64,000 nt of DNA, from contig CM035356.1 in assembly GCA_020137815.1 (NCBI GenBank), positions 6,882,001 through 6,946,000 of the forward strand, written 5' to 3'. This DNA comes from Hormiphora californensis. Taxonomy: Eukaryota; Animalia; Ctenophora. The notes under the pieces were generated by a model. That model had not been told where the DNA came from. It was given only the letters and a program-made list of their open reading frames with translations, and did not search any database. Position 1 is the stretch's first letter; every line of letters starts with the position of its first letter. The position numbers and the translations under genes were made by a program. Of this stretch, positions 1 through 64,000 are shown piece by piece.

Positions 1-43
1 GCGGTGAGAGGACCAACAGTAATCTATAACACTACCAACTCAC

Positions 44-107
44 CTTCGTCATCTGAACTGCTGTCAGAGTCAACTAACTCAGGGGGAGGGTCATCGGGAG
101 GCATCAT
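44..107 (-). CDS. Probable first coding exon of an unidentified gene running off the window, head-to-head with TSPO
   Basis: Minus strand reads MMPPDDPPPELVDSDSSSDDE followed by a consensus G|GTGAGT donor (38-43). No homology recognised. Confidence 0.4.
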
Positions 108-188
108 TGAAGCTAGTCACAGGGAAGTTGTGTTATTGTACAAGAAGATTTAGGAGATTATTATGTTGATTGGGAACGAGAGAGGGGT

Positions 189-273
<85 letters not shown>

Positions 274-419
274 AACAGAATAGGATTCTCAATAGATCAC
301 GTGACAAGGATAGTCTCCTTTCCTGGTTTGTGTCTGCTTCTACACACACTATCCTTCTTCTCTCTACATCTCTGTTGTTGTTACTGTGAGATCTATCTTT
401 TGTCTATCTTTTTTATACC

Positions 420-3416
420 ATGTATAACTGCCATGGTGGTCGTTGGTTATGGTGGGTGATATGCTTGTTCATTCCTACTCTTATCACAATTACTTTATTT
501 ACCTGGCTGGATACCAGTAAAGACACGTAAGTAGAGTGAGAGAGTGTTAGGAAGGGAGACTAAAAAAAGAGATGTTTAGAGCAAAGAGATTAATTTAAAA
601 CTAGAAAGTTTGAGTAAGGAGAGATTAGGAGATAGTTATTTTCTACGGTAGCTGAAGTGAAAGAATTAAAGTTAAAATGAGTGACCCCTAAAGCGCTTGC
701 CAGCGCCACATTTGGTGCAAGGGAGGGAAGGGACACTGCTTGCTGCTGCAACTTGTAATTTTCCAGTACTCACTCACACCCATACTACACTCATATTCTC
801 GAATACACCTGCAGATTCGTTTCCACTTGCACCTGCTGGTATTCTCATATACATCTGACCAGAGCTGAGCTATTCTCTAATACACCTGTAGCTCTTTCAT
901 CTGCACCAGCAGCTATTCTCCCTTCCACCTGCACCGCTATCCTCCCTCTCATCTCTCAGGTATGAGGATCTAATAAAACCGGAATGGTTACCCCTCAGTA
1001 TCAAGGGAGAACCCCTCGCACCAGAAATAATCATGGTCACGTGGTTTATACTCAGTTTCGCACATGGAGCTGCCGGTTAGTGAACAGATCTTTTGATAAG
1101 CAGAGCATACTGCCGGTTCGAACTTATTTTTCTCGATACAACAAATCGTGGAGCGCAATATCAAATAGAATTCCATCTCTCTCCCCTGACTCTAGGCATA
1201 TTGATCACCTATCTTTCTCACTGACCACATGTCTCTATCTAGGTATCATGATGGTCTCTCACTGACCACATGTCTCTATCTAGGTATCATGATCGTCTCT
1301 CACTGACCACATGTCTCTATCTAGGTATCATGATCGTCTCTCACTGACCACTGTGTATGTCTCTATCTAGGTATTATGATCGTCTCTCACTGACCACATG
1401 TCTCTATCTAGGTACATTATGATCGTCTATCACTGACCACTGTATGACTCTATCTAGGTATCATGATCGTCTCGAAAAACACTCCCCACGAAAATTGGAA
1501 ATGCCCAATGATGTTCGCGTTTGCAGTGTTCCTTCTAATTTTCTACTCTTGGCCGGTGTTCTATTTTGTAATAGTTCTTCCTCTAGTGGTAAGTGAACTA
1601 TTTTAGACAAACTCACACACACACAGACACATCACTGATCACACACACAAACTCACACACACGCATTTCACTGATTCTCACATCACATTGTACAACAATA
1701 ATTCCACCCATGGTCCGTTAGTCCGTAGAACAGTCAGCAGCAGTCTCTCCCCCTCCCTTGCACTAGATATCCTACATCCTCAACTACCACGCCACTACTC
1801 CCTATAGATACACCGCACTAGAACAGCCAGAATGGATCCCCGAATATTCCTTCGTACTTCTAGCCGTACTGAACACTGGAGTCAGTATCATCGAGGGGCT
1901 GGGGTTGTCAACTTTTGCCAGCAAACAGGATGTGTTTAGTGCAGCGACATGGACTCCCATATTCCTTGCCCTCACGCTCTACAAGGCTGCATTCTTCGCA
2001 TACATTCTCTCACTCCTCTATTTTGTCCAAATAATGCTAGTAAGTTTTCAGTTTCACTCATTGTAAAATTCAGGCATAAGTTTTCAGTTTCACATTGTAA
2101 AACTCACATCATAAATTCACAAGTAAGCAGCAGCAGAAGCAGTAGCGTCCCTTCCCATTCTTCGATCCTCCTCCGCTCTACCTCCCTCCCTTGAGTCGTC
2201 CATGACACTGTGTCTGGTCTACCTCTCTCCTATGGGTCTTTGACAATGGGCCTCCCATCCTTTCTCCTATGGGTTTTTGACACTGGGCCTCCCATCCTCC
2301 CTCCCATGGGTTTTGACACTGGGCCTCCCATCCTCTCTCCAGATACGATGAATACAAGAAACCCGACTGGACACCCGGTTCCTCCTACGGGGTCATAGCG
2401 GCTGGATATGTTATCACTGGAATGCTTGATGGTATTGCTATTTACGCAGGACTCCAGGTGTCCCGATATGAACTCTTCAAGAGTGTATCTACTGCAATTG
2501 TGTTCCTGTTTTTCAAAGCTTTCTACTTCATTTGGCCAGCACTCCTGTTCTACTTTGGGAACCTTATCATGGTACGGCGTACGCCTTCACACAGTAATTT
2601 ATTTTCACACACAAATCTACATAGTCACATAGCCTCATATGCTTTTCATCACAGCGCTAACAAACATACTCATCCTCATACTGAACATGCAGCAGCAAGG
2701 TGTCCTGTCCCCCTCTGGCTCTCTCCCTCTCCCTCCTTCTCTCTCTGGCTCTCTCCCCTCCTCCTTCTCTCTCCAGCTCCATCCATCTCTCCCCTCGACT
2801 CTCGATTTCCACAGTTACGAGGAATTATCCCACCCCAATTTCCTTCCCTCTGGAACCTTCTTCCCCATCTCCGGAGCGGGTCTTGTGTTCACCGGACTCT
2901 TTGAGGGAGGAGCACTTATGGTAGCCATCCACTCAACTGATTACAAGGCGGTACGGAGCAGATTGATCTTGAACATCGGGTTGAACTTCAAGATATTGAC
3001 CTACCTCTGGCCAGTATTTCTCTTCGGGTACACTCAACTCATGGTGGTAGGTATGATGAGAAATTCAAAAACAAAAGAGCCGGGAAACGGGGTTAAAAGG
3101 GGCTACTGCAGCTGCTGTACTGTTTCAATTAACATGCTCACTGTATCACACTCCTCTCACATCTTAATCACAAATCATATATTTTGTTTCTATGTACTTT
3201 TATCCATCTTTTACACTGACTAAAAAACTGATAAATATTTCTCTTTTTCAGACTTTCCTGATTGCATGCTTAGCGGCCGTCAGTGCGTTTATCGTTCTGG
3301 GATTATTTGTAAAACTCTATGATTTTGCTGGAATCCTCATGCTACCATCGTGCTTATGGTTCACTGCTCTGAGCATCTACAGTTACTATTTGTGGACCTT
3401 GAACAAGAGCGACTGA
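420..3416 (+). CDS. TSPO: Translocator protein (TspO/MBR family) with four alternative middle cassettes; isoforms of 166-172 aa
   Basis: Constant exon 1 is 420-526 (MYNCHGGRWLWWVICLFIPTLITITLFTWLDTSKD, phase-2 GTAAGT donor). Constant last exon is 3252-3416 (TFLIACL...AGILMLPSCLWFTALSIYSYYLWTLNKSD*), resembling the TSPO TM5 pattern AxxLLxPYxxWxxF...WxxN. Cassettes carry YxxLxKPxWxP-like and WPxFxF-like motifs. Spliced length matches TSPO (~170 aa, 5 TM). Confidence 0.85.
714..750 (+). promoter_or_regulatory. Candidate RNA docking site in TSPO intron 1
   Basis: GGTGCAAGGGAGGGAAGGGACACTGCTTGCTGCTGCA is reverse-complementary to segments at 907-935, 1735-1763, 2130-2193 and 2688-2705, one upstream of each cassette. 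Confidence 0.7.
960..1588 (+). CDS. TSPO: TSPO cassette A (two exons, 960-1075 and 1458-1588)
   Basis: YEDLIKPEWLPLSIKGEPLAPEIIMVTWFILSFAHGAA-G-IMIVSKNTPHENWKCPMMFAFAVFLLIFYSWPVFYFVIVLPLV. Enters phase 2, has an internal phase-1 intron, exits phase 0 at GTAAGT; 247 nt (3n+1). Confidence 0.8.
1216..1472 (+). repeat. Six tandem 41-46 bp copies of a 3' splice site plus exon start
   Basis: Unit CTCACTGACCACATGTCTCTATCTAG|GTATCATGATCGTCT; the AGs end at 1242, 1283, 1324, 1370, 1411 and 1457. Confidence 0.9.
1808..2039 (+). CDS. TSPO: TSPO cassette B
   Basis: TAG acceptor and GTAAGT donor, 232 nt (3n+1). YTALEQPEWIPEYSFVLLAVLNTGVSIIEGLGLSTFASKQDVFSAATWTPIFLALTLYKAAFFAYILSLLYFVQIML. Confidence 0.8.
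2343..2571 (+). CDS. TSPO: TSPO cassette C
   Basis: CAG acceptor and GTACGG donor, 229 nt (3n+1). YDEYKKPDWTPGSSYGVIAAGYVITGMLDGIAIYAGLQVSRYELFKSVSTAIVFLFFKAFYFIWPALLFYFGNLIM. Confidence 0.8.
2815..3046 (+). CDS. TSPO: TSPO cassette D
   Basis: CAG acceptor and GTAGGT donor, 232 nt (3n+1). YEELSHPNFLPSGTFFPISGAGLVFTGLFEGGALMVAIHSTDYKAVRSRLILNIGLNFKILTYLWPVFLFGYTQLMV. Confidence 0.8.
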
Positions 3417-3447
3417 GGACTACTGCTACTGGGGAGACGAAATACAA

Positions 3448-5082
3448 CACGGTGCACCAGAAGGATCGTCAACCCAAAGTTGAGCCCACAAAACAAACTT
3501 TTGTTGGGGGTGACCCAGGAGGCCTTCCTGAACATCCCCACGGTGAGAAAAGTATATGTTATCGGGGGAATTTTTTGTTAAAATCGAAAAAACTGGTTTT
3601 TGGTCCAAATTTGTGCATAACTTACTTGACTGCCGTTTGATGAAATATCTGATTGACATAAAATAAGTATACAAGACCTATTTTTGCACGAGGAATCGAT
3701 TGCCGGTGGAGAGAAATCTCTAAAATGACCGGAAAATTGTCAAATATGGGAATTTTGTCATTTTTTTGAGGTTTTTGGCCCTTTAACCATTGAAAACGTT
3801 GAGATAGGAAGTTGGCAATAGCGCCAATCGTTAAAATGGTCATTTTTCTACGGGATCCCAAAATTTCATGTATATCCGATTTATGGTTAGATTTTGGCAA
3901 ACTATTGAGATGTGCTTACTGAAAAAAGGATAACTTGATTTTCTCGTTTTTTGCGATTTTTTAACTTTTGACAGAATTCTGATTGAAATGGCCAATCAGG
4001 GCCATGCTAAAGTTGTTTATGGGACAATTTTCGACCAAAATCCAAGATTTCATGCAAATCCAATGACAGATCATTGGTTTATAGAAAGTTGAAATAGGCA
4101 AAAAAGGCCAATTTTTACCATGAAAATAAAAATTCACATTTTTTCTGGTCAATTTCCGTCAACAACTGGTACCCTACCTATTTTTGCACGTAGAATCGAT
4201 TGCCGGTGGAGTGGATCCTCTTAAATGATTGGAAAGCGGTCGAAATGCCATTTTTGGGCGTTTTTTTGGGCCTCCAAAAAATGGCATTTCGACCGCTTTC
4301 CAATCATTTAAGAGGATCCACTCCACCGGCAATCGATTCTACGTGCAAAAATAGGTAGGGTACCAGTTGTTGACGGAAATTGACCAGAAAAAATGTGAAT
4401 TTTTATTTTCATGGTAAAAATTGGCCTTTTTTGCCTATTTCAACTTCTATAAACCAATGATCTGTCATTGGATTTGCATGAAATCTTGGATTTTGGTCGA
4501 AAATTGTCCCATAAACAACTTTAGCATGGCCCTGATTGGCCATTTCAATCAGAATTCTGTCAAAAGTTAAAAAATCGCAAAAAACGAGAAAATCAAGTTA
4601 TCCTTTTTTCAGTAAGCACATCTCAATAGTTTGCCAAAATCTAACCATAAATCGGATATACATGAAATTTTGGGATCCCGTAGAAAAATGACCATTTTAA
4701 CGATTGGCGCTATTGCCAACTTCCTATCTCAACGTTTTCAATGGTTAAAGGGCCAAAAACCTCAAAAAATGACAAAATTCCCATATTTGACAATTTTCCG
4801 GTCATTTTAGAGATTTCTCTCCACCGGCAATCGATTCCTCGTGCAAAAATAGGTCTTGTATACTTATTTTATGTCAATCAGATATTTCATCAAACGGCAG
4901 TCAAGTAAGTTATGCACAAATTTGGACCAAAAACCAGTTTTTTCGATTTTAACAAAAAATTCCCCCGATAACATATACTTTTCTCACCGTGGGGATGTTC
5001 AGGAAGGCCTCCTGGGTCACCCCCAACAAAAGTTTGTTTTGTGGGCTCAACTTTGGGTTGACGATCCTTCTGGTGCACCGTG
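3448..5082. mobile_element. 1.6-kb foldback non-autonomous DNA transposon with Chapaev/CMC-like ends
   Basis: Two ~810-bp near-perfect inverted arms with a ~20-bp spacer near 4265. Termini CACGGTG...CACCGTG are flanked by the 4-bp direct repeat ACAA (3444-3447, 5083-5086). Confidence 0.8.
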
Positions 5083-5307
5083 ACAAAAGACTTCAGTTTT
5101 GAGTTTTATGTAACGAACAAATAACAATGAGCGATGTTTTATACTGCAACTCTCAGCTTACAAATCTGTAAATTTTATCTGTGAATTATCAAATTGGGCT
5201 TTTTTGAGAAATAAACAGGAAGAGCTACGAGGCGAGGAAAACCTTTGTTATACCCAGTCCTTTTGTTAAGTATTACAATGGTTTTCGGGTAACGACTCCA
5301 TTTTATC

Positions 5308-5449
5308 ATGAGGAGCCTCGGAAATGTTCAGGTCATGCACTTTCAGGTCACGCCCACCAATCACAGCTCAGAACGCACGGATCACAAGAGCTGTGATTGG
5401 TGTGCGTGACTTGAATGTGCATGACCTGAACATTTCCGAGGCCCCTCAT
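5308..5449. mobile_element. Short palindromic MITE-like element
   Basis: ATGAGGAGCCTCGGAAATGTTCAGGTCATGCAC...GTGCATGACCTGAACATTTCCGAGGCCCCTCAT. Confidence 0.65.
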
Positions 5450-5451
5450 CG

Positions 5452-5676
5452 TAAAGTCGGATTTTTTGAAACTGTCACCCCCCTGAAATAACAAATTTGT
5501 CATATCTCCGGTTCCTAATAAGATAGAGACTTGAAATTTGGAGGTTCGGAAGAACTTAGCAAGATCTTTATAACCTCCAAATTTCAAGTCTCTATCTCAT
5601 CAGGAACCGGACTTATGGTCATTTAAAGAAATTTGAAAACTCAGGGGGGGTGACAGTTTCAAAAAATCCGACTTTA
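5452..5676. mobile_element. MITE; second copy at 47305-47530
   Basis: TIR TAAAGTCGGATTTTTTGAAACTGTCACCCCCC at both ends; a near-identical copy lies 42 kb away. Confidence 0.8.
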
Positions 5677-6455
5677 TTCTTAAGCATTGGCGAAGCTAGG
5701 CTGTGTCCAGTGTGGTCCTGGAAGTTGGAATTGGCATACGTTGCAGGCCCCTTATAATATAATATAAGGGGCCTGGAGGGAATACCGCGCTGGGGGGGAA
5801 TACATAATCAATCATATCTCCGGTTCCAGATAAGGTACAGAAATCGTTTTGGTAGCGTTGGAAAGAGGAAGATAAGAGCTTTTAAATGCAACCGGTTTCA
5901 GGTCTCTATCTTATCAGGAACAGGAGATATGAACCAAACTCCGCAAAATCGAGTGCGGTAAAATCGAAATTTGAATGAAATTTAAAAAAAGGTGTCCCTG
6001 CAGGAATCTGTGACGTCACTTTTTGAAAACAACCCATCTTTCAACGGCTATTGCTCAGCCTCCTTAAGTCCAATTAACTTCTCTCAAAAACAGCAAGGTA
6101 GATAATCGTCAGATCTAACAACTGGTGAAAGAATCAAGTCAAACGGACTACAGGAGCCAAAGTTATAAGCACCGCCGTTTTTTCGACCGCAAAGTTATCT
6201 TCGACCCAGCCGGGCTCAGGCCAAACGCGCGCGCGGCATTCCCTTCAGTCCCCTCGTTGCGGGGGTGCGCGCATGAGGGGGCTGCAGCGCATTCCAAAAG
6301 TTGGAACACCGAACAGGACGCACTTTTCAGTTTTCGTCGCGGGAAAGGAAAAAAAAATTCTGGCGCGCGGCTTTTTTGGCAGCGTTTTAAGTGGACAAAA
6401 TTCGCGCGTTACATTTACTTAACTCCCACGCAATATTTTTCTTTGGGCCCATCAA

Positions 6456-6678
6456 AGGGATCCCTAATAAAGTTGTGACTTGTCACTGTAGTCTTGCGGA
6501 GGCGCGGTTGTGACTTGTCACCGCGTGTGCGCGTACCAAAACGCACGTGGTTCCCACTGCGCGTAGCTGCGGCGCGGCGCAAACCATGCGGTGACAAGTT
6601 ACAATCGCGCATTTTGAAGCCGCGCCGCCACGGGAACCACATGTTTGGTGACAAGTCACAACTTTATTAGGGATCCCT
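6456..6678. mobile_element. MITE with AGGGATCCCTAA ends; related element at 46781-47223
   Basis: Inverted termini AGGGATCCCTAATAAAGTTGTGACTTGTCAC...GTGACAAGTCACAACTTTATTAGGGATCCCT. Confidence 0.75.
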
Positions 6679-7055
6679 AATTCAAAATGCGACTGATTTT
6701 CTTTTCATTTTTTGGTCATTTTTTTTTTCAAAAATTTGACCACCTGAGCGGCTCAAAGCTGTCTGTTTACAGCCACGGACCCTACTTGCTCCGCCCTACA
6801 CCCTGCCAGGACTCCAATGAGCCGAGTTTGACCTCCACACCCAGCTGGTGTTCCGCCACAGACCCTGGACACATTTATGCTCCACGGCCGAGAGCCGGCA
6901 CGGGGCACCGCCCCTTTTGGAAACCCAAATATATTTTAACATATTTTCAAGCTGGTCAGAATTCATTAACCCGATTTTATTGAATTATATCCCCATTAGC
7001 ACATGACATCGTCTCCTGTAAATATGGTTTGAGATCATGAGCTCGAATTGTTGTT

Positions 7056-18068
<11,013 letters not shown>

Positions 18069-18294
18069 CCCCAGGACACTCTGTGTGCAAGACACTGATT
18101 TTCAGAGACCGGCCTCGTGAGCTGCATGAGAGGAATATGTTTGTGTAGCTTTTGTTGAAATAGAGAGTGCCGTTGTCAGGACAATACTCTGACAGGAGTT
18201 CCGTGCCAGTTCTCTCTCAGATATATCGCCAGACAGGTTCTGCACCTGTGTGAGGAGGGATGTTTTTAAAAGGGCTGCAATTTATCTTTCGAGG

Positions 18295-18339
<45 letters not shown>

Positions 18340-18657
18340 CAGAGAGAAAGAGAGAGAAAGAGAGGAAGAGAGAGAGGTATCATTATGCATTGCCACCACT
18401 TTCATTGCCATGGTAGGCTGACATCCACTGTCATACGTACCTTTTTTAAAGTCACGTGGCCACGCTGGCCTCTGCCCCTATTATAAATATCTCAAACCAC
18501 CCTGTAAAATATGTAAATATGAGCGGGCCTGGATGCCGGCCTCTAAAAATAATGCGATAGGTTTATCTCAGCTTGCAGGCTGATAGGAAATCGCATTTTA
18601 GTGACACATTTTACAGCTTGTCATCTTTTAGAAGAAAGAGAGAGAGAAAGAGGAGAG

Positions 18658-18707
<50 letters not shown>

Positions 18708-19244
18708 TAGAAGAGAGAGAAGGGGAAAGAGAGGGATAGGAAGAGGGAGAAGATAGGGATAGAGAGAGGGAGAGAGAGAGAGAGAGAGAGAGAGATGCAG
18801 AGAGAGAGAGAGAAGAGAGAGAGTAGGAAGAGAGAGAGAGAGAGAGAAGAGATAGAAGAGAGAGGAGAGTAGAAGAGAGAGAGAGATGCTGAAGATCCCA
18901 AGCTGTGTGTAGAACATTTTTGCAGAACAATGTTTTTGCAATTGGTAAAATATGATGAGAAAAAGCAATTATATAATCAAACAGATCACAATTCTTCTCA
19001 AACAATTACTCAGAACGTAAACTCTTTAAATTGATTTTTAAAAACAAAGTTTTCGTTTCTTTGTTCATTCTTTCCTAGTCAGAGATTTATCGTTTACACC
19101 AAAACTTCACGATTGACACTTTTGGACTCATTCACATTGTCTAAAGAAGCACGGTGGTTTACTGTTAACCACTAATTGACAACTAAGCATCTGTCACAAC
19201 TATTACATTATCACACAAATACATATTAAAACAGAACTGATCTC

Positions 19245-20777
19245 CTATAACTCTTCTTTAGGCTCTTCTCTCCTTGGCCTTTTCTCGGGAGCTTTCTCAC
19301 TCGGCGACAAAGTTTCTTCATTTTCTATCACAGTGTCACCCATTTGCTGACTGTCTGCTGTCACAGTGTCACCCATTCTCTGACTGTCTGCTGTGAGGCT
19401 GTCACCCATTTTCTGACTGTCTGCTGCTAGGCTATCACCCATTTTCTGACTGTCTGCGGCGAGGCTGTCACCCATTTTCTGACTGTCTGCTGCTAGGCTA
19501 TCGCCCATTTTCTGACTGAAACTAACAACCGGTTCACCACCCACCATCTCACTATAACTAAGTTTCGGAGTCTCACTTGGTATGGACATTGGCTCAACAT
19601 CATTCAAGATCTGCACCGACTGGGTAAGTTGACCCATCATCTCATTGTTCATATTGTTGTCATTTTGACCCTCACCAACACTGTCTCCCATCTCTTGAGT
19701 TTCAATTTCCTCCTCCTCCTGAGGAAGTTCCTCTTCTTCCTCATCATCCTCATCCTCCTCTAACAACCACTCCCAGACAGACTCTCGAGCAGTATGACTG
19801 GTCCAACTATGGTCAGGTGTCCCGGCTGACCTAATCCCAGGACCCATCCTGGTGTCCAATGGCTTCCCCGAACTCACCCAATTCACCACCCTCACCCCAT
19901 GACCTATCTGACCCCACTGAACACCATCAGTTAGCGCCACCCTCCGCACGACCCTCCCAAAATTAGGGAACTCCTTTGCCAGCCTCTGAACAACAACACC
20001 CCCGTAACTATGCGCCACGATCATCACACTTCCCTCGGTACACCCCTCTAGAAACTGGTTCCAAACCGTAAAGGCGTGCTCAACAGGGCTACCCGATCCA
20101 ACGAAACGACCCCCAGACTCATTCGTGTTCAACACCAGGATATCGAGATTGTTTTTCTGGGCCCAGGTTATGTAGGGGAACATAGCACCAGCATTGAGGT
20201 CATTGTTCATTATAATTGCACGTGCCCACATGCCAGCACGAACAGCCCCACTACCATTGATCAGGACCAGTTTATCGGCGGATGAAGTACTGAATCCAGG
20301 AGATGCAAACACAAATGATCGGGGTTCAATACTGTCAGGAGGTGGGTCAGAATTGTCAGGGTGCTTTGGTGATTCAGAATTGTCAGGGAGTGGTTCAGCA
20401 TTGTCAGGGGGTGGTTCGGCATTGTCAGGCTGGCTCGGTGGCGGTGGTTCAGTCTCTGTTACAAGTGTTTCAGTTCCAGTTTCAGTTTCTACCGGTGCTG
20501 CTGATGGTAACGGTGGAACTGAAATCCGTTCCAGCCCGTAATCCTCCTCTAACACCGTATAAACATGTTGCGTAACGGCATCCCCAATCCGCTCATACCG
20601 AGCCTGGTTCTCATACCGCGTTTTGAGGACATTAAACTCGAACTTGTTGTCATGGTCATCCAGGAATTCGCCCTCCGCGGTAAACCGGTACTCGGTGTTT
20701 TCAACTTTTCGTGCTACAGCCATGCTTGATAGGGATAGAAGGGGAAGTGAGAGGAGTAGGAGGGACCGTATTGCCAT
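19245..20777 (-). CDS. FAM172A: FAM172A/Arb2-domain protein, intronless, 510 aa
   Basis: Motifs RYERIG, LINGSGAVRAGMWARAIIMN, SPVEHAFTVW, VAHSYGG, VALTD, NWVSS, SAGTxxH. Hydrophobic N-terminus and C-terminal KEEL; 11-aa SQKMGDSLAAD repeats near 19340-19520. Confidence 0.9.
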   Translation of the reverse strand: MAIRSLLLLSLPLLSLSSMAVARKVENTEYRFTAEGEFLDDHDNKFEFNVLKTRYENQARYERIGDAVTQHVYTVLEEDYGLERISVPPLPSAAPVETETGTETLVTETEPPPPSQPDNAEPPPDNAEPLPDNSESPKHPDNSDPPPDSIEPRSFVFASPGFSTSSADKLVLINGSGAVRAGMWARAIIMNNDLNAGAMFPYITWAQKNNLDILVLNTNESGGRFVGSGSPVEHAFTVWNQFLEGCTEGSVMIVAHSYGGVVVQRLAKEFPNFGRVVRRVALTDGVQWGQIGHGVRVVNWVSSGKPLDTRMGPGIRSAGTPDHSWTSHTARESVWEWLLEEDEDDEEEEELPQEEEEIETQEMGDSVGEGQNDNNMNNEMMGQLTQSVQILNDVEPMSIPSETPKLSYSEMVGGEPVVSFSQKMGDSLAADSQKMGDSLAADSQKMGDSLAADSQKMGDSLTADSQRMGDTVTADSQQMGDTVIENEETLSPSEKAPEKRPRREEPKEEL

Positions 20778-20811
20778 GCTTTTAAGAAATTGTTATTCAG
20801 TCAACGGGTAG

Positions 20812-20953
20812 AAATGATAGGGTGTAGGGGGAATTGATAGGGTGTAGGGGAAATGATAGGGTGTAGGGGAAATGATAAGGTGTAGGGGGAAATAATAGGG
20901 TGTAGGGGGAAATGATAGGGTGTAGGGGGAAATAATAGGGTCGATAGGGTGTA
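20812..20953. repeat. ~20-21 bp minisatellite
   Basis: AAATGATAGGGTGTAGGGG repeated about six times. Confidence 0.85.
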
Positions 20954-21860
20954 GAAGGAGGGGGGGGGGGTTATTGGAGAGAAACTGGAAGGGCCGTGGT
21001 CGGGTGGAAACTAAACTGTTTAGATTTTCAGAAGTGTCTGGGATTACGTTCGTAAAGACGGTTTCTATAAATTCTATGGGGATGGACTTTCTCATCTGAT
21101 CTGAAATGATGTTCATTGCACTGTCACTATCATCACCATTTCTTTCAATAACTTCAATCCTGCGTAATTGACCACAATATATGGAAAGGCTTACACCTCT
21201 GTATAATATATGCACATCAGGTAGTGCTTCTGTGGTCCAAAATAGACGCACATTACAAGGGGGCTGCACCAGGTTCATCTGTGGCAGAGAGAGAGGTGCA
21301 AGAGAGATAGAGGGGGAAGATTGTTATTGATAAGGAGGTGGGGTGCAGTGCATAATAGCTCTCTAGGGGAATAGACAGACGGGAGGGGAGGGTATAGGTC
21401 ATATCCGGGTCGTGAGGGGCTTGCATTCTCGCTAAATCTGCGGCCTGCCAACACCTGCAGTAATCAAAGCGCTTGCTCTCTCTCTATCATTTGATCGGGG
21501 GTCCCTTTATTTTTAGTTACCCGTCTGTACCTCTCGCTTGGCATTTCGAAGCTAAGCACATAACTGCATATTGAACAGAAGTTTTTCAACAAGTAGGTAA
21601 GTCATTTAATTCCTTTTTCAAAGGAAAGTCATTCCTTTCAATCATCCTTTGGGCAGTCCCTTGTTTCTACTAAGATGAACAGCTACTACAGCTCTAGTCG
21701 AGTCAACACCTAACTTAGCTGGAAATGTTTCAAAGACTTTGCTGTCTGCTGATTAGATCCTTTATCCAATATATTCCAGTAGTGATTGCACTTGACTGTT
21801 GACATTTGTATACAGCACATCCCCGCTCACCTTTGTTTCCCCCCTCTTTTCAGCCCGATA

Positions 21861-24800
21861 ATGTACGGGGCAAATAATGTCAGTATCGACATAAACAACG
21901 CCGCTGGTGCCGCTCGGAACAGAGCCTACTCTGGAGCCAGCAACTCTTCCTTCATCTCTAACTTCAGTTCCAACGCTGGGGGAGCCGCCGCTAACTCCTA
22001 CGCCAATGTAGCTGGGGCCGGTGCCAACTTTGGAGCTGGAGCCCAGAATGCATACAACGCTGGAGCCGGTGCCGCTCAGGGTGCCTACAACGCTGGAGCT
22101 GGAGCCGCTCGTGTTTCCATCAACACCATGGGCGCTGGAGCTCAACCATACGTGAACGTAGCTGGAGCCGGAGCTCAACCATACATGAATGTTGCTGGAG
22201 CCGGAGTCCAGCCATTTGCCGCTGGTGGTGTTCAGCCATACGGTGCCGGAGTCCAGAGTATCAACATCCAGGGAGCCGGAACTCAGCCATACGTTAACAT
22301 GGGAGGAGCTGGAGGTGCAATGCCCATCAGCGTTTCTGTCAACGGAGCTGGAGTCCAGCAGCCAAATGTGACCGTGATCGATGGTGGAGTCCCCTACAAC
22401 GTTACCCCTCAGGTTATCTCTGTGGTGGCGGCTGGTGCCCCCGCTGGAGGTTACCCTGCTGCTGGAGGTTACCCTGCTGGAGGTGCCCCCGCTGGAGGTG
22501 CCCCTGCTGGTGGTGCTCCTGCTGGTGGTGCTCCTGCTGGTGGTGCTCCTGCTGGAGGTTCTCCTCCCTACTATCACCACCATTGCCACGGAGGATACCC
22601 TGCTGGTGCTCCTGGCGGTGCTGGTGCTCCTGGTGCTGATGGTGCCCCTGGTGCTCCAGGCGGTGCTGGGCAACCTGGTGGTGCTGGACAACCCGGTGGC
22701 GCTGGACAACCCGGTGGAGCCGGACAACCCGGTGCTCCTGGCGGTGCCGGTTCTCCCGGTGGCGCTGGAGGCCCCGGTGGAAATGGAGGAAATGGTGGTC
22801 CAGGAGGAAACGGAGGACCTGGAGCTGGACCCGGAGGTTATCCTTATGGAGGTCCCGGAGGCCCAGGTGGAAACGGTGGTCCCGGAGGAAATGGAGGCCC
22901 AGGCGGAAACGGAGGTCCAGGCGGACCTGCCTACAGTCCTAACAGTTGTCCTATGGGAAACAATGGATGTCCTTTGGGTGGACCTGGAGGTCCTGGTGGC
23001 CCAGGAGGAAACGGTGGCCCTGGAGGACCCGGAGGTCCAGGTGGCCCAGGAGGTCCATTTGGACCCGGTGGTGCTCCCCTCGGACCTGGAGGTAATCCTC
23101 TAGGACCCGGTGGGCGAAGTCCTAATGGAGGTCCCGGAGGTCCTGGTGGCCCAGGAGGAAACGGTGGCCCAGGAGGTCCCGGAGGTCCAGGTGGCCCAGG
23201 AGGTCCATTTGGACCCGGTGGTGCTCCCCTTGGACCCGGTGGAAATCCTCTAGGACCCGGTGGACGAAGTCCTAATGGAGGTCCCGGAGGTCCTGGTGGC
23301 CCAGGAGGAAACGGTGGTCCCGGAGGTCCAGGTGGCCCAGGAGGTCCATATGGACCCGGTGGTGCTCCCCTTGGACCCGATGGAAATCCTCTTGGACCAG
23401 GTGGACGAAGTCCTAATGGAGGTCCCGGAGGTCCTGGTGGACCCGGCGGAAACGGTGGCCCAGGAGGTCCAGGAGGACCTGGAGGTCCATTTGGACCCGG
23501 TGGTGCTCCCCTCGGACCTGATGGTAATCCTCTTGGACCAGGTGGACCAAATCCTAATGGTGGACCTGATCCCAGATACCCTGGAGGAAACCCTCAGAAT
23601 CCCAATGGAGGTGGTCCAGGTGGTCCTGGAGGTCCCGGTGGCCCAGGAGGTCCAGGTGGCCCGGGAGGTCCCGGTGGAAACCCCAGAGGACCCGGCGGAA
23701 ACCCAAGAGGACCCGGCGGAAACCCAAGAGGTCCTGGAGGAAACCCTAGAGGTCCTGGAGGAAACCCCCGAAACCCCAACGGGGGCGGTCCAGGTGGTCC
23801 TGGAGGTCCCGGTGGCCCAGGAGGTCCAGGTGGCCCAGGAGGTCCCGGTGGAAACCCCAGAGGTCCCGGTGGAAACCCCAGAGGTCCCGGAGGAAACCCT
23901 CAGAATCCCAACGGAGGAAACCCTCAGAATCCCAACGGAGGAAACCCTCAGAATCCCAACGGAGGAAACCCTCAGAATCCCAACGGAGGAAACCCTCAGA
24001 ATCCCAACGGAGGCGGCCCAGGTGGACCCGGTGGCCCAGGAGGTCCCGGTGGTCCTGGAGGTCCCGGTGGTCCTGGACCTATTACTCCCAACAACCAGCG
24101 CCCACTCGGTGCTGGACCCGGAGGCCCAGGAGGTCCAGGAGGTCCCGGTGGCCCAGGAGGTCCCGGTGGCCCAGGAGGACCCGGTGGCCCTGACCCCCAC
24201 AACGGTCCTAGGCCTTGTCCCGGATACTCTATCGTCAAAGTTCCATGCTGTCAATGTGGAAAGCCTACAGGACCCGGAGGTCCAGGTGGTCCAGGAGGCC
24301 CAGGAGGTCCCGGTGGACCTGGAGGTCCCGGAGGCCCGGGAGGAAAGGGTGGTCCCAAAGACCCCAAAAATCCTAATGGAGGTCCCGGAGGAAAGGGAGG
24401 TCCCGGAGGTAAGGGAGGTCCCGGCGGACCTGGTGGCCCCGGAGGCAAGGGTGGCCCCAAAAATCCCAAAAATCCTAATGGAGGTCCCGGAGGAAAGGGA
24501 GGCCCAGGAGGTAAGGGAGGTCCCGGAGGTAAGGGAGGTCCCGGAGGCCCTGGCGGTCCCGGTGGACCTGACGACGATTCCTCTGTCCCTAGCTCTAGTG
24601 GAAGCTCTGGCCCCAGTTCTGGAGATGGACCTGACTCCGACGGAGATTCCGGCTGCTGCAACTGCTGTGGTCCTTCTAAGCCTGCTGATAAACCCAAAAA
24701 GGGAGGAAAGAAGCCCAAGAAGCCCAAAAAGGGAGGAAAGAAACCCGGAGACAGTAGTGATGATGATGATACCGATGACGGTCTGTCCTCCATTCTTGCT

Positions 24801-27800
24801 TCTTCTGCCCCCACTAGTGGCGATGGACCTAGCAGTGGCCCTAGCTCTGGAGCAGGAAAGAAACCTAAGACCAAGGGAGGAAAGAAGCCTAAAAATGGTG
24901 GAGACAGCGACCCCGATGACAGTGACGATGGTCCCGATTCTGGCGATGATGATTCCGACGGCGGTGGCTGTTGTGGACCTAAAAAGCCCAAAAAGGGAGG
25001 AAAGAAGCCTAAGGGTGGTGATGATGACAGTGACCCCGACAGTGATGATGGACCCTCATCTGGTAATGGACCCTCATCTGGTGATGGGCCCGATTCTGAT
25101 GGAGATTCCTCCGACGGCGGTGGCTGTTGTGGACCTAAAAAGCCCAAAAAGAAGAAGCCTACTGATGGAGGCCCAGGAGGCAAAGGAGGTCCCGGAGGCA
25201 AGGGTGGTCCTGGAGGCAAGGGTGGCCCAGGAGGCAAGGGAGGCCCAGGAGGTCCCGGTGGCCCCGGAGGAAAGGGTGGTCCCGGAGGCAAGGGTGGTCC
25301 CGGAGGCAAGCCCGACCCTAGGTGCCCCAACTGTGGAGAAAAAAAGCCAAAGAACGGTGATGCAGAAGATCCATATGGTCCAGGTGGTCGGTACGATCCT
25401 AACGATCCTGACAGGCCATACAATCCTTATGACCCTGAGGATCCTAACAATCCCTTCAGACCCGGTGGTATCTTGGACCCTGAGGGCCCCAACAGGCCTT
25501 ACAATCCCTGGGACCCCAACGATATTTGGAACCCATACAAGCCTGGTGGTCCGCTAGATCCCAATGACCCCAACGCACCATTTGACCCAGCTGACCCCAA
25601 CGATCCTCTCAACCCATTCAGGCCCGGAGGTCCCCTGGACCCTAACAGCCCGGACCGACCATACGATCCTTATGGTGATCATCCCATGAACCCATACAGA
25701 CCGGGCGGCCCTCTGGATCCCAACGATCCCTAACTGCCCCTACGATCCCAAGGACTTGAACCATCCCATGAATCCCTACAGGCCCGGTGGACCTCTTGAT
25801 CCAAGTGACCCCAACAGGCCCTACGATCCTTATGATCCTGACGATCCCAGGAATCCCTTCCGTCCAGGAGGCCCCTTGGACCCCAACGATCCCAACAAAC
25901 CTTACGATCCATTTGACAACAACGACCCCAACAACCCCTTCAGGCCAGGCGGTCCCCTGGATCCTAATGACCCCAACAAACCATATGATCCCCATGATCT
26001 GACCGATCCCAGGAATCCATTCCGCCCCGGTGGTGCTTTGGATCCCATGAGCCCCAACAGGCCCTACGATCCCTTCGATAACAACGATCCAAGGAATCCA
26101 TTCAGGCCAGGTGGCCCACTTGACCCCAATGATCCTGACATTCCCTACGATCCTCACGATTTGGATGATCCCAGAAATCCATTCCGCCCCGGAGGTCCCC
26201 TAGATCCCATGAGCCCTAACAGGCCCTACAACCCCTTCGATAACACCGACCCGAGGAACCCCTTCCGACCTGGCGGTCCTCTTGACCCCAACAACCCAGA
26301 CATTCCCTACGACCCCAGGGATATGAGCGATCCCCGAAATCCTTTCAGGCCCGGTGGCCCATTGGATCCCAACAGTCCTCTACGAAACTACAACCCCAAC
26401 GACATGAATGATCCTAACAATCCCTTCCGCCCCGGTGGTCCTCTTGACCCTAACCGAGGCAAGAAGCCCAAGGATGACAAGCCTAAGGACCCTAGCGACG
26501 GAGGCAAGAAGCCTAAAGACCCTACCGACGGAGGCAAGAAGCCTAAAGCTGGTGGCAAGAAGCCTAAGAAGAGCGATCCTGATACCGACTCCAGTGGTAC
26601 AAGTGGTCCATCCAGTGGCAGCGGACCATCCAGTGGTAGCAGCGGCCCATCATCCAGTGGCGGCTCCAGTGGCCCATCTAGCACCAGCGGAGACAGTGAT
26701 GCCGGATGTTGTGGACCCAAGAAGCCTAAGGATGACGGAAAGAAGCCCAAGGATGACGGAAAGAAGCCTAAGGATGGTGGCAAAAAGCCTAAGGATGGCA
26801 AGAAACCCAAGAAGGGAGCCCCAGATGATGATGATAGCGACGGTGATAGTGACGGATCTTGCGGCTGCTGTGGACCTGAGAAGAAGCCAAAGGGCAAGAA
26901 ACCAGGAAAGTGCAAGTACTGCAAGAAACCACTCCGACCTGATGATGATCCTTTCGGTCCCAGTCCCTATGGACCTGGAAGTAGTCCCTACGGACCAAGC
27001 CCATATGGACCAGGAGGTCCCGGTGGCCCAGGAGGTCCTGGTGGCCCAGGAGGACCTGGAGGCCTCGGAGGATGTCCTTACAACCCATGGGGTCCTGGAG
27101 GTCCAGGAGGTCCCGGTGGCCCAGGAGGTCCTGGTGGCCCTGGAGGCCTCGGAGGATGTCCTTACAACCCATGGGGTCCTGGAGGTCCAGGTGGCCCAGG
27201 AGGTCCCGGTGGACCTGGCGGTCCCGGAGGTAATGGAGGTCCCGGTGGATGTCCCTTCGCCCCAAGAAGCCCAAACGGAAACAATCCCAACGGAAACAAT
27301 CCCAACGGCAACAACCCCAACGGTAATAACCCCAACGGTAATAACCCCAACGGTAATAACCCCAACGGTGGGCCCGGAGGTCCCGGTGGACCTGGAGGCC
27401 CAGGTGGTCCTGGAGGTCCAGGTGGTAATGGAGGCCCTGGCGGAGACCCCAACAACCCCAACGGAAACAATCCCAACGGCAACAACCCCAACGGTAACAA
27501 CCCCAACGGGAACAACCCCAACGGTGGGCCCGGAGGTCCCGGTGGACCTGGAGGCCCAGGTGGTCCTGGAGGTCCAGGAGGCAATGGAGGACCTGGCGGA
27601 GACCCCAATAACCCCAACGGTAACAACCCCAACGGTAACAACCCATGGGGACCCGGTGGACCCGGAGGTAACGGTGGACCAGGAGGTCCTGGAGGCCCCG
27701 GGGGAGTCGGAGGTCCCGGAGGAGTTAACCCCACTGGCTGTATGCCCTGGGGACCCGGAGCAAACGGCGGACCTGGAGGTAACGGTGGTCCCGGAGGACC

Positions 27801-28095
27801 AGGAGGTCCCGGTGGTAACGGCGGTCCCGGTGGATACGGCGGATGCCCCAACGCTGGATGTCCCTATGGTGGAGGTCCCGGTGGTCCTGGAGGAGCTGGA
27901 GGTCCTGGTGGACCTGGAGGTCCCGGAGGTGCTGGAGGATGTCCCTACTACCAACCAGCATACTGCCCAGGAGGGGGATCTGTTGCCTCAGGCGGAGGTG
28001 CCAGTAGCACCACTGGATACTACGTTGGATACCGTATGGTGCCATATTACTACAGCTACAGCTATCCTACTGGACGGTACAGCTACAGATACTAA
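21861..28095 (+). CDS. Giant Gly/Pro-rich repetitive structural protein (~2,077 aa), single coding exon, one +1 frameshift near 25730
   Basis: ORFs 21786-25733 and 25756-28095 join if one C is removed from GATCCCTAAC, restoring DPNDPNCPYDP. ATG 21861 follows a CAG acceptor (21853), with a candidate UTR donor AG|GTAAGT at 21597. Synonymous variation among repeats indicates selection at the protein level. Confidence 0.85.
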
Positions 28096-28234
28096 ATGCC
28101 AACCATTAAATAACTATTTACTTCATCAAAATTTTCATCTCTGTGTATAATAATTTGCATATATTTCAATTTGCAAAAGATGTGTTTCAATTTGTCAAAT
28201 TTGTCAAAACGTTAAAAAAAACTGCAATTCTTCG

Positions 28235-28706
28235 TTATCTGGCAATGACCCGTGCTACTTTTCTAAATTCCTTTGTCTTTGATTCCGGGCAGAGCATCTC
28301 ACACCAGCTAACGGGAATCATTCCAATGCCTGATGCGCTACTCTTCGCAAATACAACACCTACGAAATATAGTGTTGTCAGGATTCGAAAACCAAGTTTT
28401 TTCTAGGGAATGTGGCGGAAATAATTCCAAAACTATAAAGGGAATGTGAGAAAAACTTTCGGGTATCAAAGTAAGGGTAATTGCATCTTGTTACCTAGTT
28501 CGTTTTCAGCAGTTGATAGGAAGTAGGAGGATGTGTCACCGATTGAGATGACCCTTGCCAGAACCAAATCACCTGGTCTGTAACATTTGTATACCACCAC
28601 CGAGTCTTTCTCTTTTGCTCGAATATCCTCCTTTTTAACTACACCTGTGGGGTAGTAAGAAGGGGTGAGAGAGAGAGAGAGAGAGGGAGAGAGGGAGAGA
28701 GGGAGA

Positions 28707-28769
<63 letters not shown>

Positions 28770-29078
28770 CGGTAACATTCAGAGAAGTTAACTAATAGTA
28801 TGGGATAAGATCATATCTTTCGTAACTTTTGAAACATTGTGGAAGGGAAAGTAAACAAGAAGATGGGGAAGAACCGGAGAGAGAAAAAAAGAGAGAAAGA
28901 AAGAAAGATAGAGAGAGAAAGAGAGAGAAAGGGGGAAGAGATCCCAACGATCCACGTTACTAAGGAAACTTGCTAACGCTCTTTAGAACCTCCTCTCTAT
29001 ATTCTCAAACTAAGGCACTACTTAACGTAGACAGGTACCGAGGGAGGAAGAGAGAGAGAGAGAGAGAGAGATATATAT

Positions 29079-29111
<33 letters not shown>

Positions 29112-29125
29112 TATAGAGAGATAGA

Positions 29126-29183
<58 letters not shown>

Positions 29184-32100
29184 CTCTTAACTGTAACTTT
29201 TTTGATTCTGCTTGTTACAAATCAATTTTAATTCAGTACATGGTCCATTCATAGCGCCATTATCTCAATTTACTCTCTCTCTTTCTCTCTCTATCTCCTT
29301 CTCTCTCCCTCTCTCATGTCTATTTCTAGTTTTGTGAGGTGCACTAAAAATGGTCGATAGAGAGTAGAGACTCCTTTCTAGAGAGAGAGATGAACAGTTA
29401 TTGTTCTCATTTACAATATTATATGCATATAATGCATACATTTTTTGGCTTTATAATATGTTTTACTCATAAATAGTATATGCAGCGTCCTTAGCCTTAA
29501 TAGGCAATAAAAAGATGGTCGATTTATCAGTTGATAATTGTAGTGATCTTTCATTTGTTTTTTGTGATTGCATGCATTTATAATCTTGAATATGCCTTCA
29601 TGAGGCATTGTATTAGTAATAGTAGAACATATTGCTTGCCAGTTGTCTATTCACTAGTTTATTCCTCATTCTGTGGAGCTCACACCGTAATTTTATTTCT
29701 TAAAATGACGAGCACGTCCTGTGAATTTTCCGTAGATCAAGTCCGGGACTTTTGAAGTCCCCCTAGTTTAGAGTCCACTGGTTTAGAGAATTTGTTTAGT
29801 CTGTACTAGTAGGCCCGTTCGCCCTACGGGCGAATTTCGGGGAAATGATAACTGGATTAGGGAACGCTGACATCACCTGCACCATCCGTTCCTAGCCTAT
29901 CTCTCACTTTCTCCCTACTCATGTTGGTGTACGCTCTGGGCTTCCTGACAATGTCGAGGTGCGAATTTAAGAGATCAATGTCATGGAGGTGCAGTGCTGT
30001 TCCAGAAACTCATCACGTGAAAACTTGGCCGCTATGTAGCCGATTTGGAGATTTCTATATTCGACTGGAGTAATCACCCTTGGGCGACTTTGGGTAAAGC
30101 TATCCGTAGTCGTTGATTGGCTCGCTTGAACACGTTGGCGTAATCTGTTATAGTCTCTGACAGCAGCAGTTCTCCTGGACCTAGATAAACGTTGCCGAAT
30201 AGCGCCTGGGGTGGAAGAGCTAGACATCAGGATTCAGGACAGAAGCAAAAGAATGCACGTGCAGAATTGAATTTCCCCTTGGTACCCAACTGAAACCGGG
30301 AGAGAGATCTCCAGGTCCCTCTAATAATTGCACGTGCAAGACTTGTACTTAGTGTAGTTGCTAGGTGACATGTGTCACACAATTTGCTTAGTAAGTAGTA
30401 TGATGATCTGTAGAGTGTAGATAATGGAGTTTTGTTTAGTTTAGTTAGATAATGGAGAAGATAGGAGTAAGACACCACCTTACGGAGGAGGAAGAGGACC
30501 AGATGAGATCTTTCTTCCAGGTCAGAAAGTAAAGAACCCCAAAATGGCTAGGAAACGGCCTGAAAGCTCATCACATATAGGGCCCCGATCTGTCACAGCA
30601 TTGGTCTGACCCTATTCTCAGCGGTCAGAGCATTAGCCGGAGAGCCACCGACAGACTCCATGTAATATATGACCTCTCCCCGACAGACTCCCTTTGCATT
30701 TTCAGAAGTTCGATGTGGATGAAAATGGAATGTTGGACACTGAAGAACTGCGTCAACTTTTTATAAACTTCAATGTCGTAGCGACTGCAGAGGATATCAG
30801 TGAATTTCTAACAAGGGTCGATAGAGACGAAGACGGTAGGTTCAACATTCGTTAGTAAGTTGAACAAACTACCGAGATTCTAAGATTGCGCAGGAAAAAC
30901 AGACTGGAAAAATTCTCCTTTCCCCAAATCACATGCTATTCAGAGCTACAAAATCTGATTTAATATTGTTGTATAAATGGTACACATGATGGTGTGTCTA
31001 TCTTTCAGGAACTATTGATTATGATGAGTTTATGACCCTGATTGAAGACATAATGAGTGAGAATTATAGTACCGAGGAAGTCATTGAGGCGTTCAATCTT
31101 ATCGATGAAGATGCCTCGGGAGATGTAAGTTACATACTTATTTACTTACCCCTGCCCCTTTTATATTTATATCCCCGTCAGGGATTCCATGAAACGTGTG
31201 TTGCGTCCTAAATACAGCTGTATTATTTCGTTGTACTACTGCATACTAAAGTGCTATTTCAGGTGACGCTAGAAGAAGTTGCATCAGCATTGGGTAAAGC
31301 AGATGTTGAAATACCCCAGGAAGATATGAAGAACCTACTGGAGACGGCGGATATAAATCGAGATGGGAGGATATGTTTTAGCGAATTTAGGTTACTGATA
31401 CAGGATCAGTGCAATGATAGTGTCCCCTGACCATCCGTTGCAGAGAGGCAGGGGAGGCCCAATTCTTGGGTCACTACTGCAGAGAGGGTTTCATGATTTT
31501 ATATCTTGTGTGACGTCATTTTGTAGTTGGCAGGGACATTAGTTGGGCTGTTCTTGTCTCATATTGCATATAAGACCGTCGAGGTTGCGTGGTGTACAGT
31601 CGGCGTGGTGTACAGTCAGTGTCTGATAAGGTTGTTCTGTATGCCAATGGAAGAAACTGTGAACTGTACAATGTTACAGACTAGGTGCCAAACCGTTTGA
31701 ATAATTACCATATCATACTGATCTTATTTTAGAATATTTGTTTTTTATGATTACATTAACGATTAAATATTAACTGTTGTATAATTTAAATGACCGTGGT
31801 TAGAAACAGAAGAAGCTGAGATAAAAAAGATGTAGATTTACCTAAAGAGTACAGTCGGACCCCGATTTAACGGCCCCCGATTTAGCGGCACCCCGATTTA
31901 ACAGCAGGATAAATTTCCCCCAAAAAATTTTTTTTTGAAAATTTTTTGAAAATTTTTCAAAGGTGTATCAACCACGTCCGAATCGTGTTTCGAATCGTTG
32001 CATCTTATTGCATGTCTTGCCGGTAATTAGACGGTTCGAAACGAACAGATATGTGATCCCCATGAGGCCCATCGAATCGCAGTTTTGACACGTCTTGTTA

Positions 32101-35100
32101 AACTGGCTCCATGGGGATCACGTATCGGTTCGTTTCGAACCGTCTAATTAGCGACAGGACGTGCGAGGTACCCGCCCTCCCTGCCGACGAACCTCCCTGC
32201 CGACGGGTCGGCAGGGAGGTCATTCGGCAGGGAGGGCGGGATATAGGGGTATAATGTCCTACGTGCCGACGAGATTGGGATGAGATCGCCGTCGGCACGT
32301 AGGACATTTGACCCCTATATTCCGCCCTCCCTGCCGAAAACTGACTCCGAGAAAGTATTCGGCAGGGAGGACATTTACCCCTCATATTCACCCTCTGTAC
32401 CGACGATCGGCAGGGAGGATATTTCACCCCTCCTTTTACCCTCTGTACCGACGATCGGTAGGGAGGGCGTTTCACTCCTTCTGTGAGCTCGAGAATTTGG
32501 CCGGCAGGCCAAATACGAAGAGTTCACTGTGTATTGTTCCTCTGAGTATCGTTAGGGTTAGGGTTAGGGTTAGGGTTAGGGTTAGGGTTAGGGTTAGGGT
32601 TAGGGTTAGGGCGGTGGTTAGGGTTAGGGTGGTGGTTAGGGCGGTGGTTAGGGTGATGATTAGGGCGATGGTTTGGGTTATGGTTTCGTTGGCACAGAGG
32701 GTGAAAAGGAGGGGTAAATGTCCTCCCTGCCGATCGTCGGTAGTGAGGCTGAAAAGGAGGGGTAAATGTCCTCCCTGCCGACGGCCCTACTTGCCGATCG
32801 TCGGTACAGAGGGTAAAAGGAGGGGTAAAATGTCCTCCCTGCCGATCGTCGGTACAGAGGGTAAAAGGAGGGGTAAAATGTCCTCCCTGCCGACCGTCGG
32901 CACAGAGGGTAAAAGGAGGGGTAAAATGTCCTCCCTGCCGACGGCCCTCCCTGCCGATCGGTAGGGAGGTCCGTCGGCAGGGAGGGCAGAAAATAGGGGT
33001 ATAATGTCCTACGTGCCGACGGCGATCTCATCCCAATTTCGTCGGCACGTAGGACATTATACCCCCATATCCCGCCCTCCCTGCCGACGGACCTCCCTGC
33101 CGACGGGTCGGCAGGGAGGTCCGTCGGCAGGGAGGGGGTGACTCGACGTGCGATAAGATGCACTGATTCGAAACACGATTCGGACGTAGTTGATATACCT
33201 TTGAAAAATTTTCGTAACTTTTTTTTTACAAAATTTTACAGAATGATTGGCAATGCTTTGATCGGTGCTCCCCATGAATTTTCAGAGAAAAAGATACATA
33301 TTTTGAAATTCAAATTCTTCTTCACCCCGCTTAAAGTGCCCCGATTCGGTATGGTAACACGTATCGGTTCGTTTCGAACCGTCTAATTAGCAGCAAGACA
33401 TGCGATAAGATGCGCTGATTCGATAAACGATTCGGACGTGGTTGATATGTTCGCAAAAGGCAAGCTTCCCCTCGTCCGACCCGAAGTTGGAATCATATGG
33501 GTTTAGTTTGTCGAACCGGCAAGTTGCTAACATTTTCAAATCTTCACTACTTCTCAAATGATCCCATACTTTCAGTCTAATCCCAAAATCCTATTAAAAA
33601 TAGAGACAAAAATAACGGCACCAAACTGTGAAATGCCCTTGCATTAGTGCGAGTAGAATAAAATCAATTTTCTATCTAAAGGCCGAGTTTATAGCAAGAA
33701 AGGACTATTTTACAACGAATTCTCTGGTTAGTATGGTAACCAACTCCGTTGTCATGGTAAATCAATCGAACTCTATCGAGTTCTATCGCCAGCAACTGGA
33801 TGAAAATTTATCCATTTCATTATGCACAATGCACAGGCTTTGGTTACGAAGTTACCCCTTGCCAGCGTGTGCACGCGAAGGTCGCCCGGCGACAGAGTGT
33901 GAGGTGTCTTCGATACCAAGCACAGGCTTGTGTAACAAAAAGGGGCGTTTTTATAGCTTATTGTTCATCATAACCTGAAATAAATAATTTTCATTACTTT
34001 CACAAAGGCTCAAAGTTTGAATATCAAATTTGCCAAAATTGTGCAGGGGCCACCCCAAAATTAATCTCTAAGTAATTAATTAATTAATTTTGACTATTCC
34101 CACTTTCTGTAGATTATATTATATGTTTTATGCATGAAGAACATTCCTAGAAAGTTTCAAGTCGATATTTTAAGCAGAACGGAAAATATAATTTAGTGCA
34201 TGGGCAAACAAAATGGTGCAAGGGCACATGTTCAGGGGAAATTTGCACAAATTGTGCAAGGGCAAATTTTGATTAATTTGCCTATAATTAATTACCTAAT
34301 TGATATATTAATCATACGGCTCTTCTAGTACTCGTAGTTATGCTACTAGAACATGCATAGAAAGTTTCGTGTCAAAATATTAAACGGTGTGGACACAGTT
34401 CGATCATAAAGTTGGTGCAAGGGCTGCCCTTGCACCATTTGCCCTTGCACATTGCCTGCCCTTGCACCAAATTCCATTTTTTGCACGGCTCTAACTAACT
34501 AATTAATTAATTTTGACTATTCCCACTTTTCGAACATCATCTTTTATGATTGAAGAACATTACTACAAAGTTTCAAGTCGATATTTTAAGCAGAACGGAA
34601 AATAGAATTTGGTGCAAGGGCGCGGTGCAAGGGACAGAACACGCAATGTGCAAGGGCACGGTGCCCTTGCACCATTTTTAATTACCTATAATTAATTAAT
34701 TAATTAAAAATTCAAAAATCCGCCAACGTCATGACACAAAGGAATACTACAAGAACATGCCTACAAAATTTCAAGTCGATATCTCAAACGGTGTGGCCAC
34801 AATCGTTGACATGTTTTTTGCCCCCCCCCCCCCCAAAAAAAAGACCTTTCTTTGTTCTTAATAGGGCCGGCATTTTTGGGTTTTTGTGCAAGGGCAAAAA
34901 TTTTTTTTTTCTTTTTTTCGTTTTTTGCTGTTTTCTTCGGGTCGGAGGTGCCTGCCGGCACCTAAATAGTACCTTAGAAATTTTTTAAATTTTTTGAAAT
35001 TTTTGAAAATTATTTTCTTTTTCTTATCAGAAATGATCATGTAATCAATACATGGACATTGTATTTAACACTTAGAGGTGTTTAAGTATAGTATTTTAGA

Positions 35101-46555: not shown

Positions 46556-47891
46556 TAGACCGACTTTTTCAAACGGCTATTGCCACGCAACCATATGACC
46601 AATTTTAGTAAACTAAGCGGTATCTGATAGACAATCGATAGAACTAACCGATAACCCCAAACCAAGCCCTACCCAGAGCCTAACGGGTAGCCCCAACCAG
46701 TAACCGGTGACCCGTCTCTACCGCACAGTAGATTTTAACTTTGCCCGGTCTGCACTTAACTTTTTTTCTTTTTATGCACTAGGGATCCCTAAAAAAGTTC
46801 AGTATTTACACAGCGTTTACACAGTCTTTACACAGTCGTTAAACACCCAGAGCGGCGCGTGCTGCGTTTTGCGGCTTTTTCTAAGAAAATATTGGATTGT
46901 GTGCTGCACAATTGAGTAAATTGAGCGCTGCGGCGAAAAAAGTTTCCGAAAACGCTGCAAATCGAGTGCGAAAGACGCAGTCTTTACACCCAGAGCGGCG
47001 CGGGCGCTCTGGGTGTAACGACTGTGTAAAGACTGTGTAAAGACTGTGTAAAGACTGTGTTTTTAAACGCTGTGTAAAGTCCGTTTCAAGCGACTTGACC
47101 CGTAATTCTTGGAATTTGGCGCATTGCGCGTGTATTTACAAAGGGGAAATCCTGAATTTCCAGGAATCTCAGGTCAAGTCGTTTGAAACGAACTTTAAAT
47201 ACTGAACTTTTTTAGGGATCCCTCTTCAGTGAAGAGTCTTCACTGTTGCGACGCGCGCGCATCTGATCTGGGCAATACAGCGTAAATATTTTGCGCTGCA
47301 TCTGTAAAGTCGGATTTTTTGAAACTGTCACCCCCCTGAAATAACACAATTTGCCATATCTCCGGTTCCTGATAAGATAGAGACTTGAAATTTGGAGGTT
47401 CGGAAGAACTTAGCAAGATCTTCGTAACCTCCAAATTTCAAGTCTCTATCTCGTCAGGAACCGGTTTTATGGTCATTTACGAAGTTTGAAAATACCCAGG
47501 GGGGTGACAGTTTCAAAAAATCCGACTTTACCGCGCCTTCCAAACCAGGGCCATTTCCAAATGTCACGTTTCTGGACATTTTTGATGATTTAATTGGAAT
47601 GCGCTGCAGCCCCCTTTGGCATGCGCTGCAGACCCCAAGTGCGCGCGTTTTCCACGGCTTCTAGGGCCTGTAGCATAGGCCAACGGAAAACGTTAAAATC
47701 TGGGTGCCTTTCATTGCTAACAATTCGTAGTTTTGGCGCGCGCGACGGGTTAGGGCTATCCGTTAGGGTCTGGTTAGGGTTTGGTTTGGGGTTACCGGTT
47801 AGGGCTATCGATTCTCTAACTGATACCGTTTAGTTTACACAAATCGGCCATGTGGTTCCATGGCTATAGCCGTTTGAAAAAAGTCGGTCTA
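46556..47891. mobile_element. TIR element containing nested MITEs (46781-47223, 47305-47530)
   Basis: TAGACCGACTTTTTCAAACGGCTAT...ATAGCCGTTTGAAAAAAGTCGGTCTA; degenerate GGTTAG repeats at 47747-47805. Confidence 0.75.
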
Positions 47892-48420
47892 AGTATACTC
47901 TTTTGGCAGCGCGCACCTGTAAACAGGCTGCAAGGCACCCAGATTATAATCGCGCCCTAGGCCAACAGCCCCCTCATGCGCGGGCCTGCAACGTATGCCA
48001 AATGATTTAAAAAACTTTCAAAATGTCTCCAAAACTCCAAAGACTATTTGTAAAGGGAGAGAGCGCTCCCATAACTTGAAGAGCGCTGTCTTATCCTGCC
48101 CTGGTCCATGTCCGTAACGAATCTTGAGAGATTTTATTGAAGAAACCGTCTTTGGACTGCGTCGAAATTCGACGGTCGAATAATGCACGTCGGAGCACGT
48201 TCTTCGGGCACGAGAAAGAGTGAGTGAGAGAGCTTTCTACTTTTCTAATTTTATAAACCTTTAAAACAACTAAAATAACAGGTGAAAAGCTAGACAATTT
48301 TTGGTTTGGTTTTACACAGTTTATTCCAATCATCAAACTTTTCAACACTACTTTAAACAAATTAATTTGAGTTTCAGCAACATGGCGATGTAACGGCCCC
48401 AAAGGGCAGAACGTAAGATA

Positions 48421-49383
48421 ATGGCAGACGAACAACGAGAATTGGACTTTGCTGTAAGACGGATTCTGACGCTGGCCAAAAGTGGAGAGAGCTCTGTCGC
48501 TGGCAATGTCTTAAAAAAGTGCAGGAGCAGTCCAGATTTCAACGATGCTGAAATACCGTCATCAGTTAAAATCAACTCTGTACACACGAAATATGAGCTA
48601 AAGCAACTGATTGAAGAAATGAGCTTTGCAACGTTTATTGTTCTAAAACACTTTGAGCGTCATATCTTTGCCGAGAAATCCCCTGAGATGGTACTCAAAG
48701 AGGAGCGAGATGAACTCAAAGAGGAGCGAGATGAACTGTTGAGAAAATCCCTCGAGTTGCAGGAGCAGGAGGAGAAGTTGAAAGTGGAGTGTGATGATCT
48801 TTTGAGAAGAACTGTCAAGTTACAAGAGCAGGTTATTGAGCTTCAGGGCGAGCAACTGAATCGAGTTACCGAGACGGTACAGAAAGATTTGCGTACTTTC
48901 TCCGCAGTCGTCACACAGAATTGTAAGACTGCGTTTGCATCGAAAAAGATCCAGAAAGCCGTGGAAAAGGTCACGCACAAGCCAGTTGATACCGGCCCAG
49001 ACAGATCGAAAAATCTGATGGTGTTTGGTCTACCGGAATGTGAGGATGAAACTGAATCTGTGTTAAAGGGTGAAGTGGAAAATGTTTTTGCTGAGCTAGG
49101 CGAGAAACCGACCATAGAAGCTAGAAGGGTGGGTTTGAAACGGGGAGGAAGGGAGAGACCAGTGATTGTGAAGCTACAGAGTAGGGAAATGCTGCTGAGC
49201 CTTCTCCAGAAGGCAAAGCAGCTAAAACAGTTAGAATCGTACTGCGGTGTATATCTTGCAAGGGATATGTCCTTCGCAGAGAGAAGTGAGAGGAGAGAAC
49301 TCCACCAAACGTTGAAGGAGTTGAGGGACTCGAATCCTGGAGGCCAATTCCGGGTACGGAGGGGGGTGATAGACTTTTCATAA
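48421..49383 (+). mobile_element. LINE (CR1-type) ORF1 protein, 320 aa, with no ORF2 downstream
   Basis: Coiled coil followed by the RRM-like RSKNLMVFGLPE...RRVG...RPVIVKL and VYLARDMSFAERSERREL, typical of CR1/L2 ORF1p. Confidence 0.8.
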
Positions 49384-49567
49384 TGGGTATCTTCAATGAA
49401 CTTTAATATCTATCGGTAACCCGTATTTGCCCACAAAAAAGGGGCTTATTTATACAATTAAATTGTGTAAATTATATAGATTTAATAATAAAAATAAAAT
49501 AATCCAATCATGCCCATTTGAAATAAAATACCATAATCAACAAGCTCTCAATTATAGTTCTTCCTCC

Positions 49568-52500
49568 TTAAATTGTTGAGTTTCTTCTCTGTAAAGTGTC
49601 CTCATACGAAGTCGTATTGTCTGAACCAACGGCAGTTTCTTGAATCCTGTCTTTCGTTGGCATAGATCTACATCTAGAGCATTTCATCTTCATCTCAATG
49701 CAATTCGATTTGACATCGGTAACTTGGAACTTCTCTTCTGTCTTGTTCACTGGCATTTTATCAGCGGTAGTGTTTTGTTGGCGAGAATTATCTACAGATA
49801 ATTGATCGACTGGCTCGGGTATGACTGGTATACCACGAAACATTCCACGGATTGATGGCCAAGAATTGAAAGTGGCCAGAATTCTTCCCGTGACAGGTCT
49901 CAGCACGTCAATTATTTTAGTCGGGGTATCACTGTACAAAAGTGGGTTTAGAACAGAGTTAATTGGTAGGATATTGAGGGAGAAGACTTGGTACCAGGGT
50001 GACATATCCACAACCTCAGCCGTATGGAGGGCACAACAAATCAGAAAGGGTATCCAGCAACAAAAGTCCGTTAGACACAACAAAGTAACTTTGTGACCAA
50101 GTCTATTATTTGTGCGTCGGTTTGCCCCAACTGCCACTTTTCTTGAAAAGACCACAATTAAAATGTGGCATATCGCCACGACCACAAAGCAGAGAAGGTG
50201 AAGGCTGATGTAGAGCCAGACAAAGACAACCTGAGGATCATTGGAGAGAACAAAAAACTTGAACATACAAACTGGATCGTTACCGTAGAATGATACCTTT
50301 TTACTAGAAACAGTCCCATAATCCGCAGAAAACATTCCCGCTACTATCTCCCGAATTGTAGTCCAGGAAATGTCGGCCTTCCGTCGGGAACGTTCGGAGT
50401 ACCTTACCCCGTAGTAGCCATAGAAAATCTGCAAAAACCGAGACTTATCCACCGTGCCAAGGAAAAGTGCTATATTCTTAGGAAATACAAGTCCGTTGAC
50501 AAACCAATCTTCCAAAGAGTCTAATAGAGGCACTAACGCAAATGCGAGAGACATAAGCATGATCGACACCAGGCATATAGTAACTTTTACTTTAAGGCCC
50601 TGCGAGACTTTTTCAGACTGCCTGAAATGGAGAGCTCTTCTTGTTCCATAAAGCCGGTACACGCTTATACACGCCATGGCTAAGGAGGAAACTGTTGCAC
50701 CGACTGTGTTAAGTACGCCTATGATGTTACAAGGTCGCCCACTTATCCACTCCGATCGATTAACACAGAAATCCGTGCTTTCAATAATATGCAGAATTGT
50801 TAAGGTGAGGAGATAGCAGGGAGTAAATAGATCTCCGAAGGAAATTGCAAGCACAAAGATATGGTTCACAAAGGCCCCATTTTTTTCTGGAAGTTTTTGG
50901 AAACATTCTCTAATGAAGGCTGCAAGTCCTATAAAAATGCCCAGGACCCCCATAATAGATGCGATCACAAAAGTTGCATAATCTTCGATTTTCTTCCTCT
51001 TGCAGCTACTATTGCACTCATCAGAAAAGTCCTTGCAATCTGTTTTTCCATCGCATTTCTGGCTCAGAGGTAAGAACGAGGAATTATCGGTACACTGAAA
51101 GTTATTGGTACAACTGGCTTCCTCATCAGACCTGTCCCCACAGTCATCAACCAGATCACACACTCTCTCAAAAGGAATACATTTTCCATTTTTGCACACG
51201 AACACGTTGTTATGAAATGCAGTTTTTTGCCGGAAAACTGATGTCACAACATTTAACTCCGCGTTAAGTGAGTAAACAGCAATCGGGAGATTATAACATG
51301 AATTATGCAGCACCGGTCTGGTCAAAGGACATACCGCATGTGTACACTGCCCAGTACAGCTGTAAAAGACGTAAGCCTCACCGTAGAGGTATCTACAATC
51401 TTGCTTCTGGTGCAACGTGACAAGGGCTGTTGTGAGGTTTTTACCGAAGAATTGGTGAAATGAATGGTCGAACGTTCGGAGTAAGCATTGCTCCTTCATA
51501 TGAAACACCACCGAGGATAGACCTTTGTTGCACACATTTCCAACCAGTAATTCATTTCCAATTAGTTTGGTGATCGAAGATCGGAAAAGAGTTTTCTTTA
51601 GATTTACCCTTCTTCTCGCACCCTGACAGGCCTCCTCGTCGCACGAATTATGGGTTGAAAAACACATGGTGGAAGTTTCTAGGAATTCTGAATGGTTGCC
51701 ATGACACAAGAACACGTTAGAGCACGGTCTTGTATCCACCTTAATCCTCAGAGTGGTGCCATTGCCGCACTTTTCCCAATTATTTTTCTCATCGACGCCG
51801 CTCTCACAATCTACAACTCCATCTTGGATCCAATCCACCGGAACTCGAGAAAACTTCCCAAACCGTCTCTGACATTTGTGAGTGGTAATTTTTCCAGGTC
51901 CACACCAAATTTTACTCTCATCGATACCACCAGCACAATCCTCTGTGCCATCACACAGCCTATGTTTATGAATAAAACAGTGGCGACCAACCTTGACACA
52001 CTCCAACTCTATCCCATCATCACACAGCCGTGGAGTCTTATTGGCACTACAGATCATATAAATGGAAATAGTGCTGGGATAACCTCTCACCAGACAGCTA
52101 CCCCCAACTTTGGTTGGATCGGTGCAATTAGTTTGGTCCATTCCCGTATATACGCAGTAGGCAGAGGTTCGAACAATCACAGAGAAAAATGTGTTAATTC
52201 GACCTCTCGTTGTCAAGAAACATCTTGAACCATTAAACAAGGGGAAGCTACTGGGGTATCCAAGCATTGTGGCAGACGCTTTACAGTGTGGTGCACCGTG
52301 ATCCCAGGGACGGACAGTACCTTTTTCCGGCATTCCCTGGAACGGCATGAAAACCAGATCGTCAGAAATAGTTCCGTATGTGAGTCCACCTCCACAATCC
52401 CGCTCCTCTACACATGTCAGTTTGAGCATCGGTGTGAGAGTCTTGCCTTTCCTAATCCAGATATCGTCACATATCCCATCGCAAACACCACCAGCTTTCA

Positions 52501-53044
52501 ACTCGACATGGACAACAGTTCCATTTTGCAAAGTTAGCGGATGAAGCATACTGCCCACGGTTTTATCACTACAGGCCTGCGAGTCCCTCTGGACCACCAA
52601 ACCGTTGGAGCCATCCTGACAAACAACCCCACAAACGGGCTGCTGGTCGAACATTTTAACACGACTCATATCATAAAAATTACCTATGCCGCACGCCTGA
52701 TATATAGCGTGGTCGTTTGGGCAGCGCAGAGAAACCTTGATTGATAATGTACGACTCATACCCTCGTAGACAACCTGTTTTGTATAGGTCATATTGGGGG
52801 AAGTGACGCATTGGTAGGTATTCTCGGTACACCTGCGACCTAGGAACCCATCCTCATTTACAATGGGGCAAAGAAGTGTCCCTTCCCCCTGCGTATCAGA
52901 AGACTGAACTTCAGACTTGGTCTCGGCCCCAATTGAGAGAGATCGGATAACGGTGGTCACTGATTTAGTGGTGTCTGTTCTACTTTTGTCTGGGGCGATC
53001 ACTGCTGAACTCAGCGCTAGCCCCATCAATATTATAAGGGGCAT
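49568..53044 (-). CDS. Intronless LDLa-repeat GPCR (GRL101/RXFP-like 7TM, no LRRs seen), 1158 aa
   Basis: Signal peptide; Cys-rich ectodomain with LDLa units (CDGTEDCAGGIDE, FVCKNGKCIPFERVCDLVDDCGDRSDE, CDGKTDCKDFSDE); 7TM with CLTDFCCWIP and LPINSVLNPLLY. Confidence 0.9.
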   Translation of the reverse strand: MPLIILMGLALSSAVIAPDKSRTDTTKSVTTVIRSLSIGAETKSEVQSSDTQGEGTLLCPIVNEDGFLGRRCTENTYQCVTSPNMTYTKQVVYEGMSRTLSIKVSLRCPNDHAIYQACGIGNFYDMSRVKMFDQQPVCGVVCQDGSNGLVVQRDSQACSDKTVGSMLHPLTLQNGTVVHVELKAGGVCDGICDDIWIRKGKTLTPMLKLTCVEERDCGGGLTYGTISDDLVFMPFQGMPEKGTVRPWDHGAPHCKASATMLGYPSSFPLFNGSRCFLTTRGRINTFFSVIVRTSAYCVYTGMDQTNCTDPTKVGGSCLVRGYPSTISIYMICSANKTPRLCDDGIELECVKVGRHCFIHKHRLCDGTEDCAGGIDESKIWCGPGKITTHKCQRRFGKFSRVPVDWIQDGVVDCESGVDEKNNWEKCGNGTTLRIKVDTRPCSNVFLCHGNHSEFLETSTMCFSTHNSCDEEACQGARRRVNLKKTLFRSSITKLIGNELLVGNVCNKGLSSVVFHMKEQCLLRTFDHSFHQFFGKNLTTALVTLHQKQDCRYLYGEAYVFYSCTGQCTHAVCPLTRPVLHNSCYNLPIAVYSLNAELNVVTSVFRQKTAFHNNVFVCKNGKCIPFERVCDLVDDCGDRSDEEASCTNNFQCTDNSSFLPLSQKCDGKTDCKDFSDECNSSCKRKKIEDYATFVIASIMGVLGIFIGLAAFIRECFQKLPEKNGAFVNHIFVLAISFGDLFTPCYLLTLTILHIIESTDFCVNRSEWISGRPCNIIGVLNTVGATVSSLAMACISVYRLYGTRRALHFRQSEKVSQGLKVKVTICLVSIMLMSLAFALVPLLDSLEDWFVNGLVFPKNIALFLGTVDKSRFLQIFYGYYGVRYSERSRRKADISWTTIREIVAGMFSADYGTVSSKKVSFYGNDPVCMFKFFVLSNDPQVVFVWLYISLHLLCFVVVAICHILIVVFSRKVAVGANRRTNNRLGHKVTLLCLTDFCCWIPFLICCALHTAEVVDMSPWYQVFSLNILPINSVLNPLLYSDTPTKIIDVLRPVTGRILATFNSWPSIRGMFRGIPVIPEPVDQLSVDNSRQQNTTADKMPVNKTEEKFQVTDVKSNCIEMKMKCSRCRSMPTKDRIQETAVGSDNTTSYEDTLQRRNSTI

Positions 53045-53454
53045 GTTCCTGCGGGTTAATTATTACATTAGTACCCTGATAAAATCAATCGATTTATTTA
53101 GAGGCATAGCAATGAACATGTCCCAAAAAGGGGCGTAGCGTGGCCTAGCTTAGCCTCGCTACCTCCCGCTTGTCCGGGTCCAAGGAAGGACGGTCAGAAG
53201 GTTATAAACCCTCAACAAGGTGCAGCCCTGCTCGGGATGTAGTAGGCAAGAAGGGTTGAGGGGCTGCAAGTACTGGTAGGGGTCGAGGGGGCGAAGTGAC
53301 CAGTAGGCAGGGGGTCAATTAAAAAGTGAGGAGAGAGGGTCACGCAATCTACAAAGTGGATTTAATGTTGTTTCAAAATATTATGTTATTATTTGTATAA
53401 ATATCGTAGAATCGGTGGAATAAAATTATAAAAAAAGGTTTGGTGCTCTATTCA

Positions 53455-53489
<35 letters not shown>

Positions 53490-53825
53490 CCTCGGTTTGA
53501 ACAAAAGGGTGTATTTCTTACGACAAGGCAATGTTCAAAGTGAATTTAATTTGTTCAAACCCATTTTATTTTATAAAAACGAGGTCAAGCGACAAGCAAG
53601 CCGTAAGGCAAGATTTAATGGGGGGGGGGGGGGGGTTTCAACCATGAAAATTTCCATTGATACCTACTTTTTGGTGAATGGACATTTTATTATTTTTTCT
53701 TCCTGCTGTATTACCCGAAATTTAGGTTACTGTCACTCCTTTGCTTTGCATCAAATCAAAAAATGATCCTCAAGTTTTTTGTAGATCTCGACAAGATCTT
53801 TCTACTAGAACCCTAAACGTCAAAA

Positions 53826-54117
53826 AAGTACCGAATAGCCCCAGTTTACCCTAAATCGTCGAGCCCATCAAGTTTTTGGAATAAATGAATTATTAAAAAA
53901 AGGTTTTAGTGCTCTATCAAGCCTAGGCTTTTCGCGTCTCTCTGTGCCCTCGGTTTGAACAAAAGGATATATATATCCTTTTGTTCAAACCGAGGGCACA
54001 GAGAGACGCGAAAAGCCTAGGCTTGATAGAGCACTAAAACCTTTTTTTAATAATTCATTTATTCCAAAAACTTGATGGGCTCGACGATTTAGGGTAAACT
54101 GGGGCTATTCGGTACTT
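53826..54117. repeat. 292-bp spacerless palindrome
   Basis: Centred on GGATATATATATCC (53965-53978). The left arm also resembles 53420-53510. Confidence 0.9.
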
Positions 54118-54290
54118 ATCAAGAAAACCTAAACAAAATAATATTATTCTTGTACGACGAGTGATTTTAATCGCAATAAAATCACACGTCCGTAAGAAAT
54201 ATATTTCTTACGGACGTGTGATTTTATTGCGATTAAAATCACTCGTCGTACAAGAATAATATTATTTTGTTTAGGTTTTCTTGATAAGTA
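54113..54290. repeat. 178-bp spacerless palindrome
   Basis: TACTTATCAAGAAAACC...GGTTTTCTTGATAAGTA, centred on GAAATATATTTC. Confidence 0.9.
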
Positions 54291-54697
54291 TTATCTGTGT
54301 AGACTCCTGCAGACTCCTTGAGTAAACGTTTTGTGAAAATGAGGCTTGCCACCCAAAAGTGTAGTTAGGAAATCATGTAGTTACGACGAAGTGTTCTATA
54401 ATGTTTGACCTAGACTAGCTGTCCCGTCTTCACATGGGAGAGGAAACCATAGCATTATGAAACATATGTAGTTATTCTTTATTCGCTGATACCCGGAAAC
54501 GAAATCTCAACTTCTGATTGACCAGAAATTAACTTGTCTGGGCACTCATTAGTACACTTGCACGATGATGTTGCCTTGTTATTTGAGTCACAGAGAAATA
54601 GATCACACTTTGCCACAGCTCATTAATTTTATTTCTCTTGTCGAGCGTGAAATTGAAGAAACATTATCTGATCTGAGAGCACCTCTGTATGGAATGT

Positions 54698-54790
<93 letters not shown>

Positions 54791-57430
54791 CTCCATCCTT
54801 CTATCCTTTGTCATTACTCTATCCTTTGTCATTACTCACTATATTATATTGTTTACTCTAGTTAGGTATGGGACATAGGGGATATATCTATTGTTTACAG
54901 TAGTATAGTAGTAGTTAGGTATGCCTACTGCCTAGCCATGGTAGCGGGTTGGTGGCACAGTCACCTCACTTGTTGAGACCTTTGCGGGTTTGCAGTTTGC
55001 TGTGCTACACGCGGGAGTTGTAAGGGGCGTCACCAGCCTGGCGGGGTGAACTTGAACATGGCCTCCTCGACCTTTCCGAGCCTAGGGGATACCAAGCCTA
55101 TATGAACGTATACCATAGGGCCATCAGCCATACACAACAATAAAAAGTAGGATAGGAGATTGGTCACCGTGACATAGACAAATGTGCGAGATCGAAACAC
55201 ATAGGCGTCCGCTCCGTTATTGATTTAGGGGCAAACTTTGTCAAAAATCCGGATGCAACGAACTACTGAAATGATATGCATCTGGTTTATTGCATCTGGT
55301 TTATTGGCAGATCTAGTTTTAAGGAAAAAACCCAAGAGCATCGTCATTTGAGGAAAAGTGTGTTAAAGTTGACGCAATTCTTTAAAAATTCGGCTGCAAG
55401 CTCCTACAGTCTAAACAGTCACGGGACAATGTGCGGGTACTGGGCGAATCGTCATGGCCTTGTGAGTTTGGAAATATACCTGCAGATACATCACAGTGCG
55501 AATTGAGGCGATAATTGGGATTTGAGTTATGCTATAGGTCGGCTAAAAGGCTTGCTGAAACGGCCTATAACGCATTATTTACTGGCGTGAACGTGAGTTT
55601 TCGCCCTCAACAGAGCAGGCACCTACTACTCGCAAAGAAGGCCCGGAGAGGAGTTGGAATGCACCGACGCAAAATGCCAAAATGTAGAGAACGAAACGAG
55701 AACTCGAGATGTTTTTATTAATGGAGATCACAGAGCAATAGACAATTACAGCTCATGAATTTTATTTCGCTTCACGGGACGTAGAAGACATCACGTGAAA
55801 TTAAAGAAACATTATCTCCAAATGCAGCTGAATAAAAATAGAGCCGTCTACCCCATTGTTTTCCCTCCTGACTCGAAGCTCTTTGACAGAAAAATATAAG
55901 ATCGCACTTTGCCTCAGCTTATGAAATTTATTTCTCTTGCCGTGAAATTGAAGAAACATTATCTCTGAGCTGAATAAAATTAAGAGCTGTCTCCCTCCAT
56001 TGTGTTCACTCCTTTGTCACCCTGAGCTCGGTGGTATTCACTATTGTTTAATTCACTAGTTCACTGCATTTGTTATGTTTGGGCGGGGCTTTCTAACAAC
56101 ATGGTCAAGGGATAATTTTGCTGTTGGTGGTGTTTTGTCAAGGGATGGTCATATGAAATTCAAGGTTGTTTTTGTTGTGTTGGTAGTGGCAAGTAGGTGT
56201 GACATGTGTATCTACCAGATGATCATAATACATATGTGGGACGACATTGTGGGTGCACTGCACCCGGGTGTGAAGTGTGAAAGAATTAGCTTCTGTTCCG
56301 GACCACTTTGCCCCAGTGCATTCTATTGTGACACGTGGTATTGGAGGCACCATTTCATTGGTCCGAGCAGGTTAAAAACCACTCCAGCGAGGTGGACCAC
56401 AATACACCTTGTTATGCATATTTTCTTTAACCCTCCTTTAGCGGAGTGCACGGAAAGAGGGTCGAGCTAGGTAAAATAAACCCTTTGTAAGCTATATTAT
56501 TTCTGACGTCTGACTTTGAGAAGGTATTTGATTTAAGAAAAAAGAATAGAGTACGGGGAGAGGAATTTTTGCGTGTTACCTGTCGTCAACACCATGTGTG
56601 GAGAGAGTTTGCTAGCAGACTGGATTCGAGTTTTGCAGTCAAATTTGCAGCGAGTGTTCTAGAAGTTGAGAGATATATCTTAGGTAGCTACTAGAGAAAT
56701 AAAGAGCATGTCTAGATCTAGTATACGTGATGTTTGTGTTTGCCAAGTCAGACTGTTTTTCGCGAGTTTGTACAAAACAAGTTTGTGTGCTATAATTGTG
56801 CTAGGATGTAATGTTTATGTAATGCAGAAATTCAGAATAACGGGGGATATACGTCAACTATGCACGTTCTTTCACTCAGCAGTCTTTTATCCTTGTTTCT
56901 CTAATCAATCTAATGTAATATGCAGTCGCTCATATAATTATTTCTTCCTTGCATTACCAGACATGATGTGAGAAAGGCTGATGAGAGCTAACGTCTTACT
57001 TACTTACTTAGTAGGGCTAGATGGCGCATAGTACTCAGGACCTCCAGAAAATTAGTATTGTGCATAAATATCTAATTGATTTCTGTCAACGAAAATATTT
57101 ATATTTAGCTTTAAATGTAAAACCTTTTAGTAAATTAGTCAAGTACCGGAAGTCGTTCTATTGGATATGTTCCAAGCAGATTTCACCACATCAGATCTCT
57201 CTTACTCTGTATCTCTCTTTTTCTCTCTATCTCTATCTTTATCTCTGTCAGAATCTCTTTCTCTCAGGATTTGTTCATCTCTGATCTCACTGCCACACTA
57301 CTACAATTAAGAATTTCGTTTGCAAAGCCCGTTTTTGACACACTCTTCACCTCTCTTCTTATTTCAGCTAATTTCTTCTTTGATCTCTAATTATATCGAA
57401 TTAACCCCTAATTAACTCCTCTAGCTAATT

Positions 57431-60400
57431 ATGCCTCGGTTTGGTGGTGCCCCGAAATGCTGCGCCTGTGACAAGAGTGTCTATATGGCCGAGGAGCTTA
57501 ATGCACTGGGAAGAAAATGGCACAAGTAAGTAACTTGTTTCAATTAATATTTCGATATTAGCACACAAGTAAGTAAGTAAGTAATTTTAACTTGTTCAGA
57601 CTCATATTGCGGCCAACAGTTGTTTTTCAGACCTCCTCCCGGCCAACATTTGTTGGTTGTCGTTGTACTCTGAGGAAATTTTGCACACATTACATGGCTG
57701 TTAATTATCACTCAATATATATACCACTAGAAAATGTCACAACAACCGCATTATTTAGTCAGCATACCCCACCCATTAAATTACATCAAGCATGTATTAC
57801 AAGATGCATTATATCTCTTGACGTGTGGTGCATGTGTGAGTTGTGATGTGTCATATTATGTTGGAGATGATATCACCAATACCATGCTCAATACTCGATA
57901 TATGTTCCACGCCTCACCCAGCTAATAAGATATTACCCGCGGGGATCTATGACTACTAAAACTCTGGCTACTACAACTCTGACGACTGCAATTCTTATGA
58001 GAAATGGGGGGGGGGGGGAGCTGTAGGTCCAAAAAGGTGATAGTTGTGCAAAAACAAACCACGGGAACATGTTGGATTGCATGCAGTAAAAGTATAGCTA
58101 AAGATGCATACACCAGAGATATAAGATGTTACTACTACAGTCGGACCCCGATTTATAAGTGGCATCCTCGGGGGAAAAAATCCTGCCACTAAATCGGGGT
58201 GCCACTAAATCGTGGGCCACTAAATCGGGGTCCGACTGTACTAACAGCGGTCAGATTTAACAACAACACCAATTTGAGAAACTAATGTTTTTATAGTAAT
58301 GTACGGTTGAAACGTATTCAACTTTATTTAATGAATAAATCATTATTTATTGACGTAGTGTATTGAACGGAATGATCCATACCTTCCATTGGGCTTTACA
58401 GTGATTTCATGATCAATGCAGATCAATCATTCATGTTGAAAATATACCACTCAAAATATGGTGCGGGTTCTAGTCAAGAACGTAGGAAAGATATAATGGA
58501 GTAGAGTCATGTATATAATCATTATACTAACAATCGATACCCATCCCTCGTATTTCCATATTAATTGTTCTTGATGAGACACACACAAAGCTGCTGCTTG
58601 TAGTGAGAAAAAAGTTTGTTTTATAAGAAATACCGTGAGAAGACGCGCAGGCTTGACCAATCACAGCGCTTGATCATGCTGAAAAATTGCATTTTATTAG
58701 TTTAGTATCCGCATGCATTACTGTCTGTGATTTCTGTGCTAATGCAGCACTAGCACATCCATCGCTTGAAGAAAAGAGAGTATTTAGAGTGCGACTGAAA
58801 GAAAGAAATAAGTAATCCGGGAGCAGTATATATGCTCATATTTTGCATGTTTTGGAATCCGTCTGTACACTGCAGAGTCTAGAAAGGCTAGCTGAGAGAG
58901 TAAAGTACAGATTTGAATCTCAGCCCAGTAGTGTAGCAGCGGCTGCTTTTATTGATATGTCACCTCCCCATGCAAGTGACATGTCATCAGCTCAACGAGC
59001 ACAGTTTGTGTATGTCTGTGTGTGTGTGTGTTGGTGTAATGTAGGTTTGTTTGTTCTAAACGACTTACTATAACATATGTCCATGTATGCAGCTAAGTGT
59101 CAGATGCTTACTTAGTATCACTGCATAATGATACAGAATAACTAAATGTATTATATAGGTAGTATTAGTATGTATAGTAGTACATTGTATACCCCAAATT
59201 ATCATATTACTGATGGCTACTGTAAACGATATTATATAATGGGCCGATCAGGAACTCTTTTGTATCCAAGATACTATATCAAGTGTAGGTATTTCGAGTT
59301 TTCACTATTCCACTGTTTATCGATGTTACTAACCCTGCAAAACCCTCACAGAGCACGGAGTTACCTATCCATACTTGTGTGGCTCACACCGAATTTTATG
59401 TGAGGGAAGATCAAACGCAGACTGCGTCACAATAAATGCTCCCTTGTACACGATTTATAAGGCCACCTAGTATACACACTGTGTTGCATCTCTATGAATT
59501 CCCTGCTGTTGCAACAGGCACATCACTAGGCATTGCTAGGAGTTTGTGTAGATCTTACGAGTCACAGATTTCTCTCTTTCCCTCTCTCTCTCATTCAATC
59601 TCTCCATAGATTTTCCTAATCTCTATTTCCGCCTTTAAAATAATCGTTTCGAGCCTCCCCTGAGAGAGCGAAAGAGAGATAGAAGGAAAGACAGAGTGAG
59701 AGAGATAATAGAAGGAGAGAGAGCTAGAGTGAGAGAGATAGAGAGAGAAAACATCCCTTCTTTCACATAATTCATTCTAATTATCCTAATTCTCTAAATT
59801 ACCTGTCGTCTCACCACTGTAGTAATTAATGTTCATAATTGAGTAAATAATGTTCATAATTGCAATCTTTATCACCTGGTTAATTCGAACATTCTTTGAA
59901 AATTCAATCAATATCTAATCAACTCTCATTCCCAAGGACCCTTTTTATATTAAATTTCAGAAAACATGATCAACTACCCCATCCCTCCCTAGTCCTAAGT
60001 CCCTACAGGTTGTGTTTCAAGTGTGCAGGGTGCGAGAAGAGGCTGACACCCGGTATGGAGACAGAGCATGATGGGAAACCGTACTGTAAAAACTGCTATG
60101 GAAAACGTTTCGGTCCCAAGGGTAGGTAATTTTTTGCTTTTTCAGAATGATCATTTTATTTTGCCAAAGGGGATCGTAATTTATGGAGTATGGGGCGCCT
60201 CTGAGATATCATATCAGAAAATACGGACAAGATTGCAAAAAGCAGAAGAAATCTTTCTCGTTTTTGTTTTTTTCTATCCCTTTTCCACACCTCCCTGTTG
60301 TGAGTCTTCATGGCTTCTTCTGGCAGCATGTGGTCTGTCACCACTTCAATTAGATTTCTTTTGTAAAGTGTCTACACTTACTTATATACAGGCCGATGTT

Positions 60401-61399
60401 GGCCGCCACCCCTTTTAGATTTCTTTTTCTAAGATAAAAAATAAATTGTGTGCTCTTCTCACCGCCTATTTTTACAGGTGTTGGAGGCGGCGCCACTGCT
60501 GGATGTCTACAAAACACGGAGGAGAGTTCCTCTACCAGCAAGTTTAAGAACAACAACCCTGCTAGCAATAAGGTAGGATTATATTTTACCAGACCCCTGT
60601 TCATGTTTGTCCAGCTTTTTACCAGATATCTCTATCTCAAGATATTTCATATAATTTGTCCCGATATCTCTTTGTGATTTCGCACGAAAATAGTACCACA
60701 ATTATACCGATTGTGATTTCACACCGTATTCACTGGGCTTGCACCGTTGCAGTTTGCAATAACGACTCAAGAAAAGTGCCATCGATGCGAGAAAACCGTC
60801 TACGCCGCTGAGAAGATGATAGTCCTCCGAAAGGTATGTTTGTAACGCGCGGTGACATCCAAACTTATATCTCGGCGCGAAATGACGCGCGCGAATTCCC
60901 ACGCCAGTCTAAAATCTCACCGTTTCACCACCTTTTTTCAGATTTTCCATAAGATTTGTGTCAAATGCAACAGTTGTGGCAAAACCATGGAGGCTGGAGC
61001 TGTTCTAGAGCACGATGATGAGATTTACTGCAAAAGTAAGATGTGATTTTAACTGTGAATGTGAAAGAGAGAAAAAGAAGCGTTGATATGTGAATTTCCC
61101 GCCTTTTTATTTGACTTCTTTTTACCAGGCTGCTACGCTCGAGACTTTGGGCCGCACGGAAAGATTTAGAGCGTGTGTGTGACTGAGAGTGTGAGCATGA
61201 ATCCGAATTTACTTCAGAACTTCTTGATTTTTTGATTTCCCAACTCTTATTTCCCTCCTTTCATTTTCTCTCCTTTCAGTTTCTCTCCTCTAACTCTCTC
61301 CTTTCAGATTGCTACGGAAAGAACTTTGGGCCGAAGGGATTTGGATTTGGAATGTCCTCGGCCACCTTGAACACTGGGGATTATGCTCCCGACTCTTAA
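57431..61399 (+). CDS. CSRP: Cysteine- and glycine-rich protein / muscle LIM protein (two LIM domains) with two alternative last exons
   Basis: Exons 57431-57525, 60009-60121, 60478-60572, 60753-60833 and 60942-61035, then 61129-61169 or 61308-61399. [22 protein letters not shown]...[11 protein letters not shown]...[14 protein letters not shown]; second [16 protein letters not shown]...YCK. Confidence 0.92.
58138..58238. mobile_element. Minimal MITE of the CAGTCGGACCCCGATTTA family
   Basis: TA-flanked TIRs, 101 bp. Confidence 0.85.
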
Positions 61400-61877
61400 A
61401 GGACTGTATATGAGCTTTAGAAAAAAAGGAAATGGACTCGATTTTAATATAATTTGACAAATGGCATTTTAGTTTTACAATGTATTAATGAGATGACGAG
61501 ATTGTAAATACCCGGCTGTGGTCTGATCTGGTCGTTATAGCATCGATTATAACAGATCAGACCGTTGCTGGGCTGAGATTTGAGAAGTGAAATCTCAGAA
61601 AGGGAGAGATTTCTGAGATTCAAGAGACTGCAGGGATATTGGAGTAACTTCTGTCAGAGCATTGGCCTGACCCTATTCTCAGCGGTCAGAGCATTGGCCT
61701 GACTGAGGTACTCCATATATCCCGGACCATATTATGAGCAAATGGTGCAGTCAACAAAAAGACGAAGAAGACGAAGAAGAGAAGTGAGAATTTATATATC
61801 TAAGTTTTGTGCATGTGTAAAAATTATATTACATTCTATTCCGTTAGATATTGTTGTTTTCCACTTAGTACACACTA

Positions 61878-62002
61878 CAGTCGGACCCCGATTTACCGGG
61901 AGTATAGATTTCCTCCGATATAGGAAATCACCAGTATTTTAACGGGAAAACACCCCCCCCCCCCCCCCCCCCCGAGAATCCCGGTAAATCGGGGTTCGAC
62001 TG
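61878..62002. mobile_element. MITE of the CAGTCGGACCCCGATTTA family
   Basis: TA|CAGTCGGACCCCGATTTACCGGG...CCCGGTAAATCGGGGTTCGACTG|TA. Confidence 0.85.
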
Positions 62003-62719
62003 TACATTACATTAGATGGCTATTCTACTTGCACTGTTATGGATGGTTGGAAGGGTCCAGTTAGGCCTAATTAGGATAGAGCTGTATTTGGTTTGGAAAA
62101 TTAGATCATATCTACAGTTCCAACTGCAACCCATGGTCATGATTGATGGTCAGAGGGGGGAGGCTGGTTGCCAACCCTCCCCCTCTGACCATCAATAACT
62201 GCACCGTGTTGTGTGTGTGTGGTAGTTAATTGGAATGACTCCAGAGTGCACCGGCCGGCAGATCAGCCGGGAGCTATTGTGTAAGCACCCCGCAGGTGCA
62301 GAGATGTTCGTACAGAATTCCATGCCCTCTATTGAAAACATGGACCTCAATCCTGCATCGTCAGACAGCGGTTCATCCGGAAATTCGATCACTATCGGGA
62401 CAGCAAATGCACCCATTTTGGTAGCTAAATCAGGGCAAAATATGGTAGTACATATCACTATCATGGCGACCCAGCTGCATTGTATATCATGCCTCGCTTG
62501 AGGGGCTTGCACAGTTGTCCTGACAGTCGGGTGACAACATATACACCCCCAATAGCGCCTGTAGATCTCCCCCCTGTTTTGGTTCAAGTTTGATTGCCAG
62601 CAGTTTCAGTTACCGCACGTATAATGACATCTTCAAGCAGCAGTCGCTCCAGTAGCGAGAAGGTATAGTTTTTGTTAGATTTTTTAAATTAGAATCAGAA
62701 ACCAGGTCCAAATTAAATA

Positions 62720-63570
62720 CAGTCGGACCCCGATTTAGTAGCATCCTCGGGGGAACAAAATCCTGCCACTAGATCGGGGTGCCACTAAATCGAGGTGAGC
62801 CATATTTGGCCCATAAAAACCTATTTTATGCCCAAAATGCTATACTAAAACTAAAGACACCTCTAACTGTTATATGCAATGTTCATGTATTGTTAACATG
62901 ATCATTTCTGATTAGAAATAGAAAACTATAAAATAATTTTTTCAAAAAAAATTTTCTAAGTCATACCGGCCCGTCCGATTTGTGTTTCGAATCGGTGCAG
63001 CTTACTGGATATCCTGTCTAATTAGCGGGTTCGAAACGAACCGATACGTGATACCATGCCGAATTGGGACACCCTAAGCGGGTGAGGAAGTATGTATCAA
63101 AATTTCAAAATAACTTTTTCTCTCAAAATTTATGGGGAGCACCGATCAAAGCATTGGCAATCTTCCTGTAAAATTTTGCAAAAAAAGTTTTAAAATTTTT
63201 AAAGGTATACCAGCCACGTCCGAATCCTGTTTCGAATCGGTGCATCTTATCGCATGTCCTGTTACTAATTAGACGGTTTGGGACGAATCGAAACGTGATC
63301 CCCATCGAATCGAAATTTTGACGCTTGGTGAACTTGACATTCAATGGCCCCATGGGGATCACGTATCGGTTCGTTCCGAACCGTCTAATTAGCAGCAGGA
63401 CATGCGATAAGATTCACTGATTCGAAACACGATTCGGACGTGGCTGGTGTTTCTTTGAAAAATTTTCAAAAAAATTTCAAAAAAATTTCACAAAAAAAAT
63501 TCAAAAAAATTTTTGGGGGAAAAAAATCCTGCCACTAAATCGGGGTGCCACTAAATCGGGGGCCACTAAA
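62720..63570. mobile_element. Longer member of the CAGTCGGACCCCGATTTA family; right TIR interrupted
   Basis: Left TIR follows TA. Internal sequence matches the core of 31852-35211 in reverse. Subterminal CCACTAAATCGGGG repeats break off at ~63570. Confidence 0.75.
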
Positions 63571-64000
63571 CTGTTGTAACAGAAGAACAAACAACCAGGG
63601 AGCTGCTATGTTTCCCCGCCAACGTTTCATTCCTAACACGAAGGCGGGACAGACATTTCGGATCATTTATACATCACGCAAACAGTATAGAACAAATCCT
63701 TGTGTTTTAGTAGCACTAAATTGCGCGCCACATTGCGAAATTGCGCGCCACACATTTCCTGAAAAAGTGTCAATGAAGTGGTTTATGAAGGAGCAGGTTG
63801 TTGTTGTGTGCGCGGCTCTAGTTGCTACATGTTGCCCCTCGCAACCTGAAACGGGACAAGAGAGCTGACTTGCTACACATAGTCACTATATCCGTTTAGA
63901 TTTCTAAACCCCGTATGCCTTTTTGCAAAAGGCATCCGGGTGAAGGCCTTCGGCCTTCACCCGCGCGGGGAAAAAATTTTTTCCCTGCCCGGGTGAATGC

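What the first reader, a model, noticed from the sequence alone, without database searches (positions are those of the whole stretch)
420..3416. TSPO gene with four mutually exclusive cassette exons diversifying the ligand pocket
Seen: one first exon (420-526) and one last exon (3252-3416) flank four homologous but very divergent cassettes (A 960-1075+1458-1588, B 1808-2039, C 2343-2571, D 2815-3046). Each starts in phase 2 at a YxxxxxPxW/FxP motif and ends in phase 0, 13 residues from the TM3 W/Y. Each is 3n+1 long, so any one gives a 166-172 aa protein. Skipping all shifts the frame, and entering B, C or D from another cassette hits a stop. Known: TSPO is a 5-TM porphyrin/cholesterol-binding protein whose loop 1, TM2 and TM3 shape the ligand pocket. 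Inference: one locus encodes four binders with constant TM1/4/5 and a swappable pocket. I know of no such TSPO architecture, and the ORF track hides it.
Basis: partly seen in the sequence, partly recalled or inferred. Interest (0 to 1): 0.92.

Follow-up and report, generated by a model that had tools for sequence, protein, structure and literature searches.

The report
Comb-jelly TSPO with four swappable pockets
A gene related to the porphyrin-binding membrane protein TSPO, likely from a comb jelly, carries four conserved alternative middle sections, and matching intron sequences likely fold its RNA so that only one section is used, which would give four variant binding pockets by a switch of the kind known from insect Dscam.

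Summary
Confirmed and extended. All exons, splice sites and phases are as described: one cassette gives 166-172 aa, none or two give stops. The gene is a divergent TSPO, probably of a ctenophore: cassette C is identical to a Pleurobrachia bachei protein. The cassettes are old. In relatives each groups by type, and A and B are under strong purifying selection. Two database records show B and C joined singly to the last exon, while genomic read-through records with identical exon sequence show a splice donor there. New: one intron-1 element (712-751) is complementary to a stretch upstream of every cassette; B, C and D are its three best partners among 6386 windows. A degenerate copy in the last intron pairs more weakly with the same B, C and D stretches. 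This is Dscam-type docking-site/selector anatomy, apparently with two docking sites sharing one selector set. Not shown: first-exon junctions, use of A and D, pairing in vivo, different ligands. Seven literature searches found no such TSPO gene and no ctenophore case; this scan had noted docking/selector clusters only in arthropod genes.

The parts
420..526 (+). Constant first coding exon (TM1), ends in phase 2
   Evidence: ATG at 420, GT donor; aligns to TM1 of a bacterial TspO profile from residue 14; junctions not seen in any record
712..751 (+). DOCK1: predicted upstream docking site in intron 1, complementary to all four selectors
901..937 (+). Selector A (24 nt before acceptor 960); local hairpin with DOCK1
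   Evidence: -42.8 kcal/mol, 2 of 300 shuffles as low; formed in 5 of 6 MFE folds
960..1075 (+). Cassette A, first piece (loop 1, TM2)
   Evidence: ortholog L001:124-206
1216..1473 (+). 41-nt x 6 tandem array that repeats the A2 acceptor; five upstream copies lead to stops
1458..1588 (+). Cassette A, second piece (TM3)
   Evidence: ortholog L001:321-466
1730..1769 (+). Selector B (40 nt before acceptor 1808)
   Evidence: -57.2 kcal/mol, 0 of 300 shuffles; rank 1 of 6386 windows
1808..2039 (+). Cassette B
   Evidence: B joined to last exon in L001/P0015
2119..2164 (+). Selector C (about 180 nt before acceptor 2343)
   Evidence: -53.7 to -59.8 kcal/mol, 0 of 300 shuffles; rank 2
2343..2571 (+). 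Cassette C
   Evidence: 100% identical to part of P0001; C joined to last exon in P0014
2687..2723 (+). Selector D (93 nt before acceptor 2815); holds cryptic acceptors at 2693/2696
   Evidence: -50.4 kcal/mol, 0 of 300 shuffles; rank 3
2815..3046 (+). Cassette D
   Evidence: orthologs at 44-95% identity; one branch in tree, 96/99
3087..3125 (+). DOCK2: predicted weaker downstream docking site, a degenerate copy of DOCK1, complementary to selectors B, C, D
3252..3416 (+). Constant last exon (TM4, TM5, stop)
   Evidence: Pfam TspO_MBR positions 100-144, E 0.17; 85-91% identical in three relatives

Best explanation
This is a divergent TSPO-family gene, likely of a ctenophore, whose loop-1/TM2/TM3 exon is present as four old, conserved copies that are likely spliced one at a time between a shared first and a shared last exon, the choice being predicted to rest on competing RNA base-pairing. 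SHOWN: anatomy, phases, conservation, B-to-last and C-to-last junction records in relatives, and complementarity far beyond chance. INFERRED mechanism: DOCK1 in intron 1 can pair with only one selector at a time (18 positions are used by all four); pairing with the selector in front of cassette n loops out the upstream cassettes and brings exon 1 next to cassette n. DOCK2 in the last intron would pair with a later selector and loop out the downstream cassettes. Mis-spliced products (none or two cassettes) stop early and would be degraded. Selector A is the weakest but forms first during transcription as a local hairpin; the later selectors are 8-17 kcal/mol stronger, which would offset distance. 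INFERRED outcome: four five-helix proteins with identical TM1, TM4, TM5 and different lid and inner pocket wall, hence probably different affinity or chemistry towards porphyrins, sterols or other lipophilic ligands. My odds: mutually exclusive splicing 0.92; DOCK1/selector control 0.8; DOCK2 functional 0.5; different ligand preference 0.55.
For: Frame logic. P0014 joins C, and P0015/L001 join B, to the last exon at the predicted residue; P0030 (50 identical residues to P0014) and P0032/P0033 (43 identical to P0015) continue with Val-Ser, a GT donor, instead. 28 of 29 read-through records have Val right after the cassette end, the other one residue later (many are alleles). L001 keeps the order A, B; both are 3n+1; pN/pS is 0.28/0.92 for A, 0.16/0.70 for B, 0.12/0.82 for the last exon. 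Cassettes group by type, 4 label changes against a shuffled mean of 10.9, 0 of 200 as low. DOCK1 duplexes -42.8, -57.2, -59.8, -50.4; shuffles as low 2, 0, 0, 0 of 300; control introns 86 and 22 of 300. Ranks 1, 2, 3 and 7 among 6386 windows of both strands. Search-corrected test with local composition kept: intron 1 best sum -157.7 against -88.7 +/- 6.4 (0 of 45), last intron -113.2 against -79.1 +/- 9.3 (0 of 70). L001 has its own 20-nt motif, 19 of 20 identical, before A and before B, and the translated intron before C in P0009 shares five consecutive residues with it. Full isoforms score 24.4, 14.9, 27.3, 30.2 bits on a profile of 81 bacterial TspO proteins, 0 of 200 whole shuffles as high for each.
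Against: No record shows exon 1 joined to any cassette, nor A or D joined to the last exon. The two junction records are from other species; whether they are transcripts or gene models is not shown, and L001 still holds four other intron stretches. The docking site of the L001 species lies outside the contig, so covariation was not tested; its motif does not resemble the window's selectors. In MFE folds of six growing transcripts DOCK1 paired with selector A in 5 and C in 1, never B or D, and the full-length fold had DOCK2 on selector C, which would leave both A and B exposed. DOCK2 is weaker: in the whole-window scan GC-rich repeats ranked first, selector C fifth, and B and D were not in the top 15; its weak pairing with selector A (-24.8 to -28.7) may only reflect that A is a weak selector. 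Cassette B adds little TSPO signal (18 of 200 cassette shuffles as high; Pfam 10.5-10.7 bits).
Confidence: 0.78

Rival explanations
1. The cassettes are mutually exclusive, but this is enforced only by splice-site competition and decay of out-of-frame products; the complementary intron stretches are relics or serve another purpose.
For: All double and null products through canonical sites stop early, so decay alone would clean the output. No covariation test was possible, and MFE folds do not show the B and D states.
Against: Cassettes are only 20-30% identical in protein, so intron relics of the duplication should have decayed; the complementarity survives search-corrected, composition-keeping shuffles; the two introns that do not precede a cassette show none; a relative has its own repeated motif at the same places. 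PMC6071210 (introduction) argues that decay alone does not suit clusters of more than three exons.
Confidence: 0.1
2. Only B and C (or fewer) are used; A and D are silent or decaying in this lineage.
For: Junction records exist only for B and C. Window A has a six-residue insertion against L001 and five decoy acceptors that give stops. D orthologs diverge fast (44-52% in three records).
Against: A is open, 3n+1 and under purifying selection against L001 (44 of 76 identical, pN 0.28, pS 0.92). D is open with a donor at its end in 5 of 5 D-type read-through records (P0021, P0022, P0024, P0028, P0031). Both keep a selector.
Confidence: 0.06
3. The cassettes are alternative 5' ends: a spliced leader or separate promoters feed each cassette, giving shortened proteins without TM1, and 420-526 serves only cassette A.
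For: No exon-1 junction was found; P0014 and P0015 start at internal Met; spliced leaders are on 56% or more of Iso-Seq reads in Hormiphora (PMC8527503, passages).
Against: All four cassettes start in the phase that exon 1 supplies; none has a start codon before its loop-1 motif; DOCK1 lies in intron 1 and matches all four selectors, which only makes sense on one pre-mRNA; the profile match runs from TM1 through TM5 in all four isoforms.
Confidence: 0.05

Closest known systems
Dscam1 exon 6 cluster: upstream docking site and selector sequences (Graveley 2005, as described in PMC6071210 and PMC4691838)
   Same: One intronic element downstream of the constant exon is complementary to a selector upstream of each variable exon; pairings overlap and so compete; pairing loops out upstream variants.
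   Different: Four cassettes, not 48; a small membrane ligand-binding protein, not an Ig receptor; a likely ctenophore, not an arthropod; cassettes can be two-exon units; pairing not tested by mutation here.
Bidirectional pairing in Drosophila srp exon 4 and insect Dscam1 exons 4 and 9 (PMC4691838, PMC8042237)
   Same: Docking sites on both sides of the cluster; docking sequences clade-specific while the arrangement is kept.
   Different: In the sections read, upstream and downstream docking sites have separate selector sets. Here DOCK2 resembles DOCK1 and both match the same selectors.
TSPO/TspO_MBR family (PF03073; RsTSPO, BcTSPO, mouse TSPO)
   Same: Length, five hydrophobic segments, loop-1 Y..L..P.W.P motif, TM3 Trp, TM5 P..LW motif, predicted fold of the TM2-TM5 part.
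   Different: Highly divergent; RsW30 position is Thr in all isoforms, RsW50 position is Trp only in A, RsW87 position is Tyr in B; I found no TSPO gene with duplicated mutually exclusive exons in print (searches listed); ligand and location unknown.

Membership tests
TSPO / TspO_MBR (PF03073) | Reaches the Pfam gathering score of 24 bits | tested here: inconclusive
   Spliced isoforms could not be sent to Pfam. Partial records: 23.9 (P0014), 23.4 (P0021), 23.3 (P0001), 20.8 (P0002), 12.1 (last exon), 10.7 and 10.5 (B forms); 12 other pieces or records of this gene gave no TspO hit. Own bacterial profile: 14.9-30.2 bits on full isoforms.
TSPO / TspO_MBR (PF03073) | Five-helix TSPO fold | tested here: inconclusive
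   P0014 folded with bacterial TspO rows: pLDDT 82.7, pTM 0.69; top ten Foldseek rows are TSPO (TMq 0.67-0.83, E 0.08-0.2); VIA rank 1 BcTSPO Z 11.8, rmsd 1.5, 101 aligned, tied with a designed bundle. Circular, since the alignment supplied the fold; without those rows pTM 0.26. TM1 not modelled.
TSPO / TspO_MBR (PF03073) | Loop-1 motif and TM5 P-x-x-W motif | tested here: met
   Aligned in all four isoforms; language-model neighbours are TspO clusters at 0.86, a lead only.
TSPO / TspO_MBR (PF03073) | Four conserved pocket tryptophans (RsW30, W50, W87, W135; PMC10077581) | tested here: not met
   By: W30 is Thr in all; W50 is Trp in A only (Asn, Ile, Phe in B, C, D; alignment uncertain there); W87 is Trp in A, C, D and Tyr in B; W135 kept in all.
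TSPO / TspO_MBR (PF03073) | Binds porphyrins/heme or cholesterol; mitochondrial outer membrane in animals (location recalled) | not testable with these tools
   No assay possible.
Mutually exclusive exon cluster from tandem duplication | Tandem homologous exons of like length and identical phases between constant exons | tested here: met
Mutually exclusive exon cluster from tandem duplication | Each variant found singly in mature transcripts | tested here: inconclusive
   B and C joined singly to the last exon in relatives; no record for A, D or exon-1 junctions.
Mutually exclusive exon cluster from tandem duplication | Variants conserved as coding sequence across species | tested here: met
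Dscam-type docking site / selector system | One docking site complementary to a selector beside each variable exon, pairings overlapping | tested here: met
   (18 DOCK1 positions paired in all four duplexes)
Dscam-type docking site / selector system | Pairing conserved across species with compensatory change | tested here: inconclusive
   L001 has a different repeated motif before A and B, but its intron-1 partner is outside the contig and no strong partner lies inside it (best -20.1).
Dscam-type docking site / selector system | Disrupting and compensatory mutations change and restore exon choice | not testable with these tools
   Needs minigenes.
Bidirectional pairing (srp / Dscam exon 4, 9 type) | Upstream and downstream docking sites with separate selector sets | tested here: not met
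   Both sites match the same stretches; works like it, differs in anatomy.

The most novel reading that the evidence does not exclude
Ctenophores, the likely sister group of all other animals, run a Dscam-type RNA switch in which two homologous docking sites read one ladder of selectors and bracket exactly one cassette (DOCK1 on selector n, DOCK2 on selector n+1), solving exclusion on both sides by RNA alone; they use it to make four TSPO receptors with different pockets, a small spliced repertoire of porphyrin/lipid sensors kept across the phylum.
Probability: 0.35. Interest if true: 0.9.

Novelty: new variant of a known kind. Interest (0 to 1): 0.78.

Why it matters
TSPO is a much-studied drug and imaging target whose physiological function is still unclear (PMC10077581, abstract). 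Four natural variants that share TM1, TM4 and TM5 and differ only in lid, TM2 and TM3 are a ready-made test of which pocket residues set ligand choice and porphyrin chemistry. For splicing, docking-site/selector control is described mainly from arthropods and a few vertebrate genes in the papers found; a case in a likely ctenophore would push it to the base of animals or show independent origin. The gene is compact (3 kb, four variants), so the whole switch fits one minigene, and the shared-selector arrangement offers a testable answer to how downstream variants are excluded, a point that PMC6071210 calls unknown for Dscam exon 6. Gene callers miss it: the only named database model runs C and D together through introns.

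Tried and rejected
No whole genome is held for the window, so other TSPO copies in this genome were not checked. No RNA holder listed; the one listed run laid nothing; neither is evidence. Pfam on single window exons: 6 of 7 gave no TspO hit. Profile of the ctenophore pieces against PDB sequences: no match. P0014 against plasmids: no match. Third homolog search added nothing (3 of 3 already known). First fold job, ctenophore rows only, was one long helix, pTM 0.26, not searched. Rfam on 1-6000: nothing in 420-3416; 14 sub-threshold hairpin matches elsewhere. Rejected: C+D tandem protein as the main product (P0001): it begins and ends in intron sequence and uses a cryptic acceptor inside selector D, though minor use is not excluded. 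Rejected: plain purine/pyrimidine complementarity, by block shuffles and by two control introns. Rejected: dispersed repeat, since the other good DOCK1 partners are unrelated single sites. Literature searches with no relevant hit in the listings; subscription papers and supplements were not seen and could hold a mention.
Full report
Observation. Every coordinate checks. Six acceptors are AG, six donors GT. Exon 1 (107 nt) ends in phase 2; cassettes A (two pieces, 247 nt), B (232), C (229) and D (232) are all 3n+1 and end in phase 0; any one gives an open 166-172 aa protein with the 165-nt last exon. Skipping all stops after 38 aa, and 6 of 6 ordered pairs stop in the second cassette. The cassettes are homologous but distant: 16-23 identities, z 3.7-11.1, at most 1 of 300 shuffles as high.

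Organism. No genome is held. A search with cassette C gave 3 hits among 62 candidates; the best, P0001, holds C at 100% and D at 93.5% and is listed as a Pleurobrachia bachei protein. The window is therefore likely Pleurobrachia or close kin (inference).

Protein family. Single exons barely register in Pfam (1 of 7, last exon, E 0.17). Longer records give TspO_MBR at 20.8-23.9 bits (cut-off 24) for C and D types and 10.5-10.7 for B. I built a profile from 81 bacterial TspO proteins (L002, Pfam 154 bits, and 80 genome loci). The four spliced isoforms score 24.4 (A), 14.9 (B), 27.3 (C), 30.2 (D) bits, aligned from TM1 to TM5; 0 of 200 whole shuffles reach these; shuffling only the cassette reaches them in 0, 18, 0 and 0 of 200. 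So A, C and D carry TSPO signal of their own and B is the most derived. A model of P0014 built with bacterial rows matches TSPO structures best, but this is partly circular; without them the model failed. In RsTSPO heme sits between F46, W50 and W87 under R43 of loop 1, with W30 and W135 also conserved (PMC10077581, passages). With numbering and the alignment, positions 43-88 fall in the cassette; W50 is kept only in A, W87 in A, C, D (Tyr in B), W135 is constant, W30 is Thr in all. From recall only: the cassette 3' end falls where human TSPO has its last intron (12 residues after the TM3 Trp, phase 0).

Conservation. The last-exon scan of metagenome contigs gave 2 loci among 215 stretches. 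L001 holds A (two pieces), B (two pieces) and the last exon in the same order; A is 229 and B 232 nt, both 3n+1; identities 44 of 76, 59 of 77, 46 of 54 codons with pN/pS 0.28/0.92, 0.16/0.70, 0.12/0.82. A profile search gave 16 hits, all pieces of this gene. Of 29 records that read through a cassette end, 28 have Val next (a GT donor) and one has it a residue later; left out were P0001, the three last-exon records and P0027, which ends inside the cassette; ten records are one cluster, so they are not independent. In a tree of 14 full-length cassette rows and 4 bacterial rows, groups A, B, C, D need the minimum 4 changes (shuffled mean 10.9, 0 of 200); B and D are starred, A 90/89, C 72/77; long branches make the order among groups unreliable. 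The four cassettes therefore predate species whose synonymous sites are near saturation.

Splicing evidence. The last-exon search gave 3 hits among 22 candidates. P0014 is C joined to the last exon, and P0015 (encoded in L001) is B joined to it, both at the predicted residue. Records with the identical exon continue into a donor instead: P0030 and P0019 for C, P0032, P0033, P0026, P0034 for B. So the junctions skip D, and C plus D, respectively. Limits: other species; record type not shown (P0014 may be a gene model; L001 retains other introns and may merge molecules); no record for A, D or exon 1 junctions.

RNA switch. An unbiased scan of intron 1 and the last intron in 40-nt windows against the introns before B, C and D peaked at 717-756 and, lower, at 3077-3126; the inverted-repeat list added the stretch before A. 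DOCK1 duplexes: A -42.8, B -57.2, C -59.8, D -50.4 kcal/mol; target shuffles as low 2, 0, 0, 0 of 300, dock shuffles 4, 0, 0, 0; the intron inside A and the last intron, which precede no cassette, 86 and 22 of 300. Among 6386 windows of both strands, selectors B, C, D rank 1-3 and A 7. Correcting for the search and keeping local composition: -157.7 against -88.7 +/- 6.4 (0 of 45) for intron 1 and -113.2 against -79.1 +/- 9.3 (0 of 70) for the last intron. Eighteen DOCK1 positions pair in all four duplexes, and at 7 positions selectors differ while the pair is kept. DOCK2 resembles DOCK1 and pairs with B, C, D (0, 2, 5 of 300) but not above chance with A (159 of 300). In L001 a different 20-nt motif, 19 of 20 identical, precedes A and B, and the intron before C in P0009 translates to the same five residues: same arrangement, other sequence, as described for clade-specific Dscam docking sites (PMC8042237, abstract and sections 12, 14). 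Against: MFE folds show DOCK1 on A in 5 of 6 and on C in 1 of 6, never on B or D, and DOCK2 on C in the full-length fold; DOCK2's partners are not outstanding window-wide; no docking site could be read in a relative.

Mechanism. Most likely: an ancestral hairpin in intron 1 (DOCK1 with selector A) had its 3' arm duplicated with the exon, the route proposed in PMC6071210 (abstract, introduction and part of methods read). DOCK1 picks the cassette; DOCK2, if functional, takes a later selector and hides the rest; early stops remove errors. In the insect bidirectional systems each docking site has its own selectors (PMC4691838, passages and Discussion); sharing one set is the difference here, and it is the least certain step.

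Novelty. Listings from seven searches showed no TSPO gene with mutually exclusive exons and no ctenophore docking-site case; one search found the known insect and ATE1 systems; the Hormiphora genome paper has no mention of TSPO in its main text. Supplements were not read. The scan's own notes hold nothing on this place and arthropod docking/selector cases elsewhere. Verdict: real; a new variant of two known kinds (TSPO family, pairing-controlled exon cluster), in an unexpected gene and lineage. Interest 0.78.

Noticed in passing
window 3448-5082: A 1.6-kb foldback element (arms 96-99% complementary, 15-nt centre at 4258/4274) starts 32 nt after the stop codon and would lie in the 3' UTR; smaller hairpins at 5302-5455 and 5501-5617.
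   Followed up: partly
window 1216-1473: A 41-nt x 6 array repeats the acceptor of A's second piece; the five upstream copies give 77-81 aa stops, only the last gives 172 aa.
   Followed up: yes
window 1075/1458; L001 206/321 and 778/880; P0023: Introns inside cassettes sit at lineage-specific places: A is split 15 nt apart in window and L001, B only in L001, C apparently in P0023. Suggests repeated intron gain, making two-exon cassettes.
   Followed up: partly
window 2693, 2696: Cryptic in-frame acceptors inside selector D allow a 283-284 aa C+D protein, the join used by gene model P0001; pairing would mask them.
   Followed up: partly
window 21786-28150: Long GC-rich Gly/Pro repeat reading frames; the two scanned (1315 and 801 aa) have no Pfam match.
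   Followed up: no
window 15086-53059: Neighbours by Pfam: kinase piece 15086-15481, Arb2/hydrolase 19245-20792 (-), NOB1 pieces 37024-40344 (-), 7tm_1 42493-43137, reverse transcriptase 43410-46148 (-), LDLa plus 7tm_1 receptor in one 1163-aa frame 49568-53059 (-). No link to TSPO seen.
   Followed up: no
L001 1644-2264 (-): An Arg/Ser-rich reading frame converges on the TSPO gene in this relative; nothing but low-complexity matches in the window.
   Followed up: no

Follow-up and report, generated by a model that had tools for sequence, protein, structure and literature searches.

Based on the analysis reported here, we suggest that competing intronic base-pairing probably biases splicing toward one cassette per message in a four-cassette array of a TSPO-like membrane-protein gene, the host being very likely a ctenophore. 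The arrangement, read from the DNA and from computed duplex energies, resembles the docking site/selector system of Dscam1 exon 6, which Graveley is said to have described in 2005. The initial annotation had proposed such a competing layout in a host probably outside arthropods. The layout proved to be real and beyond chance, its causal role in exon choice is what we infer from it, and a 39/39 match to a published ctenophore spliced leader places the host outside arthropods. Coordinates are positions within the window, i.e. the whole 64,000-nt stretch of DNA that was analysed, and all elements listed are on the + strand.

Gene structure and family assignment

The gene is ordered E1, cassettes A, B, C and D, and E3. 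The coding part of the common exon E1 (420-526; 36 codons) ends in phase 2 and is followed by a GTAAGT donor at 527, while the common exon E3 (3252-3416) runs to the stop codon. Cassette A consists here of two exons, 960-1075 and 1458-1588 (A2, with a GTAAGT donor at 1589); its internal intron holds a 41-nt tandem repeat in six copies (1216-1473), which extends into the A2 acceptor and is replaced in the contigs X5 and X6 of close relatives. In the relatives P0014 and P0016, A is one exon. Cassettes B (1808-2039), C (2343-2571; GTACGG donor at 2572) and D (2815-3046; GTAGGT donor at 3047) are single exons. The four cassettes measure 247, 232, 229 and 232 nt, each 3n+1 and all in frame, and are mutually homologous (pairwise z 3.4-11.2; protein identity 21-30%). 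As in the Dscam1 exon 6 cluster, the array consists of phase-matched homologous exons in tandem, with a common exon on either side. Steric exclusion of neighbouring cassettes was rejected because the introns between cassettes are 219-303 nt long, and minor-spliceosome incompatibility because every donor is of the ordinary GT type.

From this single gene, four TSPO-like isoforms of 166-172 aa with hydrophobic stretches are predicted, in which each cassette supplies ~45% of the protein and two to three predicted membrane helices. The gene pieces tile the Pfam TspO profile (PF03073) in order, weakly and below the 24-bit curated cut-off (E 1.5e-4 to 0.44), with matches for 7 of 15 scanned sequences (gene pieces or relatives); relatives of the cassettes cover profile positions 22-98 and E3 covers positions 100-144. 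An Atlas lead also points to TSPO/MBR (0.86). A search with an E3 profile against 1.84 billion representative proteins returned two relatives only, both already known, and the gene is therefore best regarded as a divergent branch of TSPO/MBR, like the family in profile order and hydrophobic stretches and unlike it in its sub-cut-off scores. The PDB sequence search returned nothing relevant, and the predicted fold, made for the E1-A fragment only, has three long helices at low confidence (pTM 0.34) and no significant PDB match. No TSPO with comparable cassettes surfaced in the searches made. The cassette-encoded part presumably covers much of the TSPO ligand-binding region.

A predicted docking site with a selector before each cassette

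Pairing scans and shuffles place the predicted upstream docking site at 710-761, with a core at 714-750; beyond this core, the bounds are widened to 710 by the B duplex and to 761 by the C duplex. The selectors that would pair with it are found before A (902-935; -42.0 kcal/mol, the weakest; ending 24 nt 5' of the acceptor), B (1731-1764; -53.2 kcal/mol; 43 nt 5' of the acceptor), C (2113-2168, core 2127-2156; -53.8 kcal/mol) and D (2688-2722; -49.5 kcal/mol). The individual complements listed in the initial annotation were all recovered: the reverse complement of 715-727 sits at 1751-1763 before B; before C, 2130-2156 pairs 10+7+7 with 725-749, and an extra 11-nt segment nearby, 2183-2193, complements 718-728 without a mismatch; before D, 2688-2705 forms 12 bp and, past a 2-nt bulge, 6 more; and the match at 907-935 before A is indeed weaker. 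The selectors differ from one another, and each complements the dock in its own register with overlapping targets. Thus, as in Dscam1 exon 6, one dock is accompanied by a selector before every variable exon, A being marginal.

Several controls argue that this pattern is not fortuitous. In a comparison of 714-750 with 751-3251, the four best non-overlapping hits are C, B, D and A, one per cassette as had been anticipated, and the fifth (-38.6 kcal/mol) lies inside exon A2. In the dinucleotide-shuffle check, likewise foreseen, all four pre-cassette introns beat 100/100 intron and 100/100 dock shuffles; for the control introns, the observed value was reached by 20/100 and 14/100 shuffles (inside A) and by 3/100 and 23/100 (before E3). 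The post hoc choice of the dock was allowed for by admitting any 37-mer of 527-780 as a candidate. The best worst-of-four energy was then -40.1, at 713, a value reached by 0/60 upstream shuffles, 0/60 target shuffles and 0/60 sets of natural CT-rich acceptor-like regions, so that the concern that any CT-rich intron might pair equally well did not materialise; among single regions of this type, 1/75 reaches the level of A and 0/75 that of D. The purine-rich segment 528-565 was rejected as a dock, its worst-of-four energy being only -25.8. Across 10,660 scanning windows on both strands of the 64 kb, C, B and D take the first three ranks once the trivial self-complement is set aside, and A ranks 7, behind three unrelated sites. 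An all-against-all duplex search of 420-3420 is headed by dock-B, dock-C and dock-D, followed in fourth place by a duplex of selector C with 3090-3119. For selector A, the net energy after opening costs (-8.7) is no better than that of chance sites (-9.9, -11.2). An Rfam scan gave no family at the dock, U6 being the sole Rfam match in the window.

A predicted second docking site downstream of cassette D

The initial annotation missed a docking-like site after D that is predicted here at 3089-3123. This site is a degenerate direct copy of 728-760, as 3/1000 shuffles resemble the upstream dock equally closely, and would pair with selectors B (-32.6 kcal/mol), C (-38.7 kcal/mol) and D (-31.9 kcal/mol). 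We tentatively suggest, as a reading that falls a little short of an even chance, that the locus is an independently evolved two-dock, shared-selector switch, in which each selector serves the upstream dock as well as a duplicated downstream dock. Separate selector sets as in srp were not found: both docks pair best with the same segments, and no second selector set in the 5' parts of the internal introns appears among the strongest duplexes of 420-3420.

Another reading, which we regard as possible but rather doubtful, is that only the upstream dock and its selectors function. The downstream site would then be a chance match or a decayed copy, and a protein repressor or weak splice sites would account for the skipping of later cassettes. 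For B-D, pairing with the downstream site falls short of that with the upstream dock by 15-21 kcal/mol, a G-rich site at 17233 scores about equally, conservation of 3089-3123 is visible in part, and hrp36 fills the repressor role in Drosophila according to the excerpted text of PMC3535345. Against these points stands the worst-of-three energy of the downstream site (-34.1), which is reached by 0/200 shuffles, is the second best in the whole window and is far better than that of five other intron stretches. Moreover, the site lies in the only intron in which a second dock would help, selector C has an 8-bp perfect match to it exactly at the bulge of the upstream duplex, and the alignment of an X1 haplotype resumes at 3085. 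One selector C allele (30 letters) is weaker with the downstream site (-30.9 vs -38.7).

Conservation of the predicted dock and selectors

The intron variation data come from contigs of X1, X2, X5 and X6, four runs of two samples of close relatives. The upstream dock is part of a conserved intronic island (690-760) that includes a predicted hairpin at 703-718 and conserved sequence at 690-709. No substitution or indel is listed for 689-757 in any of these contigs, whereas alternative haplotypes depart from the window sequence upstream of 649/690 and downstream of 759/760, with both dock flanks replaced; the conservation ends at the same point as the C duplex. In X6, 12 substitutions in 546-645 compare with 0 in 689-757 (Fisher p 0.0016), and this zero also stands out against the rate in mainly exonic pieces (p 0.01). 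As in Dscam1 exon 6, the dock is thus conserved against its flanks, here among close relatives. The X5 and X6 contigs resume alignment at 1725 and 1721, near selector B, and in X6 the segment 2667-2705, which takes in part of selector D, still aligns although the sequence on either side of it is replaced. Indels in selectors C and D leave their pairing with the upstream dock intact or strengthen it (-56.1, the variant with only the listed indels of X6 applied, and -54.1), and three alleles of selector A weaken its pairing (-37.5, -36.2 and -32.9 vs -42.0). Of the evolutionary support that the initial annotation had called for, conservation is borne out by a dock unchanged in divergent haplotypes, but no compensatory base pair was seen in the contigs examined (two samples), in which the dock is invariant.

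Splice junctions and sequence turnover in relatives

Junction evidence comes from three records, all assembled contigs of relatives. In P0036, an E1 identical in 35/35 aa is joined to cassette A; L001 contains a B-E3 junction; and a contig of X7, which we guess to be RNA, contains a C-E3 junction. None of the three joins two cassettes or contains a junction of D, a cassette for which the relatives supply a single fragment (P0019, 41/43 aa). The idea of a fused B-E3 gene in the species of L001 was rejected because genomic relatives have a donor after B, and in the relatives P0003-P0009 its position is kept. The order of splicing is unreadable from L001, as assembly can merge unspliced and spliced reads.

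L001 was found in a metagenome scan for relatives, together with L002 (a weak 22-aa match); a scan of genome_contigs gave 0 relatives among 171 candidates. L001 comes from a distant relative: its exons are ~75% identical and its introns unalignable. It has a 20-mer that recurs (19/20) 36 nt 5' of A and 40 nt 5' of B, a similarity reached by 0/1000 shuffles (best 16), and that differs in sequence from the motifs of the window. Because L001 starts inside intron 1, 3' of the expected place of the dock, this 20-mer is without a visible partner, and the predicted partner had 0 matches in viral_contigs. From one ctenophore lineage to another, the whole set of dock and selectors may have changed in sequence with the layout kept.

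Folding of the array and the contribution of reading frame

The unconstrained minimum-energy fold of 640-3260 joins the dock to selector B and the downstream site to selector C, so that B is the only cassette not looped out. Constrained folds span -600.0 to -610.1 when a single cassette is left open and -602.0 to -606.1 when two or three are. Pairing alone thus cannot exclude double inclusion, and frame and decay likely help. The selectors do target overlapping parts of one site, as stated in the initial annotation, but pairing by itself is probably not strictly one-only.

It is nevertheless unlikely that frame, nonsense-mediated decay and splice-site competition by themselves give single-cassette messages and that the complementarity is a leftover of stem-arm duplication or a slight tuner of ratios. 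The equal stability of multi-open folds would fit such an account, as would the fact that the six double inclusions and the full skip all shift the frame, so that decay would remove these messages. Stem-arm duplication creates such patterns automatically (PMC6071210, in excerpt), and selector A tolerates weakening alleles. On the other hand, the dock stays the same where the sequence on both sides of it has been exchanged, the indels in selectors C and D keep pairing, and between cassettes as diverged as these neutral intron leftovers should have decayed. That the motifs are splicing-protein binding sites or low-complexity tracts with incidental complementarity is very improbable: the selectors do carry CAG repeats and CT runs, the dock is purine-rich and the shared 20-mer of L001 has no visible partner, but composition-keeping shuffles and the 75 natural CT-rich acceptor regions miss the levels of B-D, and the differing selectors each complement the dock in another register.

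Model and comparison with known systems

In the model of competing pairings, the upstream dock would pair with one selector, looping out earlier cassettes and bringing the E1 donor to ~210-360 nt from the acceptor of the chosen cassette. With lesser support, the downstream dock would pair with the next selector, looping out later cassettes and bringing the chosen donor to ~215-270 nt from E3. In other words, a shared selector would open the exon after it when paired upstream and close everything past the preceding exon when paired downstream. Decay of frame-shifted messages would clear errors let through by pairing. The array likely originated by tandem duplication of an exon plus one arm of an intronic stem. 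One gene would then yield four TSPO-like proteins differing over nearly half their length. If the shared-selector second dock is true, RNA pairing would explain why cassettes on either side of the chosen one are left out; how exons 3' of the chosen one are skipped is the question that the Dscam exon 6 model leaves open.

The Dscam1 exon 6 system is documented in insects and crustaceans (PMC6071210, PMC3535345, PMC11802352, PMC12962786). As far as the excerpts of these reports go, both systems have one dock in the intron after a constitutive exon, a selector before each duplicated exon, overlapping targets, the weakest pairing at the proximal position and conserved sequence directly upstream of the dock. 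By contrast, the present gene and phylum are unrelated, there are four cassettes rather than 48, and the cassettes make up ~45% of the protein, are 21-30% identical, have 3n+1 lengths and can hold introns of their own; a second dock is predicted here. Dscam1 exon 6 has the hrp36 repressor and a structured upstream control region, where the present locus has the small predicted hairpin. For bidirectional pairing, the excerpted accounts of Drosophila srp and the Dscam1 exon 4 and 9 clusters (PMC4691838, PMC8042237, PMC6071210) describe upstream and downstream docks flanking the array, as predicted here, and clade-specific sequences with conserved pairing, for which the different 20-mer of L001 suggests a parallel. 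However, those clusters use separate selector sets and two independent stems, while in the present gene the second dock is a degenerate copy of the first and the selectors are predicted to be common to both.

Outside arthropods, competing intronic pairings at mutually exclusive exons are described, in the portions of the reports at hand, for human ATE1 exons 7a/7b, where R1 and R4 vie for R3 (PMC7797038, PMC11802352), and for CD55, a four-exon candidate (PMC5740500). Both are bilaterian; ATE1 has two exons, and the selectors of CD55 are downstream of each exon. In a ctenophore, mutually exclusive exons have been predicted in a different gene, Mhc2 of Mnemiopsis leidyi (PMC3912159), and in the text seen of that paper "RNA secondary" occurs only within a reference title. 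Exon choice through RNA pairing is known in insects and vertebrates, and we did not find it in print for Ctenophora. Because competing structures outside arthropods are already known, the novelty of the present system lies in the phylum and the second dock. The locus would support the idea that duplication of an exon together with a stem arm generates such switches generically and, with four cassettes in just 3 kb, it can be tested whole.

A TSPO-like gene with four alternative cassettes

Translation and splice-site reading on the forward strand place the common coding exon E1 at 420-526 (phase 2), cassette A at 960-1075 and 1458-1588 (two exons), B at 1808-2039, C at 2343-2571, D at 2815-3046 and the common exon E3 at 3252-3416. 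All four cassettes are 3n+1 nt long and each restores the frame, giving predicted proteins of 172, 167, 166 and 167 aa with A, B, C and D, respectively; a full skip and all six of the six double inclusions shift it. Judged by sequence, the cassettes are homologous but old (cassette-versus-cassette identity 21-30%, shuffle z 3.4-11.2). Using Pfam, no match to the TspO profile was obtained for the window's own cassette exons or E1. Because E3 matches TspO_MBR at positions 100-144 (E 0.17) and relatives of cassettes A and C match it at positions 22-98 (E 1.5e-4 to 5.5e-3), with five of the eight relatives scanned matching, we call the product TSPO-like, the pieces scoring below the curated cut-off. 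Fold prediction for the E1-A fragment was uninformative. A 41-nt tandem repeat at 1216-1473 is built from duplicates of A2's acceptor region, which provide several decoy acceptors, and is replaced in two haplotype contigs (X5/X6).

Protein searches gave cassette orthologues among 37 retrieved proteins, many for A, B and C and one for D; the genomic fragments mostly read through into a V codon, the mark of a GT donor at the same position. Three records contain junctions. E1 is joined to A in the protein P0036 (E1 35/35 aa identical). B is joined to E3 with no intron between in L001, a relative's contig, although a donor follows B in genomic records whose B sequence is the same; from proteins on equal-length contigs, cassette C appears to follow B in this species. 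In X7, a relative's contig that is 81% identical and that we guess to be RNA, exon C stops at 2571 and is followed by 29 letters encoding the start of E3 (22/29 identical, every difference third-position). None of these three records, which are too few to prove exclusivity, has a two-cassette junction or a cassette D junction. Cassette A, a single exon in the proteins P0014/P0016, is interrupted in both the window and L001, though not at the same place, and B is split in L001 only, which suggests independent gains of lineage-specific introns inside alternative cassettes. These introns lie at 1076-1457 in the window and at 207-320 and 779-879 in L001, the two A splits being five codons apart.

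Predicted pairing of an intron-1 dock with four selectors

The initial annotation proposed a Dscam-style switch, in which an intron-1 docking site (714-750) pairs with one of four competing selectors, one before each cassette. Every dock/selector match that it listed is present in the sequence, and the best four partners of 714-750 in 751-3251 fall, as it predicted, one before each cassette. All four beat 100/100 shuffles of either side; by the same standard, pairing of the dock with control introns (inside A; before E3) is unremarkable. An unbiased 37-mer walk covering 280-780 and 3047-3451 has its peak at 712 and, with post-hoc choice of the dock allowed, the observed worst-of-four value is reached by 0/60 in each of three control sets. 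One of these sets comprised natural CT-rich acceptor regions, which argues against the alternative that arbitrary CT-rich introns pair equally well. When dock partners are ranked across the 64 kb (10,660 windows), selectors C, B and D take places 1-3 and selector A comes seventh. After local opening costs, B, C and D retain net energies of -22 to -29 kcal/mol, and A only -8.7 kcal/mol, similar to chance sites. With longer windows, the C duplex extends the dock to 761 and the B duplex to 710. The fifth-best partner of the dock (-38.6) falls within exon A2, at 1513-1555; it could reflect either chance or a balancer-type pairing with an exon.

Natural variation and relatives

Six DNA-type runs from two samples cover the stretch, and haplotypes were compared using the contigs of four of them, X1, X2, X5 and X6. 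Among the differences listed for them, which leave out those near contig ends, no substitution or indel falls in 689-757. X6 has 12 substitutions in 546-645 versus 0 in 689-757 (p 0.0016; p 0.01 for 689-757 versus mainly exonic pieces). The alternative haplotypes part from the window sequence upstream of 649 or 690 and again downstream of 759/760, past which they carry 112 or 151 other letters; alignment restarts at 1721/1725, immediately upstream of selector B, and among the alignments listed includes an island (2667-2705) at selector D. Indel variants in selectors C and D leave pairing to the upstream dock intact or strengthen it. Selector A has three weakening alleles, which fit a proximal cassette needing little help and count against a strict need for this selector. 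As the dock is invariant in the contigs compared, no compensatory dock/selector base pair was seen among haplotypes. The segment 690-709 is kept across haplotypes, yet is dispensable for selector pairing; a predicted hairpin overlaps it, and its pairing with E1 (430-455) is weak.

L001 has ~75% exon identity to the window and unalignable introns. The window selectors are absent from it, duplexes reaching only -18 to -19. A different 20-mer, 19/20 identical between its two copies, lies upstream of both A (by 36 nt) and B (by 40 nt) in L001, a likeness that 0/1000 shuffles reach; the sole mismatch is C/T, both of which can pair with G. This sequence likeness is a strong lead toward a docking pair, short of covariation, with the predicted partner upstream of the contig start. 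In L001, a convergent Arg/Ser-rich frame (~1660-2264, reverse strand) ends close to the 3' region of its TSPO-like orthologue.

A probable second dock

When all duplexes were searched all-against-all, the fourth-best joined selector C to 3090-3119, a site after cassette D. Predicted energies at this downstream site (3089-3123) are -32.6 for B, -38.7 for C, -31.9 for D and -24.8 for A. Among the non-trivial sites of the window, only the upstream dock outranks it by worst-of-three; a G-rich site at 17233 is narrowly behind by this measure and slightly ahead by sum. The downstream site outscores 200/200 shuffles and is a direct likeness of the upstream dock (3/1000 shuffles as good). When 640-3260 is folded without constraints, the upstream dock pairs with selector B and the downstream site with selector C, and B is the only cassette outside loops; under the predicted pairings, the effective intron to the left of the chosen cassette would measure 211-361 nt and the one to its right 214-269 nt. 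These predictions point to a probable downstream dock that reuses the selectors of the upstream dock.

The layout, its strong statistics and its local conservation support much of the proposed Dscam-style switch; pairing alone probably does not impose a strict choice of one cassette, as folds constrained to keep two or three cassettes open equal single-cassette folds in stability, long-range folding energies being rough. Given these equally stable folds, we suggest that the pairings would bias cassette choice, and that the frame rule would complete the selection of single-cassette messages.

Comparison with known systems

The four-way cassette array is real and old, and the dock/selector layout is statistically strong and locally conserved. 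We infer that the array works like Dscam1 exon 6, plus the probable extra downstream dock. For the upstream dock, the model is Dscam1 exon 6 (PMC6071210, PMC3535345, PMC11802352, PMC12962786). In srp and Dscam1 exons 4 and 9, docks lie on both sides, with separate selector sets (PMC4691838, PMC8042237); here, by contrast, both predicted docks share selectors. Outside arthropods, ATE1 is a known case of competing structures and CD55 a proposed one. For a ctenophore myosin gene, mutually exclusive exons were predicted but no pairing mechanism was put forward (PMC3912159). Among the titles and abstract openings listed from a largely open-access literature, there was no ctenophore docking/selector system, TSPO cassette array or pair of docks with common selectors.

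Other features of the window

A large nested inverted repeat (3448-5082, arms 96-99% complementary) begins 32 nt past the E3 stop. X1 and X6 depart from the window sequence at 3447, so the repeat was likely inserted into the 3' region as a polymorphic foldback element. At 48333-48371 (+), 39/39 nt match the final 39 nt of a spliced leader published for a ctenophore (PMC8527503). A 22-nt probe of this leader is matched by 0/100 shuffles (window GC 44.9%). The leader match makes a ctenophore host very likely. The copy directly precedes a coiled-coil open frame (48394-49383), which we take to resemble retroelement ORF1; because no GT donor follows the leader copy, 48333-49383 may be a reinserted trans-spliced message. 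On the reverse strand, a full-length U6 snRNA match (46133-46238) overlaps a reverse-transcriptase-like frame of 912 codons (43410-46148) at the frame's 5' end, and 43410-46238 is possibly a U6-retroelement chimera. The window also contains very long Gly/Pro-rich repeat frames at 21786-28095 (+; ~2,100 codons with GGPGGP, Cys clusters and DP-rich blocks), a 1163-codon single-frame receptor at 49568-53059 (-) that combines LDL-a repeats with a 7tm_1 domain, and a TTAGGG-type interstitial array between 48-nt repeats at 32551-32685.

Follow-up and report, generated by a model that had tools for sequence, protein, structure and literature searches.

A gene of the ctenophore Hormiphora californensis appears to encode a 2,077-aa block protein in which two arms of Gly-Gly-Pro triplets flank an acidic core of 27-aa repeats. 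At roughly even odds (a probability of about 0.5), we read it as a cytoplasmic disordered elastomer, cross-linked through its cysteines and tyrosines and through charge-paired blocks. The gene lies in a 64,000-nt window of contig CM035356.1, and its features are collected in Table 1.

Table 1. Features of the block-protein gene, by position in the window
Feature	Position	Strand	Detail or basis
Predicted non-coding exon	21518..21596	+	no ATG, in-frame stop
Predicted 5'-UTR intron	21597..21853	+	AG|GTAAGT donor ... pyrimidine tract CAG; ends 7 nt before ATG
Coding sequence, sole in-frame break the extra base	21861..28095	+	2,077 aa with X bridging the break
N-terminal Ala/Gly/Asn/Val/Tyr block, AGAGA and QPY motifs	21861..22445	+	aa 1-195; without hydrophobic leader
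GGAPA repeats, HHHCH, 25 unbroken Gly-X-Y triplets	22446..22829	+	triplets aa 249-323: GAP, GQP, GGN
N-arm (GGP)n/GGN, GGNPR and GGNPQNPN sub-repeats	22761..24200	+	2P+G 1.04
Cys linker (CPGY...CCQC), GGK/GGP block	24201..24566	+	sequence
Three modules: Asp/Ser block, CCGP, KKPK block	24567..25166	+	sequence
Second GGK block, CPNC motif	25167..25367	+	sequence
Core repeat, 14 copies of 27-aa unit	25368..26451	+	net charge -32
One extra base, frame-shifting	25728..25731	+	missing in 4/4 covering runs
C-side KKPK, Asp/Ser, CCGP blocks, CKYC motif	26452..26937	+	sequence
C-arm (GGP)n, GNNPN repeats, five GCP[YF] motifs	26938..27969	+	2P+G 0.96
Tyr-rich tail, stop codon included (11 Tyr in 41 aa)	27970..28095	+	sequence
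ATTAAA, candidate polyadenylation signal	28105..28110	+	sequence motif

Sequencing runs restore a reading frame that the window interrupts. The initial annotation described a protein of about 2,080 aa, which the window does not hold as a single open frame: the span is 6,235 nt, no multiple of three, frame 1 meets a TAA stop at 25731-25733 after 1,290 aa, and the remaining 801 aa lie in another frame (25690-28095). Repeat copy 4 measures 82 nt, against 81 nt in ten copies. The letter at 25728/25731 is missing at full depth from runs X1 (22.2/22.2), X5 (622.4/622.4), X8 (6.16/6.16) and X22 (153.4/153.4), counting one contig per run, with four of the eight compared runs (four studies) covering the site and the other four having no depth. 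Because all four covering runs lack the extra base, the gene reads 2,077 aa, and the base is likely an assembly error. It sits at a run of C. Read through with X at that position, the protein is 32.6% Gly and 21.7% Pro, with 33 Cys, 63 Tyr and a net charge of +4. Long ORFs that overlap it in other frames were dismissed as by-products of the repeats: in the main frame, 40 of the 44 listed differences occupy third positions.

The gene is conserved and likely expressed. Coding differences are silent in 27 of 30 and 14 of 14 cases in two lists (two sites common to both; 39 of 42 overall), and pS is 0.78 against a pN of 0.21 among 10 repeat copies; judged from these comparisons, the reading frame is under purifying selection. 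RNA contigs lie over the coding part and leave the flanks bare. Of 30 bins, RNA run X7 covers 24 and RNA run X8 covers 25; both have zero depth at 21000-21987 and 28163-28400, and their depths are low, cannot rank expression and come from libraries that can contain DNA. X1 and X5 cover 30 of 30. RNA pieces from two studies stop at 28097 and 28101 where DNA runs extend past, a weak hint in favour of the ATTAAA signal. The predicted upstream exon is covered by a contig of a second organism (organism B) starting at 21382; no RNA contig extends there, and no run contained its splice joint to the coding exon. Because a pyrimidine-rich AG precedes its 5' edge, this exon may be internal or trans-spliced. 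Further upstream, across a 1-kb gap, FAM172A stands head-to-head with the block-protein gene and is 77% identical to Pleurobrachia bachei, which makes a Pleurobrachia-type ctenophore the likely host. Conservation extends to organism B and to the divergent run X22; in organism B, cover at 80% likeness is missing or close to zero across 24726-25032 and 25340-26260, whether through divergence, fragmentation or absence. Nine of eleven listed marine or aquatic runs with shares under 0.2 do not enter the comparison. Contigs over the repeats are fragmented. Such fragmentation, along with the frameshift, suggests a gene that annotation readily misses.

The blocks are arranged with partial symmetry. 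Every block listed in the initial annotation occurs, in the same N-to-C order, and the mirror-symmetric architecture it proposed holds only for coarse composition and order. The DTW distance of block composition is 0.165 mirrored and 0.202 direct; shuffled 60-aa chunks give 0.203 +/- 0.011, and 0 of 500 fell as low as the mirrored value, for a centre and letters picked post hoc and three coarse blocks per arm, an order with one chance in six. Motif polarity stays N-to-C (CCGP five times, PGCC zero), so the motifs are unreversed, and a true mirror is not supported.

At the centre lies a 27-aa unit, NP[FY] followed by 24 residues. The 14 copies counted earlier stand, with the unit length corrected from about 25 aa. 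Thirteen begin NP[FY][RK]PGG and one degenerate copy precedes them; copy 3 has 26 aa and the last is incomplete. Positions N1, P2, P5, G6, G7, L9, D10, P11, P14, P20, D22 and D25 are invariant in 10 of the 10 full copies compared. Over its first 18 residues the unit is identical to Melainabacteria proteins at 16 (P0004), 15 (P0205 and P0193) and 14 (P0041) positions. With the 240-aa core as query, phmmer gave 230 matches at E<=0.001 in a set of 1.84 billion representatives; among the 150 listed, excluding P0004 and P0041, at most 11 of these residues match, and those examined, mucin-binding repeats among them, were rejected as compositional matches rich in Pro, Asp and Asn. All 17 matches from a word search of the core against 132-420-aa proteins belong to the Melainabacteria family.

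Searches agree with the initial annotation that the protein is lineage-restricted, its 27-aa unit occurring otherwise only in Melainabacteria among the matches listed. Pfam assigned 0 families to either half of the protein, and sub-blocks gave Amelogenin alone, under the cut-off at E 0.2. The databases searched held no full-length homologue. Of the proposed searches with the repeat and the termini, the core thus found a bacterial family, and the N-terminal 200 aa matched nothing among proteins of 30-708 aa, P. bachei gene models included. One JGI metagenome locus matched the N-terminus over 31 aa in an unrelated frame and was discarded, and the core query gave no usable match in the ESM Atlas. 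Paralogues are hinted at. AlphaFold returned pLDDT 60.8 and pTM 0.38 with a 26-row alignment, and 51.5 and 0.17 without one, in models nearly devoid of helix or strand; Foldseek found nothing in the PDB at E<=0.001. Low predicted confidence and the empty Pfam result suggest that the chain has no folded domain. By sequence, collagen-like PDB chains match weakly: 8zxl_X (E 1e-28 for the whole sequence, 0.005-0.01 for single stretches) and 9wxp_DB (E 0.0016). A match to 9d2f_a reflects Pro periodicity alone. Neuropeptide precursors are cleaved at basic sites; that identity was rejected, as the protein has no leader and Gly, instead of such a site, comes after its RP-G. No paper on such a ctenophore protein emerged from literature mostly outside subscription journals.

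The arms have the composition of an elastomer. They are Gly-Gly-Pro triplets of period 3, with Pro autocorrelation of 2.2 at lag 3 and of 0.39 and 0.90 at lag 5. Flagelliform silk repeats a GPGGX pentamer. The likeness to that silk drawn in the initial annotation is fair for GGX and GPG motifs (PMC3808813, excerpt) and fails for the pentapeptide period: 156 GPGG occurrences are followed by A/S/Y/V in only 10 cases and by P in 98. The sum 2P+G is 0.76 for the whole protein and 0.96-1.08 in the arms, above the elastomer threshold of 0.60 (PMC7061623, excerpt) and in line with the elastic composition noted earlier. Repetitive blocks alternate with Cys/Tyr motifs that would cross-link them; elastomers are described as disordered repeats plus cross-linking motifs (PMC4321713, excerpt).

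A secretory leader was sought within the window. The first 40 aa reach a best 9-residue hydropathy of only 0.61, with no hydrophobic leader, in agreement with the initial annotation. An upstream signal-peptide exon, which it had proposed looking for, is absent from the 1-kb gap to FAM172A: none of six distinct donor-like sites in 20800-21790 gives an ATG plus hydrophobic stretch, and 21382-21596 holds no ATG. Of the 128 donor-like sites further upstream (1-19200), three would be mechanically able to add a hydrophobic leader. The adhesive role once suggested is disfavoured, because glue needs export and no leader was found.

A plausible mechanism makes the protein an elastic fibre or mesh. The two arms, hydrated and disordered or in transient polyglycine/polyproline-II packing, would provide entropic recoil; in Flag silk, polyglycine II arises from GGX/GPG motifs (PMC3808813, excerpt). 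Alternating Lys and Asp/Ser blocks could pair electrostatically between chains and set assembly register. Cysteines of CCGP, CxxC and GCP[YF] motifs would hold the network in place. In a reducing cytosol the most likely means would be Zn binding or S-acylation, the latter attaching di-Cys beside a polybasic stretch to membrane; alternatively, disulfides might form in a terminally differentiated cell. Tyr-rich ends may serve as end-to-end stickers or dityrosine sites, and the acidic core as a semi-ordered spacer or a cation-binding segment of Asx-Pro turns.

Secretion is the leading alternative, and we consider it unlikely. On this view a collagen-like or silk-like protein would be exported, via a distant signal-peptide exon or cell rupture, to serve as matrix or adhesive in mesoglea, tentacle matrix or colloblast glue, its GGP prolines hydroxylated, its cysteines disulfide-linked and its tyrosines turned to DOPA or dityrosine. 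Well-studied elastomers of such composition are secreted, which counts against a cytoplasmic location, and GGP prolines in X-Pro-Gly stand in a prolyl 4-hydroxylase context that suits an exported collagen-like chain. The 33 Cys, the collagen-like PDB matches and 216 Gly-X-Y triplets in 22 runs, 25 of them unbroken at aa 249-323, point the same way. The other runs are of at most 16 triplets, mostly Gly-Gly-X with Gly-rich X positions, and Gly-Gly-X destabilises triple helices; nor is there a leader at the ATG or within the 1-kb gap, or a Pfam Collagen or NC1 match. Cnidoin has a signal peptide (PMC4321713, excerpt), a further point against a cytoplasmic chain, and colloblast glue is freed by apical membrane rupture (PMC6278862, excerpt). 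Colloblast candidates are, however, enriched for signal peptides in that excerpt, and none was found here.

Less probable again is a cornified-envelope-like or membrane-skeleton protein, stiffening rather than elastic, that forms a lining under the plasma membrane in terminally differentiated cells and is heavily cross-linked through Cys, Lys and Tyr, by analogy with loricrin and other SEDC proteins. A 12-residue motif, which we take to resemble acylation-plus-polybasic membrane anchors, favours it, as does a predicted plan of non-coding exon, G-GTAAG donor and single coding exon, which SEDC genes share. Gln, at just 1.2%, makes transglutaminase acceptors scarce, and Cys, at only 1.6%, is so clustered that the arms of 340-480 aa have few links. 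The Gly/Pro/Cys/Ser/Lys bias is that of SEDC proteins, but SEDC genes are amniote-specific (PMC4245816, excerpt). We give little credence to a disordered signalling or trafficking scaffold, or condensate former, whose 11 NPF and three DPF motifs would bind EH domains and AP-2. NPF is an EH-domain ligand, but here it swaps with NPY, the flanking PGGxLDP is just as invariant, the core makes up just 17% of the chain, and Pfam finds no adaptor domain, ENTH and SH3 included. A near-identical core unit also occurs in bacteria, for which we know of no EH-domain endocytosis. Least probable is that the window allele is truly frameshifted (pseudogenised, or truncated at 1,290 aa) or that the locus is untranslated. 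The window itself contains the stop, and X1 differs from it at 13 of 1,485 letters around the site and may therefore be another haplotype; the base is missing from all four covering runs in four studies, the site is a C run, and variation is silent-biased on both sides of it.

The gene offers a concrete probe for the sites and means by which elastic structures arise in an early-branching animal. Its importance hinges on location: a non-secreted elastomer of simple (GGP)n design would be unusual and of biomaterial interest, and until a location is shown this is one more lineage-specific low-complexity protein. Our leading guess for its host is a tentacle cell or colloblast. The extensible basal apparatus of colloblasts is called the spiral filament. 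More speculatively, and against the odds, this protein and its paralogues might be the material of that apparatus or stalk: an intracellular membrane-anchored spring that evolved separately from silk, elastin, resilin and Cnidoin and takes shape outside the secretory pathway by charge-block pairing and metal-cysteine links, around a unit otherwise seen only in a Melainabacteria protein family. Colloblasts do have an extensible basal apparatus; Mnemiopsis colloblast candidates show no low-complexity enrichment, a point against our main reading (PMC6278862, excerpt). The colloblast adhesive is described as unknown (10.1101/2020.06.27.175059, excerpt).

Known systems share parts of this design. 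The Melainabacteria repeat-plus-HEAT-like proteins (P0004, P0041, P0192-P0206) resemble the core unit at 14-16 of its first 18 residues, and most have a Cys cluster ahead of the repeats. Unlike the ctenophore protein, they are about 400 aa, mostly from rumen genomes, with 4-9 copies and a C-terminal HEAT-like domain and without GGP arms or charge blocks; likeness is limited to the repeat unit. Collagens and minicollagens differ in their signal peptide and in trimerisation, NC1 or six-Cys CRD domains, the last compared by minicollagen spacing, none of which occurs here. Cnidoin and minicollagens of cnidarian nematocysts, also non-bilaterian, combine Gly/Pro-rich elastic or short Gly-X-Y segments with Cys cross-link motifs, but have a signal peptide, propeptide, terminal cysteine-rich domains and GXGQQ repeat (PMC4321713, excerpt) absent here, where Cys is internal and the chain about five times longer. 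Loricrin and SEDC genes likewise pair a non-coding with a single coding exon (predicted here) and encode Gly/Ser/Pro/Cys/Lys low-complexity blocks, but sit in an amniote-only locus between S100A genes (PMC4245816, excerpt), whereas FAM172A adjoins here; their Gln-rich/Lys terminal motifs are absent, and no sequence homology was found. In flagelliform spidroin, as in the arms, GGX and GPG dominate without polyalanine, with non-Gly spacers (PMC3808813, excerpt). The ctenophore protein differs in its triplet (GGP)n, Cys, charge blocks and length of about 2,077 aa, and in having neither spidroin N- and C-terminal domains (0 Pfam families) nor a signal peptide. EH-domain ligand adaptors of the epsin and stonin type share NPF but not the folded adaptor domain. 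Mussel byssal precollagens (preCol-P and -NG) have a symmetric block plan too, with elastic stretches on either side of a central domain and ends that cross-link through metal or Tyr; they are secreted with a long triple-helical core, whereas the core here is a non-collagen 27-aa acidic repeat.

A single extra base, likely an assembly error, splits the block-protein gene. The initial annotation described one frame of about 2,080 aa, but the 6,235-nt span is broken into two (table). Core repeat copy 4 measures 82 nt against 81 nt in ten copies. One base, at 25728 or 25731, is absent from one contig in each of four public sequencing studies: X1 (22.2/22.2 depth), X5 (622.4/622.4), X22 (153.4/153.4) and the RNA run X8 (6.16/6.16); the other four mapped runs have zero depth there. 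Because these four lack the base, we attribute it to likely misassembly, with a private allele as the alternative; it is highly improbable that the window allele is genuinely broken. Read through with X, the protein has 2,077 aa (Gly 32.6%, Pro 21.7%, Asn 9.0%, Asp 6.7%, Glu 0.2%), including 33 Cys and 63 Tyr.

Features of the locus (nucleotide positions in the window; aa positions in the block protein)
Feature	Position	Strand	Description
Frame A	21861-25733	+	1,290 aa, ends TAA
Frame B	25690-28095	+	801 aa
Ala/Gly/Tyr block	aa 1-195		
GGAPA and 25 Gly-X-Y triplets	Gly-X-Y at aa 249-323		
N-side (GGP)n arm	up to aa 780		
Cys linker, then GGK block	after aa 780, before 903		
Three Asp/Ser-CCGP-KKPK-type modules	aa 903-1102		
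GGK, then CPNC	between aa 1102 and core		
Core, 14 units	aa 1170-1530		net charge -32
KKPK, Asp/Ser, CCGP blocks	C-side of core		net charge +17
CKYC, (GGP)n arm with GNNPN and GCP[YF], Tyr tail	C-terminal end, in that order		
Arb2/FAM172A (ARB2A) homologue	19245-20792	-	single ORF
FAM172A acidic tail	19334-19518		33-bp array encoding 11-aa repeat
LDLa-GPCR ORF	49568-53059	-	uninterrupted, 1,163 aa; LDL-receptor class A repeats, rhodopsin-type 7TM domain
LINE ORF	43410-46148	-	912 aa; endonuclease, reverse transcriptase
Coiled-coil ORF	48394-49383	+	329 aa; by eye resembles LINE ORF1, strand opposite to LINE ORF
Interstitial (TTAGGG)n tract	32551-32685 (within 32250-33150)		
Open stretches with hydrophobic membrane-like segments	41626-42492; 2317-3223	+; +	no Pfam family; probably exons of other genes

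The block plan is best read as a single module duplicated on either side of the core. Every annotated block is present, in the annotated N-to-C order, and the count of about 14 core repeats stands, with units of 27 rather than about 25 aa. The proposed mirror symmetry survives only as coarse block composition. Outward from the core, compositional distance is 0.165 mirrored versus 0.202 direct (chunk-shuffled control 0.203 ± 0.011, 0/500 as low as mirrored) in a three-block order picked post hoc, while motifs are not reversed and keep their polarity on both sides (CCGP 5, PGCC 0). The arms have period 3, which does not support flagelliform-type GPGGX pentapeptides (the residue after 156 GPGG is Pro 98 times and A/S/Y/V 10 times), although the GGX/GPG motifs of that silk are a fair comparison. 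At 22784-22882, in the GGN/GGP block, X1, X5 and X7 all jump back by 99 nt and leave a gap of 9 nt, pointing either to polymorphism in repeat length or to a duplication that collapsed in the window copy.

The block protein is real, apparently undescribed and lineage-restricted. Coding differences are silent in 27/30 and 14/14 cases in two read comparisons (two sites common to both), counts that rest on 40 of 218 and 40 of 741 differences and to which mis-laid repeats or paralogues may contribute. Across the ten full 81-nt core copies pS is 0.78 and pN 0.21, with pN 0.076 in the unit's first eleven codons. X1 and X5 depth spans 30/30 bins; RNA depth, from marine metatranscriptomes, fills 24/30 (X7) and 25/30 (X8) and is zero over 21000-21987 and 28163-28400, a pattern compatible with transcription, although RNA libraries may hold DNA. 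Near-identical pieces also come from the oligo-dT runs X10 and X11. Contigs of a second organism match 21382-22432 (115 other letters, 51 gap letters), stretches of both arms and 26390-26793, and X22 carries 648 nt of core at ~82% identity. By eye, where contigs of X1, X5, X18 and X22 are joined or end freely, GGP runs lead into DDPR[R/N/K] (DDPRR), PKKPKDDPRR and GPYCPLC, which never follow GGP in the window gene; at least one paralogous (GGP)n gene therefore likely lies elsewhere in the genome, there being none within the 64-kb window. No ctenophore protein of this kind was found in the largely non-subscription literature searched.

The protein appears to lack a secretory leader. Predicted splice signals comprise a pyrimidine tract and CAG ending 7 nt short of the ATG and AG/GTAAGT at 21597; the predicted upstream exon has an in-frame stop, and 21382-21596 contains no ATG. 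The suggested search for an upstream signal-peptide exon yielded no hydrophobic leader at any of six distinct donor-like sites lying within the 1 kb between the two genes; beyond FAM172A, 3/128 could mechanically provide one. Hydropathy at the ATG bears out the annotated absence of a signal peptide, with a 9-residue maximum of 0.61 in the first 40 residues. The RNA contigs stop short of the 5' end, so a cytoplasmic location is something we infer.

FAM172A lies head-to-head with the gene, ~1 kb away; its closest relatives are two Pleurobrachia bachei proteins (77% and 75% identity), the other 27 matches reaching ≤50%. The gene's host is likely a cydippid ctenophore of Pleurobrachia type. Intronless LDLa-GPCRs like that in the window are common in ctenophores. 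On either side of the (TTAGGG)n tract lie ~48-bp repeats, oppositely oriented and rich in TCCCTGCCGA, which give it a foldback- or MITE-like look.

The block protein may be a cross-linked elastic polymer that, lacking a leader, would assemble in the cytoplasm; we put this at about 0.5. Its arms have 2P+G of 0.96-1.08, against an elastomer threshold of 0.60 (PMC7061623). Two further papers describe elastomeric proteins as coupling disordered repeats with cross-linking motifs (PMC4321713) and GGX/GPG motifs as capable of forming reversible polyglycine II crystallites (PMC3808813). This reading draws on all three. The arms would be springs, alternating Lys and Asp blocks electrostatic pairs setting register, and the acidic core a spacer; clustered Cys could act as links by binding Zn, by forming disulfides or by S-acylation next to polybasic segments, and the Tyr-rich ends would be stickers.

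Other functions are less probable. Collagen-like PDB chains match the Gly-X-Y stretch in composition, and a secreted collagen-like matrix or glue is an unlikely though serious candidate. The predicted gene plan is that of SEDC genes (PMC4245816), and a stiff cornified-envelope-like lining is distinctly improbable; an NPF scaffold is more improbable still. Tested features place the protein outside the spidroins, the collagens and minicollagens, Cnidoin and the SEDC proteins, and it likely works like the elastomer class. Should it prove to be the colloblast spring, the extensible basal apparatus of the ctenophore glue cell, the finding gains interest.

Comparison with known proteins leads to one bacterial family. 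Pfam gives no family for the protein, Foldseek no PDB match at E ≤ 0.001 and ESM Atlas no usable match for the core; AlphaFold gives no confident fold (pLDDT 61 with a joint alignment, 52 alone). The N-terminus has no homologue among shorter proteins (30-708 aa) or in JGI metagenomes. Among 150 phmmer matches listed for the core, the best 18-residue match is ≤11 in 148; the remaining 2 and all 17 word-search matches belong to one family of ~400 aa with 4-9 repeat copies and a HEAT-like C-terminal domain, from Melainabacteria, mostly of the rumen. Its members (P0004, P0041, P0182, P0192-P0206, L002-L012) have a Tyr/Pro-rich N-terminus, then a Cys cluster. Their repeat is nearly identical to the core unit, with 14-16/18 residues equal, whereas shuffled sequences of three members reach at most 11/18 (0/2,000 each). 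The HEAT-like domain is absent from the ctenophore protein; because habitats differ and only the core unit is shared, its likeness would be better explained by convergence on a small Asx-Pro/aromatic motif than by transfer.
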